In this document: positions 1 to 64,000 of the stretch, piece by piece
How the letters are laid out: each line of letters begins with the position of its first letter
Numbering within the stretch: the first letter of the stretch is position 1
NCBI GenBank assembly: GCA_965205015.1
Contig: OZ242029.1
Location: 1,184,001 to 1,248,000 of the forward strand
Source of the DNA: Candidatus Poribacteria bacterium
Lineage (GTDB): Bacteria > Poribacteria > WGA-4E > WGA-3G
Length of the DNA stretch: 64,000 nucleotides
Reading direction: 5' to 3'
Program-made: the position numbers and the translations under genes
The notes under the pieces: model-generated
Seen by the model: the letters and a program-made list of their open reading frames with translations, nothing else
Told to the model about the DNA's origin: nothing
Database searches by the model: none

Positions 1-248
1 TATTGCTTTAAGCCGTCTTGCACGTTCTGTAAAGTTGGATCGGGTGTTACATCGGAGAAACAGGTGCTACTTATACCAGCAGCACGTAAATTTTGTGCGA
101 TCTTGTCGGCGTATCCGATCTTAGCGATACCCGGATCCGTCACGATGAGAGCATTCGTCGCGCCGATCCGCTTCGCCTGTTTGCCGACGTTTTCGGACGC
201 GCCTGTCCCTGTAATTATTGTGGATGGAAGCATTAATGTCGCAGACAA
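1..248 (-). CDS. Iron-containing alcohol dehydrogenase, N-terminal part (runs off window)
   Basis: Own translation from TTG at 248: MSATLMLPSTIITGTGASENVGKQAKRIGATNALIVTDPGIAKIGYADKI...FSDVTPDPTLQNVQDGL, a typical Fe-ADH N-terminus; AGGA upstream. Confidence 0.85.
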   Translation of the reverse strand, partial: MSATLMLPSTIITGTGASENVGKQAKRIGATNALIVTDPGIAKIGYADKIAQNLRAAGISSTCFSDVTPDPTLQNVQDGLKQ

Positions 249-258
249 TTTTTAATTC

Positions 259-459
259 CTATGGTGATTTCCCGCCCAACCGTGTGTGATGATGAAAGAT
301 TTCTATCCACTCATCAACAATCTCGCATAACTGCCGATACACTTCGATTTCATCAGGACCATGAGCACACGGACCGATGATTCCCGGACAATATCCGATG
401 AAGCATTCGTCTTCGTCCGACCATTCAACGATCTTGACGTACTTGGCACTTTCAGTCAT
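259..459 (-). CDS. HicB-like antitoxin-fold small protein (solo)
   Basis: YVKIVEWSDEDECFIGYCPGIIGPCAHG..EEV-like pattern of the HicB N-terminal domain; no HicA gene adjacent. Confidence 0.65.
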   Translation of the reverse strand: MTESAKYVKIVEWSDEDECFIGYCPGIIGPCAHGPDEIEVYRQLCEIVDEWIEIFHHHTRLGGKSP

Positions 460-472
460 CTTTGAGACTCCT

Positions 473-2083
473 CTAATGCCGGAAATGCCGCACGCCTGTC
501 AGGACCATTGCCATACCGTAAGCGTCCGCAGTTTCGATCACAGGTGTGTCATTGACAGAGCCCCCGGGCTGAATAATGGCACGAATGCCCGCCTCACCCG
601 CAATTTCAACACCATCGGGGAACGGGAAGTAGGCATCCGAGGCTAACACCGCCCCCTTTGCCTTTTCACCCGCCTTCCGGATAGCGATGATCGCGGCATC
701 CACACGACTCATCTGCCCCGCGCCGATACCGACGCTTTGTGTGCCGTTGGCAAGCAGGATGCAATTCGATTTGACATGTTTACACGCCTTCCATGCGAAA
801 AGAAGGGATTTCATTTCTGCTTCCGTTGGCGCACGGGAGGTTGCGATCTCTAAATCGTTAGCATCTAAGTCGTGGACATCTGGATCCTGGACGAGTACCC
901 CCCCGGTAATGTTGCGAATTTGGAAGATTGGTTCTGTAGCCGAGAGCGATCCGGCTTCAAGAATCGGGCGGCGTTTGACACGAGACAAAGCCCGCAGCGC
1001 CTTTTCGGTATAACTGGGTGCGATAATTGCGTCAATTTTCACACCTGCCTTCGCGGCTTCGCGAATGATGTTTGCGGTCTGGAGTGTCACTCTACGATTT
1101 AAACCCACAATCGAACCGAAAGCAGAAGTCCGATCACATTCCAAGGCGTTCGCGAAAGCCGCTTGCAGATTTTCTGCCGTTGCCAGTCCACACGGATTAT
1201 TATGCTTGATAATAGCGCAAGTAGGGGTCTCGAAGTCCTTGACGATCTCTAAGGCGGCTTCTAAATCAAGGAGGTTATTGAAAGAGAGGGGCTGTCCACT
1301 GAGTTGGTTTGCCCACGCAGCGCAAGCACTTGGACTGGCTTCAGTTTTGTAGAAAGCGGCACGCTGATGTGGGTTTTCGCCATAACGGAGCGTGCGCTCC
1401 TTCTTGAAATGGAGTGTCAGGTTATCCGCGAATTCGTCTGTTTCGGAACCCTCTGTTTGATTAACCTCCCTATCCCCGCTTATCAGGGGGGAAGTATCAT
1501 TGGTGAGATAGGCGGCAATTGCGGTATCATAGTGCGCAGTATGGGCAAAGGCTGCTTTTGCGAGTTCAAACCGCCTCTCCTCCGAAAGACAGCCGTCGTT
1601 GGCATCTAAATCGGCGATGATTTCGGGGTATTGACTCGCCTTTGTGAGGACAGCGACATGCCGATAATTCTTCGCTGCGGCGCGGATCATTGTAGGACCC
1701 CCGATGTCGATGTTTTCAATCGCTTCCGGGAGCGTTACGTCAGGCTTGGCGACGGTTGCCTCAAACGGATACAAATTGCAAACTACCATGTCAATGGCGG
1801 TAATGCCGTGTGCCGCCGCTTGGGCAGTGTGATCAGCATTATCCCAATCCGCAAGGAGTCCACCATGAATTTTGGGATGGAGCGTTTTGACTCTACCCTC
1901 AAGCATTTCGGGAAAGCCGGTGTCGTCAGAAACATCAAGAATTTCAATCCCAGCATCTCGTAAGTGTTTGGCTGTGCCACCAGTAGAGAGAATTTCCACA
2001 CCACGGTGTGTGAGGGCATTGGCTATTTCTAAAAGGTTCGTTTTGTCGTAAACGCTGATTAAAGCGCGCTTTATCTCTTTCAT
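473..2083 (-). CDS. purH: Bifunctional AICAR transformylase/IMP cyclohydrolase
   Basis: RALISVYDK, STGGTA, GRVKTLHP, IDIGGP, LRYGENPHQ, KHNNPCG, GQMSRVD, QPGGS, RHFRH motifs; start set at MKEIKR (2083). Confidence 0.97.
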   Translation of the reverse strand: MKEIKRALISVYDKTNLLEIANALTHRGVEILSTGGTAKHLRDAGIEILDVSDDTGFPEMLEGRVKTLHPKIHGGLLADWDNADHTAQAAAHGITAIDMVVCNLYPFEATVAKPDVTLPEAIENIDIGGPTMIRAAAKNYRHVAVLTKASQYPEIIADLDANDGCLSEERRFELAKAAFAHTAHYDTAIAAYLTNDTSPLISGDREVNQTEGSETDEFADNLTLHFKKERTLRYGENPHQRAAFYKTEASPSACAAWANQLSGQPLSFNNLLDLEAALEIVKDFETPTCAIIKHNNPCGLATAENLQAAFANALECDRTSAFGSIVGLNRRVTLQTANIIREAAKAGVKIDAIIAPSYTEKALRALSRVKRRPILEAGSLSATEPIFQIRNITGGVLVQDPDVHDLDANDLEIATSRAPTEAEMKSLLFAWKACKHVKSNCILLANGTQSVGIGAGQMSRVDAAIIAIRKAGEKAKGAVLASDAYFPFPDGVEIAGEAGIRAIIQPGGSVNDTPVIETADAYGMAMVLTGVRHFRH

Positions 2084-2236
2084 TCTTTTAATGTTCCTTG
2101 GGGTTAAACGACGCGAGATTGGCATTTAACGCGCTTTTCTTAAATCTGAAGAAACACCAAGCAAAAACCCTTCCACTTCGTTTCAGACTAAGTTCTCGCC
2201 GTTAATTTTAATCCTCTTCAGCCTTTTATCCTTTGT

Positions 2237-3556
2237 TCAGACCACGTATCGTGGGAATCCGAATCCGTCGTTAGCGACGTGGCTTCGCGCAGGGATCTGT
2301 GAGCGGTCGGGGATGATTAGGTCCATCTCTGAGGTGTTTTCAACCACAGTGCCGTCTCCGATACGGACGGCTTCGCCGATATAGATTTTACCGGGGGCTT
2401 CGGAGGCACCCCGGATGGTTCCAATGACAACGGAAGAACCGATTCGGCATCGGGGTCCCGTTTCAACAAACCCATATATCTCCGTGTTTGTGCCGACAGT
2501 GGAGTGTTCGGCGATCTGGACAGGTCCGAGCAGACTGGTGTCCGTGCCGATCTCAACGAAGTCTCCAATGACGGGGTGCCGCTGCTTCACTTTGACGCTT
2601 AAGCCACCGAGCGTGCAGGGATAGATCACGCATCCTGAGCCGATGATGCCCGTCTGCCCAGTGGTTACGCCGCGATGTGGGTGTTCCAAGAAATTGGCAT
2701 CGCCTATCTGCGTTTCTGGGTGCAAATCGGCTTGATAGTAGCGTCCACCGAGTTCCGAGATGGCGCGCGGCAGCAATGGGACAGGGGTTCTATGAATGTT
2801 CGGGCTCTCCTCAAGATCATCACTGCGTGTTAAAGCGTGGGCAACATCGTGGTAAAAGAGAACACGCCACCCCGGATACGTACTCCCTACCAATTGGAGC
2901 TGATAATCCAAAACAGACGCGAGATTCAAACTGCCCAGAAAGTCTTGGTAGGGCTCAAAGGTTCGTTCCTGAATTGCGGTGTCAATTTGGGAACGAAAAT
3001 CAAGGGCGGCGAGCTTTTCACGCGAAATACCGGTGTGGAGAAGATAGGCGTCCCAGACAGCCGGATCTTTAAGAGAGGCGAAGCGATTCCAGAGGGCGCG
3101 ACTTTTGAGCCGTGGTAGTTCCCAGAGGAGCGAAAAAGCCGTTTCAAGCGCAGCATCTTCGGAGGTCACGCGATCCCGATCATCGGGATGGGGTACATCC
3201 GAGAGCCGCGTTTCGTCTGTAACAGCCAAAAACGACTGTGCGACCATCGCATATAACTGGTCCGCCACCTCTTCAATCGCCTCTGAGAGTTCGCGCCTTT
3301 GGTTATGCAACTGCGGGGCGTTATGGGACCCCGGTGCCACGCATTCCAGCAAATTGCCGAGCACGGTCTCAAGAATATCACGATTGACAAATCCACGTCC
3401 AGAGCGTTGTGCTAACCCCTCTCGACTCATGCTGTCAATACGCAAAGCATCCAATTCAGACTGGCTATAGATAGGACGCAGGCGTTTCAGCGTTTGGGTT
3501 AATAGCAGTTTCTTTCGGTGTTCGTAAGATACGTCGAAAAGTGTAGTTTCAGCCAT
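2237..3556 (-). CDS. Serine O-acetyltransferase-like left-handed beta-helix protein with long N-terminal domain
   Basis: ADLHPETQIG..FLEHPHRGV..TLGG..RHPVIG hexapeptide region resembles CysE; start MAETT at 3556, 4 nt after the upstream gene. Confidence 0.7.
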   Translation of the reverse strand: MAETTLFDVSYEHRKKLLLTQTLKRLRPIYSQSELDALRIDSMSREGLAQRSGRGFVNRDILETVLGNLLECVAPGSHNAPQLHNQRRELSEAIEEVADQLYAMVAQSFLAVTDETRLSDVPHPDDRDRVTSEDAALETAFSLLWELPRLKSRALWNRFASLKDPAVWDAYLLHTGISREKLAALDFRSQIDTAIQERTFEPYQDFLGSLNLASVLDYQLQLVGSTYPGWRVLFYHDVAHALTRSDDLEESPNIHRTPVPLLPRAISELGGRYYQADLHPETQIGDANFLEHPHRGVTTGQTGIIGSGCVIYPCTLGGLSVKVKQRHPVIGDFVEIGTDTSLLGPVQIAEHSTVGTNTEIYGFVETGPRCRIGSSVVIGTIRGASEAPGKIYIGEAVRIGDGTVVENTSEMDLIIPDRSQIPARSHVANDGFGFPRYVV

Positions 3557-3560
3557 TTTT

Positions 3561-4688
3561 TTAAAAAGCTTCCTGTGCAGCCGTAACGCCAGCACCGAGT
3601 GGGACCTCATATCCGATGGAGCAGAGACCTCGCTCGAAGGCAGAGATAGCAACAATCGCATCGTTTTCATTCATCCATCCGAGATGTGCGATCCGGACGA
3701 TTTTCCCACTTAACTGACTCTGACCCCCCGCATAGGTGACACCGTATGTGTCGCGCATCAGATTGATAAACGCCTTTCCATCAATTTCCGCTGGTAAGCG
3801 AATAGAGGTCAAAGTATTCGCAGGAGACGCCGCGAAGAGGGAAAGACCGAGTGCTTTAACCGCATTTCGGGTCGCGACTGCCAAGCGATTGTGGCGGGCA
3901 ATAGTCCTGCGGATACCCTCTACAGAGATGCGATGCAGCGCACATTGAAGCGCCGTCAGGAGTGTTATTGCCGGTGTGTAGGGCACAGAACCCTCCAAAC
4001 CGCTTTGGTGTGCTTTTCGGAAGTCGAGATAGTATTTCGGAAGGTCAGAACACGCAACAGCATCCCAGGCACGCTGATTGAGCGCAGCGAACGCCAGACC
4101 GGGCGGGGTCATCAAGCCTTTTTGGGAGCAGGACACAACAACGTCCACACCCCAACTATCCATCTGTAAATCGTCGGCAGCGAGCGCGCTGACGGCATCA
4201 ACAATCAAAAGTGTCGGACGCACTCGCGTTAGACTCGCCAGTGCCTCAATGTCGTGCAAAGCACCCGTCGATGTCTCACAGAGCGTTGCAAAAACCGCTT
4301 TTACATCGGGATGCTCCGTTAGGAGTGCTTCAACTGCCTGGGGTTCAACAGAATGCCCCCATGTCACGTCAATCGGGATCACTTCGATCCCATAAGCGAT
4401 ACAGATGTCGCTCCAGCGTTCCCCGAATTTACCGCTCCGGATGACAATGACTTTGTCTTCACGCGCTAAAAGATTCGCGACTGCGCCCTCCATCGCACCG
4501 GTTCCGGACGACGTTAGAAAGAGGACATCATTCTCAGTTTGGAAAACGTGTTTGAGTTTTTCAAGAACGTCTTTAATGAGCGTTACAGCGGCACCGCTGC
4601 GGTGATAATCGATCGGTTGCGCCATCGCCAATAGGGCTTCGGGCGGAATTGGCGTGGGACCGGGTGTAAAAAGCAATTTCTTTTTCAT
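3561..4688 (-). CDS. Class V PLP aminotransferase (alanine-glyoxylate/serine-pyruvate family)
   Basis: LFTPGPT, SSGTGAME, ETSTG, VDAVS, SQKGLMTPPGL, RIAHLG. Confidence 0.92.
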   Translation of the reverse strand: MKKKLLFTPGPTPIPPEALLAMAQPIDYHRSGAAVTLIKDVLEKLKHVFQTENDVLFLTSSGTGAMEGAVANLLAREDKVIVIRSGKFGERWSDICIAYGIEVIPIDVTWGHSVEPQAVEALLTEHPDVKAVFATLCETSTGALHDIEALASLTRVRPTLLIVDAVSALAADDLQMDSWGVDVVVSCSQKGLMTPPGLAFAALNQRAWDAVACSDLPKYYLDFRKAHQSGLEGSVPYTPAITLLTALQCALHRISVEGIRRTIARHNRLAVATRNAVKALGLSLFAASPANTLTSIRLPAEIDGKAFINLMRDTYGVTYAGGQSQLSGKIVRIAHLGWMNENDAIVAISAFERGLCSIGYEVPLGAGVTAAQEAF

Positions 4689-4694
4689 ATTAAA

Positions 4695-4910
4695 TTAGGC
4701 AGTGTTAACAGCCACAACCGTTTTGCCCTCAACGTTCACAATAACCCATTCTTGGTCGAGGAGTTCGCACAACTCTATAATTGCGGTACGTTGTGCTGTG
4801 CTATCCATCGGTACCTCAATGGTGAGCGTGGCGAATTCTTCCTTTTGTATTTCGCCCTGTTTATCAAATTTCATTGGCGTAATCTGAATTTTTTTCAATT
4901 TGGCATCCAT
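4695..4910 (-). CDS. Small hypothetical protein (71 aa), first gene of aminotransferase operon
   Basis: GGAGG upstream, protein-like composition, 6 nt from next gene. Confidence 0.7.
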   Translation of the reverse strand: MDAKLKKIQITPMKFDKQGEIQKEEFATLTIEVPMDSTAQRTAIIELCELLDQEWVIVNVEGKTVVAVNTA

Positions 4911-5054
4911 ATTTTTAATTAGGACCTCCTGGACTGCTGCGTCCGTTGTTCTTGTAGGTTTTCGGTTAATTCGTGGCTGGGTTTGGGAATTTTCACGTTT
5001 CTAAAGTGTCAACAGATTGGAAGGCGGTTTTCCATTCGTGTCTCCATTCCTCCG

Positions 5055-6068
5055 TCAATATATATCATTCATGAACGTTGCGACATCCATACACGCTCCG
5101 CCGCGTCGGGAAGACTCCCACCCCGCTAAAATAGGGGCTAAAGAGAAAAGCCCATCGTCATAATCACTCTGCAGAAGACTCGGATCCGCAGACTGAACGG
5201 CACGGATAAAGGTTTTGTCCTGTTCCAACCACGGATCAAATGCGTCGGCGTGGTAAAGGACCTCGCCATTTACCACAATCCTATCATATCCGTGAATTTC
5301 AAGGCATCCGCCTTCATAGAAGATCGTAAATCTCGGTTCGGCTTGCGGACTTGAACCCGCTGCGACAAAGTTGAGCGTCATCGTAGCCCCGTTCTCAAGA
5401 CAGTAATTGAAACTTGTAGACAGCGCATTCGCGTAAGTTGGACGTTCACAATAAAACGCTTGAGATTTCGCAACGTTCAACCCCGTCATGAATCGGGTAT
5501 AATCGGTTGCGTGAACCCCCCAATCGAGGGCACTGCCCCCAGATTTGTCCATCTCCTCCCACCATGTTTTGGGACCTCCTTCTGCTGAAGGTGGTAAACC
5601 CCCGAAACTCTGAAACCGGACGTGCACGACGTGCTTGTCGCGCAAATATCGGCGTGCTTCTTGGAAGATCGGACGATAGCGTTCACGAAACCCAACGGTG
5701 CTGATCACGCCTGCTTGCTGAATGGCAGTGTTGATTCGGTGTGCCACCTGCATCGTGAGTGCCTGCGGCTTTTCACTGAAGATGTGGATCCCCTTTTCTG
5801 CAGCGGTCGACTCAACATTGGTTCGGACGTATGCCGGCACGATAGAGTATAGCACGTCAATTGCCTCGGTGTCAAGCATTTCGTGAGCGTCTTGGTAGAC
5901 GCTTGGAATCTTGAAACGTTTGGCGGTTTCCTGTGCCGTTTGTGAGTTGCTATCGCATGCAGCGACAATATCTACTGAACGTGTTTGTAATAGGTTCGGG
6001 ATTCGGGTTCGGTTCGCGAAGTTTCCACATCCGTAGAAAGCGACCCGGACGCGTTGTGCTGTTGACAC
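5055..6068 (-). CDS. Gfo/Idh/MocA family oxidoreductase
   Basis: VAFYGCG, EKP, GGSALDWGVHATD; GTG start about 10 nt after GGAG. Confidence 0.9.
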   Translation of the reverse strand: MSTAQRVRVAFYGCGNFANRTRIPNLLQTRSVDIVAACDSNSQTAQETAKRFKIPSVYQDAHEMLDTEAIDVLYSIVPAYVRTNVESTAAEKGIHIFSEKPQALTMQVAHRINTAIQQAGVISTVGFRERYRPIFQEARRYLRDKHVVHVRFQSFGGLPPSAEGGPKTWWEEMDKSGGSALDWGVHATDYTRFMTGLNVAKSQAFYCERPTYANALSTSFNYCLENGATMTLNFVAAGSSPQAEPRFTIFYEGGCLEIHGYDRIVVNGEVLYHADAFDPWLEQDKTFIRAVQSADPSLLQSDYDDGLFSLAPILAGWESSRRGGACMDVATFMNDIY

Positions 6069-6085
6069 GATAAACATTCTCCAAA

Positions 6086-7000
6086 TTATTCCCGCCACGG
6101 CGGAACATCCCATGTGTTGAACCAGTCCCATTTCCAGATAACCCGTTTCTTTGGCATTTCTACTTCGTATTCTATGCCTGCGGTGAAAGGGAGGAGGTGC
6201 GTTCTGTCTCCGACTATTTCACGAATTGATTCGATAAACGCCATTTCATCGGTGACGTTTGGGGGCCAATGTCCAGCGGGTATCGGGTCGGATTTTCGAT
6301 CGGTTCGGTAATGCGTGGGTATCACGAAGCGCGGTTGGATTAAGTCCACAAGTTCTATGAGTCGAGACGCAAGTCCTTCGCCGAGACCGAGTTTCATGTG
6401 GATAAGGAAATCCACCTTGCCTTGGAGGTTCACCAACGCTGGATAGGGTTCGTGCAAATCGCCCGTGTGTAAGACAGAGACATCCTGTGTTGTGTGTGTT
6501 ATCAGATACCCATTTGTCGGTAGATTCGGCGTTTGGTTCTCGCCGCTTTCAATCGTTTCGACGCGAATATCCCCGAGATCGAGCGGATCTGAACCTTGAA
6601 AGGCGCGTGATGTCCCTTGCTTCTCGTTGAGATGTTTTGGGTAGAGCACCTCGACTTTATCAGCCGGGACATGTTTCGTAATCGGTAAGTCGCGTTTAAA
6701 AGCGGCATCCCCGTATTTCTCAGCGATGGGTTGTGCGGGTGTCATACAACCGAGGTTGACGAATAATTTTTTAAAACGCGTACCGCGACACAATTTCTGT
6801 AAAGTTATGGGGTGGCAGTGGTCGAAGTGTTCATGGGATATGAAGATGTAGTCGTATATCGGTTCGGCATCCGCTAAGTTCTGATCAAACAGGTATGGAT
6901 CGAAAGCGATATTCACATCTCCAAAACGCACGTCAAAGGCACCGCATCCCCACCATCTCAAATATATATTTCCCATTTTTCCCTCTGTTTCCGTACCCAT
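6086..7000 (-). CDS. MBL-fold metallo-hydrolase (UlaG-like)
   Basis: FDPY, SHEHFDHC, HTGD, IPTHY metal-binding motifs. Confidence 0.88.
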   Translation of the reverse strand: MGTETEGKMGNIYLRWWGCGAFDVRFGDVNIAFDPYLFDQNLADAEPIYDYIFISHEHFDHCHPITLQKLCRGTRFKKLFVNLGCMTPAQPIAEKYGDAAFKRDLPITKHVPADKVEVLYPKHLNEKQGTSRAFQGSDPLDLGDIRVETIESGENQTPNLPTNGYLITHTTQDVSVLHTGDLHEPYPALVNLQGKVDFLIHMKLGLGEGLASRLIELVDLIQPRFVIPTHYRTDRKSDPIPAGHWPPNVTDEMAFIESIREIVGDRTHLLPFTAGIEYEVEMPKKRVIWKWDWFNTWDVPPWRE

Positions 7001-7001
7001 G

Positions 7002-7418
7002 TCAATCTCGTTTTATGCCGACGATTACATCCTCAGATGACACGTCTTCGGGTATAACGACAAAAATCTTTCCAGCGTCGCAGTTCTCGCTCTGCGTTTT
7101 CAGATACTTCGCTATTTCAACTTCATCCAGAAGAACTGCCCCCTCTGTATCAGATTCGGGCGTAGGTCCGAGGGGTGTCCCAAACTTCCGAATCCATTTG
7201 AAGACGGTACTCGGCGATACTGAAAACTTCCGCGCGATGGTGCTGATAGAAATCCCACGACAGTAGAGGAACACCGCTAAGGCTCTCTGCCACGGTGGTC
7301 TTCCACGGGTGGTAAGTCGTGTAAACTGAAATCCACAAGATTTACATTTATAACGTTGGCGTTCCCTGGCTTTCCCATTTTTGACGGCATTTTCCCGTTT
7401 GCAGCGCGGACAGTTCAT
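7002..7418 (-). CDS. IS1-family InsA-like Zn-ribbon/HTH protein; InsB decayed
   Basis: CPRC..VKNG..QRYKCKSC zinc ribbon, HTH ISTIARKFSVSPSTVFKWIR, LLDE; no intact DDE domain follows. Confidence 0.85.
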   Translation of the reverse strand: MNCPRCKRENAVKNGKARERQRYKCKSCGFQFTRLTTRGRPPWQRALAVFLYCRGISISTIARKFSVSPSTVFKWIRKFGTPLGPTPESDTEGAVLLDEVEIAKYLKTQSENCDAGKIFVVIPEDVSSEDVIVGIKRD

Positions 7419-7540
7419 CGCGGTGTCCTCCTCTCAAAATGTGATAGGAGTAAAGTATACCATAAAAATGATTACGATGCAACAAACTCGGTTATCAAAT
7501 GATGACTTTCCATAGGGTCATTTATGGTGGACCTTAGAAT

Positions 7541-7657
7541 TATAGTAAAGTTTAGAATTAATTAGACACTTTAAAGAGGCGAGGATACAATCCTCGCCAG
7601 CGGCGGAGAGGATTGTTTCGCTCAGCAACTGTCTACATATTTTTCGACTTTACTATA
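7541..7657. mobile_element. 117-bp MITE-like element (copy 1), TA-flanked
   Basis: Ends TATAGTAAAGT...ACTTTACTATA (perfect 11 bp, imperfect 28 bp); copy at 34615-34731 differs by one base; internal GGCGAGG..CCTCGCC hairpin. Confidence 0.85.
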
Positions 7658-7685
7658 AATGGACATTATGGACCTGTGCGTTGGC

Positions 7686-7737
7686 GGGCAGTTACAAGAC
7701 CTCAGGAAACACCCAAGCACAAGCAAAAACCCCCTAC
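7686..7737. repeat. GTAG-type REP-like element (GGGCAGG..GACC..CCCTAC family) with internal insert
   Basis: Related copies at 34557-34602, 45844-45890 and 61292-61371. Confidence 0.7.
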
Positions 7738-7975
7738 GAGGGGTCTGTTTATTTTTCGGGGTTACCACAGTTTTTGCTATTTTCAATGGATATGGAAAAT
7801 TTTTCCCTTGTTATTTTTTTTTGCATTGTATATTATATGTGTAGGCGGAAATTTGTAAGCCAACACAATACACAGCAGAAAAAATTTGGGCAGAAGGTTG
7901 TCAGTCTTCATCAGAACTTTGGTAGGAGCACACTGTGCTCGCGACGCGCCCCAGCGCGTAAAGGAGAACACAATC

Positions 7976-8995
7976 ATGGCAGGGAAACTGAAAGTAGCAG
8001 CAGTTGGGTGCGGTGGCATCGGGCACCGTCATCAACTGGGGTATCTTCAGCATCCGGGTGCGGAATTGGTGGCAGTATGCGATATAGACACTGCTAAAGC
8101 GAAGACACGTGCTGAAGAGCTCGGCATAGAGAAGTGGTACCCTTCTATCAAAGAGATGCTTGCGAATGAAGAGTGCGACCTCGTAGACGTTGTAACCGCT
8201 GATTATCTGCACTTTGAACCCGTGATGGAATGTCTGGAAGCCGAGAAACACGTTATCTCTGAAAAACCGTTGTCCCTTTACATCGATGAAGCCGAACAGA
8301 TGGTTGCGAAGGCAGACGAAAAAGGCGTCTACCTTGCTATTGATTACAATCGTCGGTTTGCGCCTGGATACGTTCAAGCACGGAAGTGGTTTGACGCGGG
8401 TGCTATCGGGCAGACCTATTACTTGGATATGAAATTATCTCAAGGTGGACCCGCCTCAACGTGGAAAGGCGAATATTACCTGCTCTATGAACTGGAAACC
8501 CACGCGATTGACCTGCTGCGATGGTTTGGCGGCGAAATTGTCGCCGTTTGCGTGCAAATGGCGAAGCCGCGGGAACATGAAACGCGTGAGGGTGAAGATG
8601 CATGTTATACCAGCATGGCTATCTCTTTCCGCTATGAAACAGAAACTGTTGCGACATTGATGGCGAGTTGGGACAGCGATTTTATTCACCCGATCGAGCG
8701 CCTCGAAATCTGCGGTTCTGATGGCGAAATTGTCGTTGATAATGTCTTGACCCGAGCGACTTTGATGAGACGGGATAACCAGGTCGTCGAAGAATACCGT
8801 CCCTCTATTTTTAGAGATGAACAACTTGCGTTTAATGGAACATTCGCCTTGCGGGTGGCTGCTCTTGTTGATGACTTACTCGCCGATCGATCGCCTGCTC
8901 CAACGGGAAGAGATGGGTTGCAAGCGTTAAGGATTACCGAAGCCATTGTGGAGTCATGGAAGGAAAAACGGGAAGTTACAGTCAAGATCGATTAA
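7976..8995 (+). CDS. Gfo/Idh/MocA family oxidoreductase
   Basis: AAVGCGGIG, SEKPL, YNRRF; AAGGAG RBS before ATG 7976. Confidence 0.92.
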   Translation: MAGKLKVAAVGCGGIGHRHQLGYLQHPGAELVAVCDIDTAKAKTRAEELGIEKWYPSIKEMLANEECDLVDVVTADYLHFEPVMECLEAEKHVISEKPLSLYIDEAEQMVAKADEKGVYLAIDYNRRFAPGYVQARKWFDAGAIGQTYYLDMKLSQGGPASTWKGEYYLLYELETHAIDLLRWFGGEIVAVCVQMAKPREHETREGEDACYTSMAISFRYETETVATLMASWDSDFIHPIERLEICGSDGEIVVDNVLTRATLMRRDNQVVEEYRPSIFRDEQLAFNGTFALRVAALVDDLLADRSPAPTGRDGLQALRITEAIVESWKEKREVTVKID

Positions 8996-9053
8996 GAACA
9001 ACAGGTAAACCATATCTCACGCAGCCCGTTTCTATATGCAAGGAGGAACAACC

Positions 9054-9740
9054 ATGAAACATTATCCGTCTTATTCAAGAAAATTTCGTCAGGTATTACG
9101 CACCGGTTCGTCATATTCAACAGTGGGTGCTTGCGTTGCCTCACTGGTTTTTGCGCTTCTGGCACTAAACTGTGGTCCACCCCCGCAGGGGCAGTACCAC
9201 GTCCCTGAAACGGCGATTGCTGCTGCGGAAAGGAACACGAGGCAGGGGTCCGGAGGGAGCGAAGTTAGCTTACCCGACAGTGCTACCGTCCAGTTGCAAA
9301 GACTGCCCTACGTCCGAAACGCCTTCAAAGAACCCCCGCGCGTTGGGAGCAGGGGCGGACTCGACGATTTTTATGCAACGACCCGTGGTCGCGTACAGAA
9401 TGTTGCTATTATTTCCAACTGTTCGCTCGATGTCTTAAAGGCATTTGTCGCAAAAGGATGGCCCCCTATTGTGATGATCCAATTCCAAGGACGAACCCCC
9501 GAGATCGTAATATTATCCGATTACAACGACCAATTGCGCGAGATGTCGCTCCAGAATCCGACCAGCCTTAACAAACGTCGATTGAGTTACACGGATTTTG
9601 AGGCATCTTGGAGCAAGAGTTCACGGAACAAATGTGCTTTAATCACACCACAACAACTCTCGGAAACAGACGTTCAGAACGTGTTAGGCAGATACTTACC
9701 TACAGACGCGTTCCAAGGGATTGGCGTGAGAAGTCGCTAA
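9054..9740 (+). CDS. Putative lipoprotein with C39-peptidase-like C-terminal fold
   Basis: AGGAGG RBS, hydrophobic segment and LALNC lipobox; GWPPIV..YND..LQNP..SYTDFEASW resembles the C39-like fold, catalytic His not evident. Confidence 0.55.
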   Translation: MKHYPSYSRKFRQVLRTGSSYSTVGACVASLVFALLALNCGPPPQGQYHVPETAIAAAERNTRQGSGGSEVSLPDSATVQLQRLPYVRNAFKEPPRVGSRGGLDDFYATTRGRVQNVAIISNCSLDVLKAFVAKGWPPIVMIQFQGRTPEIVILSDYNDQLREMSLQNPTSLNKRRLSYTDFEASWSKSSRNKCALITPQQLSETDVQNVLGRYLPTDAFQGIGVRSR

Positions 9741-9744
9741 ATGG

Positions 9745-11652
9745 TTGAATGAGGATAAAATCTTGAGAGCTCTTCCCTTCACGGCTGTTACGATTAGCGA
9801 CGGGTTCTGGGCACCTCGGCAACAGACGAATTCCGAGGTAACGATTCCCCACGAATTGGCACAATGCCGAACAACAGGAAGAATCGATAACTTCGCGAAA
9901 GCCGCTGGTTTGATGTCTGGCGAATTTGAAGGCATTTTCTTCAACGACTCCGATGTCCACAAATGGGTAGAGGCGGCATCGTATACGCTTCGGACGCACC
10001 CGAACCCAGTATGGGAATCGGATCTGAATGACGTCATCGCAAAGATCGCCGCGAGTCAACAGTCTGATGGTTATCTGAACACCTACTTTACGCTGGTCGA
10101 GCCGACGAAGCGGTGGCAAAACCTCGGCATCATGCACGAACTCTACTGTGCCGGACATCTATTTGAAGCAGCCGTCGCGCATTATCAAGCCACCGGAAAG
10201 CGTATCCTCCTTGACGTTGCGTGCCGATTCGCAGACCTCATCGATAGTATCTTTGGACCCGATAAACGGGATGGTTTGCCCGGGCATGAAGGCATTGAAC
10301 TTGCGCTCGTGAAATTGGCAAGCGTTACAGGTGAAAAACGCTACTCGGCACTCGCGGAATACTTTGTCACCCGACGTGGGCATTCTCCCTCAGTCTTTGA
10401 GAAGGAATTAGAGAATCCGGACATTCCCGGTGGGCTCGAGGCGTATCGACATCACTTCACGCGCGACGGAAAATTTGAGGGGCATTACGCGCAAGCGCAT
10501 CTCCCGGTACAGGAACAGACAGAGTGTGTTGGACACGCCGTGCGTGCGATGTATCTTTACAGTGCCGCCGCCGACATCGCTTATGAGACGGGCGATACCG
10601 CAATCATAAACGCCTTGGAGGCGCTCTGGCGGAACGTCACAGAGAAACGCTTATATGTCACCGGTGGCGTGGGTCCTTCTGGACACAACGAAGGTTTCAC
10701 GAACGACTATGAGTTACCGAACGTCTCCGCCTACGCTGAAACATGTGCCTCTATTGGGCTGATATTCTGGGCACACCGAATGTTCCTACTGCGGGGTGAG
10801 TCGCGCTTTGTGGATGTACTAGAGACGGCACTTTATAACGGCGCGCTTTCTGGAATTTCGCTCGATGGCACGGGCTTCTTCTATCAGAATCCACTGGCAA
10901 GCCACGGCGGTCGGCATAGACACGAGTGGTTTGGCTGTGCCTGTTGTCCGCCGAATATCGCGCGACTTCTCGCATCTATCGGACAGTACGTTTATGCCGA
11001 ATCGGATGAAGGCGTATGGGTGAACCTATACATCGGCGGCACCGCTGACGCAACTGTTGCCGGCGACGTTTCGGTGAAAGTGACCCAAGAAACGGATTAT
11101 CCGTGGTCAGGCGAGGTCAAGATAAGGGTGGAACCGGAAACGTCTGTAAGGTTCGGATTGAATCTACGCATCCCGGCGTGGTGTGATGCGTTTGAAGTGT
11201 ACGTCAATGGATCCGCTCACAAGTTAGAAAGAGATGCTAACGGATATCTCTCCATTCAGCGACAATGGCATGCGAAGGACACAGTTCGTCTGACGCTCAC
11301 CCTGCCTATTGAGCGGATCTACGCACATCCACTTGTTAAAGAAAATCTCGGCAGATTTGCGCTGCGCCGCGGTCCCTTGGTCTACTGCTTTGAGGATGTA
11401 GACAATCCCGATGGCGTTTTTCAGACGTTGGCGCTGGCAGACGATGCCGACTTAGAAGCAGCGTTTGACAATGAGCTCTTGGGCGGCGTTACCCGCATCC
11501 ACGGTACAGGGAGGGTTCTTGATGCCGCCGATTGGGGTAATCACCTCTATCTACCTTCAAAACCTGCTTGGAAGCGCACAGACGTTACGGCAATCCCGTA
11601 TTACGCATGGTGTAATCGCGGCGCGGGACAGATGGCTGTGTGGGTTTTGTAG
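9745..11652 (+). CDS. Glycoside hydrolase family 127 (beta-L-arabinofuranosidase-like)
   Basis: FNDSDVHKW, HELYCAGH, GHAVRAMYL, AETCASIG, CACCPPN, IPYYAWCNRG. Confidence 0.95.
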   Translation: MNEDKILRALPFTAVTISDGFWAPRQQTNSEVTIPHELAQCRTTGRIDNFAKAAGLMSGEFEGIFFNDSDVHKWVEAASYTLRTHPNPVWESDLNDVIAKIAASQQSDGYLNTYFTLVEPTKRWQNLGIMHELYCAGHLFEAAVAHYQATGKRILLDVACRFADLIDSIFGPDKRDGLPGHEGIELALVKLASVTGEKRYSALAEYFVTRRGHSPSVFEKELENPDIPGGLEAYRHHFTRDGKFEGHYAQAHLPVQEQTECVGHAVRAMYLYSAAADIAYETGDTAIINALEALWRNVTEKRLYVTGGVGPSGHNEGFTNDYELPNVSAYAETCASIGLIFWAHRMFLLRGESRFVDVLETALYNGALSGISLDGTGFFYQNPLASHGGRHRHEWFGCACCPPNIARLLASIGQYVYAESDEGVWVNLYIGGTADATVAGDVSVKVTQETDYPWSGEVKIRVEPETSVRFGLNLRIPAWCDAFEVYVNGSAHKLERDANGYLSIQRQWHAKDTVRLTLTLPIERIYAHPLVKENLGRFALRRGPLVYCFEDVDNPDGVFQTLALADDADLEAAFDNELLGGVTRIHGTGRVLDAADWGNHLYLPSKPAWKRTDVTAIPYYAWCNRGAGQMAVWVL

Positions 11653-11664
11653 TTTCCTCCTTTC

Positions 11665-13794
11665 TTATTCGAGGACTGGCGCATGCAGAGCAGGCGCGGA
11701 AGCACTGGCGTCTATGGCACCCGCCACCAAGACAAGGTCTTGTATATTGACAATCCCATCACGATTGACATCCGCAGGATTACTTCCCGATTTCCCAAGA
11801 TTTGATGCGATCAATACAAGGTCTTGGATGTTAACAACATCATCCCCAGTGACATCCTCTTTGCGTCTTATAGGTTCAATCGCATCTGATACAGGTTCAG
11901 TGGCCTCCGACATCGTAGACGGGTTGAGTTCCCATACGAGTACCGTGCCGTCCTTACTCCCAGTTGCGATGAGATTGCCATCTGGACCAAACGATACGCT
12001 GTCAACATCATCCACATGCCCAGCGAGCGTGCGGCGCTCGCTCCCCGTGTCCACATCCCACAGACGGGCGGTGCCGTCCCAACTCGCGGTTGCAACGGTC
12101 GTCCCATCTGGACTATACGATACGCTGACGATCGCCGCCTTATGTCCGGTGAGCTCGTGGAGTTCACTCCCCGTGTTCGCATCCCAAAGGCGGGCGGTGC
12201 CGTCATAACTTCCGCTTAGGATGATCGTCCCATCCGGACTAAACAATACGCTGGCGACCCCATCCCTATGCCCGGTGAGCTCGTGGAGTTCACTCCCCGT
12301 GTTCGCATCCCACAGGCGGGCGGTATGGTCATAACTTCCGCTGACGATGGTCATCCCATCTGGACTAAACGCTGCACTTCTGACCCAATGTGTATGCCCA
12401 GTGAGGGTGCGAAGATGGTTACCTGTGTTCACATCCCACAGACGGACGGTGTTGTCACCACTCGCGGTTGCGATCATCGTCCCATCCGCACTAAACGATA
12501 CATCTCTGATCCAATCCGCATGCCCAGAGAGCGTGCGGCGCTCGCTCCCCGTGTTCACATCCCACAGACGGGCGGTGTCGTCATAACTCCCGCTGGCGAT
12601 CATCGTCCCATCTGGACTAAAGGATAGACTGTTGACCCAATCCCTATGCCCGGTGAGCTCGTGGAGGGGATCACTCGCGTTCACATCCCAGAGACGAACA
12701 GCATGGTCCACACTCCCACTGGCGATCGTCGTACCATCCGGACTCATCGATACAGCGATGACCCCATCCGTATACCCGGTAAGGGTGCGGAGGGGATCCC
12801 CTGTGTCTGCATCCCACAGACGGACGGTGCCATCCCGACTTCCACTGGCGATCGTCGCTCCATCCGGACTCATCGATACATCTCTGACCCAATTCTTATG
12901 CCCAGTGAGGGTGCGGAGGGGATCCCCTGTGTTCGCATCCCACAGACGGGCGGTGTCGTCATAACTCCCGCTGGCGATCATCGTCCCATCCGCACTAAAC
13001 GATACGCTGGTGACTGTCGTCCTATGCTCGGTGAGGGTGCGGAGGGGATCCCCCGTGCTCGCATCCCACAGACGGATGATGAGGTCCGCAGCTGCGACGG
13101 TGGTGCCATCCGGACTAAACGCTACGCTATTGACCCCAATCCTCTGATGCCCGGTGAGCGTGTGGCGCTCCCTACCCGTGTTCACATCCCACAGACGGAC
13201 GGTGCGGTCTTCACCCCCGCTCGCGACGGTGGTGCCATCCGGACTAAACGCTACGCTGGTGATCCCAGGTCTAACAAGACTTCTGCCCGACTTCGTATGC
13301 CCAGTGAGGGTGCGGAGGGGACCCCCTGTGTTCACATCCCACAGACGGACGGTGTTGTCTGCACCTCCGCTCGCGAGGGTCGTGCCATCCGCACTAAACG
13401 CTACGCTGAAGACCCTATTCGTATGCCCGGTGAGCGTGTGGAGGGGACCCCCTGTGTTCGCATCCCACAGGCGGATGTCACTGTCTTCACCCCCGCTGGC
13501 CATGGTGGTGCCATCTGGACTAAACGCTATGCAGTTGACGCCAGACGTATGGCCCCTGATCAGTTCAAGTTCTTCGCCTGTCTGGGCGTCGTAGATCCAA
13601 ATACCGATATTACTTACGACTGCCAGGTGTGTGCCGTCCGGCGAATACTTTATTTGATTTATCTTGCCTTTGCCGAGACGTGCTTTAGCACCTTCGGGTA
13701 ATCCCAACGTTGTGTAATCTTGTGCAAAGGTGTTTGCCACGTCAGCAAATATCGCCAAAAGTAGAACTAAAATCGAAAATAGTGTAATTTTCAT
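11665..13794 (-). CDS. Secreted WD40-repeat protein with C-terminal dockerin-like domain
   Basis: Signal peptide, GLPEGAKARLGKG, about 13 GH..WD repeats (~126-bp DNA repeats), two EF-hand-like dockerin repeats (DVTGDDVVNIQDLV, DVNRDGIVNIQDLV). Confidence 0.92.
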   Translation of the reverse strand: MKITLFSILVLLLAIFADVANTFAQDYTTLGLPEGAKARLGKGKINQIKYSPDGTHLAVVSNIGIWIYDAQTGEELELIRGHTSGVNCIAFSPDGTTMASGGEDSDIRLWDANTGGPLHTLTGHTNRVFSVAFSADGTTLASGGADNTVRLWDVNTGGPLRTLTGHTKSGRSLVRPGITSVAFSPDGTTVASGGEDRTVRLWDVNTGRERHTLTGHQRIGVNSVAFSPDGTTVAAADLIIRLWDASTGDPLRTLTEHRTTVTSVSFSADGTMIASGSYDDTARLWDANTGDPLRTLTGHKNWVRDVSMSPDGATIASGSRDGTVRLWDADTGDPLRTLTGYTDGVIAVSMSPDGTTIASGSVDHAVRLWDVNASDPLHELTGHRDWVNSLSFSPDGTMIASGSYDDTARLWDVNTGSERRTLSGHADWIRDVSFSADGTMIATASGDNTVRLWDVNTGNHLRTLTGHTHWVRSAAFSPDGMTIVSGSYDHTARLWDANTGSELHELTGHRDGVASVLFSPDGTIILSGSYDGTARLWDANTGSELHELTGHKAAIVSVSYSPDGTTVATASWDGTARLWDVDTGSERRTLAGHVDDVDSVSFGPDGNLIATGSKDGTVLVWELNPSTMSEATEPVSDAIEPIRRKEDVTGDDVVNIQDLVLIASNLGKSGSNPADVNRDGIVNIQDLVLVAGAIDASASAPALHAPVLE

Positions 13795-13926
13795 GCGTAA
13801 TTTCCCCTTATATCACGTCTTTTAACATTAAACATTAAACAGTGTAATAGGGTTTACATCCTCTGTTATTAAAGACGAATTTCGAGGTCGAAAAGGTGCA
13901 ACATGAAAAACAATTGTATAGCTAAC

Positions 13927-14040
13927 AGGACTTACGCAATTTGCGAGTGATACGCTACAGTTCACACGCCGCTGGCGAGGTGTTTTTGCTGGGGTGTTTC
14001 CCCTAGAAACCTCGCCGGCACAGGGTGCTGCGTAAGTCCT
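13927..14040. mobile_element. 114-bp MITE-like element with AGGACTTACGCA terminal inverted repeats
   Basis: Perfect 12-bp TIR; encloses a GGCGAGG..CCTCGCC REP; relatives at 45515-45603 and 45763-45983, partial copies at 17098-17109 and 36911-36969. Confidence 0.75.
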
Positions 14041-14306
14041 ATCTAACGATGACTGTTGCGAAGAGAGGCTAACTTTCACGGAGGCTTCACGGAGGTTTAC
14101 ACGGATATAGGCGTGACGTGGGTCGCCAAGACGCAATACGTCCCTTCTCCGTGAAAAAACGGATGTGAAAATAGGATTAACATATAGTATCAGTATTTTT
14201 ATGGGAGATTTTAGGGGGGAGAGCACATTGTCTGAATCGTCTGAATCGGGATTCATGGGATCGATGGAATAGAAAAAACTGCCTGAGCGTGTGTAGAAGG
14301 GAACCG

Positions 14307-14693
14307 CTAACACGCTTTAATGAACGCGAGAATCACGCCGATAACGGCGACTTCAGCCCCAATGACCCATTTGAGGGTTCCAATCCCGGTCTCGATGCGT
14401 TCTACACGGCGCCCGAGGTCATCAACCTTTCCATCGAGACGGCGCCCGAGGTCATCAATCTTTCCATCGAGACGGCGCCCGAGGTCATCAATCTTTCCAT
14501 CAAGGGTATCCAACTTTTCGTTCGTCGCGTCAAGGGCTGTTTGATCGGCTTTTGTTTCAATCAAGCGGTCCATACGTCCATCAAGACGGTCCATACGTCC
14601 ATCAAGACGGTCCATACGTCCATCAAGACGATCCAGTCGGACGTTTATCTGTTTTAGCGTCTGAAGCAGTAGATCGTTGAAATGATTTGCCAT
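14307..14693 (-). CDS. Small coiled-coil protein with tandem repeats and C-terminal TM helix
   Basis: (RLDGRMD)n 21-bp and (LDGKIDDLGRR)n 33-bp repeats, hydrophobic C-terminus, AAGGAGG RBS and promoter upstream. Confidence 0.8.
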   Translation of the reverse strand: MANHFNDLLLQTLKQINVRLDRLDGRMDRLDGRMDRLDGRMDRLIETKADQTALDATNEKLDTLDGKIDDLGRRLDGKIDDLGRRLDGKVDDLGRRVERIETGIGTLKWVIGAEVAVIGVILAFIKAC

Positions 14694-14714
14694 TGGAAAT
14701 CCCTCCTTCGTTGT

Positions 14715-14744
14715 ATTTTAGCAGAAGTGGCTGATGGCTGTCAA
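14715..14744 (-). promoter_or_regulatory. sigma70-like promoter
   Basis: TTGACA-18-TAAAAT with extended TG upstream of 14693. Confidence 0.6.
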
Positions 14745-14778
14745 GCAATAATTTCAGATTACGGTAGTTCCTACAATT

Positions 14779-14974
14779 AAATGGACATCCAAGAGTTGGC
14801 GAGGTTACAAACCTCGCCAGCGGCAGCGCAAATGAACACCCAAGAGTTGGCGAGGTTACAAACCTCGCCAGCGGCGGCGCAAATGAACACCCAAGAGTTG
14901 GCGAGGTTACAAACCTCGCCAGCAGCGGCGCGGGATTTTGTTGGCGAGGTTACAAACCTCGCCAGCGGCGGCGC
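14779..14974. repeat. Tandem array of 51-bp units containing the GGCGAGGTTACAAACCTCGCC palindrome (3 full units plus 1 partial)
   Basis: Directly visible near-identical units; spacers are not unique, so not CRISPR. Confidence 0.9.
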
Positions 14975-15055
14975 GGGGTTTTGTGTTTTAGAGCGTGTTC
15001 ACTTATTTCTGGGTTTTACTATAGATTCTGCCGTAGGGGTTGGGTTACCCACCCC

Positions 15056-16918
15056 CTACCGATGGAATCGGCGTTCCAATTCATCGCGCCCCATCTCAAC
15101 GATGATCGGACGTGAGTGCGGGCAGTTGAAGGGGAGTTTCGCCTCGGATAGCTCCTTGATGAGGTTCATCATCTCCTTGGTATCCAATGTATCCCCGGCT
15201 TTGACAGCCGATTTACAGGCGAGCGTTATCAAGGCATTGTCGATCGCCTCTGGGAGTTGTACGTCGGTATGGGGTTCTTCGGGAAGTTTGTCGAGCAGAT
15301 CGGTGACCGTCTGCGCGGCGATGCGGGTTGGTAAAGACGACGGAATCGCACGAATGAGGATCGTATTCCCGCCGAATTCTTCCAGATCGAAACCGAGTTT
15401 CTTGAAGATGTCGCCGTGAATTTTGAGGACCCCCAGCTGCTGCGGTGTAACTTCTAAAGTCACCGGTAGTAGTAACCCCTGCACAGGAATCCCATCGGTT
15501 TTGACCTGGTTAACAAAACGTTCATAAAGGACGCGTTCGGCAGCAACGTGTTGATCGATAAAGAAGATTTTATCTCCCGCCTCAACGACAATGTAGGTTT
15601 TAAAGAGGTTCGTCTTGAGTTGGACGTTCTCAAAGTCGAGCAGCCTGAGATTTGCATCGTCAGCAATCTGCTGCTGCGGTGGCTGTACAACGATTTCAGG
15701 AGATGTAGATGGCGTTTGCGCTTCCGAAGCCTGATCCGTGTCTTCCGTCTCCTGTGGTGTGACAGGCGGCGTTTGCATGCGATGTGCCTGCGGGATAGAC
15801 GTTGTTCGTTGCCCAGTACCGGATGGGGATCCCGGTGTAGAGCCTCCTCGGGGTAGACTGACATCACGATTCTTAGTGTTTTCCTCGGCGTGTGTCGGTT
15901 CGATGGGCGTTTCAATTTTGGGGATATATTTTGTTTTATGGAGCGCGTCACGCAGCATCCGGACGACCCCACTATAAATCGTCCGCTCGTTCCGAAAGCG
16001 CACCTCGATTTTGGCGGGATGCACATTAACGTCAACCGTTTCGGGTTCCAACGTGAGGAAAAGGAGTGCAACAGGCTGCCTGTCTTTGGCAACCATGGCG
16101 TCGAGTGCTTCCGTTAACGCCGCGCCGATGATACGGCTGCGTATCGGTCGCTGATTGAGGAAAAAGAGTTGATACTCTCGATTCGGCTTGGTAAATTCGG
16201 GTTTACCGAGCAGACCATACATCTTCAGGTCAGGCAACGCCTCCGTAAATTCGATGAGGTTTTCAGCGAACTCTCTGCCGTAGAGGAGGCGAACGCGTTC
16301 GAGGTACGAATCACAGGAACGGACGTCAAGGATCGATCTGCCGTTGTGTGTCAGCGAAAAATGGATCTTCGGATGCGCGAGTGCCGCCCATGTCACCTGA
16401 TTCGCGATATGATTCATCTCGGTCGTATCGGTTTTGAGGAATTTCAGGCGTGCGGGGACATTGTAGAAGAGGTTGTTAGCGGACATGTGGGTGCCGGGAG
16501 AACATCCACTCTCCTGCACAGAACGAAAAACGCCGCCCTCAACGTCCACCTTTGTTCCCTCAAGCGCGTCAGCGGTACGGGTGAGCAGCTCAAATTGCGA
16601 AACGGAGGCGATACTTGCCAAGGCTTCGCCGCGGAACCCAAAAGTATGAATACGCGCAAGGTCTTCAATCCGGTTCACTTTGCTCGTTGCATGGCGTTCC
16701 AAGGCAAGGAGTGCATCCTCGCGTTCCATCCCGAGACCGTTATCAGACACACGGATGAGGCGTTTCCCACCGGCTCGAACTTCAACGCGGATTGAGGTGC
16801 TTCCTGCATCTATAGCATTTTCAATGAGTTCTTTGACGACGGACGCAGGACGTTCAACGACTTCACCTGCGGCAATCTTATTCGCAACATCTGCAGAGAG
16901 TATCTTAATTTTTGGCAT
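15056..16918 (-). CDS. mutL: DNA mismatch repair endonuclease MutL
   Basis: IAAGEVVERPASVVKELIENAIDA, GFRGEAL, DQHVAAERVLYE, ACKSAVK, CPHSRP. Confidence 0.97.
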   Translation of the reverse strand: MPKIKILSADVANKIAAGEVVERPASVVKELIENAIDAGSTSIRVEVRAGGKRLIRVSDNGLGMEREDALLALERHATSKVNRIEDLARIHTFGFRGEALASIASVSQFELLTRTADALEGTKVDVEGGVFRSVQESGCSPGTHMSANNLFYNVPARLKFLKTDTTEMNHIANQVTWAALAHPKIHFSLTHNGRSILDVRSCDSYLERVRLLYGREFAENLIEFTEALPDLKMYGLLGKPEFTKPNREYQLFFLNQRPIRSRIIGAALTEALDAMVAKDRQPVALLFLTLEPETVDVNVHPAKIEVRFRNERTIYSGVVRMLRDALHKTKYIPKIETPIEPTHAEENTKNRDVSLPRGGSTPGSPSGTGQRTTSIPQAHRMQTPPVTPQETEDTDQASEAQTPSTSPEIVVQPPQQQIADDANLRLLDFENVQLKTNLFKTYIVVEAGDKIFFIDQHVAAERVLYERFVNQVKTDGIPVQGLLLPVTLEVTPQQLGVLKIHGDIFKKLGFDLEEFGGNTILIRAIPSSLPTRIAAQTVTDLLDKLPEEPHTDVQLPEAIDNALITLACKSAVKAGDTLDTKEMMNLIKELSEAKLPFNCPHSRPIIVEMGRDELERRFHR

Positions 16919-17116
16919 TTTTTAATTTTACCTTGCGGAGAAACAGAGTGCGTTTGGAACTTCGACGTGCCTTCCTCATATCCGCCTGCGTGTTTTTGCA
17001 AACGCTAAAATCCAATGCGAAGAAAGTGTTTCTGCGTATTGTTGCAGGCTGCGGTCTCGCGGCACAACTTAACAGGTTATGCTACAAAAGAGCAACGTGC
17101 GTAAGTCCTAAGAAAA

Positions 17117-19213
17117 CTATTCCTGATACAGATAACAATGGCATGAGTGTATCTGTGTAAAATCGGTTGCACCCGGATATTCGTCTTTACAAATCGGCAT
17201 TACTTCTGGGCATCGTGGATGGAAATGACATCCAGACGGTCGATTGATGGGGGAAGGCACATCACCTTCCAATCGAATCTTTTCAACCCCCGTCTGTTCA
17301 TCCATCTTCGGTACAGCGGAGAGGAGCGCCCGCGTATAAGGATGTTTCGGTGAATCGAAAATCTCCTCTGTTGTCCCACGCTCAACGATCCTACCGAGGT
17401 ACATCACCGCGACTTCATCCGCAAAGTACTCAACAACGGAAAGGTTATGCGTGATGAAGAGGTAGGTGAGATTAAAATCAACCTGCAGCGATTTCAACAG
17501 ATTGAGTATTTGCGCTTGCACGGACACATCTAATGCGCTGGTCGCCTCGTCACAAACAATGAACTCCGGATTGATAGCGAGGCACCGTGCAATGCCGATG
17601 CGCTGTCTTTGACCCCCGGAAAATTCGTGTGGATAGCGGGATACCATATCTGGAGATAAACCAACACGACGCATCAATTCTGCGACCTGCGTCTGTCGTT
17701 CCTCGTCAGATGTGCCAATACCGTGTGCCTGCATCCCCTCCTGAATAATAGCACCAACGGGCATCCGTGGATTAAGGGAGGCGTAAGGATCTTGGAAGAT
17801 AATTTGCATCCGTTTCCGATATGGATGCATCTGTTGCCGGGTAGTCGTAGCGATGTTGACACCATCATAAACGAGGTCGCCGTTGACAGGCACGCCCAAT
17901 CGGAGAATCGCTTTGCCAAAGGAGGTCTTTCCGGATCCAGATTCTCCGACGAGTGCGAGCGTTTTGCCGCGTGGAATATCAAGGGTAACAGCATCAACGG
18001 CGTAAACATAACCGACCGTCCGTTTGAAGATGCCTTTCTGAATAGGGTAGTGAACACACAGATCCTTCACCTGAAGCAGATTGGACGGGTGGACGGGTGG
18101 AAGGGCGGAAGGATGGGTCCGCACGCGTCCCTCCTTCCCCGTTTCCATTCCAGTCTCTTCCACGCTTCCATCCGATAATCTTCCTTTCGTTTCGAGCACC
18201 AATTTTGTGGCCCCGGTGAGTTTCGCATTGAAGGGCGGTTCAGGATTGTAGAGATGACAAGCGACACTGTGTGCGCTCCCGTTGACAGCATGTAGCGTAG
18301 GGACAATGGTATCGCAGCCGTCCATGACTTTTGGACACCGATCCGCGAATCGGCAGCCGTCATTATATTCGGTTGCTTTCGGAACTCTACCGCTAATTGT
18401 GTGCAATTCCGTTCCGCGTTTATCCCGCGCCGGTGTTGATTCGAGGAGTTTTACCGTGTAAGGGTGCTGTGGCGTTTCATAGAGTTGTTGCCATGTTCCC
18501 ATCTCAGCAATCTTTCCGGCGTACATAACAGCAACCCGGTCAGCGATGTTGGCGACGACTCCCAAATCATGCGTAATCAGGAGGACTGCCATTTGCAATT
18601 CCTGCTGGAGGCGTTGGATAAGTTCGAGGATCTGTGCCTGTATGGTGACATCGAGTGCGGTTGTGGGTTCATCGGCGATGAGGAGCCCTGGACGACACGA
18701 GAGCGCCATCGCAATCATGACGCGCTGCTTCATACCGCCTGACATTTGGTGCGGATATTCGCCGTAACGGGCAGCCGGTTCCGGAATCCCGACGCGATCG
18801 AGCATCTCAATCGCTGCATTCCTGGCAGCGACACCGCGCAGGTTCTGATGTTCCTGGATTGCCTCTGAAATCTGGTTGCCGATGGTGAAAACAGGGTTGA
18901 GACTGGTCATCGGTTCTTGGAATACCATGGCGATGTCGTTGCCTTGGATCTTCCGCTTATCAACTTCAGACAAACGTGTGATGTCTTGCCCTTTATAATA
19001 GATAGCACCGTCGGCGATGAACCCAGCGGGTTGCGCGATGAGTTGAATGATAGAGAGTGCCGTGACGCTTTTACCACACCCCGATTCCCCAACGAGCGCG
19101 AAAATTTCGTTCGGTTTAATGTCAAAAGAGATGCCATCAACGGCTCGGGCAAGTCCTTCGGGGGTGCGAAAATGGGTTTTGAGGTTTTGTACGCTGAGCA
19201 ATGTGTCGTCCAT
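17117..19213 (-). CDS. Fused double-domain oligopeptide/dipeptide ABC transporter ATPase
   Basis: Two GESGxGKS/T Walker A motifs, two SGGxxQR signatures, two C-terminal Cys-rich oligo_HPY regions. Confidence 0.95.
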   Translation of the reverse strand: MDDTLLSVQNLKTHFRTPEGLARAVDGISFDIKPNEIFALVGESGCGKSVTALSIIQLIAQPAGFIADGAIYYKGQDITRLSEVDKRKIQGNDIAMVFQEPMTSLNPVFTIGNQISEAIQEHQNLRGVAARNAAIEMLDRVGIPEPAARYGEYPHQMSGGMKQRVMIAMALSCRPGLLIADEPTTALDVTIQAQILELIQRLQQELQMAVLLITHDLGVVANIADRVAVMYAGKIAEMGTWQQLYETPQHPYTVKLLESTPARDKRGTELHTISGRVPKATEYNDGCRFADRCPKVMDGCDTIVPTLHAVNGSAHSVACHLYNPEPPFNAKLTGATKLVLETKGRLSDGSVEETGMETGKEGRVRTHPSALPPVHPSNLLQVKDLCVHYPIQKGIFKRTVGYVYAVDAVTLDIPRGKTLALVGESGSGKTSFGKAILRLGVPVNGDLVYDGVNIATTTRQQMHPYRKRMQIIFQDPYASLNPRMPVGAIIQEGMQAHGIGTSDEERQTQVAELMRRVGLSPDMVSRYPHEFSGGQRQRIGIARCLAINPEFIVCDEATSALDVSVQAQILNLLKSLQVDFNLTYLFITHNLSVVEYFADEVAVMYLGRIVERGTTEEIFDSPKHPYTRALLSAVPKMDEQTGVEKIRLEGDVPSPINRPSGCHFHPRCPEVMPICKDEYPGATDFTQIHSCHCYLYQE

Positions 19214-19219
19214 AGGGTT

Positions 19220-19248
19220 ACTATAGCACGGAATTTAGTGAAAGTCAA
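19220..19248 (-). promoter_or_regulatory. sigma70-like promoter, probably leaderless transcript
   Basis: TTGACT-17-TATAGT ending 6 nt before ATG 19213; no SD. Confidence 0.55.
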
Positions 19249-19277
19249 AGGAAATCGAAAGCCTAAATTTTTTGTGG

Positions 19278-19306
19278 TTGACACGCACGCCCAAAAATGC
19301 TTTAAT
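19278..19306 (+). promoter_or_regulatory. sigma70-like promoter
   Basis: TTGACA-17-TTTAAT with extended TG. Confidence 0.6.
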
Positions 19307-19328
19307 ATCTCCAAAAGGAGACATCCTA

Positions 19329-19799
19329 ATGAAAACCATTCTCGTCCTCTCAACACTGTTTTCTGCGATCGCGCTACCCGCTCTCGGTGCGCTCACCGAC
19401 GCAGACCTCAATAAGATCCGCTTGATCGTCACAGAAGAAATCCAAGAGGAAATCAAACCCATAAAAGCCGACATCGCAACGCTAAAAGCCGACATGGCAG
19501 TGATGAAAACAGAAGTCGTAAATCTAAAAGAAACCTTCAATATCAAATTTGATAACGTTAATATCAAATTTGATAGCGTCAATAGCAAATTTGACGATGT
19601 TCAAAACAATTTCGACAGACAAAATAGCATCATCATTGCCTGTATTGGTATCCCTTTGGTGATCCTCGCCATCGGTGCAACAGTGTGGGGCATTTTAGCA
19701 CACAGGCGGAGTGGGAAAGATCGCGAACAGGAAAGAATAAACCAAGAACTTCGAGAAGAGATCGAAACGCTCAAACAACAGAAGATTGTAAGTCCCTGA
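19329..19799 (+). CDS. Exported coiled-coil membrane protein, LTDADLxKIRLIV family (paralogue 1)
   Basis: AAGGAG RBS, signal peptide, heptad repeats, TM helix, RINQELREEIETLKQQ tail. Confidence 0.8.
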   Translation: MKTILVLSTLFSAIALPALGALTDADLNKIRLIVTEEIQEEIKPIKADIATLKADMAVMKTEVVNLKETFNIKFDNVNIKFDSVNSKFDDVQNNFDRQNSIIIACIGIPLVILAIGATVWGILAHRRSGKDREQERINQELREEIETLKQQKIVSP

Positions 19800-19843
19800 C
19801 CAACAGAGTGTTCGGAAAAGTCCTAACGATAGGAGATACGATC

Positions 19844-22218
<2,375 letters not shown>

Positions 22219-22234
22219 GCGCGGTTTGATGCGG

Positions 22235-22648
22235 TTACCATGCATCTTCAATCCAGTCGTCACCGTGGTCGGGATTATAGGTGAGCCCCTTTCTGATATC
22301 TAAGCAGAGATCCAATTGTTCTAAGACCATGTGTCCAACAAGGACGGGTGCATCGGCTGGCAGGTTGGTTACGGGGAGCGAACCCTCTCGCTCCAATATC
22401 GTAAACCGGACTTCTGAATAAATGGTGCGGTCTACGATGCCAGCCGCGGTTCTCGCCCGCGCGTTACCGAAGGGGGTCAAGCCGAGTTGTTCGATGATCG
22501 GTTCCGGTAAGCAGAGCCGTGTTGCACCGGTATCCACGAGTGCGTCTTTAACGGTGACGCGGCGGACCTCTTCAGGGCTGATAACGCCTCTGTTTGCTAA
22601 AGCCACATCTTCGAGATTTGCAAGTTCGATTTCTGTCGTATGTCTCAT
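22235..22648 (-). CDS. Clan AA (retropepsin-like) aspartic protease
   Basis: ALVDTGAT motif and VLVGHMVLEQLDL. Confidence 0.88.
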   Translation of the reverse strand: MRHTTEIELANLEDVALANRGVISPEEVRRVTVKDALVDTGATRLCLPEPIIEQLGLTPFGNARARTAAGIVDRTIYSEVRFTILEREGSLPVTNLPADAPVLVGHMVLEQLDLCLDIRKGLTYNPDHGDDWIEDAW

Positions 22649-22659
22649 GTTCTTTCTCC

Positions 22660-23805
22660 CTAATACTCCCGTTTGTGCCAATCGTCTTCAAACAGGTTGA
22701 ACGAACCTTCGCGATAGGGATGTTCAGCGATGAGCGCCTCATTCAACTCCATACCGAGTCCGGGTCCATTGGGCAGACTAAAATAGCCGTCAATGACCTC
22801 GGGACACCCGGTGGCAGCCGCTTTCACCCATGCTTCAGAGAAATCGTTGAAATGCTCCTGAATCTTGAAATTCGTGGTACAGGCGGCAAAGTGCAAAGCG
22901 GTCGCCGTAGAGACGGGTCCCCCGACGTTATGCGGTGCCACCGTCATATAACACATATCGCCCATTGCCGCGATCTTCTTGGTTTCCAAGAATCCGCCTG
23001 TCTGGGTAATGTCGGGTTGTAGGATATCCGCCGCTTGTAAGTTAATCAACTCTCGATATTCATACTTGTTGTGGAGCCGCTCCCCCGTGGCAACGGGAAG
23101 GTTAATCTTGTCAGAGGCTTTGGCAAGCGCAGCGATGTTGTCGGGTGGCACAGGTTCTTCAACCCAACTCGGTTGGAATTTCTCCAATTCTGCAGAGATC
23201 TCGATCGCCATATATGGGCTAAACCGACCGTGCATCTCAACAAGAATTTCGACATCCGGTCCGACGGCATCTCGTACCGCCTCAACGAGTTCAACGGATT
23301 TCAACTTCTCCTCATAAGAAAGTTCATAATACCCTGCACCGAACGGATCGAATTTGAGGGCTCGGTAGCCTTTTTCCAGCACCCTTTTCGCGGCGGCGTG
23401 AAACTCCTCAGTGGTGCGTTCAACACGATACCAGCCGTTGGCATACGCTTTGATTTTATCGCGGCAGGCTCCGCCGAGGAGGCGGTAGACGGGCTGATTT
23501 AGTGCCTTCCCGATAATATCCCAACATGCGATCTCAATAACGCTGATACCGGTCGCAACGATCTCACCGGCGCGACCATAATCGTCGCGGAACAGCCGTT
23601 GATAGAGGTCTTCGGTGTTGAACGGATCGCTGCCAATGACATGGCGGCGTTTCGCACCATCAATATAGGCAAGGAGTGCGTCCGTCCGGTTGTTCATCCG
23701 CACTTCACTGACGCCGGTTAAACCTTCATCGGTTTCAACTTTCACGAACGTTAGGTTGCGCCAACTGGTCCCCATGACCAGGGTTTTGACATCTGTAATT
23801 TTCAT
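22660..23805 (-). CDS. Mandelate racemase/enolase-superfamily dehydratase (DgoD-like)
   Basis: ACWDIIGK, YANGW, KFDPF, EMHGR, EEP, ATGER, QPD, APHN. Confidence 0.92.
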   Translation of the reverse strand: MKITDVKTLVMGTSWRNLTFVKVETDEGLTGVSEVRMNNRTDALLAYIDGAKRRHVIGSDPFNTEDLYQRLFRDDYGRAGEIVATGISVIEIACWDIIGKALNQPVYRLLGGACRDKIKAYANGWYRVERTTEEFHAAAKRVLEKGYRALKFDPFGAGYYELSYEEKLKSVELVEAVRDAVGPDVEILVEMHGRFSPYMAIEISAELEKFQPSWVEEPVPPDNIAALAKASDKINLPVATGERLHNKYEYRELINLQAADILQPDITQTGGFLETKKIAAMGDMCYMTVAPHNVGGPVSTATALHFAACTTNFKIQEHFNDFSEAWVKAAATGCPEVIDGYFSLPNGPGLGMELNEALIAEHPYREGSFNLFEDDWHKREY

Positions 23806-23831
23806 ATTTTTAACTAGGGTCCTTTGTTTAT
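23765..23831. repeat. 67-bp direct repeat, copy A (RBS and first codons of the dehydratase)
   Basis: Matches 24357-24423 with 2 mismatches. Confidence 0.95.
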
Positions 23832-23864
23832 CCTTGTTGTATAGCGCTATTGGGGCTCCGTGTG

Positions 23865-24329
23865 TCAGGGACGGACACTCTGCTGTCGTTTAAGGGTTTC
23901 GATCTCTTCTCGGAGCTCCTGATTAATGCGTTGCTGTTGGCTATCTCTCCCACTTCGCCATGTCAAGATAACCTGTGGGATGGCAATGGCAGCGACGATG
24001 AGGGCGATGAGCGCATAGACGAAATTCGTCAAGAGGGTAATCTGTTTGTGTACCCCCTCGATTTTGGTCTCAATATACGTTTTCACGTTTTTCTCCGAAT
24101 CGGCGATCTCTGTTTTGAGTTCTTGCTTGACTGTAGCGATCTCTGTTTTGAGTTCTTGCTTGACTGTAGCGATCTCTGTTTTGAGTTCTTGCTTGACTGT
24201 AGCGATCTCTCCTTTGACGACCTCGTTGACGATTAAGCGGATCTTATCTAAGTCAGCATCTGTTAATTCACCGAGTGCCGGGACCGCAAATGTGGAAAGG
24301 AGGAGTGCAAAAAGAATGAGGCGTTTCAC
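23865..24329 (-). CDS. Exported coiled-coil membrane protein, LTDADLxKIRLIV family (paralogue 2)
   Basis: GTG start with AAGGAG; three perfect 33-bp EIATVKQELKT repeats; TM helix; RINQELREEIETLK tail. Confidence 0.82.
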   Translation of the reverse strand: MKRLILFALLLSTFAVPALGELTDADLDKIRLIVNEVVKGEIATVKQELKTEIATVKQELKTEIATVKQELKTEIADSEKNVKTYIETKIEGVHKQITLLTNFVYALIALIVAAIAIPQVILTWRSGRDSQQQRINQELREEIETLKRQQSVRP

Positions 24330-24356
24330 GGCGTGTCTCCTTTTTCGTGCGAATTT

Positions 24357-24423
24357 CTGGTCCCCATGACAAGGGTTTTGACATCTGTAATTTTCATATT
24401 TTTAACTAGGGTCCTTTGCTTAT
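24357..24423. repeat. 67-bp direct repeat, copy B
   Basis: Matches 23765-23831. Confidence 0.95.
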
Positions 24424-24470
24424 GGGTCAGAAATCAAAAAAATCACAGTTCTGACTTCCTTTTCCTCGTA

Positions 24471-25838
24471 TTAACTTCTTGCTTCTGCTTCGGAGACGCT
24501 GCGTTGCCCACTTCTTTGCGTGGGTGCAGGGTCGATCGTGGGTGCCGCTTCGCCTGCTGCTAACATCCGGCGAATGAGCCGCTCCCGCATCACCGCTGTG
24601 ACATTTTCGTGGGATTGCAATCCAACAAGGTTCCGCAACTCGTAGGGATCCGCTTGGAGGTCATAGAGATACTGTTCAACATACCGGTCTGACCCGGCAT
24701 CTGCACCGCCATTTTTATGCGGGGCATCCACACCGTATTTCCAGCGTTGCGTTCGGACAGCACGTCCGACCTGCGCCTCGCTGATTTGGACGAACACCTC
24801 CTCTTGCCAGTCATCTGTTTCTCCACGTAGCAGGGGCAGAATCGATTGACCCTGCATCTCACCTGGGACTTCCAAACCGGCAGCATCCAGGAGCGTCGGC
24901 GGGAGATCGACAAGACTCACAAGTTCCTGGACCTGCCCACCACCGATGAATCCGGGGCCGTGGAACGCCGTCGGGACGCGGATGGAGCTCTCGTGGCAGG
25001 AGCGTTTATATTCGCCGTTGCGGGTTTTGAAATGACACCCGTGGTCAGAGGTGAAGAGAATGACGGTGTTATCAAGCAGGTGGAGGCTCTTGAGGGCATC
25101 GAGAAGTCTGCCGAGCGCTTCGTCGAGCCTTTTCACCATACCGTAGTAACCGCCTAAATGCTGGTGTGTCGAACCCCCGAGCGCGGCGAGGTCAGGGGGT
25201 ATCCATTTCCCAGTGTATCGCTCCCGATACCCATCCGGGGGCGGATAATCGTCGAGATGATTCTGGTGGTGCGGTTCAATGTATGACGTAAAGAGATAAA
25301 ACGGTTCGCGCTTATGCCGATCAACGTAACGTATCACCGCATCAGTGAGTGCATCCACACGATAGCCGGGGAGATCCACAGGTTGATTGTCGTTATCGTA
25401 GAGCGTTGTTTGATACGCATCAGAAGTGAATTCGAGGGTGTTGGACGCTAACCAGTCGTCATACCCGCCGCGATGCGCAGCTGGCACAGGTCCGGGACCG
25501 GTACCGCCGCTATAGAGATGCCATTTACCGATGTATCCGGTGGCGTAGCCAGCCTCACCGAAGTGATGTGCGAGGGTTTTGAGATTCGGCGATAACGGAA
25601 TGCCGTTTCGGAAGCATCCCGTGCGGGTTGCGTATAATCCGGTTTGTAGACACGAACGGGCGGGTCCGCAGACGGGTTGACACGTAAAGGAGCGGTGGAC
25701 GTGTGTCCCGCGCTGTGCCATCCGGTCGAAGTTGGGCATTAAGTCGAGTGGATTTCCGTGCAAGCCGGAGGTGTCCCAGCGTTGCTGGTCGGTGAAAAAG
25801 ACGATAACGTTCGGTTGATTTGTATCACGCTGTGGCAT
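24471..25838 (-). CDS. Sulfatase (formylglycine-dependent)
   Basis: PNVIVFFTDQQR, CGPARSCLQTG (CxPxR), GKWHL, FTSDHG, LYDLQADPYE. Confidence 0.93.
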   Translation of the reverse strand: MPQRDTNQPNVIVFFTDQQRWDTSGLHGNPLDLMPNFDRMAQRGTHVHRSFTCQPVCGPARSCLQTGLYATRTGCFRNGIPLSPNLKTLAHHFGEAGYATGYIGKWHLYSGGTGPGPVPAAHRGGYDDWLASNTLEFTSDAYQTTLYDNDNQPVDLPGYRVDALTDAVIRYVDRHKREPFYLFTSYIEPHHQNHLDDYPPPDGYRERYTGKWIPPDLAALGGSTHQHLGGYYGMVKRLDEALGRLLDALKSLHLLDNTVILFTSDHGCHFKTRNGEYKRSCHESSIRVPTAFHGPGFIGGGQVQELVSLVDLPPTLLDAAGLEVPGEMQGQSILPLLRGETDDWQEEVFVQISEAQVGRAVRTQRWKYGVDAPHKNGGADAGSDRYVEQYLYDLQADPYELRNLVGLQSHENVTAVMRERLIRRMLAAGEAAPTIDPAPTQRSGQRSVSEAEARS

Positions 25839-25864
25839 TTTTTGGTTTTCCTTGCTGTGGTTTT

Positions 25865-26350
25865 TCAAGGGTTGACAATCTGCTGTTGTTTGAGCGTTTC
25901 AACTTCGCGCGTGAGGACTTCAATCTGCTTTTCTTGTGCGTTGTCCGTGATGCTCCGCCACCCTAAAAAGACTGTCAGAATCGCTAATGGGAGTCCTATG
26001 ATAGCGATGAGTGCAAGAAGGATACCTATTAACCATGCGACTGGGGTTTTCAAAGTGTCGACTTGTTGGTTAATGTATTCTTTCATCCGAGTTTCGGAGA
26101 TGGTGATCTCGCTTTTGACTTCCGAAATGCTTTCTTTCATCCGAGTTTCGGAGGCGGCAATGCTTTCTTTCATCCGAGTTTCGGAGACGATAATCCTTTC
26201 TTTCATCCGAGTTTCGGAGACGGCGATCTCGCTTTTGACTTCCTCTTTGACAATCAAGCGGATTTTGTCCAAATCGGCATCGGTTAGTGCACCGAGTGCC
26301 GGCATCGCGATGACACAAAAGACGATTGCGGAGAGCAAAACAGTTTTCAT
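25865..26350 (-). CDS. Exported coiled-coil membrane protein, LTDADLxKIRLIV family (paralogue 3)
   Basis: Signal peptide, SETRMKE 33-bp repeats, TM helix, ETLKQQQIVNP tail; TTGACA-17-TTTACT upstream. Confidence 0.82.
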   Translation of the reverse strand: MKTVLLSAIVFCVIAMPALGALTDADLDKIRLIVKEEVKSEIAVSETRMKERIIVSETRMKESIAASETRMKESISEVKSEITISETRMKEYINQQVDTLKTPVAWLIGILLALIAIIGLPLAILTVFLGWRSITDNAQEKQIEVLTREVETLKQQQIVNP

Positions 26351-26437
26351 GGGATAGTTCCTTTCCTTTGTATGTAGTAAATCATATCTGTTTCCGGGTG
26401 TCAAGACAAAAGTTATGCCCGACTCCGGAAAGGGTGT

Positions 26438-27690
26438 TCTGCAAACAAAAAAGGGTCGGTACCGAGGTACCCACCCTTTTTTGTGGTTAAGGTTAGTTCA
26501 AACAAATTTTATCCCTGAAATAACCTTTTTGTTGCTACTACTCATGAGATGTCTTCAACTCACCCCAGAGGGTTGTTGCTTTGCCCGCTGCGCCGACATG
26601 CCCTTTGAGGCGTATGCCGCGCGTCAGGGTCTGACGGTTTCCGTCAAGAGAAACATCTTCAATTTGGTAGTAGTATACGACGTTAGGTTGAGCAGTTGTA
26701 TCCGTGTAAGTATAGAACTGCTTCTCACTGGTAGTACCTGCGCCCGGAACCATTGTGGCGTTGATGACTTTGAACTCACCGTTGCGTTGCTGTGAACGCT
26801 TGATAAAGAATCCAGCGTTATTCAGCTCGGATTGCGTCGACCAGGTAATCACGGCTTGCCCCGTCGCTTTATCGCGTGCGGGACGGAAGTGTGAGAGTTC
26901 GACAGGCAACGCACCACCAGTACGGAAGCCGGGTGTACCGACATCATTCGCTGCACCGTAGTAGTTTGCCCGACGGATATGCGTCGGATGTGCGAAAGCC
27001 GTATCGGCTGCGCGTCTCCAAGTGGTCATCATCTTGCCGTCTTCAGGTTCTGCGGGTCCGACAGAGACTTGAACGTGGGCACGAATGAGAGAGGAACGGG
27101 CTTCGCCCTCTTCGCCCATCGGTAATGCCCAAGCGGCTGCGCCATCAGCACCGAGGTTGCCCGCCATATCGGTAGCGGCTGCGTGTGCGGCCTTGGCTTT
27201 CAAGTCAGCGGCTTTGGCTGCGGCTTTTTCAGCAGCGGTTGCCGTTGCTGCGACTTTGGTCGCCGTGGGGGCTGGTGGTGCAAGCACGACTTCAAATGCC
27301 ATCTCACTCAACAGCGAATAGCGACGCTTCGTCACGCCCGCCAGAATTAACTCCGTCTGACCTGATTCCCAGAGGTTGAGGACATAGTCGGCTGAGAGTC
27401 CACCGAGATCGTTGCGGCCCATTTCGGTGACGACTAACAAGGTCGAGGGTATCGTGTTCTGTCCACTCCGCGTGATCATCGTCCCATCGGGGATTGTGAA
27501 CGTGATAGAACCACCGACGGATACATCGGCATCCGCTGCGGCGTTATTCACCGTCAACGTCCATCCACTCAAGTTTACATCCTCGGTACGGGAACCGTTA
27601 GAGATTTCAAGCCACTGCGGCAATCCGTTGCCCCTGTCAACCATAATCTCACTGACGTAGATAGCACCCGCATCTGGGACGGTTCCGGTG
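26438..27690. repeat. ~1.25-kb inverted repeat arm (partner ~33208-34458)
   Basis: Near-identical C-terminal coding region, trailer and terminator of the two paralogues. Confidence 0.9.
26445..26484. terminator. Intrinsic terminator of left surface-protein gene
   Basis: A6-GGGTCGGTACCGAGGTACCCACCC-T6 hairpin; inverted identical copy at 34412-34451. Confidence 0.85.
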
Positions 27691-29540
27691 CCTGCTTTTT
27701 TCGCAGCAGCATCGGCAGCAGCTTTCGCAGCAGCATCGGCTTTCGCTTTTTCGGCAGCGGCGGCAGCGGCGATTTCAGCAGGGGTCACGAGACGGGCGGC
27801 ACCTGGACTCCCGATGTGGACACCCGGAGCGTCCGCGTCAAAGTTCAAACTCGGGGGTGTCGACTGCATCCAAGAACTTGCCACCGTGCCATCGGCGACT
27901 GTTCCTGTCGCATCCATCACACGATACATGGAGATGATGGACTGTGTGGGTACGATTGCGCCTAAGGCTGCGGCTTGTTCCTCTTTACCCGACCGACCTG
28001 ATTGCCCTTTGCCTGCGAGCGACCAATAGGTACCTGCCGCATCAACGGTGCCGACTCGGTCGTGAACAGCCGTTAAGGCAGGGAGGGAAGCGAGTTCGCT
28101 CGGATTATAGAAGATCAGCGTGACAGATTCATAAGCAGCCGTAGCTCCATCATCGTCCACAGTCGCAAAACCGGCACCTGGATTATACAACTCAATCCAC
28201 TGGCTATTGCTGGCAGGCTTCAAACTTGCATCGGAACCCCACATAATCTCGGTGATCTTCAAAGGTTGCGGACCGACAACATCAATCACACCACCATTGG
28301 AGAGGAACGTCTCCAAGTTCGGGAGACCTGTTTGGTCGTGAACGACGTTATATTTCTGTTCGGGCACTGTCCGCTCGTGTGGCTTCGGAGCTTCCTTAAT
28401 TTCACCAGGCGGGGTGTGGACGGAGGAACCCGCTTTGTTCACAGTAAGGACTAAGTAACCACCACCGGGGATGTATTTTTCTTTCGGCACTTTGAACGCA
28501 ACCCCTGCGGCTTTCGGGGTCTTTGGATCCGCCGTTTTGGTCTTGACTGTCAGTTTATCCCTACCCTCAACGAGAGCACTGTCAGCATCGCGGTTATACA
28601 TCTCCTGTGCTACGGTGGGTGCCGGTCTCTCCATGCCAGCAAAATTCTTAACTTTGACGGTAACTGTCTTTTCGCCCGGCTTTGTTCCGATAGTAACGAG
28701 ATACAGATGCAACATTCCATCGCGCCAAGTATCTAATGTATCAAGACGAACTGCGGTGTCAAATTCGGTAGTACGACTAACGAGACCAGCATCATCTGAC
28801 ATTGTAGCTCCCGCTGGTGATGCTAACTTAAGAACAGAATTAACAGTTGCGTTATCTCCGACATCAATTAGATCTTTGGTGAGACCGCCTTTCGCATCTT
28901 CACTCAATAGAACGTGAACCATGAATTCAGCAGAAGTGACTATTACAAAAGGCTCACCGACTCTTGCGATTTTCAAAACATCTGGACCGTTAGTGGCATG
29001 ACCGAACGTTGCGTTACCTGTTTCAGCTGTGTCAGGGTCGGCCAGACCATCTTCTACCAAGAAAGTAACTGTTATCTCAGCTTTTGCGTTGGCATCATCA
29101 TCATCACCAACTGTGGGATCTGCTGCACCAACTTTGCCTTGTGGTATCTGCAAATACAATTTTCTAATAGCGGCATCAGGAGTCATCGTTATTGTGTAAT
29201 TCTTACCATCCGCTGGTAGGCCTGCAGATATTGTAGCCGTCGGTTTTGTCTGAATTACATTATTTTCATCATAGGCTTGCATGACAAGATCAGCTGCTGC
29301 AAATTCTTCACCAGTGGCGACGGCATTGGCTGGCACGCTCGTGACAATTTGTCCAAACGTCACATTAAATACAATCTCTGCACCAGCCTCCCGTTGCTCT
29401 CCATCAGCATGACTTATATCATGACCGCCTACTGAGATTGCGGCACTGAAATCACCCGCCATTGCAGGTGTTACCACGAAAGCGAGAGCGAGTATTGTAA
29501 TTAAACTTGTCAAGGAAAATGCCCATTTCTTAGACATCAT
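26538..29540 (-). CDS. Large exported surface protein with two lamin-tail-like domains and C-terminal LPVELSHF/Fn3-like domain (paralogue L)
   Basis: Signal peptide; ITEIMW..QWIELYN and VSEIM..QWLEISN LTD-like motifs; ALPVELSHF...YYYQIEDVSLDG; GKATTLWGELK tail. Confidence 0.85.
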   Translation of the reverse strand: MMSKKWAFSLTSLITILALAFVVTPAMAGDFSAAISVGGHDISHADGEQREAGAEIVFNVTFGQIVTSVPANAVATGEEFAAADLVMQAYDENNVIQTKPTATISAGLPADGKNYTITMTPDAAIRKLYLQIPQGKVGAADPTVGDDDDANAKAEITVTFLVEDGLADPDTAETGNATFGHATNGPDVLKIARVGEPFVIVTSAEFMVHVLLSEDAKGGLTKDLIDVGDNATVNSVLKLASPAGATMSDDAGLVSRTTEFDTAVRLDTLDTWRDGMLHLYLVTIGTKPGEKTVTVKVKNFAGMERPAPTVAQEMYNRDADSALVEGRDKLTVKTKTADPKTPKAAGVAFKVPKEKYIPGGGYLVLTVNKAGSSVHTPPGEIKEAPKPHERTVPEQKYNVVHDQTGLPNLETFLSNGGVIDVVGPQPLKITEIMWGSDASLKPASNSQWIELYNPGAGFATVDDDGATAAYESVTLIFYNPSELASLPALTAVHDRVGTVDAAGTYWSLAGKGQSGRSGKEEQAAALGAIVPTQSIISMYRVMDATGTVADGTVASSWMQSTPPSLNFDADAPGVHIGSPGAARLVTPAEIAAAAAAEKAKADAAAKAAADAAAKKAGTGTVPDAGAIYVSEIMVDRGNGLPQWLEISNGSRTEDVNLSGWTLTVNNAAADADVSVGGSITFTIPDGTMITRSGQNTIPSTLLVVTEMGRNDLGGLSADYVLNLWESGQTELILAGVTKRRYSLLSEMAFEVVLAPPAPTATKVAATATAAEKAAAKAADLKAKAAHAAATDMAGNLGADGAAAWALPMGEEGEARSSLIRAHVQVSVGPAEPEDGKMMTTWRRAADTAFAHPTHIRRANYYGAANDVGTPGFRTGGALPVELSHFRPARDKATGQAVITWSTQSELNNAGFFIKRSQQRNGEFKVINATMVPGAGTTSEKQFYTYTDTTAQPNVVYYYQIEDVSLDGNRQTLTRGIRLKGHVGAAGKATTLWGELKTSHE

Positions 29541-29603
29541 TCGTTCTATCTCCTTGTTCTTATGGAATAAAATTTTTGAAACATATAACCTAAAACCTTT
29601 TAT

Positions 29604-29688
29604 AGTTGTCGGTTGTCGGTTGTCGGTTGTCAGTTGAAGAGGATAAATTCTTTTATGACTGAAAACTGAAAACCGAAAACTGAAAACT
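29604..29688. repeat. Heptamer tandem repeats (GGTTGTC)n/(ACTGAAA)n
   Basis: Visible; similar heptamer tracts at ~52628-52745, 58601-58620 and 61262-61290. Confidence 0.8.
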
Positions 29689-29709
29689 ATTTCAAACGAA
29701 GAACGGACT

Positions 29710-29756
29710 CAGGGATTGTAAATCCAGTTCTGTTTTTGAACTTAACCTTGTACACA
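29710..29756. repeat. 47-bp perfect inverted leader block (partner 31183-31229)
   Basis: Exact reverse-complement identity; a second identical block pairs 29541-29573 with 31293-31325. Confidence 0.95.
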
Positions 29757-29890
29757 TAATGTTATATTGGATTATGTGTTTTTAAGGGTCTTAACCGTTT
29801 TCAACGCAGAATTTATCAGAATATCGCAGTTTTCATCGTTTTCAACGCGTAATTCATCAAAATATCGCGTTTCAACCCTTTATAGTAATA

Positions 29891-29919
29891 ATTCTACCCT
29901 ATTAAACGCTGTTTGTCAA
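29891..29919 (-). promoter_or_regulatory. Strong sigma70-like promoter for paralogue L
   Basis: TTGACA-17-TAGAAT with AT-rich upstream region. Confidence 0.75.
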
Positions 29920-30341
29920 ATTAAAAATACAAAAAAATGCACTTTTTTGCGAAATAAACGCATAAAAACGCATAATTCAACAAAAAAGTGCGAAATTCAA
30001 CAAAAAAGTGTAAAATAGGACCAGTGATTTTTGTGATTTTTGTGATTTTTGTGATTTACCGGCGATACTGATGAAATTTCGGCGAATCATAGACCATCAG
30101 GAAAATCCCAGAAATCGCAATTCAGACCAGTGATTTTTGTGATAAGCTATGATGTTCTGTGATGCCAGAATCTCAGTTGATCATAGAACATCAAGTAAAT
30201 CAGAGTTCAGACATTTAGGTGGCTTAGCTGGTGGGGGCTGCCGGGGTAGTAAAATCCGATCCATGATAACGCCTGATGCTGAAAGTTGCGCTAATCATAG
30301 AACATCAGGTAAATCACAAAAATCACAGTACAGAAGGAGGG

Positions 30342-30384
30342 CGGACAACGGGAGAATTCCCTACACTCTCCCGTTATCCTTTTA
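30342..30384 (+). terminator. Possible intrinsic terminator
   Basis: GGACAACGGGAG...CTCCCGTTATCC followed by TTTT. Confidence 0.5.
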
Positions 30385-30588
30385 GTTTGATTAAATGGAG
30401 GAGATTAGCGTCGTCCTCAGGACGGGGTAAGTTTAACCTCTGTCCAAGAGGTTACTTTAATTATCCACTATTTGCCGATAAAAGTCAATTAAAATTAAAA
30501 ATTCCCGCTCTCGATCCTTTATGCCCCCAGGGGCATTCAAGGGAGTGGAGCGGGTTAACGGACAACGGACAACTGAGGACGAACCACT

Positions 30589-31005
30589 ATGAACCCAGAC
30601 ATCTATCTCTCCGTGGCGCAAGCCTCCGACCTACTGGGCATCTCGCCGGAAACGCTCTATAAGGAGATTCAAGCCGGGCATCTTACGGCGGTAGAGAACC
30701 CAGACCAGAAACGCAAACATAAGGTCATTGCTATTAACGAACTCTCGCGTTTATACGGCAACATCTACATCCCTGACGGGTATCTCGAATACTCTGGAGA
30801 CAAGTCCGTCGACTTTGTTCGAGTTGCCCTCCGCCAAGAGAACGAGAGGCTCCGTAAGGCGTTGGAAGCAACCCAGATACGGGAGCAGGATCTCAATGCC
30901 CAACTCACCGCCGCCCTCGAAAACCACAAAACGCTTATCAAGGCACACGCGGATCTCACCAAAACCATCGATAATCTCACCGCCGTGCTGGATAAAATGA
31001 CATAG
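30589..31005 (+). CDS. Excisionase-like (HTH_17/MerR-type) DNA-binding protein with coiled coil
   Basis: YLSVAQASDLLGISPETLYKEIQAGHL winged HTH; C-terminal heptads; GAGG RBS. Confidence 0.8.
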   Translation: MNPDIYLSVAQASDLLGISPETLYKEIQAGHLTAVENPDQKRKHKVIAINELSRLYGNIYIPDGYLEYSGDKSVDFVRVALRQENERLRKALEATQIREQDLNAQLTAALENHKTLIKAHADLTKTIDNLTAVLDKMT

Positions 31006-31325
31006 GTCCTTCTGATTTTGTAAAATTTTTGATAATTTTGTAAAAAATCCACATATCTTATAGCGGGGCTCTATGGTATTACAATTTTTTAAAATACCGT
31101 CCTAATCCGTCCCTACAGGCGCGGTTTTTCACCTGAGGCCACACGTCCAAAACTCCTTCGTTCTTTGCCGAATTTAACTTTTTGTGTACAAGGTTAAGTT
31201 CAAAAACAGAACTGGATTTACAATCCCTGGATCCGTTCTTATTTTTCAATGGTTTTAGGTAAGTAGGGGTTGGGGCTCCCAACCCATCAAACATTTTATT
31301 CCATAAGAACAAGGAGATAGAACGA

Positions 31326-34300
31326 ATGTTGTCAAAGAAAATGGCAGTTTCGTTAACAAGTCTAATCACTATATTTGCCCTGGCATCTCTGCCTGTATCG
31401 GCATTTGATGTGAAATTCGATGCCCATGATATCAGTCATGCTGGCGATATCCAGCTCGAAAGGGCAGCGTCAGTAGTGGTATATGTCAACTTCGGGAAGA
31501 CGGTAACACTTGCGGATGTCAAAGCAGCATTTGGTTATTCCGCCGCTACTGCTGCGAGTACAGATGCAGTCGCAGCAGGTGGAAAGATTGATATTCTCAA
31601 TTATCATGGAGCTGTAATTGATAGTAATGCTACCGGTTCTGAGAATACCGTTGTGATTGCAGATCGCGAAGTCGATGATCGTTTGGTACTAGATGATGTT
31701 AATCAGATACAGTCGGGTAAGGACTATACGATTACGATTACCCTTGATGCTGATACGCAGCTCCCTGCTACTTCTGGTGACAATGCAGGGGTTTTTGATA
31801 AGAATGAGCATGCCTACAAGCTGCGTTTATTCCTTCCCAAAGATGCTCTGATTGAAGCAGACCGTAACGCCGGGACCAAAAATAATGTAGGATTCCATGA
31901 CAAAATATTTTTGGTAGGTGCCGAACCAGCTGCCATTGAAGATCGCGCTCCGTCGCCACGTAGCATTGCGCTTGCCCCGGGTGTGTTAATACCGGATGCT
32001 GGTTTCACAGGCGACACGTTCGATATCATTGTCACATTGACTGAGCAGCCGAAAGAGAACAAGCTCACTGCCGCAGATCACTTCGATGTTGCTGAAGGAA
32101 CTGCATCTGATGGTGTATATTTGGGTGAAATAGCGGCTCCTGCGGATGCCGCAACCGGCGATGATACGCCCCGATTAGCAAGTGGACGTAACGGTATGGA
32201 TGAGCGATACCTCGTCACGCTTACACCGGCAGCTAAAGACGCCAACTTGGTTTTCAAGTTAAAAACTTTTGGAGACCAAGAGATTTATACGTACGATGAC
32301 GACAAGAGCGACATAACAGGTAGAGGACCAAACGAATGGGATCCACCTGTCAGTGAACTTGATCGGAAAGAGGGTGAAGATAAAATAACGGTCAAGATCA
32401 AGAAGCAAACAACCGGTCCAGCAAAAACCGCGGGTGTGAAGTTCGGTTTACCGAAAGAAAAATACATCCCTGCGGGTGGCTACTTAATCGTTGCAGAGGA
32501 CATAACGGGCTCCGCTATCCACAAGACGCCTGGTGAAATTAAGGAAGCTCCGAAACCGCACGAACGGACACCTGCCGAGATGATGTATAACGTCATTGAC
32601 GATGGCGATCTCCCGAACCTTGAGACCTTCCTCTCTAATGGCGGTGTAATTGGTGTGATGGGACCACAACCTTTGATGATTACCGAGATCATGTGGGGTT
32701 CGGATGCAAGTTTGGACGATCCCGGCAAGAGCCAATGGATTGAGCTGTATAATCCCGGTGACGGGTATCAGACACAGGATGGCGATAACACCACGTATCT
32801 GGTTTTCTACGGACCGGGTGAAACCCCCGCAACAGGGATTCATGACAGCGTTGGAACCCTCGATCCAGTAGCTGGCTATTGGTCGCTCGCAGGTAAAGGT
32901 CAAAATGGTCGATCCGCTGAAAGGATCCTTGGGGAAGAAGCAGCGGTCGCAACCGCATCGATCGTCTCCATGTATCGTCTCATAGATGCGTCTGGGACAT
33001 TGGCAAATGGGCGCATGAAAGATTCCTGGATGCAGTCGAGTCCTCCGAGCATGAACTTTGAAGCGAATGCCCCGGGTGTTCACATAGGGACACCAGGCGC
33101 AATGACCGATATGACGGCGTTGCGAATGGCTGAAGCAGCCAAAGCCAAAGAGCAAGCCGATGCTGAAGCCAAAATGAAAGCCGATGCTGAAGCCAAAGCC
33201 GCAGCGACGGGCACTGTCCCACAGGCGGGTGCTATCTACGTCAGTGAGATTATGGTTGACAGGGGCAACGGATTGCCACAATGGCTTGAAATCTCTAACG
33301 GTTCCCGCACCGAGGATGTAAACTTGAGTGGATGGACGTTGACGGTGAATAACGCCGCAGCGGATGCCGATGTATCCGTCGGTGGCTCTATCACGTTCAC
33401 AATCCCCGATGGGACGATGCTCACGCGGAGTGGACAGAACACGATACCCTCGACCTTGTTAGTCGTCACCGAAGCCGGACGCAACGATCTCGGTGGACTC
33501 TCAGCCGATCATGTGCTCAACCTCTGGGAATCGGGTCAGACGGAATTGATCCTCGCAGGTGTGACGAAGCGTCGGTATTCGCTGTTGAGTGAGATGGCGT
33601 TTGAAGTTGTGCTGGCACCGCCAGCCCCGACAGCAATGAAGGTCGCTGCCACCGCAACGGCAAAGGAAAAAGCGGATGCCAAAGCCGCTGACCTGAAAGC
33701 CAAGGCCGCACACGCAGCCGCTACCGATATGGCGGGCAACCTCGGTGCCGATGGCGCAGCCGCTTGGGCATTACCGATGGGCGAAGACGGCGCACCCCGT
33801 TCCTCTCTCATTCGTGCCCACGTTCAAGTCTCTGTGGGACCCGCAGAACCTGAAGACGGCAAGATGATGGACACCTGGAGACTCGCCTCTATGACGAGTT
33901 TCGCACACCCCACGCATATCCGTCGGGCGAACTACTACGGTGCGGCGAACGATGTCGGCACACCCGGCTACCGTGCTGGCGGCGCACTGCCTGTCGAACT
34001 CTCACACTTCCGTCCCGCACGCGATAAAGCAACGGGTCAAGTCGTGATTGCTTGGTCGACGCAATCCGAGCTGAATAACGCTGGATTCTTTATCAAGCGT
34101 TCACAGCAACGAAATGGCGAGTTCAAAGTCATCAACGCCACAATGGTTCCGGGCGCAGGTACTACCAGTGAGAAGCAGTTCTACACCTACACGGATACAA
34201 CTGCTCAACCTAACGTCGTATACTACTACCAAATTGAAGATGTATCACTTGACGGAAACCGTCAGACCCTGACACGCGGCATACGCCTCAAAGGGCATGT

Positions 34301-34358
34301 CGGCGCAGCGGGCAAAGCCACCACCCTCTGGGGTGAGTTGAAGGCATCTCATGAGTAG
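31326..34358 (+). CDS. Large exported surface protein with lamin-tail-like domains (paralogue R)
   Basis: Same architecture as 26538-29540; AAGGAG RBS. Confidence 0.85.
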   Translation: MLSKKMAVSLTSLITIFALASLPVSAFDVKFDAHDISHAGDIQLERAASVVVYVNFGKTVTLADVKAAFGYSAATAASTDAVAAGGKIDILNYHGAVIDSNATGSENTVVIADREVDDRLVLDDVNQIQSGKDYTITITLDADTQLPATSGDNAGVFDKNEHAYKLRLFLPKDALIEADRNAGTKNNVGFHDKIFLVGAEPAAIEDRAPSPRSIALAPGVLIPDAGFTGDTFDIIVTLTEQPKENKLTAADHFDVAEGTASDGVYLGEIAAPADAATGDDTPRLASGRNGMDERYLVTLTPAAKDANLVFKLKTFGDQEIYTYDDDKSDITGRGPNEWDPPVSELDRKEGEDKITVKIKKQTTGPAKTAGVKFGLPKEKYIPAGGYLIVAEDITGSAIHKTPGEIKEAPKPHERTPAEMMYNVIDDGDLPNLETFLSNGGVIGVMGPQPLMITEIMWGSDASLDDPGKSQWIELYNPGDGYQTQDGDNTTYLVFYGPGETPATGIHDSVGTLDPVAGYWSLAGKGQNGRSAERILGEEAAVATASIVSMYRLIDASGTLANGRMKDSWMQSSPPSMNFEANAPGVHIGTPGAMTDMTALRMAEAAKAKEQADAEAKMKADAEAKAAATGTVPQAGAIYVSEIMVDRGNGLPQWLEISNGSRTEDVNLSGWTLTVNNAAADADVSVGGSITFTIPDGTMLTRSGQNTIPSTLLVVTEAGRNDLGGLSADHVLNLWESGQTELILAGVTKRRYSLLSEMAFEVVLAPPAPTAMKVAATATAKEKADAKAADLKAKAAHAAATDMAGNLGADGAAAWALPMGEDGAPRSSLIRAHVQVSVGPAEPEDGKMMDTWRLASMTSFAHPTHIRRANYYGAANDVGTPGYRAGGALPVELSHFRPARDKATGQVVIAWSTQSELNNAGFFIKRSQQRNGEFKVINATMVPGAGTTSEKQFYTYTDTTAQPNVVYYYQIEDVSLDGNRQTLTRGIRLKGHVGAAGKATTLWGELKASHE

Positions 34359-34411
34359 TAGCAACAAAAAGGTTATTTCAGGGATAAAATTTGTTTGAAC
34401 TAACCTTAACC

Positions 34412-34451
34412 ACAAAAAAGGGTGGGTACCTCGGTACCGACCCTTTTTTGT
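34412..34451. terminator. Intrinsic terminator of right surface-protein gene
   Basis: GGGTGGGTACCTCGGTACCGACCC hairpin followed by T-tract. Confidence 0.85.
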
Positions 34452-34614
34452 TTGCAGACCCCTTCCTGCCTGATTCACACAATCCCCCCGATGCCTCCTA
34501 CGCTGCCTCCGCTGGGTCCATCGATTCAGGCAAAAAGAAACGAAGGCGCGGTGAGTGGGCAGGTACAAGACCTAAGGAAACACCCCAGCAAAAACCCCCT
34601 ACAAGATGTCTATT

Positions 34615-34731
34615 TATAGTAAAGTTTAGAATTAATTAGACACTTTAAAGAGGCGAGGATACAATCCTCGCCAGCGGCGGAGAGGATTGTTTCGCTAAGC
34701 AACTGTCTACATATTTTTCGACTTTACTATA
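34615..34731. mobile_element. 117-bp MITE-like element (copy 2)
   Basis: One mismatch to 7541-7657; TA at both ends. Confidence 0.85.
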
Positions 34732-34762
34732 TTTTGCAGTATCTTTGAAAAGAAAGTCCTAC

Positions 34763-35833
34763 TCAAAGGACGTTCCCGGGGTCTGTCAGTGTTCGGGTGA
34801 ATGCGTCAAGACTTTGCGTCCGCATCGCTTCTCGAAGCAAGTGCTTGAGACGTTGTAAATCGTCAATCGCTTCAAGCGGCGGTTTGAGGGTTTCAGCGGT
34901 GTTTGCCTGAAACCGCATATCGAGAAATAGCAGGATGCTCTCGATAGTGGTTTCTTTCGCACCTTGTTCTATGCCTTGTTCTATGCCTTGTTCTATGCCT
35001 TGTTCTATGAGAGCTTCAGCAGCCGTCTGTGCCATGATGGCAACCTCCCTTTCATCTCGACTTTGCTCTTTGACGATGTCTACAAACGCATCCCGCTCAG
35101 CAGCGGAGCGGCGATGAAAAATCAAAAGGATTAAATAGTTGAGTGCCTCCCGCAACTGGGCATCTTGTGTCCCCGCCAAACGACTGATCTCGGAGACCGC
35201 CACTTCTAAGGCTTCACGGAAGGCGGTTTCATCCGCATGCTCCTCTTGAAGCACGCGCAGCAACCAACCGAAAGGATGTCCTGACTCGATCAGCGTCTCC
35301 GCCGTCATCCGTTTTACGTCTAAAAACAGTGTGTCAAACGTAGGGACAAACCGCGCCAGGGCTCTCGGGACATTGAGAATCTCTGTCAACGCCTTCGGCT
35401 CCGTCCACCGATCCGTCCCCGTGTAAAAGACGATCGGTAAGATCGGAGACCACTGCTGTTCACCCGCAGCCCGCGAGTCCAACTGCTGATATTCCGATTC
35501 CCAGATGCGCCCCATGTACATCAACATGCGCAGCCGCATCAACGCCTCCACACTCGATTGATGCTCTATCAGAATACAGATATGCACCGCTTCATCCGAT
35601 GCCGACGCCTGAAACGGAACACGCAGCAAGACATCCGCCTCACGCTCCCGCAACGCTGCCGACAGAAAACTTCGGTTCTGCTGAACACCTCTTTTGAAGT
35701 CAAGAAAACCCACCAACTCCGGGGCGAGAAGTTCTACTAAATATCTTACATAATCTGCATCTTGCAGCAACCGCCGCATACTCCGATCCGGAAAGTGGTA
35801 CACCTTCTCATCAGAACTCACGGGGTTTGACAT
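34763..35833 (-). CDS. Rpn/YhgA-like (PD-(D/E)XK transposase_31 family) nuclease
   Basis: EADVLLRV, LIEHQS, MRLRMLMYM, ILPIVFYTG..W, (EQGI)n tail. Confidence 0.9.
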   Translation of the reverse strand: MSNPVSSDEKVYHFPDRSMRRLLQDADYVRYLVELLAPELVGFLDFKRGVQQNRSFLSAALREREADVLLRVPFQASASDEAVHICILIEHQSSVEALMRLRMLMYMGRIWESEYQQLDSRAAGEQQWSPILPIVFYTGTDRWTEPKALTEILNVPRALARFVPTFDTLFLDVKRMTAETLIESGHPFGWLLRVLQEEHADETAFREALEVAVSEISRLAGTQDAQLREALNYLILLIFHRRSAAERDAFVDIVKEQSRDEREVAIMAQTAAEALIEQGIEQGIEQGIEQGAKETTIESILLFLDMRFQANTAETLKPPLEAIDDLQRLKHLLREAMRTQSLDAFTRTLTDPGNVL

Positions 35834-35949
35834 AGAGCCTTACACCTTTCAAAGAGACAGCAACAAACTTTTCTAAGAGTATACCCCAAAACCGAAAAAA
35901 AAACCAACCCCTTTTTACAGCAGGGACAGAGCGATTTAGTTTTAAGAAT

Positions 35950-36852
35950 TTATGGGGCGGCATCCATGGCGCACCGAAACCCGACAACATTCAGACTACT
36001 GTCGGGATAATCGCTGATGCGTTCGGCATTGCGAATCGTGTGCACAGCACGGTACCACGTTCCACCACGTAGGACGCGGCGTTCACCGGTGTCAGGTCCT
36101 TCCGGATTCCGGAGTGGGCTCTCTATATCTTGCCTGTCCCTGTAGTAGGTTGGACTGTACCAATCCGCACACCATTCCCAGACATTCCCCGCCATATCAT
36201 ACAAACCGTAACCGTTGGGCGGAAACGTTCCGACAGGTGCAGTAAAAAGGTACCCGTCGTTGACGTCGGCACTCCGCCACTCAAATTCCGTTTGGCTGTC
36301 AGCGAAGTTGGCACTCGTATGATTCGGTTCAGCATCGCCCCACGGGTAGCGCGCCCCTTCCAAGCCACCGCGTGCGGCTTTTTCCCATTCCGCCTCCGTC
36401 GGTAACCGTTTACCTGCCCATTCACAGTAGGCAGTCGCATCAAACCACGTTACGGTTGTGACGGGTTGATTTGGGTGATTGAAATCTGGGTCGTCCCACG
36501 GTTCGTAACTCTGTTTGAGAAGTTCATAAACAGCCGTATAGCCGATTCCGCGTGGATCAGGGTGTCCCGTCGCGCCGACAAACACCTGATATTCAGCGTT
36601 CGTCACTTCATGTTGATCCATGTAAAACGCATCAAGTTCCACCGTGTGGACGGGTGCTTCGTCCACATCTCCGGTGGTACTTCCCATCTGAAAGGCACCT
36701 GCCGGAATCAGCCCCATGCCTTCGGGCGGTTCTACCGCTTCCTCCTCGGAGCAGGCAAGCCACGCAAAAAAAAGGACGAAATGGAGCAGACACCACAGTT
36801 GCGCTCCATCACGCCCTTTTTTTGAATTAGAAATTGTTCTGACTACAACCAT
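35950..36852 (-). CDS. FGE-sulfatase (SUMF1) domain lipoprotein
   Basis: FQMGS, HEVTNAEY, RLPTEAEWEKAARGG, YDMAGNVWEW, RGGTW, GFRC; WLAC lipobox-like; start uncertain. Confidence 0.88.
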   Translation of the reverse strand: MVVVRTISNSKKGRDGAQLWCLLHFVLFFAWLACSEEEAVEPPEGMGLIPAGAFQMGSTTGDVDEAPVHTVELDAFYMDQHEVTNAEYQVFVGATGHPDPRGIGYTAVYELLKQSYEPWDDPDFNHPNQPVTTVTWFDATAYCEWAGKRLPTEAEWEKAARGGLEGARYPWGDAEPNHTSANFADSQTEFEWRSADVNDGYLFTAPVGTFPPNGYGLYDMAGNVWEWCADWYSPTYYRDRQDIESPLRNPEGPDTGERRVLRGGTWYRAVHTIRNAERISDYPDSSLNVVGFRCAMDAAP

Positions 36853-36984
36853 ACAAGAAACACAGATCAAGGCGCAATGAATTGCGCTACTACAAACAGC
36901 CTCTAATTTTGCCCACACGCCGCTGGCGAGGTTTCAAACCGCGCCAGCAGAGGATGCTGCGTAAGTTCTGCTTGAGAAGTCAGG

Positions 36985-37770
36985 CTACCGTCCCGCTTTT
37001 ACTTTTCCCCAGACGGTTGCGAGTTTGCCGCGCGCCTGAACATCAAGTGCCTCATCGATGTTGCCACTCGCCTCTTTGACCTGATCCTCATCTAAAGCCA
37101 CTGAAAACACTGCGACCTCATCGAGCAAACCGTTGTACCAGTGGCCGCTTCCACCGCGATGACCGAGCCGTAAATCCTGCTCTCCAGCAATCAATTTGCC
37201 GCCATGCGGTGCCGAATTTGCCAGATCACCGTCAATATAAATCTTGGCATCTTTGCCATCGTAAGTACAGACGCAATGCGTCCACTTCTCAGGCTCAGTC
37301 GTGCCGTTGCCAGAATTCATCACCTTATGGGCACCCTCGCCACCCACAGAGAGCGTAAAGTAGAAGTAGCGACTCCCACGATTGACAAAGAGTCCATAGT
37401 TCTCCCAGGGTCCACCCTGCATTCCGTTCGCCATGATACACAACCAACCGTTGCCAGGGGCATCGTTCCAATTCACCCAAGCAGAAATCGTGACCTCATC
37501 CTCAATCGAGAGCGAATCTGAACTCTTGATGAGGACATGATTATCTCCACCTTTGAATTCCATTGCGTTGCCGTATTTTCCCTCGCCCTTCGCAAGGGAC
37601 GCCTTCTCAATCGTTCCCTGATTTCCGTGTGCTGAACCGTCCATCACTTTGTTACCTTGAACGTCGTCAAAAGACATATAGAGCGCGAGATCGTCAAGGG
37701 GCAATTCCGCCCGCGTCGCTATCGGTAACAGGCAACAGAGCAGGACAGTTACGATGATCGTTAATCTCAT
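36985..37770 (-). CDS. Secreted LamG/concanavalin-like domain protein
   Basis: Signal peptide, TISAWV, WTHCVCTYDG, GLLDEVAVF, VQARGKLATVWGKVK tail. Confidence 0.9.
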   Translation of the reverse strand: MRLTIIVTVLLCCLLPIATRAELPLDDLALYMSFDDVQGNKVMDGSAHGNQGTIEKASLAKGEGKYGNAMEFKGGDNHVLIKSSDSLSIEDEVTISAWVNWNDAPGNGWLCIMANGMQGGPWENYGLFVNRGSRYFYFTLSVGGEGAHKVMNSGNGTTEPEKWTHCVCTYDGKDAKIYIDGDLANSAPHGGKLIAGEQDLRLGHRGGSGHWYNGLLDEVAVFSVALDEDQVKEASGNIDEALDVQARGKLATVWGKVKAGR

Positions 37771-37806
37771 TTGCCATGCCTCCTTGTGTTGCGTTAATTG
37801 ATATTA

Positions 37807-37835
37807 ATTTTAGCAGACTCTTGGATAGATGTCAA
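37807..37835 (-). promoter_or_regulatory. sigma70-like promoter
   Basis: TTGACA-17-TAAAAT with extended TG. Confidence 0.65.
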
Positions 37836-37961
37836 ATAGTTATCCGTAGGCGGTGTGTAAAGTTTTTGGCATTTCACAATCACATCAATCACAAAAATCA
37901 CAGTCCATATCTGCCGTCCTTCCTCAATCACAAAAATCACAGAAATCACAGTCCGTTTTTC

Positions 37962-38960
37962 TCACCTACCTCTATCAACAAGCCACAAATCGCCTTCACT
38001 GACAGCAGCGAGGCGTTTCAACATTACAGCCCCCGGGAAATTAGGTGCCATCCCGATGCCCATCGCGAAGATACGTCCGTTGCCTGCGGCGTGTTCACCC
38101 ACAAGCGTGAGATCCGGTCCCGAAATCGTGGTAGGAATGCCGTCGCTAAAGAGAACAACGAGGGTCGGCGCGGTTTTGGCGGTTTCGGTCAACGCCGATA
38201 GCATATCGTGGTCAGTGCCTTTTGTATGAATTTGGGAGTGGATCTCGGCGAGATAGTTTGACGCGGCGGCAACCGTCTGCTCTGTTACCGGAACAAAGCC
38301 GTCTTGGTAGACGATGAGTTCCGTGCTAAACGCCATGATGTTGAAACTATCGTGGGGTTCCAAGAAAGTCAGCGAATTCCGCATGAGATCGATAATCCGC
38401 TTGAGTTTGCGCGTCGGGAGATTCTGCATACTCGTAGACAGATCGACACAATAAACAATGCGCTGCGGTCCGTCCTGCGCCTCAATGAACCTCACCAATC
38501 GACTTTTGAAACGAGTTTTGGCTTTCTGCTCCTTTTTGAAAGGACGTTCGATAACCCTTTGCACACGTGGGGTATCGTCAAATTCGACACGGGTTGCAGT
38601 GGGTCCCACAGGCGCACCGACGTCCTCGGTATCAAAGGGTTGGAAAGGTGCGGGTTCCGCTGCAGAGACGACGCCTCGGGTGCTGGCGGGTTGATTGCTC
38701 GTGAGGATTTTCAGGCGGGGTTGACTGACATCCCGCGTTCTTCTGTGCCGGACCCGTGTGCGTTTCGGAGGTGTCACGCGTCTGACTTTCGGCTTTTCTT
38801 CAATAACAAATAGGGCGTTGATGGCATCAGCATTTCGCTGCGGATGGGTACTAAACCAGAAGAAAAATCCGAGCACCCCAACGCCGAGGTGCAGTAGGAC
38901 AGAGATGAGCAATGCTTTGCTGGATTTCGATTTCATTTTTTTGATTTTACCTTTTTTCAA
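37962..38960 (-). CDS. Membrane-anchored vWA domain protein
   Basis: N-terminal TM (SVLLH), MIDAS DLSTS, FNIMAFS, LFSDG. Confidence 0.85.
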   Translation of the reverse strand: MKKGKIKKMKSKSSKALLISVLLHLGVGVLGFFFWFSTHPQRNADAINALFVIEEKPKVRRVTPPKRTRVRHRRTRDVSQPRLKILTSNQPASTRGVVSAAEPAPFQPFDTEDVGAPVGPTATRVEFDDTPRVQRVIERPFKKEQKAKTRFKSRLVRFIEAQDGPQRIVYCVDLSTSMQNLPTRKLKRIIDLMRNSLTFLEPHDSFNIMAFSTELIVYQDGFVPVTEQTVAAASNYLAEIHSQIHTKGTDHDMLSALTETAKTAPTLVVLFSDGIPTTISGPDLTLVGEHAAGNGRIFAMGIGMAPNFPGAVMLKRLAAVSEGDLWLVDRGR

Positions 38961-39544
38961 TCGCTCAAATCAACACTATTGTAGATGTCGCGTAACTGTA
39001 ACTCACACGCAATTGAGGGAAGTGAGATGCTGTCTTCCAGTTTCCGAAATTCGGTACGCAGCCAATAAGCACCTTCGCGAAGATAGTGCTCAACGCAAAC
39101 CTGATCCTGAGAGACAAGGACGTATTCCCGTAAAGACACGAGTTGCTGATAATGCCAGAATTTCTCTCCTCGGTCGCGTGCCTCTGTTGACGGAGAAAGC
39201 ACCTCTATGATGACAATCGGATTGAGAAGCGTGTCGGATACGCTATCCTCTGCTTGGGGTTCACCACAAAAAACGACAACATCAGGGTAGAAATAAGACC
39301 CCGTCTTGCTGACCTTGACGCGCATATCACTCGCGGCAGCTTTACATCTCCCGCCCCTTAATTGCGCACGGAGTTCACCGAAGACATCTCCAGTGATGAA
39401 ATTATGGTCAAAACTCGCTCCGGACATCGCGACGATCTCTCCTGCAAGGTATTCGTGTTTAGTGGTCGCCTTGCGTTCAAACGCGAGGTATTCTTCAGGC
39501 GTAAGATACGTTCTGGCTGCAATAGATGACATGAGTTCCTCCAT
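38957..39544 (-). CDS. Uma2 family endonuclease
   Basis: TPEEYL..E, YPDVVVFC, IIEVLSPSTEARDRGEK, LREYVLVSQ. Confidence 0.92.
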   Translation of the reverse strand: MEELMSSIAARTYLTPEEYLAFERKATTKHEYLAGEIVAMSGASFDHNFITGDVFGELRAQLRGGRCKAAASDMRVKVSKTGSYFYPDVVVFCGEPQAEDSVSDTLLNPIVIIEVLSPSTEARDRGEKFWHYQQLVSLREYVLVSQDQVCVEHYLREGAYWLRTEFRKLEDSISLPSIACELQLRDIYNSVDLSD

Positions 39545-39545
39545 G

Positions 39546-42500
39546 TTAGCGCATCGACATCTGTCCTTGGGTCTCTAATTTCCGGCGTAGGACAACACCC
39601 CACTGCCCAACAACCCATAACGCCTTACCGTCCTTGGAACGGGTGATGACATAGAGATTGTTGTCGATATCGGTGTGCTCCTGCTCCCATGTCTCGCCAC
39701 CATCGGTCGAACGGATAATGATCCCCTCTTCGCCGACTGCATAGACTTCCTTTTCAGAAAGGGCAATGATACCGTGAAGCGTTTTGTGAACACCGGTCGA
39801 TTTCGGCGCCCAATTAAAACCGCCATCCGTCGTCTTCAGGACGATCCCCGCTTCACCCGCCGCCCATCCTGTCCGCTTCGCAGCAAATGAAACCGCATTG
39901 AGATCGTAATTAATCTTTGTTTCGTGCAGCCGCCAATACTCACCCCCGTTGATGGTGCGTTGGGTCACCCCACTTCGCCCGACAGCCCAACCGAGGGGTG
40001 CGAATTTCATATCCACATCCATGAGTGTGTCGTTTGCAGTGGTGCGTTGAGGTGTCCACGTGGGACCGCCATCCTTGTTATGGATGATGTATCCGAGTCT
40101 ACCGACAGCCCAGCCCTCAGAAAACTTGCCGAAATCAACATCGTTCAGCGAGAACGTCCCAGGCGAGTCGCCCTCCATGAAAGGCGGTTGCTCAGGCGTA
40201 TCCCCTGCCGTCCACGCTGCGCCATCTGTTGTATAGAGGACCGTTCCATCGCGCTGCATCGCCCACCCCCATTTTTCAGGTTCGAGACTCGCAAAGTGTA
40301 CACCGATGAGACGTTGACGCGTCCGACTTCGGAGGGTCTCCCAGGTCTGTCCACCATCTTGGGTTTCCAACAGCACGCCCCCGTCCCCTGCGATCCAACC
40401 GTTTTTCTCATCGTAGAAGAGGACCTCTCGGAAGTCATTGCGCTGCTGTTCACCGAGTTGACGTTCCCATGTTTCTCCACCGTCTGCGGTATGGTAGATA
40501 CTGCCGCCACTGCCAACCGCCCAAGCGTGTTCTGCATTCAAGAAGTATACGTTGGCGATGCGGCGGGCCCCGCGTCCACGGCGTCCTCGCGGCTCTGGTG
40601 GCGGTGGGGGGGGTTGCTGCTGCCGCTGCACTGTGGGTGGTGTCGCCTGTTCAGCGTTAGGCGGAAGTTCACCTTCAGGTGCGAAACGTCCTGGACGTTG
40701 CCACTGCGCCCGAAGCCGATTTTGGATTTCCTCCGGGGTCTCGTCGTAAGTTAACGTCGGTCCCTCTGCGCCCTCTGCCTCCGCTTCTTCTGTTTCCTCT
40801 ATCTCTATCTCGGATTCTCCGAGTAAAAACGGGTTGAATTCTTCGTTGGATGCTTCCATAGCGAACATATTATCGTCTGCATCCTCGCCTGTATCAACAG
40901 ACACAAGTTTCCAATTGACCCCTTGGTCTTCGGTGATATACACGCCACCTCCACCGAGTCCCCAAGCGTTGGTATGTGAGTGGAAGGTGATGCTTCGCAG
41001 GTTTCCGCGTGTGCTTCGGGTCGTGGTCTGCAATCTCCATGTTTCACCACCGTCCCCGGTCAACAAAGCGTTACCGTTGCCGAGAACGACCCACCCTCGG
41101 TTTTCGTCAGCAAAGTGGACTGCAACCCCTGCTTGATTTGTCTTCGCTTGTATTTTCCAGTAGTCGCCACCATCAACGGTATGGAGAATAAACCCGCCAT
41201 CTCGACGTTGCGGTGTGACTGCCCACCCTACCTGACTGTTGATAAAGTGTATATCGGTAATGTTTGCGAGTGTGGTTCCAGTCTTCTGGATTTTCCATGT
41301 TTTGCCGCCATCCGTGGTATGCACGAATTGCCCAATCGTTGCGCCGAGCCATCCCACTTCGGCATTCAGGAAATGCATTGTGCTAACGCGGGGTAGGTTC
41401 TGCTGGGTTGCCTGAAGAATCGGCTTCCACGTTTCACCCCCATTTTCGGTCTGAAGTAAGATACCAGCACCAAGGATTCGCCCGTGTTTTTCGTCAGAAA
41501 ATTCGACCTGGCGCAGATCTTCACTGACACCACTGTGTTGTGGCAGCCATGTCTTGCCGCCGTCTGTGGTATGTGCAATTGCGCCGCCAGAACCGACCGC
41601 CCATCCCTTCTGTGCATCCACAAAATACGTATCGGCAAAGTTCGTTCGCCAAGTTGCCTGACGCATAATGTCCCAATGATAGTCAACGGGTTCAACAGGG
41701 ATTTCCGCTTCAGCCGTAATAATCTCCGGTTCTTCGGCGACCGGCGGTAATTTTGCTGGCAATTCTGCCTCTTCAATAGAGTAGCGCATCGCAATTCCAC
41801 CCTTACCGACAGCAACAACGCCGTCGGGTGAGAGTGCCAGTCCGTAGAGGTCGTTATCGGTGCCACTTTCTTGAACTTCCCACTTTTTGCCACCGTTGAC
41901 GGTGGTGAGCATCACCCCATCATCACCGACGATCAACCCGTGTTGTGTACCCGCAAAATAGAGTTTATTTAGGTTCGCTTGCGTGCCGCTGCGTTGGAAA
42001 TTCCAACGCTCTCCGCCGTTTGTCGTGTGTAGGATTTCGCCAAACTGTCCGACAATCCAGCCAGTGTTTTCATCTGCGAAGTAAACGGCATACAGTTCAT
42101 TGAAGGTGCCGGTCGTTTGCTGGTTCCAGGTCAACCCCCCATCTTCCGTCGTGAGGCAAACCCCGGGCCATCCGATAGCCCACCCTTTCTTTTCATCGAG
42201 AAAAAATACACCCTTTAGCATCAGCGAGAGAAAATCGCCCGTGGCAGTTTGGGACAGCCACGTTTTGCCACCATCAATTGTGTGTATGATACTACCGAGG
42301 TCCCCGACAGCCCAACCGACTTGGGGACCAATGAAGTGGACAGAACGGAGTGTAAAGGCGGAAGGCCCGCGCTGGCGTTCCCAGTTTGTGCCGCCATCGT
42401 TTGTATGAACGATGAGTCCACGCTCACCGACAGCCCAGCCGTGTTTGTCAGTCGCGAAATAGATGTTCCAGATGCCGTCCCAGATATCAGTCTCAATTTC

Positions 42501-43685
42501 GTTCCAGGTCTGACCGCCATCCTCACTCATTGCCATAGTCCCGCGTCTACCGACTGCAATGGCGCGATTTGCATTCGTAAATTGGACGTTCTGCAAGTCA
42601 TTCGCAGTCGTTCCACTGGTCATCTGCCATGTCGCGCCGGCATCCATCGTGTGCAAAATAGTGCCGTACCACCCAATTGCCCATGCCTCTGTAGGTGTCG
42701 TAAACTGGATTCCTGTTAAATTATTTTCCGTTCCACTTTCCATCAACTGCCAGTTGTCGCCCCCGTCTTCGGTCCGCGTAATAAAACCGACATCTGCTAC
42801 GGCGACCCCGTAATTTTCATCTGTGAAATGGATACTGTTGATGGTATCCCGGACGTGTCCATTAATGAGTGGGATACGACTGTCTTGACGCTCCCAATTG
42901 ATACCGGCGTTCGTTGTGTGGAAAATAGAGCCGTCACTGCCGACAATCCAACCTTCATTATCGCTGACGAAGAAGACCTGTTTATTGTCATTGATCATCC
43001 GGTCGCGTTCCCCCGCAAAGCGATTGCTCTGCTCTCGCCACGATTCGCCGCCGGTCTTGGTATGAAGAATTCTATCGTGAGTTCCGACAACCCATCCCGT
43101 TGAATCGTTGACGAACCAGACGCCATTGAGCATAAACTCGCTGACGTACTCGTACCGTTTCCACTCTTTCCCGCCGTTCTTGGTGTAGAGGACATCCGAA
43201 TCTTCTCCAACAATCCATCCCTCTTTTGAATTGGCGAAAAAGACATCAAGGAGCATCGCGGAGGTGCCACTCCGTTGCAAGGTCCAGTGTCTACCACCGT
43301 CGTCGGTTGACGCAACCAACCCTTCATCACCGACTGCCCACCCATAGTCTGCGTTCGTAAAGTAAACGGCTTTGAAGTCTAAGGAGGCATCAGGAATACG
43401 AAAGCCTGGGCTTGTTGTATCGACCTCCTGTTGCTTCCACGTCTTTCCACCGTCTGCGGTATGGATAATTAACCCTTTCTCCCCGACAATCCATCCTTGT
43501 TTATGATTGACGAAGTAGAGATCGGTGAAGTGTGTCTCCCAATCCGCCTTTCGGGTCGCTTCCATCTTGACACAACCGTTAAAAAGGAACAAGATGCCAA
43601 ACAAAAGTGGCAGGATAAGGCTATTAACAGCGAGTTTTAATTGATACAACACGCCAAAACGGGTCAGACTCCGTATCAAACTCAT
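39546..43685 (-). CDS. YCF48-like BNR/Asp-box multi-beta-propeller lipoprotein
   Basis: More than 25 GWxVG..ILHTxDGGxTW repeats, FNGC lipobox, acidic/Pro-rich insert. Confidence 0.9.
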   Translation of the reverse strand: MSLIRSLTRFGVLYQLKLAVNSLILPLLFGILFLFNGCVKMEATRKADWETHFTDLYFVNHKQGWIVGEKGLIIHTADGGKTWKQQEVDTTSPGFRIPDASLDFKAVYFTNADYGWAVGDEGLVASTDDGGRHWTLQRSGTSAMLLDVFFANSKEGWIVGEDSDVLYTKNGGKEWKRYEYVSEFMLNGVWFVNDSTGWVVGTHDRILHTKTGGESWREQSNRFAGERDRMINDNKQVFFVSDNEGWIVGSDGSIFHTTNAGINWERQDSRIPLINGHVRDTINSIHFTDENYGVAVADVGFITRTEDGGDNWQLMESGTENNLTGIQFTTPTEAWAIGWYGTILHTMDAGATWQMTSGTTANDLQNVQFTNANRAIAVGRRGTMAMSEDGGQTWNEIETDIWDGIWNIYFATDKHGWAVGERGLIVHTNDGGTNWERQRGPSAFTLRSVHFIGPQVGWAVGDLGSIIHTIDGGKTWLSQTATGDFLSLMLKGVFFLDEKKGWAIGWPGVCLTTEDGGLTWNQQTTGTFNELYAVYFADENTGWIVGQFGEILHTTNGGERWNFQRSGTQANLNKLYFAGTQHGLIVGDDGVMLTTVNGGKKWEVQESGTDNDLYGLALSPDGVVAVGKGGIAMRYSIEEAELPAKLPPVAEEPEIITAEAEIPVEPVDYHWDIMRQATWRTNFADTYFVDAQKGWAVGSGGAIAHTTDGGKTWLPQHSGVSEDLRQVEFSDEKHGRILGAGILLQTENGGETWKPILQATQQNLPRVSTMHFLNAEVGWLGATIGQFVHTTDGGKTWKIQKTGTTLANITDIHFINSQVGWAVTPQRRDGGFILHTVDGGDYWKIQAKTNQAGVAVHFADENRGWVVLGNGNALLTGDGGETWRLQTTTRSTRGNLRSITFHSHTNAWGLGGGGVYITEDQGVNWKLVSVDTGEDADDNMFAMEASNEEFNPFLLGESEIEIEETEEAEAEGAEGPTLTYDETPEEIQNRLRAQWQRPGRFAPEGELPPNAEQATPPTVQRQQQPPPPPPEPRGRRGRGARRIANVYFLNAEHAWAVGSGGSIYHTADGGETWERQLGEQQRNDFREVLFYDEKNGWIAGDGGVLLETQDGGQTWETLRSRTRQRLIGVHFASLEPEKWGWAMQRDGTVLYTTDGAAWTAGDTPEQPPFMEGDSPGTFSLNDVDFGKFSEGWAVGRLGYIIHNKDGGPTWTPQRTTANDTLMDVDMKFAPLGWAVGRSGVTQRTINGGEYWRLHETKINYDLNAVSFAAKRTGWAAGEAGIVLKTTDGGFNWAPKSTGVHKTLHGIIALSEKEVYAVGEEGIIIRSTDGGETWEQEHTDIDNNLYVITRSKDGKALWVVGQWGVVLRRKLETQGQMSMR

Positions 43686-43944
43686 TTTTACCTCCGATCA
43701 TTTGTTCTTGTGGGCAAGCCGAGGGAATAACTTGAATTTCTTCAGATATTTAGACAGACTTCTCCACGCTTTTGTTCACGTTTTAATTAAGCAAGTTTCA
43801 ATATTAAACTTCAAGTTTTGAATCCACAAGTGGGTTAGAAGATTGGAAGCATGGAAGGTTGGAAGATAGCGGACACAGTGTTCCTTCCAGTCTTCCTGTT
43901 CTTCTATCCTTCCTCAAAACCTGAAATTTGTTTCTTAATATTGC

Positions 43945-44847
43945 TTAATAACCACTGTCACCACCAAAAAGACCGGAGCGCGCGATCGCAATACCGATTG
44001 CGATAACAACGGGTAACGCAATCGCTGCTATCTGGACAAGTGTAGAACGCCGTGTCCCGAGCTCCTGAACTCCTTTTATGCGTTTGACATGTACAAAGCA
44101 CAGTGAAATTAACAACAGAATCACACTCACCGTCGGTACTTCTGCAAAAAAGTAACCGTTCATCCAGATACCGATAAGTAGAAGCGTCAGAATCGGCGAG
44201 GTACTGCCCGGAAAAACGAACCACTTCCTGTCTCGCTGTAGAACGAGCGTAATTATCCAACTTGCGACAAAAAGTGCCACTAAAATCCCCGCGTGCTGTG
44301 CTAACCGCAAACTGCCTGAAAGTGCCAGAATCAAGGCGGTCCCTCCAGAGAGTCCACAATAAACGAACGGACCAGGCGCACCAGCGGGTAAGGCACTAAA
44401 ACTGCCTTCTACGATATGCCAAAACATGAAGATGACAACAGCAAGACCCACCCACCAGATAATTCCCTCAATGGGTCCCCATGTGTACTTGAATGTTGAC
44501 GTTAGCAGCAGACGCGGTATAATTATAGAAATTGCTATCTGTGCTATCGGTCCCCACACCGCCAAATGCCAAAAACTCGCAACGATCAACCCGATAATAG
44601 CGAGATAACAGAGCCACTGTGTTCCCAGACGGGGCGGGAATACGGGCAACCCTTCTAAACCGAGATAGCCAATTATATAGCCAACCCCCAAGGCGGCAGC
44701 GATGAGCCACCCCGCAAATCCATCTTGCTCTTTCTCATTTCCAGCAGTTGCGTATTTTTTGGGAGCAAACGATCTCGCGAATATAAGAATCGCACTACCG
44801 ACGACGGTGGGTAGGAGTAAACCGAGAACAAGCTGCTTCATTAGCAT
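43945..44847 (-). CDS. Multi-pass membrane protein, unknown function
   Basis: About 10 hydrophobic segments; GGAG RBS. Confidence 0.75.
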   Translation of the reverse strand: MLMKQLVLGLLLPTVVGSAILIFARSFAPKKYATAGNEKEQDGFAGWLIAAALGVGYIIGYLGLEGLPVFPPRLGTQWLCYLAIIGLIVASFWHLAVWGPIAQIAISIIIPRLLLTSTFKYTWGPIEGIIWWVGLAVVIFMFWHIVEGSFSALPAGAPGPFVYCGLSGGTALILALSGSLRLAQHAGILVALFVASWIITLVLQRDRKWFVFPGSTSPILTLLLIGIWMNGYFFAEVPTVSVILLLISLCFVHVKRIKGVQELGTRRSTLVQIAAIALPVVIAIGIAIARSGLFGGDSGY

Positions 44848-44873
44848 CGCGGATCTCCCTCCATCGGATATAT

Positions 44874-45491
44874 CTACTTCTGCTTGGCTTCAATCGTGAC
44901 GATAAGACGGACGTCGTCGCTGACAGCGCCGACACCGTAGGTCATGCCGAAATCGCTCCGCTTAATCGTGAAGACGGTTTCAAACCCGATCATAGATTCA
45001 CCGCGCTCGCCTGTCCCTTTACCGGTAATCGCGACATCCACGGTGATAGATTTCTTAACCCCGAGGAGCTCAAGATCCCCTGTGACTTCCAACACATCTT
45101 CTTTCCCTTCCTTCATATCCACTTGTGTGCTCTGGAAGGTTATCACAGGAAACTGCTTCGCGCTGAAGAAGTCTGGACTTCTGAGGTGCTGATCGCGCTT
45201 GTTGTTAGCAGTATCAATGCTCGCTGCTTTTACTTCAAATTGTACCGTGCTTTTGGACACATCGGTTTCGTCAATCATGAGATTGCCACCGAACTCATTG
45301 AATCTGCCGTAGTTGTAGCTAATACCCTTGTGTTTTGCACGAAAAATTATCATTGAATGCGAGGTATCAATTTCGTATGTAACGGCTGCCTCGGCGAAGG
45401 GTCCATTTCCAACGAAGCCGATGATGAGTAAGGCTAAAACAAGACCAGCAGTATAGGGAATTCGTTGGGTGCGTCCTAAGTAGGTTTTCAT
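44874..45491 (-). CDS. YceI family protein
   Basis: YEIDTSHS, SIDTANNKRDQHLRSPDFF, IKRSDFGM; AAGGAG RBS; promoter TTGACA-17-TATACT at 45665-45693. Confidence 0.92.
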   Translation of the reverse strand: MKTYLGRTQRIPYTAGLVLALLIIGFVGNGPFAEAAVTYEIDTSHSMIIFRAKHKGISYNYGRFNEFGGNLMIDETDVSKSTVQFEVKAASIDTANNKRDQHLRSPDFFSAKQFPVITFQSTQVDMKEGKEDVLEVTGDLELLGVKKSITVDVAITGKGTGERGESMIGFETVFTIKRSDFGMTYGVGAVSDDVRLIVTIEAKQK

Positions 45492-45514
45492 CGTGAAAAA
45501 TCTCCTTAATCTAT

Positions 45515-45603
45515 AGGACTTACGCAATTTTCATGAAGTGCCTCATATTGCGCCATTGACGAGGTGAGGAAACCTCGCCAGCAGGGCGGACTGCGTAGGT
45601 CCT
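45515..45603. mobile_element. 89-bp AGGACTTACGCA-TIR element
   Basis: TIR 11/12 match, internal REP hairpin. Confidence 0.65.
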
Positions 45604-45762
45604 GATCTATTTGATTTGATAGTTCAATTTTGTAAGTATCTTTTGCCTTGTATTCGGCAAAAGAAGTATACCGTATTTTCTGACAGATGTCAACATGAAA
45701 TGTTCGGCACAAAATTTTCTTGAATTTCATTACAAAATTGTGATATAATTATTAAATTATAC

Positions 45763-45983
45763 AGAACTTGCGCAGCATCCTGTGCTGGCGAGGTTTATGA
45801 GGATTAACAATTTAATTCGGTAATGCGTGGGCAGGTAATGCGTGGGCAGGCACAAGACCCGGGGAAACACCCAAGCAAAAACCCCCTACAGTCGTTTTTT
45901 GGGATAGAATTACCGAAATATTTTCTTAAACCGCGCCAGCGGCGTGTGGGCCGTAGGTCTTCCATAGAAATTGCGTAAGTCCT
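45763..45983. mobile_element. Nested MITE/REP composite
   Basis: Outer AGAACTTGCGCA/TGCGTAAGTCCT ends, REP split by an inner TTCGGTAAT/ATTACCGAA element that carries another REP. Confidence 0.7.
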
Positions 45984-46064
45984 ATTATCAAAGTTATGTC
46001 AACTGCGACATCTTGGGGGCAACTTACCGAAATCGTGTAATGAGAGGGAGGGTTTTCAACAAAA

Positions 46065-47663
46065 ATGAAAGTATCGCTATCAAAGTTTAAGATTTACTTA
46101 GGCGTGTATCTGTTCTGTTTTGTAGCGTTAAGCCCGCATGTAACGGCAGACCAGCACGCTACAGATTCAAAAATTAGTTTTCATTCCCAGATTGTCCCGC
46201 TCCTCAAACGGAGTTGCCAAGGATGCCATCATCCTGGGGATCCAAATGGCGATCTGATTGTGACAACCTACGCAGCACTCAAACAAGGTGGAATGGCGGG
46301 GGATGCCATTGTCCCTGGAAAACCGGATGAAAGTCTCCTCATTGAACTTATCTCCGGCGATGAACCCGCAATGCCACAAAACATGGAACCCCTCTCCGCT
46401 GAAGAGGTCGAACTGTTCCGACGCTGGATTCTCGAAGGTGCACACGACGACACACCCGCTGAAGTCGACGATATGGGCGACGGAAACTATCCGACCTACA
46501 CAGTGCCTCCCGTGGTCACGGCACTGGCATACTCGCCGGATGGTAGCACCCTCGCGGTGTCGGGATTCCGCGAAATTTTGTTGTATGACACAACGAACTT
46601 TGAACGCAAAGGGCGCTTGGTCGGTAAAGCACATCGCATAGAATCGCTGACGTATACGGCAGATGGAAAGATTTTAGGCATGGCAGGTGGCTCCCCTGCC
46701 CAATTCGGCGAAGTGCAGCTATGGGATACCGCAACGAACACACTCATCAAAGCGATGCGTTCCAGCTATGACACCGTGTACGGACTCTCGTTCTCACCAG
46801 ATGCAAGCCGGGTCGCCTTCGGATGTTCAGACCAGACGGTCCGCGTCCTGTCCGTTGAAGACGAGAAAGAACTGATTAAATTCGACAACCACAGCGACTG
46901 GGTCTTCGGTACGATTTTCTCTACCGATGGTTCCCACTTCGTGAGTTGCGGGCGCGATACTGCCCTCAAATTGGTTGAGGTAGATACAGGCTCTTTCGTT
47001 GACGACATCAATTCCAGCAACAAGGGGTATGGAGAAATTAACACGCTCGCGCGGCACCCGACGAAAGATCAGGTTTTGAGTGCTGGTGAAGATCGAATCC
47101 CGCGGCTCTACAAAATCTTTCGCGAAATACGCAGAGATGTCGGGAATACGGATTTCAATCTCATCCAAGCGTATGAAGCACAGTCGGGTACAATTGAAGG
47201 CGTCGCGTTCTCAGCAGACGGTAGCCGGTTCGCGACTGGCAGCGCAGGCGGTGAAGCCCGTATCTACAACGTGGAAGACGGAAAACGTTTAGCAAGCATG
47301 CAAGGCGATGCAGTGGGTGTTTTCGCAGTTTCGTTCCATCCAGATGGCACGCAGCTCGCTACAGGCGGTTTTGATGGAAAGATTCGGATATTTGATACCG
47401 CTACCGGCAAACTACTGGATGCCTTTATGTCTGTCCCGATTGAACCCGCCGGAAGCGAGGATGTCGCTTTAGTCGTGACAGGCATGACGTGAGGGGCGTG
47501 CGTTGCCAAAGTGCAGGATGCACTTACACAGCACCAAAATGTTATTAGTGTTGAAGTTTCCCTCCCCGATCAAGCCATTATTAAAGTTAGGAAGAACACC
47601 ACCACCGCGGACGCTCTTGCAGACATCGTGAAAGCGACAGGATTTAGTGCGAAGGTTAAATAA
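46065..47663 (+). CDS. Planctomycete-type cytochrome c + WD40 + HMA domain selenoprotein (UGA at 47490-47492)
   Basis: Signal peptide, CQGCH, WD40 repeats; frame continues through TGA as VTGMT-U-GACVAKVQDAL...ATGFSAKVK, a complete HMA domain; hairpin downstream. Confidence 0.85.
47509..47525 (+). promoter_or_regulatory. Putative bacterial SECIS hairpin
   Basis: AAGTGC-AGGAT-GCACTT, 16 nt after UGA; same core as 57804-57819. Confidence 0.65.
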
Positions 47664-47689
47664 GGCGCGAAGGATACTGGGGGTTTCCT

Positions 47690-48034
47690 ATGACAATACA
47701 GGAACTACAAGAGATTATGTCTCAGCGGTTTGAAGCACAGGATAAGATGATCGTGCAGCGGTTTGAAGCACAGGATAAGATGATCGCGCAGCGGTTCGAG
47801 GGAATAGATCAGCGGTTTGAGGCGATAGATCAGCGATTTGGGGCATTAGAGAAACGCCAGGACCGCATTGAAACGCGTATGGATCGTATGGAAGGCAAAC
47901 TCGATAAAGTCGTGGAACTTGTCGCTATGTTACACGGGGAACGGGCATTTGCAGGCCGCTTTTGGAAGCATGCGGCGTGGATCACGCCAACCGTTATCGC
48001 CCTTGCTGCGCTCATCAAGAGTTTCTTTCTCTAG
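47690..48034 (+). CDS. Small coiled-coil protein with QRFEAxD repeats and C-terminal TM
   Basis: 33-bp and 21-bp repeats, hydrophobic C-terminus. Confidence 0.78.
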   Translation: MTIQELQEIMSQRFEAQDKMIVQRFEAQDKMIAQRFEGIDQRFEAIDQRFGALEKRQDRIETRMDRMEGKLDKVVELVAMLHGERAFAGRFWKHAAWITPTVIALAALIKSFFL

Positions 48035-48052
48035 ACATATAGAGGCTGACGT

Positions 48053-49504
48053 ATGGCTCTCAAGGCACCCAATATCCTCTGGGTTTGCACGGATCAACAG
48101 CGTTACGACACAATCGGCGCATTAGGGAATCCGTATGTGTCCACACCGAACATCGATAATTTAGTGGCGGAAGGGGTGGCGTTCACGCACGCCTATTGTC
48201 AAAGCCCTATCTGTACCCCGAGCCGAGCGAGCTTTCTCACGGGGATGTATCCAAACGCAACACACGCGATCCGCAACGGAAACGATTTTTTTCCAGATGC
48301 GTATCCGCTTGTAACGCGCACCCTCGCAGATATCGGTTATGATTGCGGGCTGATTGGCAAACTTCACCTTGCGAGTGCATACGGTCGGGTGGAACCCCGC
48401 GTAAACGACGGCTACCGTTATTGGCAATACAGCCATGCGCCACGCGACGACTGGGAACAGGGACACGACTACGCCGATTGGGTCCGCACGCAGGGATACA
48501 TTTTAGGCGAGTTGAACCAGAACCCGGAAGGTGTACCAGCGGAGTTGCATCAGACGACCTGGTGTGCGGAAAAGACGATTGCGTTTATTCGCGAAGACCG
48601 GGAGGATTCCCCGTGGCTCGCGAGTGTTAATATCTACGACCCACATCCGCCGTTCAATCCACCACAGACACACCGAGACCAATATAATCCGGCGGAAATG
48701 CCAGAGCCGATTTTCCGAAACAGTGATCTGGAACAGCAGACCCGGCTACAAGCCGTCGATTTTCAATCCAAAGTCCGTACACCTGATGAACTGGACATTC
48801 GGAGTCCAATCTTACCGCAGACCCCGCGTCAAGAAGCAGAGGCAGTCGGGGCGAGAGATGCCAAAACACTCATAGCTGCCTATTACGCCATGATCCAACT
48901 GATTGACGAGCAGTTCGGTAGGATCCTTGAAGCACTTGACGAAACAGGGCAACGGGAAAACACCGTCATCATCTTCACGAGTGACCATGGAGAGACACTC
49001 GGCGACCATGGACTCATCCAAAAGGGGTGTAGATTCTACGAAGGTTTGGTCAGGGTGCCTCTGATTTTTTCATGGCAGGGACAATTTGCGAGTGGACTCA
49101 AGAGTGACGCACTCGTTGAACTCGTTGACAAAGCCCCGACGCTCTTGGAATTGGCGGGTTTAGCAGTCCCGGAGGAGATGCACGGCAGATCACTTCTGCC
49201 GATCCTTCGAGGTGAAGCGGATCCGAACCATCACCGCGATTTCGTCCGATGTGAGTACTACGACGCTGTGGACCTGCCGGATCACACTTTCGCAACAATG
49301 TATCGAAATGAACGTTACAAATTAGTAGTGTATCACGGGCACGAAGCGGGTGAACTCTACGATTTAATTGAGGATCCGGACGAATTTGAGAATCTCTGGC
49401 ATGTCGGTGCGAAACAAGGGGTCAAATTTGAACTTCTAAAACAGAGTTTTGATGCCTCCATGCTCGCCATGGACAAAGGCTCCCGGCGCGTCGGACCGAT
49501 GTGA
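48053..49504 (+). CDS. Sulfatase
   Basis: PNILWVCTDQQR, CTPSRASFLTG, GKLHL, FTSDHG, ELYDLIEDP. Confidence 0.93.
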   Translation: MALKAPNILWVCTDQQRYDTIGALGNPYVSTPNIDNLVAEGVAFTHAYCQSPICTPSRASFLTGMYPNATHAIRNGNDFFPDAYPLVTRTLADIGYDCGLIGKLHLASAYGRVEPRVNDGYRYWQYSHAPRDDWEQGHDYADWVRTQGYILGELNQNPEGVPAELHQTTWCAEKTIAFIREDREDSPWLASVNIYDPHPPFNPPQTHRDQYNPAEMPEPIFRNSDLEQQTRLQAVDFQSKVRTPDELDIRSPILPQTPRQEAEAVGARDAKTLIAAYYAMIQLIDEQFGRILEALDETGQRENTVIIFTSDHGETLGDHGLIQKGCRFYEGLVRVPLIFSWQGQFASGLKSDALVELVDKAPTLLELAGLAVPEEMHGRSLLPILRGEADPNHHRDFVRCEYYDAVDLPDHTFATMYRNERYKLVVYHGHEAGELYDLIEDPDEFENLWHVGAKQGVKFELLKQSFDASMLAMDKGSRRVGPM

Positions 49505-49513
49505 GGAATTGTG

Positions 49514-49606
49514 ATGGAATGGGTTGCAATTTCCGCGTTTGCAGTGTTTATCATTGGACTCGGGATAGTCGGTGGAAAGGCGATACACCACGCCTACAAA
49601 GATTAA
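49514..49606 (+). CDS. 30-aa single-TM small protein
   Basis: GAGG RBS; MEWVAISAFAVFIIGLGIVGGKAIHHAYKD fills the gap between sulfatase and methylase. Confidence 0.55.
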   Translation: MEWVAISAFAVFIIGLGIVGGKAIHHAYKD

Positions 49607-49625
49607 ACTTTGATAAAACGAAATT

Positions 49626-58637: not shown

Positions 58638-61259
58638 ATGCCGAATACGCCATTTCGGAAATATAAAAGAAAAGAGTGGAAGAGTGGAAGAGTAGAAGAG
58701 TGGAAGAGGGGTGGGTGTCCATCCCTCCATCCTTCCATCCTTCCATCCAGTCTTCTCGTCATAGCGATCTTTCTCCTAACGATTGGTTTCGCATACGCCC
58801 AGGTGCAACCCACCCTGACGGCTGTCTTCCCACAAGGCGGTCAGCAGGGACGCAGCGTAGACGTCACACTCACAGGCACAAATCTCGGCACAGCAACAGC
58901 GGTGTGGTTCAGTGGGAAGGGTATCACCGCGGAAATTAAAGAAAAAACGGGGCAAGCTGCTGTCGTTTTCAACGGTGCTGGTGTTTCCGGAAGTATTCCG
59001 AGCGACACGCAGTTGGTCGCATCGCTAACGATTGCCAGCGACGCACCGTTAGGTATCCAACAGATACGCGCCGTTACCCCGTATGGTGTCTCCAATGCTG
59101 GCAGCTTCGTTGTTGGAAATCTACGAGAAATCATTGAAGAAGAGACAGAGGCATCGGCGTCGGAAACCTCGTCCACAATGGAAACCGACTGGCTGGCGCT
59201 GCCGGTTACCGTGAACGGCACAATCGCTTCAATTGACGATGAAGACAGTTTTACCTTTCAAGTGAAAAAGGATACGCGGCTTATCTGTGAAGTGGCAGCA
59301 CAGCAAATAGGTTCGCTGTTGGATTCCTACCTCGTTCTCCGCGATACCAATGGGACTGAGGTCGCCAACAGTGGTCTCGGTAACGCCTTTGACTCCGTTT
59401 TGGACTACACAGCACCTGAAACTGGGAAATACACGCTCCACATTCGCGATATTCGTTACAAAGGCGGAGATGGGTACGCCTATCGCTTGAGTATCGGTGA
59501 ATTACCCTATCTTGAGACGATCTTTCCCCTCGGTGGGCAACGCGGTACCGAGAATACAGTTACCGTCACTGGCGCGAACCTGGAGACGGTAGAATCCATA
59601 CAGGTTTCAATCGGTGCTGAAACACCGGCAGGCGAACAATCTTTGAGAGTCCAGACGCCTTCCGGGTTGGCAACCAATCCACATCCGTTCACTATCGGAA
59701 ATTGGACGGAAATGGTGGAGACCGAGCCGAATAACACAACTGGGAATGCGAATGCCGTAACGACACCGATAACGCTCAACGGAAAAATCGACACATCCGG
59801 CGATGTCGACTATTTTTCGTTTGAGATTAAAGAACCGCAACTCCTCGTTTTTGAGGTAGAGGCACTTAACCTGTCATCAAAACTTGATGCATTACTCACG
59901 CTCTACGGTCCAGGAAAACCGATGGAAGCCTCCGAAGAAATGGGAAATAAAGGGCAAGGTTGGGAAACCTCGCCAGCGGAACAGGTGCTGATGGTAAACG
60001 ACGATGCCACCAATGCCGATGCCCGTATTGACTGGAATTTTGAAGCAGCTGGAAAGTACTCTATCGCCATTCGGGATCTAAACAATCAAGGCGGTGAAAC
60101 TTATCCGTACCGATTAAACATCCGTCCGTTGGAACCCGACTGCCAACTCAGTGTAGTTGCCCTTGACATTCGGAATCGTCCGACCGCCATGGATAACCCG
60201 CGCGTTAGCAGAGGCAGCAGCGTTACATTGCAGATTAATGTTACGCGTCTCGACCAATTTGCGGGTCCAATTCGCTTACTTTGTCCAGACCTTCCGAGAA
60301 CATTCGATGTGAGTCCGACGATTGTCGGAGCAAACCAAAACCGGGCGATGCTTACGATAACGGCACCATCGGATGCACCACTCGGACTCATGCCGGTCTC
60401 CATCGTTGGGGTTTGTGCCGTCGGGGGTCGCCAGATAGAGCGCACTGCCACTCCGTCTCCGATCCTGCTGACCGTAATGGATGCGCCGGAATTCACACTG
60501 ACGCTCGCAGAGATCGGTTTAAGCACTGTGCACAACAAAACCGTTGACCTCCACGTGACAGCAACACGTCGCGATGACTTCGTCGGTCCGATCGCATTAT
60601 CGGTATCCGGACTTCCAAATCGTGTTTCAGCACTTCCTGACCCTGTTTCTAAAAAACCTGTCACGATTTCGGAAGGCGAAACAGAAGCGATGATTTTGGT
60701 TAAAGCTGGGACTTTTGAACGGAGAGAGGAATTTTCCGTCTTGCCGATACCCGGTACAAATTATATCTCGGTTACCGGAACGTCGACTGTCAATGGCGAG
60801 ACGGTGAAACAATCGACTCCTGCCATCCCTTTGACGATCGTCGAGGCCCCCTTTATTGTAACGGTTGAACCCCTGCGCTTTAGCATTGTCTTCCCTGCAA
60901 CGGCACCCCCAGGGTCTGAAGTCGAGACAGTCGCACTTACGGAAACCAATCCAGCGACGGACACCGAAACAGCAAAAGCCGAAGATCCGCGAACAAAGGA
61001 AGCGATATTGACGTTAACGATCGTCCGGCAAGGCGGCTTCACAGATGAAATCACGTTGACGCCGATCGATGTCCCAGAAGGCTTTACCACAGAGGCGGTT
61101 ACCATCCCAGCAAACGAGACGGAGGCAAAAGTCCCACTAAAAGCACTCAGCTCTTTAACGCCGGAGACATACGAGTTTAAATTCCGAGGCGCTGTGACGA
61201 TTAACGATACACCCTTTGAACAGGATAGTCCTATCGTCAAGGTAAAGATTATCCATTAA
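58638..61259 (+). CDS. Planctomycete-type PPC-domain exported protein
   Basis: VFPQGGQQG, ETEPNN, two PPC domains (D.F.F..LDSYL..G.Y...RD), Ig-like tail. Confidence 0.85.
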   Translation: MPNTPFRKYKRKEWKSGRVEEWKRGGCPSLHPSILPSSLLVIAIFLLTIGFAYAQVQPTLTAVFPQGGQQGRSVDVTLTGTNLGTATAVWFSGKGITAEIKEKTGQAAVVFNGAGVSGSIPSDTQLVASLTIASDAPLGIQQIRAVTPYGVSNAGSFVVGNLREIIEEETEASASETSSTMETDWLALPVTVNGTIASIDDEDSFTFQVKKDTRLICEVAAQQIGSLLDSYLVLRDTNGTEVANSGLGNAFDSVLDYTAPETGKYTLHIRDIRYKGGDGYAYRLSIGELPYLETIFPLGGQRGTENTVTVTGANLETVESIQVSIGAETPAGEQSLRVQTPSGLATNPHPFTIGNWTEMVETEPNNTTGNANAVTTPITLNGKIDTSGDVDYFSFEIKEPQLLVFEVEALNLSSKLDALLTLYGPGKPMEASEEMGNKGQGWETSPAEQVLMVNDDATNADARIDWNFEAAGKYSIAIRDLNNQGGETYPYRLNIRPLEPDCQLSVVALDIRNRPTAMDNPRVSRGSSVTLQINVTRLDQFAGPIRLLCPDLPRTFDVSPTIVGANQNRAMLTITAPSDAPLGLMPVSIVGVCAVGGRQIERTATPSPILLTVMDAPEFTLTLAEIGLSTVHNKTVDLHVTATRRDDFVGPIALSVSGLPNRVSALPDPVSKKPVTISEGETEAMILVKAGTFERREEFSVLPIPGTNYISVTGTSTVNGETVKQSTPAIPLTIVEAPFIVTVEPLRFSIVFPATAPPGSEVETVALTETNPATDTETAKAEDPRTKEAILTLTIVRQGGFTDEITLTPIDVPEGFTTEAVTIPANETEAKVPLKALSSLTPETYEFKFRGAVTINDTPFEQDSPIVKVKIIH

Positions 61260-61291
61260 TTGGTTATCAGTTATCGGTTATCGGTCATCAG

Positions 61292-61371
61292 GGGGCAGGC
61301 ACGAGACCTGCCCCTACATTCGGGCAGGCATAAGACCCTACATTCGGGCAGGCACAAGACCTGCCCCTACA
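61292..61371. repeat. Three tandem GTAG-type REP-like palindromes
   Basis: GGGCAGGCAC(G/A)AGACCTGCCCCTAC units. Confidence 0.8.
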
Positions 61372-61382
61372 TTCATATCTGA

Positions 61383-62552
<1,170 letters not shown>

Positions 62553-62630
62553 CCAGGCAGCGCTCCGCATCTTTTGAGACATAGGCAAGATGCATTAGAC
62601 ATAAAACAGCGGAAGAAGCTTGTGCGAACG

Positions 62631-63395
62631 TTAAAACTCTCCAACCACCTCCGCATTTTCGGTACTGACTCGCAAAAAGTTCGCATCAATATTTGTTATT
62701 CTGACTTCAGATAAGGTAAGTGCCGAAGTTTTGACCTCTATCACTTCAAACGTGACGGTTGCCAAAGTGCCATCCCCCTGGCTCCCGCCATCCAGAGAGG
62801 TCGCCGCAAGCGTGACTTGATTCTCACTAACCAGCGGCGGAATGACAAAAGTGCCTGGTGGCAGATAGTCAGCATTGCCGCCAGAGACATAACGGAGGGC
62901 AGTCGCATCGAACTGGAGCGTCAGCTGATAACCTGCGGTGTCCTCGCCCCCGGTAATGTTGATGTCAAGAACGAGTTGCTCACCCGGTGGGGGCGATTTC
63001 ACCGAAGCGGGGAAGATGCTCACCGTCACGCTTGAAAAGGACTCAAGTGCCGGAGGCGTAACGGTGTAATTAAGCGTCTGAGTCCCATCAGTCCACGTGA
63101 TAGTGATAGGAAGTGCTCCGGGTGCGAAGGGACCATTGATAGTAACCGTTTTACCAGCAATGATAATTTTTCCGGTCTTAGCAAAACCGGTATCCACTTT
63201 TACATCCTCAGGGATATTGTCAAACGTCACCGTGATAATGCTGTTTGGTTCAATGTCGCCGTCGGATGGATTTGCGCTAACGAATGCTGCGGTCGGAATC
63301 TCTTGAACTTCCTCTTTATCCTCGCCACATCCACCCACGTAAACTGTGAGCAGGACAGCCATTATTAGCCTGAGTCTTCTGAAAAAAAGGTCCAT
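62631..63395 (-). CDS. Lipoprotein with Ig-like and cohesin domains
   Basis: VGGC lipobox; AGYQLTLQFDATALRYVS..GDGTLATVTFEV cohesin-like. Confidence 0.8.
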   Translation of the reverse strand: MDLFFRRLRLIMAVLLTVYVGGCGEDKEEVQEIPTAAFVSANPSDGDIEPNSIITVTFDNIPEDVKVDTGFAKTGKIIIAGKTVTINGPFAPGALPITITWTDGTQTLNYTVTPPALESFSSVTVSIFPASVKSPPPGEQLVLDINITGGEDTAGYQLTLQFDATALRYVSGGNADYLPPGTFVIPPLVSENQVTLAATSLDGGSQGDGTLATVTFEVIEVKTSALTLSEVRITNIDANFLRVSTENAEVVGEF

Positions 63396-63555
63396 AAGTA
63401 TTATAACTCCTCATGGTAACATCGAAAAATATTCAACAACGGGAATACCAAATAGATTCACACAAATCATCTCATAACTGACGTAGCGTCATTCAGTTCT
63501 TTCGTATACACAAATTCTGACCGAAAATAACGCGTGCTGCTATGGGGCACACATC

Positions 63556-63999
63556 CTATTTTCGAATGAGCAGCTTCCGCGTGGCAGCGAAATCTTCTGC
63601 TGTGAGTGTGTAGAAATACACACCACTCGCAACAGACTCACCCAGTTGGTTTCTGCCGTCCCAATACGCTGCTCGACTCCGAGACTCATAGATACCCGCA
63701 GCCTGATGCCCTAATACCAGCGTCCGAACCAAACGACCATCAGCTGCATAGATCCGTACTGTTACATTCGCAGACGCTGACAAGTGATACGGAATCCACG
63801 TCTCCGGGTTGAACGGATTGGGATAGTTCGGCAAGAGTACTGTCTCTGTCGGCGTTAGGATCGCAAGGAGCTGCTCGAGAACCAGGAACCCACGCTGATA
63901 TATTAGACCTGTGAGGTTTTGTTGCCGGGCAAGTTGAAGCCACTCGTGCACTTCTGCCGCAGTGAATAGATTAACAATGGCTTCCGAATGCAGTGACGG
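63556..63999 (-). CDS. C-terminal part of an exported protein with FlgD/T9SS-CTD-like domain (runs off window)
   Basis: LLPNYPNPFNPETWIPY..WDGRN..VASGVYFY; frame open to the window edge. Confidence 0.88.
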   Translation of the reverse strand, partial: PSLHSEAIVNLFTAAEVHEWLQLARQQNLTGLIYQRGFLVLEQLLAILTPTETVLLPNYPNPFNPETWIPYHLSASANVTVRIYAADGRLVRTLVLGHQAAGIYESRSRAAYWDGRNQLGESVASGVYFYTLTAEDFAATRKLLIRK

Positions 64000-64000
64000 C

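Follow-up and report, generated by a model that had tools for sequence, protein, structure and literature searches.

Our analysis revealed that, in the genome of a sponge symbiont of the Poribacteria, two head-to-head genes for variable secreted proteins with a lamin tail domain (LTD) enclose a small segment with a regulator gene and a promoter-like site, and that inverted copies of a common leader border this segment, which probably flips or is exchanged via those leaders. To the reading that we favour we give a probability of about one half: the segment is an expression module, conserved in Poribacteria, that serves a multigene family of secreted LTD proteins, and recombination at the leaders inverts the module or converts the leaders. 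What is shown is the anatomy of the locus and its conservation, leaders that evolve in concert, LTD genes replaced at the leader boundary, and a single contig carrying an inverted junction. The window referred to below is the whole stretch of DNA analysed, 64 kb in length.

Results and discussion

Anatomy of the LTD gene pair

The two genes, their 3' flanks and the gene adjoining the locus are as follows.

26538-29540, minus strand: left gene, encoding a secreted LTD-domain protein of 1000 aa (N-terminal type 'alpha')
31326-34358, plus strand: right gene, encoding a secreted LTD-domain protein of 1010 aa (N-terminal type 'beta')
26438-26537, minus strand: 3' flank of the left gene, with a terminator hairpin (26445-26484) and an inverted block1-like motif (26496-26517)
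34359-34458, plus strand: 3' flank of the right gene, with an inverted block1-like motif (34379-34400) and a terminator (34412-34451)
34763-35833, minus strand: Rpn/YhgA-like PD-(D/E)XK gene (PF04754), adjoining the locus, its membership of the system uncertain

According to the list of open reading frames, the head-to-head genes are separated by a spacer of 1.8 kb, and both exceed the Pfam gathering cut-off of 34.3 for LTD (PF00932), with 48.0 and 51.7 bits. The proteins are 59% identical overall (BLASTP), and global alignment shows how unevenly this is spread: 17 of 28 positions are identical in the signal peptides, 102 of 262 aligned positions in the N-terminal parts, 165 of 257 in the middle parts, and 364 of 385 (94.5%) in the C-terminal 385 aa. 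Moreover, the 100 nt 3' of both stop codons, terminator hairpin included, are identical between the genes, and the repeat search reports the 3' arm as a 1312-nt inverted repeat at 92%. The original prediction of two divergent genes of about 1000 aa, with similar signal peptides, divergent N-termini and near-identical C-termini and terminator, is thus confirmed exactly by the reading frames and the alignment. The N-terminal types have their counterparts in other genomes: the left (alpha) part is 57% identical to G125_R and 42% to G146_L, and the right (beta) part 59% to G001_R and 35% to G125_L. The right protein is modelled as a chain of Ig-like sandwiches, and the model has only generic matches, to adhesins and, at low TM-score, to SbsB and SbsC; the LTD protein carries a signal peptide, and the S-layer-like nature first proposed for it is putative. 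As for the adjoining PF04754 gene, a homologue also lies beside the locus in G168 and G169; the family is present in four of five genomes, each with 2-5 copies of it.

The inverted repeats as leader copies

Within the spacer, the repeat search and the alignment delimit the following elements.

29683-29768, minus strand: leader block 1, left copy, with a perfect 47-bp core at 29710-29756; kept upstream of LTD genes elsewhere
31171-31256, plus strand: leader block 1, right copy, with the perfect 47-bp core at 31183-31229
29541-29579, minus strand: leader block 2 (ribosome-binding region), left copy, conserved in all genomes aligned
31287-31325, plus strand: leader block 2 (ribosome-binding region), right copy
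29583-29682, no strand: insert in the left leader only, a hairpin-forming short repeat that is multi-copy in metagenomes and absent from the right leader

The 47-bp cores are perfect reverse complements that cannot be extended, and the second block, predicted as 33 bp, is likewise perfect and in fact reaches 36 bp (29538-29573 and 31293-31328) with the ATG included, so that the claim of two perfect inverted leader blocks holds and its second member is longer than first described. Both sit inside longer arms, 86 nt at 88% and 98 nt at 85% in the repeat search, and perfect inverted repeats of 47 and 36 bp inside 1.8 kb are far beyond chance. The insert of the left leader has about 14-16 times the depth of its flank in this bin, and its only Rfam matches are of hairpin type, all below threshold.

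The same leader blocks are present at loci with a single LTD gene and at four dispersed LTD paralogues in G168, and the leader together with the first 30 coding bases is almost invariant over genomes and paralogues, synonymous sites included. Judged from these comparisons, the inverted blocks are two copies of the leader found upstream of LTD genes throughout Poribacteria. We considered them as a dedicated inversion site and rejected this, since the one-gene loci and dispersed paralogues have the same leader and conservation of the blocks is therefore no mark of such a site; selection on leader function, rather than recombination, explains why the sequence is kept. That near-invariance would also suit a static divergent pair, in which the repeats are a selected leader and signal-peptide region touched by occasional gene conversion, no inversion takes place in the population, and the HTH protein regulates in a conventional way. 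We regard such a pair as unlikely on the evidence from related genomes given below.

A conserved module between the leaders

The interior of the segment holds six further elements.

29788-29868, no strand: two 40-nt direct repeats, between P_A and block 1
29891-29919, minus strand: promoter-like site P_A, TTGACA-17-TAGAAT, aimed at the left gene, 11 of 12 matches
29925-30316, no strand: AT-rich repeat region, GTGATTTTT four times and three 43-nt repeats
30340-30488, minus strand: candidate small RNA with a predicted structure (about 30453 to 30340) and a promoter of its own, TTGACT-17-GATAAT (30488..30460)
30589-31005, plus strand: HTH_17 gene, 138 aa, a winged helix-turn-helix and one long helix
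31006-31095, plus strand: motif 3' of the HTH gene with TTTTGTAAAA repeats, conserved in an alignment of 16 loci; promoter-like CTTATA-17-TACAAT at 31057-31085

By its sequence, this segment is a conserved module of a MerR/BldC/Xis-like HTH gene, a candidate structured small RNA and the consensus promoter P_A, and the order block 2, block 1, P_A, small RNA, HTH gene and downstream motif recurs in related loci. The candidate small RNA has 83-89% DNA identity in eight genomes and compensatory changes in 6 of its 33 predicted pairs, and no Rfam family was found for it; the 43-nt repeats are specific to this genome, with no match in 13 related loci. An HTH gene with excisionase likeness had been predicted inside the segment, and the protein indeed reaches 29.3 bits against HTH_17 (PF12728, Pfam cut-off 27), while its match to the excisionase family TIGR01764 (24.5) lies under the cut-off of 28.8. 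Residues 1-60 can be superposed structurally on BldC and Pukovnik Xis with target TM-scores of 0.71-0.78 and Foldseek E-values of 0.006-0.03, and the fold of this N-terminal domain is like that of BldC, Xis and the N-terminal domain of MerR. As in MerR regulators, a long helix follows the winged helix-turn-helix, whereas at 138 aa the protein differs from MerR/BldC/Xis-type proteins in belonging to a Poribacteria-specific family without an effector domain. The family comprises more than 200 clusters at at least 75% identity, all of them without a name; matches at 71-88% identity occur in 13 of 175 genomes of the phylum, and the gene adjoins an LTD gene in 13 of 14 loci.

Promoter-like elements of the two genes

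The original prediction had also assigned an obvious promoter to the left gene only. In fact P_A ranks first among the 17 promoter-like sites found between 26300 and 34600, where shuffled sequence gives 8.8 +/- 3.2 in the same scan, and the conserved P_A unit faces the divergent LTD gene at 11 of the 13 related loci. This part of the claim stands, but its exclusiveness is weak, for the right gene has the conserved promoter-like motif 3' of the HTH gene, a variable -10-like box within block 1, and possible read-through from the HTH gene, no terminator-like site having been found by the terminator scan between 31005 and 31325.

These elements bear on a programmed switch of the Campylobacter fetus sap kind, in which P_A would be the sole promoter and frequent, reversible inversion of 29757-31182 would produce phase or antigenic variation. 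The rank of P_A and its conserved position and direction speak for such a switch, as do the asymmetry of the module and the -35 of the downstream motif, which is degenerate here (CTTATA) compared with TTTACA-17-TACAAT in relatives and leaves the site with 8 of 12 matches, under the scan threshold. However, the right gene retains TACAAT with the 17-nt spacing, together with the block 1 box and the possible read-through, and the dispersed LTD paralogues in G168, at which no P_A is aimed, must be expressed by some other route. Considering that the right gene has promoter-like elements of its own, on/off switching by a single promoter is unproven, and we hold it to be improbable; an exchange of regulatory context is more likely the consequence of inversion than strict on/off control.

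Evidence for recombination at the leaders

An inverted junction is seen in run X5 of another study, where a single contig of 219 nt leads from 29644-29709 through the 47-bp block into the reverse complement of 31182-31077 with 0 mismatches; its mean depth is 6.2, and the 31-letter words used in its assembly do not span the 47-bp repeat. This contig has the junction that the sap-like switch predicts, in a strain otherwise identical over the compared pieces. For a static pair the contig is readable as leader conversion or as a low-coverage assembly path: it covers only 66 nt of the left leader, and a right leader converted to the left type would give the same picture, but a chimeric path would require two independent coverage drop-outs exactly at both repeat borders. 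In this comparison, which covered assembled contigs, those of X2 and X4, the likely source runs, break at the repeat and hence are uninformative on orientation.

Related genomes also place the N-terminal types at different ends of the module, which argues against a static pair. The alpha type is divergent from the HTH gene here and co-directional with it in G125 and G146. The loci of G125 and G146 stem from short contigs or drafts in which near-identical repeats of 200-320 nt occur, and it could be the assembly that set the orientation of their middle segments. As to the beta type, it is co-directional with the HTH gene here and in G001, and its nearest type in G125, a distant link (35%), is divergent.

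Moreover, the leader copies evolve together. Inverted leader repeats occur at the two-gene loci of G125 (201 nt, 98%), G146 (322 nt, 99.4%), G161 (249 nt, 95.6%) and G114 (304 nt, 84%), and in these same four genomes the genome-specific inserts between blocks 1 and 2 are common to both copies, which implies that the copies within a genome exchange sequence and does not fit a static pair. At the one-gene loci of G058, G173, G153 and G169 no inverted leader repeats were found though the module is kept whole, as a static pair would have it.

A further argument against a static pair is that close relatives have different LTD genes on modules of 96-98% identity. For example, G058 and G173 match at 97.6% over 3130 nt that begin 58 nt within the LTD gene and run across the leader, the HTH gene and the gene after it, and yet the N-terminal parts of their LTD genes do not align while the C-terminal parts are 79% identical; G142 and G146 show the same pattern. 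By alignment, near-identical modules thus carry non-orthologous LTD genes in close relatives, which shows gene replacement at the leader boundary. As regards the predicted invertible segment, its geometry is right, and the X5 junction, the N-terminal types at opposite ends, the concerted leaders and the replaced genes back recombination between the leader copies; the original interpretation is supported in part.

Proposed mechanism and recombinase search

In the conserved expression module that we favour, transcription from P_A, a promoter of consensus sigma-70 type, would pass through the family-wide leader, made up of block 1, a variable insert and block 2, which has the ribosome-binding site, before it enters an LTD gene. 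In this genome a second paralogue 3' of the HTH gene in opposite orientation turns the leader copies into inverted repeats around the 1.4-kb module, and recombination between them would invert the module or convert one leader into the other, thereby swapping which paralogue follows P_A and which follows the HTH gene. We infer that such inversion is recurrent and reversible and alters expression. The common 5' ends (leader and signal peptide) and 3' ends (C-terminal domain, 3' motif and terminator) would also permit the whole N-terminal cassette to be replaced between paralogues.

General homologous recombination is the most likely route, favoured because no invertase gene lies nearby, although the homology here (47 bp perfect, 86 nt at 88%) is short for recombination of the RecA type. 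Neither the 43 open reading frames scanned in the window nor the 30 flanking frames scanned beside 13 related loci gave a match to a tyrosine or serine recombinase family, a result that a static pair shares. It counts against site-specific recombination by an enzyme encoded elsewhere, in which the block1-type motif of about 40 nt would be the site, the Xis-like HTH protein an accessory or directionality factor, and the outcome shufflon-like flips of segments and of entire genes. This model, which we consider very improbable, could draw on the motif GTTCAAA-N(3-20)-ATCCCTG, which occurs four times against 0.00 expected, at both ends of both genes and in alternating orientation, and whose 3' copy is invariant across genomes; on the likeness of the HTH N-terminal domain to Pukovnik Xis and BldC; and on a lone block 1 copy that flanks the HTH gene in G168 with no LTD gene behind it. 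However, ordinary transcription factors, BldC and MerR among them, use this fold as well; the motif could be a site for protein binding or an element acting in RNA; and its 5' and 3' copies do not co-vary.

Comparison with known systems

In the sap locus of Campylobacter fetus, S-layer proteins are switched when a segment bearing a promoter inverts between sapA homologues of opposite orientation; the homology measures several hundred bp, and the segment carries secretion genes. The two loci are alike in that a segment with an outward promoter lies between paralogues of opposite orientation for a secreted variable protein, its borders are inverted repeats made by conserved 5' regions (here and in four other genomes), it has no invertase gene, which fits homologous recombination, and further paralogues elsewhere have the same 5' region. 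Yet the homology here is far shorter, with 47 bp perfect and arms of 86-98 nt at 85-88%, reaching 322 nt at most in relatives; the segment carries the HTH gene and the candidate small RNA instead of secretion genes; the LTD Ig-like protein family is unrelated to sap and its S-layer role putative; and P_A is only putatively the sole promoter. In fimS with FimB/FimE, Salmonella hin and the invertible promoters of Bacteroides, a dedicated recombinase, usually encoded adjacently, acts on repeats that serve only as its sites. These systems likewise have a promoter-bearing segment between inverted repeats adjoining genes for surface structures (putative here), but no recombinase was found here in the window or beside related loci, and the repeats are leader copies that also occur at non-invertible loci. 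For the mba locus of Ureaplasma, PMC3047005 describes inversion at inverted repeats that switches expression between the major surface protein and its paralogues, at specific short repeats and generating chimeric genes. Compared with what is described there, both genes here are complete and the repeats lie in the leader.

Significance for Poribacteria

Going beyond this locus, a tentative possibility is that Poribacteria have an expression-site system of a single-copy control module and a portable leader, with cassettes bracketed by the inverted motif of about 40 nt, in which inversion or replacement changes the displayed N-terminal domain as programmed surface variation. Sponge symbionts must persist in a host animal that engulfs bacteria as its food, and the phage pressure on them is heavy; if such a system is true, the variation would perhaps serve for escape from sponge phagocytosis or from phages. 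The locus is in any case a testable candidate for surface variation, with a conserved module that may flip and whose attached gene for a variable, putative surface protein differs between close relatives. If confirmed, it would define new regulatory parts, namely the HTH family, the small RNA and the leader, and would show that surface variation driven by recombination, known chiefly in pathogens, also occurs in an uncultured phylum of symbionts.

The divergent gene pair and its products

Open reading frame calling in the window gives two large divergent genes, whose products both match the lamin tail domain (LTD) family PF00932 in profile searches, and which are separated by a module of regulatory and repeated elements.

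Features of the locus (window positions)
26496-26517 (+), inverted motif like leader block 1, 3' untranslated region of the left LTD gene
26538-29540 (-), left LTD gene, 1000 aa
29583-29682, insert present in the left leader only
29710-29756 and 31183-31229, leader block 1, perfect 47-bp core, inverted copies
29919..29891 (-), promoter-like site P_A, TTGACA-17-TAGAAT
30340-30488 (-), element of ~115 nt with its own promoter, TTGACT-17-GATAAT
30589-31005 (+), HTH_17 gene, 138 aa
31057-31062 and 31080-31085, CTTATA and TACAAT, motif past the HTH stop codon
31326-34358 (+), right LTD gene, 1010 aa
34379-34400 (-), inverted motif like leader block 1, 3' untranslated region of the right LTD gene
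34763-35833 (-), Rpn/YhgA-like nuclease gene

The two proteins are 59% identical overall. In fact, as the original prediction had it for two divergent genes of about 1000 aa, the signal peptides are similar (17/28 identical), the N-terminal parts are divergent (102/262 aligned positions), and after a middle part at 165/257 the last 385 residues are nearly the same (364/385), and the two genes do not differ over the 100 nt past their stop codons, a stretch that takes in the terminator hairpin. The repeat search returns the two 3' ends as an inverted arm of 1312 nt at 92%.

Relatives of these large proteins come from Candidatus Poribacteria and from sponge metagenomes, and the right protein is matched at E <= 1e-50 in 74 of the 175 species genomes of the phylum, often in several copies and often clustered. 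Its predicted structure (mean pLDDT 70.5, residues 884-1010 lying outside the model) is a chain of beta-sandwich domains with generic matches such as tandem-Ig adhesins, filamin and antibodies, and with the S-layer proteins SbsB and SbsC at low TM-score. It is reasonable to regard the LTD proteins as secreted and probably surface-exposed, and any S-layer role would be putative; our literature search found no paper that links Poribacteria with LTD proteins. To the left of the locus, two small reading frames, 23865-24329 (-) and 25865-26404 (-), contain 33-nt tandem repeats (24070-24230 and 26071-26243); one of them has weak coiled-coil-type matches only, and relatives of both are found in the related locus L046.

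The module between the genes

Both the HTH gene and the promoter were correctly placed inside the segment between the leaders, and P_A is the best promoter-like site of the region in the promoter scan. The HTH protein is found in 13 of the 175 genomes at 71-88% identity, far better conserved than the LTD proteins, and an LTD gene adjoins the HTH gene in 13 of 14 loci. Feature mapping reveals a recurring order: LTD gene, block 2 with the ribosome-binding site, block 1, P_A, an AT-rich repeat and the ~115-nt element, followed on the other strand by the HTH gene and a motif past its stop codon. In 11 of 13 loci P_A is aimed at the divergent LTD gene; the exceptions are genome G001, where it lies at the edge of a contig, and G057, where none was found. 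In five relatives the P_A unit is confined to the HTH loci and to the regions upstream of LTD paralogues, apart from two more short matches.

The ~115-nt element, located between P_A and the HTH gene, is 83-89% identical in eight genomes and forms three hairpins, with compensatory changes in 6 of the 33 predicted pairs across nine genomes; it has no Rfam family match and is regarded here as a candidate small RNA. A CUCCUCC stretch is exposed in its fold. Its predicted pairing with the LTD ribosome-binding region found no support, as the duplex energies of -13.6 and -12.5 for the two leaders compare with -13.45 +/- 2.9 for 500 shuffles and are also beaten by many of 43 control ORF starts.

By structure comparison, the HTH protein begins with 60 residues that resemble BldC, the mycobacteriophage Pukovnik Xis and the N-terminal domains of MerR proteins, and continues into a helix of 65 residues. 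This fold serves transcription factors and recombination directionality factors alike and is no guide to the role of the protein, which is represented in more than 200 clusters, all unnamed. A weak resemblance to the plasmid DNA-binding protein family NF038291 stays below cut-off, and a metagenome search with the protein gave a single, unrelated match at 30% identity. Many of the HTH-bearing metagenome contigs are just 0.8-1.5 kb long, about the size of the inter-leader segment (one has 1507 nt at 90% identity); evidently short-read assemblies break at the leader repeat.

Several further observations concern this segment. A small ORF of 87 aa with a weak HTH_23 match lies between P_A and block 1 in many genomes (L061:1019-1282 (+), and the leaders of G058, G173, G125, G114, G146 and G142) and has been lost from the window. 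In genome G168, P_A and this small ORF form a unit at the dispersed LTD paralogues that lies in inverted orientation to the LTD gene and is tandem-duplicated with a 122-nt period. In contigs of the public metagenome runs X1, X2 and X4, position 30020 is joined to 30378, so that 357 nt are skipped, at a depth above the local depth; other copies or strains lack the block that holds the short repeat GTGATTTTT and the 43-nt repeats. The locus also has TTTTGTAAAA repeats.

The leader blocks

The perfect inverted blocks were predicted accurately: the two copies of the 47-bp block 1 are exact reverse complements, and the 33-bp block 2 is exact as well and extends to 36 bp through the ATG. Both sit inside longer arms found by the repeat search (86 nt at 88% and 98 nt at 85%). 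When 19 leaders of LTD genes, drawn from 13 genomes, are aligned, both blocks prove to be conserved upstream of the first LTD gene everywhere, also at loci where the HTH gene has an LTD neighbour on only one side; the opening 30 bases of the coding sequence hardly vary either. The complete genome G168 has six copies of block 1, of which four precede dispersed LTD paralogues and two flank the HTH locus. The window has its inverted repeat because two genes with the family leader face each other, and leader function explains the conservation of the blocks.

Block 1 carries a small dyad, GGAT..ATCC, around a genome-variable box which is always -10-like (TACAAT, TATCAT, TAATAAT or TATTAAT), and the block may act as a core promoter or an operator. 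A sigma-54 or ECF promoter, read by eye from the leader alignment, was dropped on account of the misfitting spacing. The window has four copies of the pattern GTTCAAA-N(3-20)-ATCCCTG, where 0.00 are expected; they alternate in orientation and bracket both genes, and each LTD gene carries one inverted copy in its 3' untranslated region. Pairing between the 5' block and this 3' motif was rejected: the two do not co-vary, the 3' copy being invariant across genomes and the 5' copy variable. The insert of the left leader is a hairpin-forming short repeat with a metagenome depth ~14-16x that of its flanks, and therefore a multi-copy element; other genomes also have inserts at this place between the two blocks, but different ones. 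The Rfam search gave no family at gathering scores, and in 29400-31450 only sub-threshold hairpin-type matches.

Concerted leaders and replaced genes

The two-gene loci of four other genomes have leader repeats of 201 nt at 98%, 322 nt at 99.4%, 249 nt at 95.6% and 304 nt at 84%. Copies from one genome resemble each other far more than they resemble those of other genomes, and the genome-specific inserts between blocks 1 and 2 are common to both copies, while the N-terminal coding parts next to them are 27-42% identical or unalignable. The leaders thus evolve in concert. Moreover, G058 and G173 have 3130 nt in common at 97.6%, a stretch that begins 58 nt into the LTD gene and takes in leader, module and next gene; in their LTD proteins the N-terminal parts are unalignable and the C-terminal parts only 79% identical. 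G142 and G146 repeat this pattern, with 96% identity at the P_A end. The LTD gene attached to the module has thus been replaced, with the breakpoint at the end of the signal peptide, and at the species level cassette replacement is clear.

The N-terminal types can also be compared by orientation. The type of the left gene is nearest to the right gene of G125 (57%) and the left gene of G146 (42%), both co-directional with the HTH gene, from which the left gene of the window diverges, though both are draft assemblies with near-identical 200-320-nt repeats, where the orientation of the middle segment may be the choice of the assembler. The type of the right gene is nearest to the right gene of G001 (59%, co-directional as in the window) and more distantly related to the left gene of G125 (35%, divergent).

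In relatives the module attracts a cluster of mobile elements (L042:6462-7616 and 8519-9715; L048:8612-9823; L049:8669-9880 and 10435-11793; L051:6154-7242 and 7626-8933). They comprise IS605 TnpB genes directly past the HTH gene, an IS630-type transposase within the module of G146, and Rep3 replication initiators near the HTH gene in G173 and G057.

Which mechanism could recombine the leaders? Profile searches for tyrosine and serine recombinase families found none in 43 ORFs scanned across the window and none in 30 flanking ORFs at related loci; the scans gave IS605 TnpB, IS630-type and IS5-type transposases, Rep3 initiators and more Ig-like proteins. The most economical mechanism is thus homologous recombination of one leader copy with the other, and the homology that this genome offers for it is short. 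An invertible promoter driven by an invertase was rejected, with no recombinase nearby and with repeats that are not dedicated sites; site-specific recombination by an enzyme encoded remotely is given very little credence. The Rpn/YhgA-like gene (PF04754, PD-(D/E)XK) lies beside the locus, as homologues do beside the HTH-LTD locus of G168 and G169. As a recombination factor it was discarded, being not near the locus in G161 or G153, with the family undetected in G173; the four of five genomes that carry the family have 2-5 copies each. This gene contains a 12-nt tandem repeat (34962-35009, four IEQG units), and in G168 a DUF4351-like fragment with the IEQG repeat comes right after the HTH gene.

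Metagenome contigs and the junction predicted for inversion

The stretch 28800-32100 was compared with assembled contigs from four public runs, namely X2 and X4, the likely source runs, X1, and X5 from another study. X5 carries window-identical pieces at depths of 3-6, with 0.21 of the sampled words present, and one of its contigs, 219 nt long, consists of 29644-29709, the 47-bp block and the reverse complement of 31182-31077 with 0 mismatches. This junction is the one predicted for inversion of 29757-31182. The contigs were built from 31-letter words, shorter than the repeat, and a false path could in principle have produced the join, which would need coverage vanishing at precisely the two borders of the repeat; as X5 holds only that fraction of the words, an unsampled other junction is the simpler reading. 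The contig reaches just 66 nt into the left leader, and it would look no different if the right leader had been converted to the left type. A static gene pair, in which the segment never turns, is considered unlikely, and inversion at the strain level probable.

Contigs of X2 and X4 stop at the 47-bp repeat and are thus uninformative on orientation, and X1 covers the stretch in parts only. A joint in X4 (depth 1023, side 40), which links 29582 on one strand to 31246 on the other, was not accepted as inversion and was judged a leader variant of another paralogue or strain. Along the locus, contig depths in X4 range from 280 to 2858, with breaks at 29292-29321, 30411-30436, 30835-30864 and 31065-31094, while X2 is flat near 200; the X4 pattern suggests several strains with pieces of the locus in different combinations.

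Promoters of the right gene and the question of a switch

It had been claimed that only the left gene has an obvious promoter and that inversion would swap expression. P_A is the best candidate of the region, but the first claim is weak. The motif past the HTH stop codon is kept in most loci, in relatives as an outward-facing TTTACA-17-TACAAT; the window copy has a degenerate -35 and retains the TACAAT. From the HTH gene to the right gene, the terminator scan gave no terminator-like site. Moreover, at the four dispersed LTD paralogues of G168 the P_A-like unit points away from them, toward a small HTH_23-like ORF, and therefore their transcription must start elsewhere. As for the swap, the X5 junction agrees with the inversion itself, but the promoter-like elements of the right gene argue against strict on/off control. 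A programmed switch by a single promoter, to which P_A and the junction would be suited, accordingly seems doubtful, as the outward TACAAT, the uninterrupted path to the right gene and the paralogues of G168 all stand against it.

The closest analogue is the sap locus of Campylobacter fetus, where opposed paralogues with conserved 5' regions flank a segment with an outward promoter and a dedicated invertase is lacking; the window shares these features, with no invertase among the ORFs searched. In the window, however, the homology is much shorter, the segment cargo is different, the single promoter is only putative and the protein family is unrelated. No paper on inversion or phase variation in Poribacteria was found.

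To sum up, the original observation is confirmed, with every checked detail correct, while support for its interpretation is partial. The best description of the locus is a conserved module of regulator, candidate small RNA and promoter, flanked by leader copies that recombine. That such recombination, inversion included, takes place in natural populations without a strict on/off switch is our main reading, to which we assign a probability of about 0.5. Both genes of the window may be expressed in either orientation; if so, an inversion would silence neither of them but swap the control regions that lie upstream.

What the first reader, a model, noticed from the sequence alone, without database searches (positions are those of the whole stretch)
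31179..34419. Leader and trailer of each surface-protein gene are complementary across 3 kb
Seen: leader TTTTTGTG-TAC-AAGGTTAAGTTCAAA...ATCCCTGG (31179-31230) is the imperfect reverse complement of trailer TCAGGGAT...TTTGAACTAACCTT-AAC-CACAAAAA (34378-34418). The same holds for the left gene (29709-29756 vs 26482-26519), where ATCCCTGA pairs perfectly; the A/G difference keeps pairing as G-U. Inference: either a long-range mRNA leader-trailer helix, like rRNA processing stems, that stabilises or processes an abundant transcript, or four related DNA recombination sites defining gene cassettes.
Basis: partly seen in the sequence, partly recalled or inferred. Interest (0 to 1): 0.72.

Follow-up and report, generated by a model that had tools for sequence, protein, structure and literature searches.

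The report
Matching mRNA ends of surface-protein genes
Each gene of a large surface-protein family in sponge-symbiont Poribacteria has conserved sequences before and after it that are complementary, so the two ends of its mRNA could pair, which would be a rare kind of bacterial gene control but has not been tested experimentally.

Summary
In both divergent paralogues (26538-29540 minus, 31326-34358 plus; ~1000 aa, signal peptide, Lamin Tail Domain), two leader blocks are the reverse complement of two trailer blocks that sit just before an intrinsic terminator. I call the leader blocks a (AAGGTTAAGTTCAAA) and b (ATCCCTGR).

The pattern recurs in 44 loci (39 distinct leader/trailer pairs) from Candidatus Poribacteria. 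It is specific to this gene family: 27 of 28 pattern hits in five closed genomes lie at such genes or their remnants.

The predicted duplex has 19-29 bp, at about -26 kcal/mol.

There is more structure than was reported:
- b sits in the loop of a conserved leader hairpin.
- The trailer holds a same-sense mimic of a that can hairpin with a'.
- A second leader element next to the ribosome-binding site also complements the trailer.

Consensus promoters lie 100-270 nt upstream of a, so both arms are probably transcribed.

My best reading (about 0.5) is RNA-level pairing of the 5' and 3' UTRs. The paired positions are nearly invariant, so covariation cannot decide, and no RNA data were available. 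An RNase III-type cut is unlikely, because five related genomes show no RNase III catalytic domain. Recombination sites are not supported.

The parts
31190..31204 (+). Right gene, distal leader arm a (AAGGTTAAGTTCAAA), complementary to trailer a'
31208..31239 (+). Right gene, leader hairpin: 5' arm 31208-31219, loop 31220-31230 carrying b (ATCCCTGG, 31223-31230), 3' arm 31231-31239
31251..31302 (+). Right gene, RBS-proximal leader element (GGTTTTAGGTAAGT ... CAAACATTTTATTCC), split by an inserted GC hairpin at 31265-31287. It is also complementary to the trailer. The Shine-Dalgarno AAGGAG is at 31311-31316.
31326..34358 (+). Right paralogue: 1010 aa, N-terminal signal-peptide-like start, Lamin Tail Domain (PF00932)
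34369..34407 (+). Right gene trailer: a* (AAGGTTATTTCA, 34369-34380, a same-sense mimic of leader a), b' (TCAGGGAT, 34378-34385), a' (TTTGAACTAACCTT, 34394-34407). a* and a' form a local hairpin.
34412..34451 (+). Intrinsic terminator of the right gene (palindromic, A-tract before and T-tract after)
   Evidence: (I23)
29700..29749 (-). Left gene distal leader: a at 29749-29735, hairpin at 29731-29700 with b (ATCCCTGA) at 29716-29709
29564..29597 (-). Left gene RBS-proximal leader element, complementary to the trailer
26538..29540 (-). Left paralogue: 1000 aa, Lamin Tail Domain
26489..26527 (-). Left gene trailer, identical to the right one: a' at 26489-26502, b' at 26511-26518, a* at 26516-26527 (plus-strand coordinates)
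26445..26484 (-). Intrinsic terminator of the left gene
   Evidence: (I22)
29891..29919 (-). Predicted promoter of the left gene (TTGACA-17-TAGAAT, 11 of 12), about 140 nt upstream of a
30997..31026 (+). Best predicted promoter upstream of the right leader (ATGACA-18-TAAAAT, 10 of 12), overlapping the end of the HTH gene. A weaker TACAAT at 31080-31085 matches the TTTACA-17-TACAAT of L001, L009 and L024.
30589..31005 (+). Small HTH_17 / excisionase-family DNA-binding ORF between the two paralogues. The same gene lies next to 8 of 80 family loci.

Best explanation
The leader and trailer elements are RNA elements of the 5' and 3' untranslated regions of a multi-copy Poribacteria surface-protein (Lamin Tail Domain) gene family, and they base-pair with each other.

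Proposed path:
1. The gene is transcribed from a promoter 100-270 nt upstream of arm a and ends at the intrinsic terminator just after a'.
2. In the 5' UTR, b (AUCCCUG) is presented in the loop of a conserved hairpin.
3. In the 3' UTR, b' (CAGGGAU) lies in or at the loop of a local hairpin (a*/a'), or is single-stranded in trailers that lack a*.
4. Loop-loop contact b-b' nucleates pairing. It can spread to a-a', or in class A genes to the RBS-proximal element, giving a 19-29 bp interrupted duplex.
5. The duplex ties the two mRNA ends together in cis, or links paralogous mRNAs in trans.

The likely consequence is protection of AU-rich single-stranded UTR segments from endonucleases, and/or coupling of termination to re-initiation and translation control, for an abundant secreted protein.

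Shown: the complementarity, its conservation, its family specificity and the leader hairpin.
Inferred: that both arms are transcribed, that they pair in vivo, and every functional consequence.
For: 1. Complementarity beyond chance: 1 of 2000 shuffles reached the score.
2. It is conserved in 44 loci, 39 distinct pairs, although the proteins are only 37-61% identical to the query.
3. The predicted duplex has 19-29 bp, mean -26.2 kcal/mol.
4. Family-specific: 27 of 28 pattern hits in 5 closed genomes lie at these genes or their remnants. The reversed-pattern control gave 0-1 hits per genome.
5. In 50 distinct trailers, b' (TCAGG.A) and a' (AACTAA.C) are invariant, while the adjacent terminator stems change freely but stay paired.
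6. a' stays invariant in the 14 of 50 trailers whose local partner a* is lost. By my reading, 10 of those 14 have the distal leader a/b, 2 lack it and 2 could not be determined.
7. The leader hairpin is predicted by RNAalifold. 96.2% of cells pair, against 9-58% when the 3' partner is slid. G.U appears at five of nine pairs, with resolution to C-G or U-A, and almost no A.C. That pattern fits sense-strand RNA.
8. The duplex is more stable on the sense strands in 26 of 33 combinations, -26.2 against -23.6 kcal/mol. The trailer hairpin is sense-specific, z -2.2 against -0.4.
9. A promoter match of at least 10 of 12 lies within 300 nt upstream of a in 16 of 38 leaders. None lies between a and the start codon, 0 of 38. 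Eleven other loci, by my reading of the output, have a co-oriented small ORF ending 25-60 nt upstream of a.
10. Co-folding the whole 5' UTR with the 3' UTR keeps 21-29 intermolecular pairs in 5 of 6 loci tested, with a gain of -2.6 to -9.0 kcal/mol over the separate folds.
11. The spacing between a and b differs between leader (about 20 nt) and trailer (about 9 nt). A duplex with an internal loop tolerates this. A bipartite protein site would not.
Against: - There are no transcript data: no RNA run was listed. Transcription start sites are predictions only.
- The intermolecular pairs barely vary. The b-b' core is identical in 37 of 39 combinations, so there is essentially no compensatory evidence.
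- Leader-a variants include one G.U type (L026, L030), but also an A.C (L023) and a G.G (L061).
- Cognate trailers are not the best partners. Class A leaders rank their own trailer 2-8 of 16, and the class B leaders and class-B-like L072 rank it 10-16 of 16.
- For class B the antisense strands pair slightly better.
- In class A the trailer's a' already has a strong local partner a* (12 bp with one mismatch), which should win kinetically.
- Single-sequence folding of the window's leader hairpin is unremarkable (z -0.7 and -1.1).
- A 9-of-12 promoter-like match (CTGAAA-17-GATAAT, the -35 just after b) lies downstream of a/b in 6 of 9 class B leaders at the threshold. At the looser threshold the CTGAAA -35 appears in all 9, with -10 variants GATAAT, GAGAAT, GATACT and GACAAT. 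If it is the working promoter, a and b are not in the RNA.
- Some family members with a trailer lack the distal leader: L004, L011, L013, L018, L020, L021.
Confidence: 0.5

Rival explanations
1. No long-range pairing. Each UTR has its own local RNA structures built from one shared sequence module (GGTTA.GTTCA and its complement), or binds one RNA-binding protein. These structures are the leader hairpin, the a*/a' trailer hairpin and the terminator. On this view the leader-trailer complementarity is a by-product of an old inverted duplication of leader sequence into the trailer, kept because each copy has a local role such as 3'-end protection or protein binding.
For: - The trailer carries both a same-sense copy (a*) and an antisense copy (a') of the leader module, and folds locally (-11.7 kcal/mol, z -2.2).
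- Class A leaders carry two same-sense copies, distal and proximal.
- All trailer variants look like shortened reverse complements of a class-B-type leader segment.
- There is no co-evolution signal in the cognate test, and the pairs are invariant.
Against: - b and b' are complementary rather than same-sense, so a shared single-strand binding protein does not explain them. They are the most invariant parts of both UTRs.
- a' stays invariant in the 14 of 50 trailers that have lost a*.
- The four class B genes with a long trailer (local a* present) are the ones lacking the distal leader a/b, 0 of 4. At least 10 of 14 short-trailer genes keep it. This suggests a' needs one partner or the other.
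Confidence: 0.3
2. DNA-level function. The four elements are inverted DNA repeats: recombination or inversion sites bounding a gene cassette, terminal repeats of a mobile unit, or operator sites at both gene ends for the small HTH proteins encoded next door (repression by looping).
For: - The inverted orientation, and four related copies around two paralogues.
- An excisionase-family HTH_17 ORF lies between the paralogues and recurs at 8 of 80 loci. Other loci have a different small HTH ORF directly upstream.
- A YhgA-like Transposase_31 ORF lies at 34763-35833, and tblastn finds homologues of it in 5 of 80 loci including the window.
- The leader hairpin is also a DNA palindrome.
- The mosaic identity of the two paralogues (3' 1.3 kb 92% identical, trailers 100%) shows that recombination acts here.
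Against: - None of the eight neighbouring ORFs I scanned is an integrase, invertase or other site-specific recombinase. They were six ORFs against Pfam and four against NCBIfam, two in both.
- Sequence conservation runs past both arms, upstream to the promoter and downstream through the terminator. The arms therefore do not mark the ends of a mobile unit.
- The elements never occur away from this gene family, apart from remnants of it.
- a-b spacing differs two-fold between leader and trailer.
- G.U-type variation without A.C in the leader hairpin is not expected for a DNA palindrome.
- Both arms lie inside the predicted transcription unit, far (over 100 nt) downstream of the promoters. That is an odd place for operators.
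Confidence: 0.15
3. The trailer, processed from the mRNA or transcribed with the terminator, is a 3'UTR-derived small RNA. It acts in trans on the leaders of all paralogues, cross-regulating the family. This is a special case of RNA pairing, not cis circularisation.
For: - Leaders and trailers are nearly interchangeable among the up to seven family genes in one genome. G001 has 8 pattern hits at 7 loci. Non-cognate pairs are as stable as cognate ones.
- The trailer plus terminator forms a compact two-hairpin unit of about 95 nt (-39.6 kcal/mol, z -5.8).
Against: There is no evidence of processing or of a separate promoter. The sense-strand promoter scan finds none near the stop codon. Nothing distinguishes this from pairing in cis.
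Confidence: 0.05

Closest known systems
5'-3' UTR base pairing within one bacterial mRNA: Staphylococcus aureus icaR (PMC3868564, abstract and outline read)
   Same: [quoted passage not shown] Both are proposed to control translation and stability.
   Different: In icaR the 3' UTR pairs with the Shine-Dalgarno region and creates an RNase III substrate. Here neither leader partner covers the SD: the distal arm is 107 nt upstream of it and the proximal element ends 9 nt upstream. The C-rich strand is in the leader, not the trailer. No RNase III catalytic domain was found in five related genomes. The feature is shared by a whole paralogous family, and nothing has been tested experimentally.
Bacillus subtilis hbs mRNA 5'/3'-UTR interaction (PMC5737220; search listing and start of abstract only)
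   Same: An abundant, stable mRNA in which pairing of the two UTRs is reported to control ribonuclease access.
   Different: A single housekeeping gene in a Firmicute with RNase Y and J1. The sequence, length and architecture are unrelated. I did not read beyond the listing.
rRNA operon processing stems (long leader-trailer helices cut by RNase III); recalled textbook knowledge, no call
   Same: A helix formed by sequences flanking a multi-kb mature RNA.
   Different: rRNA stems are cut by RNase III, whose catalytic domain was not detected in 5 of 5 related genomes. Here the flanked RNA is an mRNA, and the helix is interrupted by internal loops.
Antisense-RNA kissing-loop systems such as CopA/CopT and RNA I/RNA II; recalled, no call
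   Same: Complementary sequences are displayed in hairpin loops on both partners, which could nucleate pairing and then extend it.
   Different: Those are separate antisense transcripts from one locus. Here both partners lie on the same sense transcript, 3 kb apart.
Invertible or cassette DNA elements flanked by inverted repeats (fimS-type switches, integron attC); recalled, no call
   Same: Inverted repeats flank a functional DNA segment.
   Different: There is no adjacent recombinase, the repeats do not mark the ends of the conserved unit, the sub-site spacing is unequal, and no inverted junction was seen.

Membership tests
Bacterial intramolecular 5'-3' UTR pairing (icaR/hbs kind) | Both complementary arms lie inside one transcript | tested here: inconclusive
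   Prediction only. The terminator lies after a'. A promoter match of at least 10 of 12 lies within 300 nt upstream of a in 16 of 38 leaders, and none lies between a and the ATG. No RNA data.
Bacterial intramolecular 5'-3' UTR pairing (icaR/hbs kind) | Complementarity conserved in homologues | tested here: met
   44 loci, 39 distinct pairs. Duplex of 19-29 bp in every one.
Bacterial intramolecular 5'-3' UTR pairing (icaR/hbs kind) | Compensatory changes keep the intermolecular pairs | tested here: inconclusive
   The b-b' core is invariant in 37 of 39, and the last pair is G.U 21 / A-U 18. The cognate test is mixed. There are a few suggestive cases seen by eye (L070, L072, L073), and (L038).
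Bacterial intramolecular 5'-3' UTR pairing (icaR/hbs kind) | Pairing shown physically or genetically | not testable with these tools
   Needs RNA-RNA ligation data, gel shifts or compensatory mutants.
icaR-type mechanism specifically | The 3' UTR masks the Shine-Dalgarno sequence | tested here: not met
   Neither the distal arm (31190-31230) nor the proximal element (ends 31302) covers AAGGAG at 31311-31316.
RNase III processing stem (rRNA-like) | The organism has RNase III | tested here: not met
   TIGR02191 matched only its dsRBD part (22-27 bits, cut-off 166) in 5 of 5 closed Poribacteria genomes. PF14622 matched in 0 of 5. The controls found it in 8-9 of 14 genomes. The G003 hit, the only one I examined, lies in a dsRBD-only 188-aa ORF. 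The window's own genome is not held.
RNase III processing stem (rRNA-like) | A helix of about 20 bp or more formed by the flanks of the mature RNA | tested here: met
   19-29 bp with internal loops.
Site-specific recombination cassette / invertible element | Recombinase (integrase, invertase) encoded at or near the sites | tested here: not met
   Neighbours scanned were sulfatase, an unknown ORF, HTH_17, YhgA-like Transposase_31, an FGE/GldK-like ORF and a TafC-like ORF. No integrase or invertase family was found.
Site-specific recombination cassette / invertible element | Alternative DNA arrangements at the repeats | tested here: inconclusive
   Only short assembled contigs of four runs could be laid. 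No joint links 31190 with 34400. Contigs cannot show absence.
Transposon / MITE terminal inverted repeats | Repeats mark the ends of the repeated unit and occur at many unrelated sites | tested here: not met
   Paralogue similarity continues past both arms. 27 of 28 genomic hits lie at this gene family.
Any curated RNA family (Rfam 15) | Match at the gathering score | tested here: not met
   The best hits scored 21-26 bits against gathering scores of 41-117.

The most novel reading that the evidence does not exclude
A bacterial 'closed-loop' mRNA. In class A genes the 3' UTR segment that starts about 20 nt after the stop codon pairs with the leader element that ends 9 nt before the Shine-Dalgarno sequence. 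The stop codon and the ribosome-binding site would then sit at the same end of one helix, so terminating ribosomes are handed back to the start of a very abundant surface-protein mRNA. The distal hairpin (b in its loop) and the trailer's own mimic (a*) would act as competing partners that switch the loop on or off. Because the modules are interchangeable among paralogues, the same pairing in trans could coordinate which family members are expressed.
Probability: 0.1. Interest if true: 0.85.

Novelty: new member of a known kind. Interest (0 to 1): 0.55.

Why it matters
Only a handful of bacterial mRNAs are known to use pairing between their own 5' and 3' UTRs, and each is a single gene in a cultured Firmicute. 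This case is different in three ways:
- A whole, rapidly diversifying family of large secreted proteins is involved, with at least 416 relatives in Poribacteria reference genomes.
- The organisms are an uncultured sponge-symbiont phylum.
- The family keeps the same pair of complementary UTR modules while the proteins diverge to below 40% identity.

If the pairing is real, it gives a natural, many-fold replicated system for studying how mRNA end-to-end contact controls stability or translation, in genomes where I could find no RNase III catalytic domain. It would also mark these genes as tightly and jointly controlled, which bears on how the symbiont presents its surface to the host.

If the pairing is not real, the strictly conserved motifs are still good markers for annotating this family's transcription units.

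Tried and rejected
- **RNA evidence.** The look-up of sequencing runs listed no RNA holder for 31000-34500. It returned four runs of unknown kind, kept as contigs. This says nothing about expression.
- **Read laying.** Read laying on 29400-34700 used short assembled contigs that break at the repeats. The two 'opposite strands' joints (29582/31246, 29709/31229) only reflect the two inverted paralogous leaders. No joint linked the leader with the trailer. I treat this as uninformative.
- **Long-window RNAduplex.** For the distant subfamilies I ran RNAduplex on 300 nt of upstream sequence against 90 nt of trailer. One search timed out, and one search gave meaningless giant-loop 'interactions' with z near 0. 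I dropped it. Class C genes (for example L048, L055, L074) have a related leader hairpin but a different trailer, and I could not show complementarity there.
- **Co-evolution test.** The cognate versus non-cognate duplex test gave no support; see evidence against.
- **Metagenome scan.** One search added only about 8 useful Poribacteria loci. Most of L100-L159 are unrelated proteins that share the C-terminal domain.
- **Rfam.** One search found nothing at gathering score.
- **Promoter inside the leader.** I considered the a element as a -10 box, TTAAGT-17-TACAAT, and TTTACA-17-TATTTT. I rejected them as general promoters because the spacing varies and they occur in only a minority of loci. The class B CTGAAA-17-GATAAT match remains a caveat.
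- **Antisense promoter in the trailer.** Rejected because the spacing is too short and no -35 is conserved (reading).
- **CsrA-like GGA-loop idea.** Not followed up.
- **Literature.** A search for 'Poribacteria' plus 'lamin tail domain' found 0 papers. In PMC5087111, a Poribacteria transcript-profiling paper, a term search found no mention of these genes. Its supplements are closed and may list expression values that bear on this.

Full report
**What is there**

The window holds two divergently oriented paralogous genes: 26538-29540 on the minus strand (1000 aa) and 31326-34358 on the plus strand (1010 aa). Both proteins begin with a signal-peptide-like stretch and carry a Lamin Tail Domain (PF00932; 1.3e-13 and 1.9e-12). 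A small HTH_17 / excisionase-family ORF (30589-31005) lies between them.

The genes are an inverted duplication. Their last 1.3 kb is 92% identical, and the trailers are identical over about 105 nt.

Protein searches place the family in Candidatus Poribacteria. 1853 proteins scored E <= 0.001 among the candidates examined, and the only named hit is annotated as Poribacteria. The reference-genome scan found 416 relatives, and all 78 kept loci come from Poribacteria MAGs. No whole genome is held for the window.

The details are in the observation check. In short:
- Leader a (31190-31204) and b (31223-31230) are the reverse complement of trailer a' (34394-34407) and b' (34378-34385).
- The same holds for the left gene.
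- A local alignment scores 30 against 15.0 +/- 2.4 in shuffles, and 1 of 2000 shuffles reached it.
I drop it.

**Conservation and specificity**

Printing 260 nt upstream and 130 nt downstream of 28 full-length homologues showed the same leader and trailer in almost all of them, in two main versions.
- Class A, as in the window, reads a = AAGGTTA(A/G)GTTCAAA, a hairpin with loop ..ATCCCTG(G/A), then a trailer ..AAGGTTATTTCAGGGAT..TTTGAACTAACCTT.
- Class B has a shorter leader (AAGGTTAGTTCAGAATAGATTTCATCCCTGA) and a trailer TCAGGGATATTTCTAACTAACCT, which often starts 4 nt after the stop codon.

A strict regex found both cores in 37 of 80 genes (two of them false leader hits), the leader only in 3, the trailer only in 19, and neither in 21. 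A looser regex found 44 loci, 39 distinct pairs, among 160 sources.

A single pattern, CAGGGA-N4-25-AACTAACC, hit 28 places in five closed Poribacteria genomes. The reversed-pattern control gave 0-1 hits per genome. Class B leaders match the same pattern on the opposite strand, which restates the inverted-repeat relation.
- 22 hits fall in loci already fetched by protein similarity.
- 2 flank a further full-length homologue (L160).
- 3 lie at decayed copies that keep the leader, or the leader and trailer (L079, L162).
- 1 is unrelated (L161).

The elements therefore belong to this gene family and are not a genome-wide repeat.

1. *Leader hairpin.* RNAalifold on 38 distinct leaders predicts one hairpin (window 31208-31239) with b in its loop. 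On that structure 96.2% of cells pair, against 9-58% when the 3' partner is slid by 1-3 columns. One pair alternates G-C (26) and A-U (8). Five pairs show G.U (for example U.G 29 / C-G 4 / U-A 4), with practically no A.C. This asymmetry fits selection on the sense-strand RNA and does not fit a DNA palindrome. The events are few and the sequences are related.
2. *Trailer invariance and local hairpin.* In 50 distinct trailers, TCAGG.A and AACTAA.C are invariant, while the terminator stems differ but stay paired. Most trailers also hold a*, a same-sense near-copy of leader a (34369-34380). It forms a local hairpin with a' (-11.7 kcal/mol, z -2.2 on the sense strand; -7.8, z -0.4 on the antisense strand). 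That hairpin is lost in 14 of 50 trailers, the short class B type, yet a' stays invariant there.
3. *Second leader partner.* Class A leaders contain a second element next to the ribosome-binding site (right gene 31251-31302, left gene 29597-29564). It also complements the trailer, at -20 to -23 kcal/mol with z of -3 to -5 in class A and about 0 in class B.

**Energetics**

Pairing the distal leader (a to b) with the trailer gives 19-29 bp. The mean is -26.2 kcal/mol on the sense strands and -23.6 on the antisense strands, and the sense strands are better in 26 of 33 combinations.

I also co-folded the whole 5' UTR with the 3' UTR, so that local structure competes. 21-29 intermolecular pairs survive in 5 of 6 loci, with a gain of -2.6 to -9.0 kcal/mol. 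In the window genes and L012 the partner chosen is the proximal element. In L002 and L007 it is the distal a/b.

**Are both arms in the mRNA?**

The trailer lies between the stop codon and a strong intrinsic terminator.

For the leader, a promoter match of at least 10 of 12 lies within 300 nt upstream of a in 16 of 38 leaders. This includes all nine class B leaders, at 11-12 of 12. None lies between a and the start codon.

In the window, the best match of the whole 8.3-kb region is TTGACA-17-TAGAAT at 29919-29891. It lies about 140 nt upstream of the left a. For the right gene, ATGACA-18-TAAAAT lies at 30997-31026.

Eleven other loci, by my reading of the output, have a co-oriented small HTH ORF ending 25-60 nt before a, which looks like an operon.

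This is inference from consensus matches. Two caveats remain. A weaker CTGAAA-17-GATAAT match, with its -35 just after b, lies downstream of a/b in class B. A 9-of-12 match lies inside the right leader at 31217-31245.

**RNA or DNA?**

For RNA:
- the G.U bias of the leader hairpin;
- the sense-strand preference of the duplex and of the trailer hairpin;
- the unequal a-b spacing in leader and trailer;
- a' remaining invariant where its local partner is gone;
- an element-level association. The four class B genes with a long trailer (a* present) lack the distal leader, while at least 10 of 14 with a short trailer have it.

Against, or neutral:
- The intermolecular pairs hardly vary. The b-b' core is identical in 37 of 39 combinations, and only the last pair alternates, G.U 21 / A-U 18.
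- Variants in leader a include an A.C and a G.G as well as a G.U.
- Cognate trailers are not preferred (class A rank 2-8 of 16; class B and L072 10-16 of 16).
- The local a*/a' hairpin should compete strongly.
- A few lineage-specific changes look compensatory by eye: L072 ATTCC with GGAAT, and L070 ATCTCT giving U.G with AGGGAT. In some searches the L038 trailer CTATTCAG lies opposite leader CTGAATGG. I do not count these as a test.

**RNase III**

In five closed Poribacteria genomes, TIGR02191 matched only its double-stranded-RNA-binding part (22-27 bits, cut-off 166). The one hit I examined lies in a 188-aa ORF with no catalytic domain. The catalytic-domain model PF14622 matched nothing, although it rang in 8 of 14 control genomes.

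The first-look filter could miss a divergent enzyme, and the window's own genome could not be searched. As it stands, an RNase III cut is not the likely fate of this helix.

**Recombination rival**

- None of the neighbouring ORFs I scanned is a site-specific recombinase.
- Paralogue similarity continues beyond both arms.
- The elements do not occur apart from the family.
- No inverted junction was seen, although the data could not have shown one reliably.
- The mosaic identity of the two paralogues does point to gene conversion between them. That is homologous recombination, not site-specific recombination, and it does not explain conservation across genomes at 37-61% protein identity.

**Most likely mechanism**

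I commit, at about 0.5, to RNA-level pairing of conserved 5' and 3' UTR modules. I think it is nucleated by b-b' and extended to a-a' or to the RBS-proximal element. It would work in cis, or among paralogous mRNAs.

The probable role is shielding AU-rich UTR segments from endonucleases and/or linking termination with initiation on an abundant secreted-protein mRNA. The pairing and its effects are inferred. The sequence relations, their conservation and the hairpin are shown.

The main rival (0.3) is that both UTRs only fold locally and the complementarity is inherited from an old inverted duplication. A DNA-level role (0.15) and a trans-acting 3' UTR small RNA (0.05) remain possible.

**Comparison with known systems**

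The closest described kind is pairing between the UTRs of one bacterial mRNA.
- icaR of Staphylococcus aureus (PMC3868564; abstract and outline read): the 3' UTR masks the Shine-Dalgarno region and makes an RNase III substrate.
- hbs of Bacillus subtilis (PMC5737220; listing only).

The present case shares the principle but fails two icaR-specific features, SD masking and RNase III. It differs in being a bipartite module, possibly with two partners, shared by a large paralogous family. No curated RNA family matches. I file it as a probable new member of that kind, unproven.

**Limits**

- There are no transcript data.
- The promoters are predictions.
- Many loci are paralogues within a few genomes, so the counts are not independent events.
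- The mononucleotide shuffles are a weak null.
- The class assignments, and several 'by eye' alignments, come from my reading of printed sequences.

Noticed in passing
window 26438-27749 versus 33147-34458: The two paralogues share a 1312-nt inverted repeat at 92% identity, covering the C-terminal half, and their trailers plus terminators are 100% identical. The N-terminal halves are only 73-79% identical in patches. This mosaic suggests gene conversion between the inverted copies.
   Followed up: partly
five closed Poribacteria genomes (G001-G005); L163 825-1391: No RNase III catalytic domain was detected (TIGR02191 matched only its dsRBD part, PF14622 matched nothing). The G003 hit, the only one examined, lies in a 188-aa dsRBD-only ORF. 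All five hits lie from under 1 kb to about 20 kb from class B family loci. If this absence holds for the phylum it would be unusual.
   Followed up: partly
window 29590-29690 (left leader); L014, L026, L035, L047 leaders: Between the distal leader and the RBS-proximal element, many 5' UTRs carry variable insertions. These consist of heptad repeats (for example CGGTTGT x3, CTGAAAA-like, GTTAGCN, CTGACAA) flanking a central AAGAGG...CCTCTT hairpin. The right gene instead has a short GC hairpin at 31265-31287. Their origin and role are unknown.
   Followed up: no
window 30024-30057 and 30066-30334: In the intergenic region upstream of the HTH gene there are three to four tandem copies of a 9-nt unit (GTGATTTTT), three imperfect 43-58-nt direct repeats (..ATCATAGAACATCAGGTAAATC..), and a 20-nt perfect inverted partner at 30308-30327.
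   Followed up: no
window 29788-29868 (minus-strand 5' UTR of the left gene): A 41-nt direct repeat (83% identical) containing GTTGAAA(A)CGCGATATTTT-like motifs lies between the predicted promoter and arm a. Similar motifs occur in the corresponding region of L019, L025 and L033.
   Followed up: no
L079 (G004:604300-606700) and L162 about 3600-3960: Decayed family members. A class B promoter and leader are followed by a start codon and an early stop. In L079 there are also internally deleted gene remnants and an intact trailer and terminator. The UTR modules outlast the coding sequence.
   Followed up: partly
L010, L023, L026, L028-L030, L032, L038, L060, L061 upstream regions: A conserved small ORF (about 75-92 aa, motif ..TVSRWRK..W..FE.ELI..), different from the window's HTH_17 gene, ends 25-60 nt upstream of leader arm a and is co-oriented with the big gene. 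It may be a dedicated regulator or the first gene of an operon.
   Followed up: partly
window 26071-26243 (inside ORF 25865-26404, minus strand): Four copies of a 33/54-nt tandem repeat (..CTTTCATCCGAGTTTCGGAGA..) lie inside an ORF with no Pfam match.
   Followed up: no
window 34763-35833 (minus strand) and 34962-35000: A YhgA-like Transposase_31 ORF lies directly downstream of the right gene, and tblastn finds homologues in L014, L030, L033 and L072. It contains three perfect 12-nt tandem repeats near its 3' end.
   Followed up: partly
residues about 880-1000 of the protein (window 33960-34358): The C-terminal ~120 aa are nearly invariant in the family. They also match short stretches in many non-Poribacteria metagenome contigs (L100-L159, 30-53% identity), so this is probably a widespread sorting or anchoring domain. 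No Pfam or NCBIfam model hit it.
   Followed up: no

Follow-up and report, generated by a model that had tools for sequence, protein, structure and literature searches.

P-type ATPases and MerA-like proteins already provide examples of selenocysteine (Sec) in heavy-metal-associated (HMA) domains. In the ATPases, which appear in PMC1976440 and in the review table of PMC9312934, an HMA fold carries Sec in place of the first Cys of GMTCxxC, producing a UxxC motif. Curated HMA/CopZ-like selenoprotein families also exist in NCBIfam, namely NF041115 ('UxxU_metal_bind' metal-binding (seleno)protein) and NF045683 ('MerT/CopZ fusion-like heavy metal transport selenoprotein', MerT_CopZ_Se). The gene described here lies in a 64-kb stretch of DNA from a sponge-associated Candidatus Poribacteria bacterium (the window, in whose numbering all coordinates are given), and comparative sequence data make it almost certain that its apparent stop codon specifies selenocysteine in the metal-binding site of an HMA domain at the C-terminus. 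This domain aligned with NF041115 over 70 of 74 positions but scored below the family cut-off (33.6 versus 95 bits) and contains UxxC rather than UxxU, while NF045683 gave 12.6 bits against a cut-off of 375 and the protein has no MerT region. Rather than being free-standing or joined to MerT, the window domain is fused to a large protein. The original prediction did not recognise such an architecture as described. Novelty appears to hold for the fusion itself (signal peptide, PSCyt1, WD40 and HMA(UxxC)) and for the lineage, but not for Sec at the first HMA Cys, which the two families and the review tables already document.

Reading frame and protein architecture

All features reported here are on the forward strand. 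The apparent ORF (46065..47492) encodes 475 residues and terminates in a TGA at 47490-47492, in the context GGC ATG ACG TGA GGG GCG TGC. Past this codon the same frame continues for 56 further codons to a TAA at 47664-47666, and translation across the TGA gives ...VVTGMT-U-GACVAKVQDALTQHQNVISVEVSLPDQAIIKVRKNTTTADALADIVKATGFSAKVK; both the open frame and the translation of the original prediction were reproduced exactly. The full coding sequence of the putative selenoprotein (46065..47666) would comprise 532 residues with Sec at position 476 (U476) and the TAA as the true stop, a reading based on the frame, on tblastn matches to 80 loci spanning residues 1-532 and on conservation of the TGA across 81 loci. 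Taken alone, 56 open codons beyond a stop are unremarkable, with a chance probability of ~0.07 ((61/64)^56, with uniform codons assumed). The extension goes beyond chance because an HMA match spans the TGA and because the 79 orthologous extensions contain no stop in frame 0, whereas the two alternative frames have 61 and 445.

The N-terminus contains a probable Sec-type signal peptide (residues 1-28, ...HVTA/DQH, 46065..46148), recognised by eye and modelled by AlphaFold2 as a helix over residues 2-22; export is expected for a c-type cytochrome. It is followed by a mono-heme PSCyt1 (Planctomycete cytochrome c) domain at residues 51-104 (46215..46376; Pfam PF07635, E = 3.9e-11, 43.8 bits, gathering score 22), which begins with the heme motif C51-Q-G-C54-H55 (CQGCH, 46215-46229). 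Residues C51, C54, H55 and M103 were invariant in an alignment that included distant homologues. Residues ~150-455 (46512..47429) form a seven-bladed WD40 beta-propeller (PF00400, 107.9 bits), for which AlphaFold2 returned 28 strands in seven groups of four with pLDDT mostly above 90. The heme c and propeller portions of the original prediction are therefore well founded, and the same can be said of its HMA domain with UGA at the first metal-binding Cys.

The HMA domain covers residues 464-531 (47454..47657) with the motif G-M-T-U476-G-A-C479. When the TGA was read as C, the last 72 residues matched Pfam PF00403 across the TGA (E = 2.3e-8, 34.7 bits versus a gathering score of 24.8, profile positions 4-61 of 62), and the AlphaFold2 model agreed with the fold, showing beta-alpha-beta-beta-alpha-beta (E464-472, H477-488, E493-499, E503-509, H515-524, E528-531) with pLDDT 87-94 per block and U476 in the beta1-alpha1 loop. 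Its closest solved sequences belong to HMA domains that bind Cu(I)/Hg(II), those of ATP7B, ATP7A, CopA, CopZ, MerP and MerA. Since the domain spans the UGA, neither half can fold alone. The in-frame UGA (47490..47492), which we read as U476, occupies the first metal-binding Cys position, and C479 (TGC, 47499..47501) would be the second ligand of the UxxC motif.

Conservation across Poribacteria

At the UGA position all 81 Poribacteria loci compared (80 species genomes plus the window) have TGA, and all carry the motif G-M-T-U-x-x-C; C replaces U in nine further, deeper Cys forms. The extension is 56 codons long in 79 of the 81, and each of 109 phylum matches listed (68-93% identity) reaches residue ~530 with exactly one TGA. 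The dN/dS ratio after the UGA was 0.134 (2890 pairs), compared with 0.142 for the 60 codons before it, indicating that the post-UGA extension is under purifying selection. The Cys codon three codons past the UGA alternates between TGC and TGT and always specifies Cys; its first two bases (alignment columns 10-11) were invariant in 78/78 distinct sequences, with C or T as the third. Two patterns that the original prediction had set against itself were not seen: the post-UGA segment is neither unconserved nor unselected (dN/dS 0.13), and close relatives do not all have TGC, given the TGA in 81/81 loci and in the 109 full-length phylum matches. The alternation of TGA with TGY that it had suggested looking for is present deeper in the phylum, where nine genomes of a deeper clade have TGT (7) or TGC (2) at the aligned codon and have lost the hairpin motif described below. 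A FastTree tree with five state changes suggested that Sec is ancestral to the HMA-bearing forms, but we claim no direction of change between Sec and Cys because the root and several forks of the tree are weak. The orthologues in two genomes (G017 and G020), which the motif script did not parse, were left out.

If translation simply ended at the UGA at 47490, the product would be a 475-residue PSCyt1-WD40 protein and the 171 nt downstream would be conserved either as a spacer, untranslated or regulatory, or as what is left of a dead domain. Such a reading agrees with the public record, in that all 120 database proteins among the matches listed end at or before the UGA (439-494 aa, at most 89% query coverage), and also with distant homologues (37-53% identity), which stop naturally just past the propeller without an HMA domain, and with seven Poribacteria genomes in which the HMA domain is absent. 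It is difficult to reconcile with the codon-level purifying selection and the stop-free frame past the UGA, with the Cys-codon orthologues that read straight through, or with the HMA beta1 strand and GMT upstream of the UGA, which would then be a useless tail. Moreover, the codon was never TAA or TAG in the 81 loci, though the true terminators of the gene in those loci are TAG (59), TAA (19) and TGA (3). We consider termination at this codon very improbable and selenocysteine the better reading. If the apparent stop is selenocysteine, public gene calls shorten a conserved selenoprotein by 57 residues, and since every public record found stops at residue ~475, the databases lack a domain that more than 110 species-level Poribacteria genomes conserve.

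A protein search with residues 440-532 yielded 66 matches, made up of truncated Poribacteria proteins and seven P-type ATPases (33-37% identity), and no full-length Cys form, whereas the genome search found nine. Database negatives are weak here because the word-indexed protein search missed Cys forms that the genome search recovered. Among the distant relatives no HMA domain was found in the 22 that were read of 150 matches listed, six of which were also scanned with Pfam; the best 150 matches of this representative search were dominated by giant WD40 proteins.

Candidate SECIS element and selenocysteine machinery

Shortly after the UGA, at 47509..47525, lies a short, G+C-rich SECIS-like hairpin, AAGUGCA-GGA-UGCACUU, with the core stem GUGC/GCAC and GG in the apical loop, and we propose it as a candidate bacterial SECIS that SelB would bind. 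Across orthologues its consensus is (A)AGUGCA-GGN-UGCACU(U) at +19..+35, starting 19 nt after the U of the UGA, and the UGA-to-loop distance of 26 nt falls inside the 16-37 nt range that the bSECIS search model allows. Third codon positions within the hairpin were 0.88-1.00 conserved versus about 0.4-0.8 elsewhere, and near-invariance of synonymous sites was confined to it. RNAalifold recovered the hairpin, and its pairing held in 96.7% of cells as opposed to 16-47% with slid partners. Compensatory changes occurred in two of the seven pairs; with the three core stem pairs invariant, covariation rests on four cells in two pairs, partly from paralogues. The hairpin motif was present in 85/85 Sec rows and in 0/9 Cys rows, with the loop GG lost in the nine Cys-codon genomes but kept in five deep-branching Sec genomes. 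In one Sec locus (L051) the closing pair is broken, and another (L096) has A/C at this position in each of its two Sec domains. These genomes offer a clean natural experiment in which a SECIS hairpin is kept with a UGA codon and has decayed with UGY.

No SECIS or other Rfam family was detected, either in an E-value search of 47300-47800 or in a gathering-score search of the whole window, and the comparative fold gave no conserved lower stem below the 5-7 bp stem of the hairpin. The single-sequence fold of 47485-47560 (76 nt) was no more stable than shuffles (z = 0.12), and the hairpin is accordingly shown by comparative data only.

The window contains no tRNA and no sel gene, and a scan of its 64 kb for TGA-interrupted frames gave no other convincing selenoprotein gene. 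In five of five complete Poribacteria genomes of the same clade that have the orthologue, tRNA-Sec, selA, selB and selD were all present. The tRNA-Sec of those genomes (78 bits, anticodon tca) adjoins selB, and their selD itself contains one TGA, with a hairpin that has a comparable NGGNU loop. From these relatives, whose orthologues are 72-93% identical, the organism of the window would be expected to have such Sec machinery. In the related genomes the UGA-plus-hairpin module also occurs in genes for small HMA lipoproteins (six genes read in five genomes), while the P-type ATPase HMA domains of the five Poribacteria genomes checked had no stop. Next to these small Sec-HMA genes lie GIY-YIG, PhyH, a glycosyltransferase and one CDF transporter, which indicate no metal pathway. 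Contigs bridging the UGA came from metatranscriptome libraries (four in X15 and two in X17 among the matches listed); this is weak evidence, for the libraries possibly contain DNA, and the contigs are from relatives differing at 8-83 positions, carry no strand and are no proof of transcription.

Read-through without selenocysteine, by near-cognate Trp or Cys or by a lineage-specific reassignment of UGA, would leave the extended frame intact. Hairpins downstream of stops can stimulate generic read-through, and the inserted residue is predicted here from sequence, both of which leave some room for this explanation. Nevertheless, UGA is not reassigned, since it is a normal stop elsewhere in the window, ending 15 of 48 long frames, and ends the gene itself in 3 of 81 loci. 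The site is also a metal-binding Cys, for which Sec is a known substitute, the Sec machinery is complete in 5/5 related genomes and loss of the hairpin coincides exactly with TGY codons. We therefore judge such read-through to be highly improbable. Still less probable is that the post-UGA segment is a separate small gene starting from an invariant GTG at 47511 (MQDALTQ..., 50 aa). The GTG shows 100% conservation, with G-rich sequence some 15 nt before it, but the invariance of the GTG is explained by the hairpin stem, the product would lack beta1 and both HMA metal ligands, and the five codons between the UGA and AAA-GTG are conserved as amino acids with synonymous variation.

The preferred reading is therefore true Sec insertion into an HMA-bearing exported cytochrome, which we hold to be highly probable. 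SelB carrying Sec-tRNA(Sec) would bind the bacterial SECIS and direct selenocysteine instead of termination at UGA codon 476, and the recoding would give a 532-residue product rather than the annotated one of 475 residues.

Linked genes, possible function and known systems

Around the gene are YceI, a membrane protein, a sulfatase and a DNA methylase, with the sulfatase next door in 74/80 loci. This neighbourhood includes no metal pathway or adjacent mer/cop genes, and the sulfatase suggests no metal function; gene context thus lends support neither to a particular metal nor to a role for the heme. The window also contains a PSCyt2 (DUF1549)-PSD1 (DUF1553) gene (52806..55295, 829 aa, assigned with Pfam and by linkage) with a CNKCH motif, followed by a DUF1501 gene (55333..56778, 481 aa; PF07394, E = 5.8e-106) with a twin-arginine-like N-terminus, SRREFLRVGG, recognised by eye. 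In the deeper lineages L120-L123 the PSCyt2-PSD1 gene lies directly downstream of the orthologue. The window PSCyt2-PSD1 protein is 69% identical to the L123 copy, and the DUF1501 protein shares 83% identity with its L123 counterpart, whose gene comes after that for PSCyt2-PSD1 there. This linkage held in four of five genomes checked, and PSCyt2-PSD1 was fused to PSCyt1-WD40 in five of six distant homologues checked.

After export and heme attachment, the Sec-Cys pair would bind ions of a soft metal, for example Cu(I) or Hg(II); compared with a thiolate, a selenolate has a lower pKa and binds more strongly and faster. Metal would be held beside the heme/propeller module and the linked PSCyt2-PSD1 heme protein and Tat-type DUF1501 protein. 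We think it reasonably likely that the UxxC HMA domain has such a metal-binding role, and the heme and the Se-S site may also pass electrons to one another. Alternatively, accepting Sec insertion, UxxC could be a redox centre cycling between selenol/thiol and selenenylsulfide in the manner of thioredoxin-fold UxxC selenoproteins, with heme c as electron source or sink and the HMA fold as a scaffold. Most prokaryotic UxxC selenoproteins are thiol-oxidoreductase-like (PMC1976440 and the review tables of PMC9312934), a heme c domain is present in the same polypeptide and the linked PSCyt2-PSD1 protein adds a further CNKCH motif. Yet what the domain matches is HMA rather than a thioredoxin fold. 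It conserves the complete GMTxxxC loop seen in metal-binding HMA domains, and the solved sequences closest to it all come from domains that bind Cu(I)/Hg(II). A one-electron heme would also probably pair poorly with a two-electron Se-S couple. We regard a redox centre as unlikely, though it deserves more weight than the alternatives to Sec insertion, and favour metal binding.

Because the UGA and the SECIS hairpin lie within the coding sequence of the HMA domain itself, a Sec-HMA unit would be self-contained and portable. The contexts proposed for it are small lipoproteins, the PSCyt1-WD40 protein (with one or two copies) and a tandem partial gene copy. As a speculation that we would not put far forward, Sec-HMA may be a portable recoding module copied into periplasmic contexts, one that makes the PSCyt1/PSCyt2/PSD1 plus DUF1501 system a selenium-dependent periplasmic machine in which electrons pass between heme c and a metal or metalloid bound by the Se-S site, for instance in Cu(II)/Cu(I) or Hg(II) handling in a metal-rich sponge host. 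For sponge symbiosis, the gene adds to the enrichment of selA and selB in sponge symbionts that is stated in PMC5649159. It also offers a lead on the PSCyt1/PSCyt2/PSD1/DUF1501 proteins, which are numerous in Planctomycete-like genomes.

Several known systems resemble parts of this one. The Poribacteria protein differs from Sec-HMA P-type ATPases in having no ATPase (no ATPase family occurred among the best 25 of 42 Pfam families matched) and in placing the HMA domain at the C-terminus, after the WD40 propeller, of an exported heme c/WD40 protein; given that position, the domain would be periplasmic rather than cytoplasmic as in the ATPases. With the metallochaperones MerP and CopZ it has in common a single HMA domain and a GMTCxxC-type site, and MerP is likewise periplasmic. 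The window HMA domain had sequence matches to CopZ, MerP and NmerA, with scores below the cut-offs for MerP (TIGR02052, 29.8 versus 92.55 bits) and CopZ (NF033794, 36.4 versus 95 bits), and it differs from both in its putative Sec for Cys and in being tethered to a cytochrome and propeller. As for the hairpin, it has in common with SECIS elements of the E. coli fdhF type a stem-loop in the coding sequence just past the UGA and G residues in the apical loop, and the Poribacteria element differs in that its conserved part is only the 5-7 bp stem, with no Rfam match.

The closest architectural counterpart is the Planctomycete-type PSCyt1-PSCyt2-PSD1 system with adjacent DUF1501, to which, to our knowledge, no function has been assigned. 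Both have an N-terminal PSCyt1 and a linkage to PSCyt2-PSD1 and DUF1501. In contrast to the single-chain PSCyt1-WD40-PSCyt2-PSD1 proteins of other phyla, the Poribacteria system is split after the propeller and carries a Sec- or Cys-HMA domain at the new C-terminus, so that, at the very point where the chain of other phyla runs on into PSCyt2-PSD1, it tethers a putative soft-metal site of high affinity or a putative Se-S site.

Reading frame and domains of the probable selenoprotein

The open reading frame at 46065..47492 on the forward strand comprises 475 codons and is terminated by a TGA (47490-47492) in the context GGC ATG ACG TGA GGG GCG TGC. With this TGA read as selenocysteine (U), the frame continues for 56 further codons to a TAA at 47664-47666, and the product of 532 residues ends in ...VVTGMT-U-GACVAKVQDALTQHQNVISVEVSLPDQAIIKVRKNTTTADALADIVKATGFSAKVK. 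Both the coordinates and the read-through peptide were identical to those of the original prediction, which had proposed a cytochrome c-WD40 protein ending in a selenocysteine-containing HMA domain. The open run alone proves nothing, since 56 stop-free codons arise by chance with a probability of about 0.07 if uniform codons are assumed. With the TGA translated as Cys, the last 72 residues matched the Pfam HMA family (PF00403; E 2.3e-8, 34.7 bits versus a gathering score of 24.8) over profile positions 4-61, spanning the TGA. The N-terminus matched PSCyt1, 'Planctomycete cytochrome C' (43.8 bits versus 22 in Pfam), with the heme motif CQGCH, and was preceded by a putative Sec signal peptide at residues 1-28, as judged by eye, while the middle part matched a WD40 propeller (PF00400, 107.9 bits). 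An AlphaFold2 model built from a 47-row alignment (mean pLDDT 86.6, pTM 0.75) placed 28 strands in seven blades at residues 154-455 and a β-α-β-β-α-β domain spanning 464-531, whose β1-α1 loop contains U476.

Conservation of the TGA and its hairpin

The 120 best matches listed from 5.8 billion protein clusters were 71-94% identical, 439-494 aa long, and covered at most 89% of the query, and therefore all are truncated at one and the same point; where a name was given, it was 'WD40 repeat protein' or 'hypothetical protein', from Candidatus Poribacteria. When GTDB species genomes were scanned, 194 pattern matches were obtained, 115 of them encoding a relative, and the best 80 of these 115 loci were taken. 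All 80 were from Poribacteria MAGs, tblastn reached residue 529-532 in each, and with the window included the codon was TGA in 81/81. The extension was 56 codons long in 79 of the 81 loci, with one locus each having 57 and 58 codons, and the true terminators were TAG (59), TAA (19), and TGA (3). Pairwise Nei-Gojobori dN/dS was 0.134 for the 56 codons after the UGA (2890 pairs with usable dS from 79 equal-length sequences) and 0.142 for the 60 codons before it (2031 pairs), and stops over the 79 extensions numbered 0, 61, and 445 per frame, zero being the coding frame. Based on these values we concluded that the extension is translated in this frame, which rules out both a dead tail and a nonsense mutation of recent origin. 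The gene was also covered by contigs from sponge metatranscriptome libraries, and among those listed, four in X15 and two in X17 bridged the UGA with at least 31 nt on either side. These bridging contigs are strandless, belong to relatives with 8-83 differences, and come from libraries that may contain DNA; they give a weak hint of expression.

Beginning 19 nt after the U of the UGA is the hairpin AAGUGCA-GGA-UGCACUU (47509-47525), which we liken to the minihelix of E. coli fdhF and which presumably also fits the bSECIS distance window. Third codon positions in this stretch were conserved at 0.88-1.00, compared with about 0.4-0.8 for the codons on either side. Within the stretch, the second base of the GAU codon, which is the third loop nucleotide, was free to vary, so that the residue there is D, G, A, or V. 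The hairpin was recovered by RNAalifold from 74 distinct sequences, and standard pairs filled 96.7% of pair cells, versus 15.6-46.5% with slid partners, in 78 distinct sequences that included paralogues. Three pairs never varied, two varied one-sidedly, and two showed compensatory changes in four cells; with covariation this thin, the case for the hairpin leans mostly on the conservation of synonymous sites. No Rfam model matched the hairpin in 47300-47800 or in the whole window, and a single-sequence fold of the region was no better than shuffles.

The read-through protein was also searched against 175 genomes of the same phylum, and the tallies that follow are for the matches listed, with 117 further matches outside them. 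Exactly one TGA was present in 109/109 genomes at 68-93% identity with matches reaching residue ~530. Twelve genomes matched at 56-62% identity up to residue 528 or beyond, nine with no stop, where the aligned codon was TGT (7) or TGC (2), and three with one TGA; in another 11 the match ended at residue 459-474 with no stop. Five deep-branching genomes carried the TGA (G035, G063, G067, G068, and G069), seven genomes lacked any HMA among the loci fetched, and two (G017 and G020) were not parsed and fall outside the codon tally. Among the 102 of 106 rows parsed for the motif GUGC-N-GG-N-Y-GC-R-C, it was present in 85/85 Sec rows and 0/9 Cys rows. The Cys forms had GA or AA in place of the loop GG, yet retained the peptide KVQxAL. 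Alternation of TGA with TGY, which had been suggested as a check on the selenocysteine reading, was found, and the hairpin goes with the TGA. A rough tree of the PSCyt1-WD40 core, built with FastTree from 101 rows, had a Sec clade basal among HMA-bearing forms and required five state changes, with no direction claimed.

The selenocysteine machinery was examined in five complete Poribacteria chromosomes carrying an orthologue 72-93% identical to that of the window. Each had one tRNA-Sec (78 bits versus a gathering score of 47; ARAGORN anticodon tca) adjoined by selB (346-362 bits versus a cut-off of 242), together with selA (601-612 bits versus 268) and selD (355-363 bits versus 125), the latter with one in-frame TGA in each case. 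In selD of two genomes (L093 from G004 and L094 from G001) this TGA lies in KCAG-U-ASKL and is followed by the hairpin AGCUC-CGGGU-GAGCU, whose loop resembles that of the selenoprotein gene in being of the NGGNU type. As read from its gene, the selenophosphate synthetase of Poribacteria would itself be a selenoprotein, as is known outside this phylum. No tRNA was found in the window, where TGA terminates 15/48 long frames and is otherwise a normal stop, so that the code has not been reassigned. The original observation was confirmed, its selenocysteine-HMA interpretation is supported, and we consider genuine insertion of selenocysteine at the UGA highly probable.

Sec-HMA as a recurring unit

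The same five genomes contained additional HMA matches in small frames, each broken by one TGA, while the HMA domains of their P-type ATPases had no stop inside. Six of these small genes were read (L136:582-968 and 1135-1473, L138:399-779, and L139:437-781 on the forward strand; L137:975-1358 and L140:508-891 on the reverse strand). They encode 113-129 aa with lipoprotein-like signal peptides and GMT-U-xx-C, and have the same hairpin as the selenoprotein gene, with the closing A-U pair changed to G-C in 2/6. Two lie in tandem in G001, and G005 has two adjacent TGA-interrupted HMA matches, one of which was read. All scored under every NCBIfam cut-off (best NF041115, 43-63 bits versus 95), and judging by their sequences they may form a second Sec-HMA family that lacks annotation, possibly the source of the domain fused to PSCyt1-WD40.

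In the deep-branching G035, the PSCyt1-WD40 protein carries two tandem HMA domains (L096:1625-1894), each with a TGA and hairpin, and would contain two selenocysteines. A second copy of the gene, confined to the 3' part (residues ~340-532) and carrying a separate TGA, was present at L050:5410-5457 and G070:C53:7076-7654, in one genome ~1 kb downstream of the complete gene. Because the SECIS lies inside the domain's own coding sequence, the Sec-HMA unit may be able to move whole.

Gene context and comparison with known families

Directly downstream of the gene, deeper lineages have a PSCyt2(DUF1549)-PSD1(DUF1553) gene of ~830 aa and a DUF1501 gene of 481 aa. The window's orthologues, both on the forward strand, lie at 52806-55295 (829 aa, 69% identical to the deeper-lineage copy) and 55333-56778 (83% identical), separated from the selenoprotein gene by an insertion comprising a small coiled-coil ORF, genes for a sulfatase and a DNA methylase, an ORF of 304 aa, and a WD40 gene. 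Linkage of the gene to the PSCyt2-PSD1 orthologue was seen in 4/5 genomes checked, the exception being G004. As 5/6 distant homologues scanned were single PSCyt1-WD40-PSCyt2-PSD1 chains, the Poribacteria gene is the front half of this system, split off and with the HMA at the break point. A CNKCH heme motif is present in the window's PSCyt2-PSD1 protein, which also carries, close to its N-terminus, a conserved GCNxGxCHGAxxGKNGFKLSLRGYD that recurs at the C-terminal end of a 640-aa PSCyt1-WD40 homologue (P0166).

Over the 80 loci, the neighbours were a sulfatase downstream (74), YceI upstream (49), and a membrane protein upstream (45). The sulfatase (48053-49504, forward; CTPSR formylglycine motif, no evident signal peptide) is directly downstream on the same strand in those 74, often only ~8 codons past the true stop; the two genes are likely co-transcribed, with no functional link evident between them. 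Between them in the window, a 114-aa ORF (47690-48034, forward) with near-perfect repeats (QRFEAQDKMI / QRFE.IDQRF) and a hydrophobic C-terminus is found in only 14/80 related loci, and RNA-library contigs of relatives join 47662 straight to 48041. Also on the forward strand are an N6/N4 DNA methylase (49626-50417; 53/80 related loci) and, between the selenoprotein gene and PSCyt2-PSD1, a stand-alone WD40 propeller of 314 aa (51667-52611) with very strong WD40 matches; a Uma2-family putative endonuclease (38957-39544) and a 1379-aa BNR/sortilin-repeat protein (39546-43685) lie on the reverse strand.

The closest solved sequences to the C-terminal domain were the Cu(I)/Hg(II) HMA domains of ATP7B, ATP7A, CopA, CopZ, MerP, and MerA, and no pointer to a metal pathway was seen among the neighbours of the selenoprotein gene (80 loci) or of the small Sec-HMA genes. 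For the pair formed by U476 and C479 we lean towards soft-metal binding over a pure Se-S redox role, which seems unlikely.

No description of a Sec PSCyt1-WD40-HMA family was found in the accessible parts of PMC13188914, PMC9312934, PMC5649159, PMC13582414, bioRxiv 10.1101/2022.07.06.499078, or PMC1976440, whose supplementary tables could list it, and the 2026 review among them (PMC13188914) did not mention HMA, WD40, or Poribacteria. The protein represents a new selenoprotein architecture that public annotation has overlooked, and the comparative evidence for it is unusually clean. NCBIfam NF041115 and NF045683 already record selenocysteine as the first Cys of HMA-type sites; our selenoprotein scores far under the cut-offs of both models and differs in architecture.
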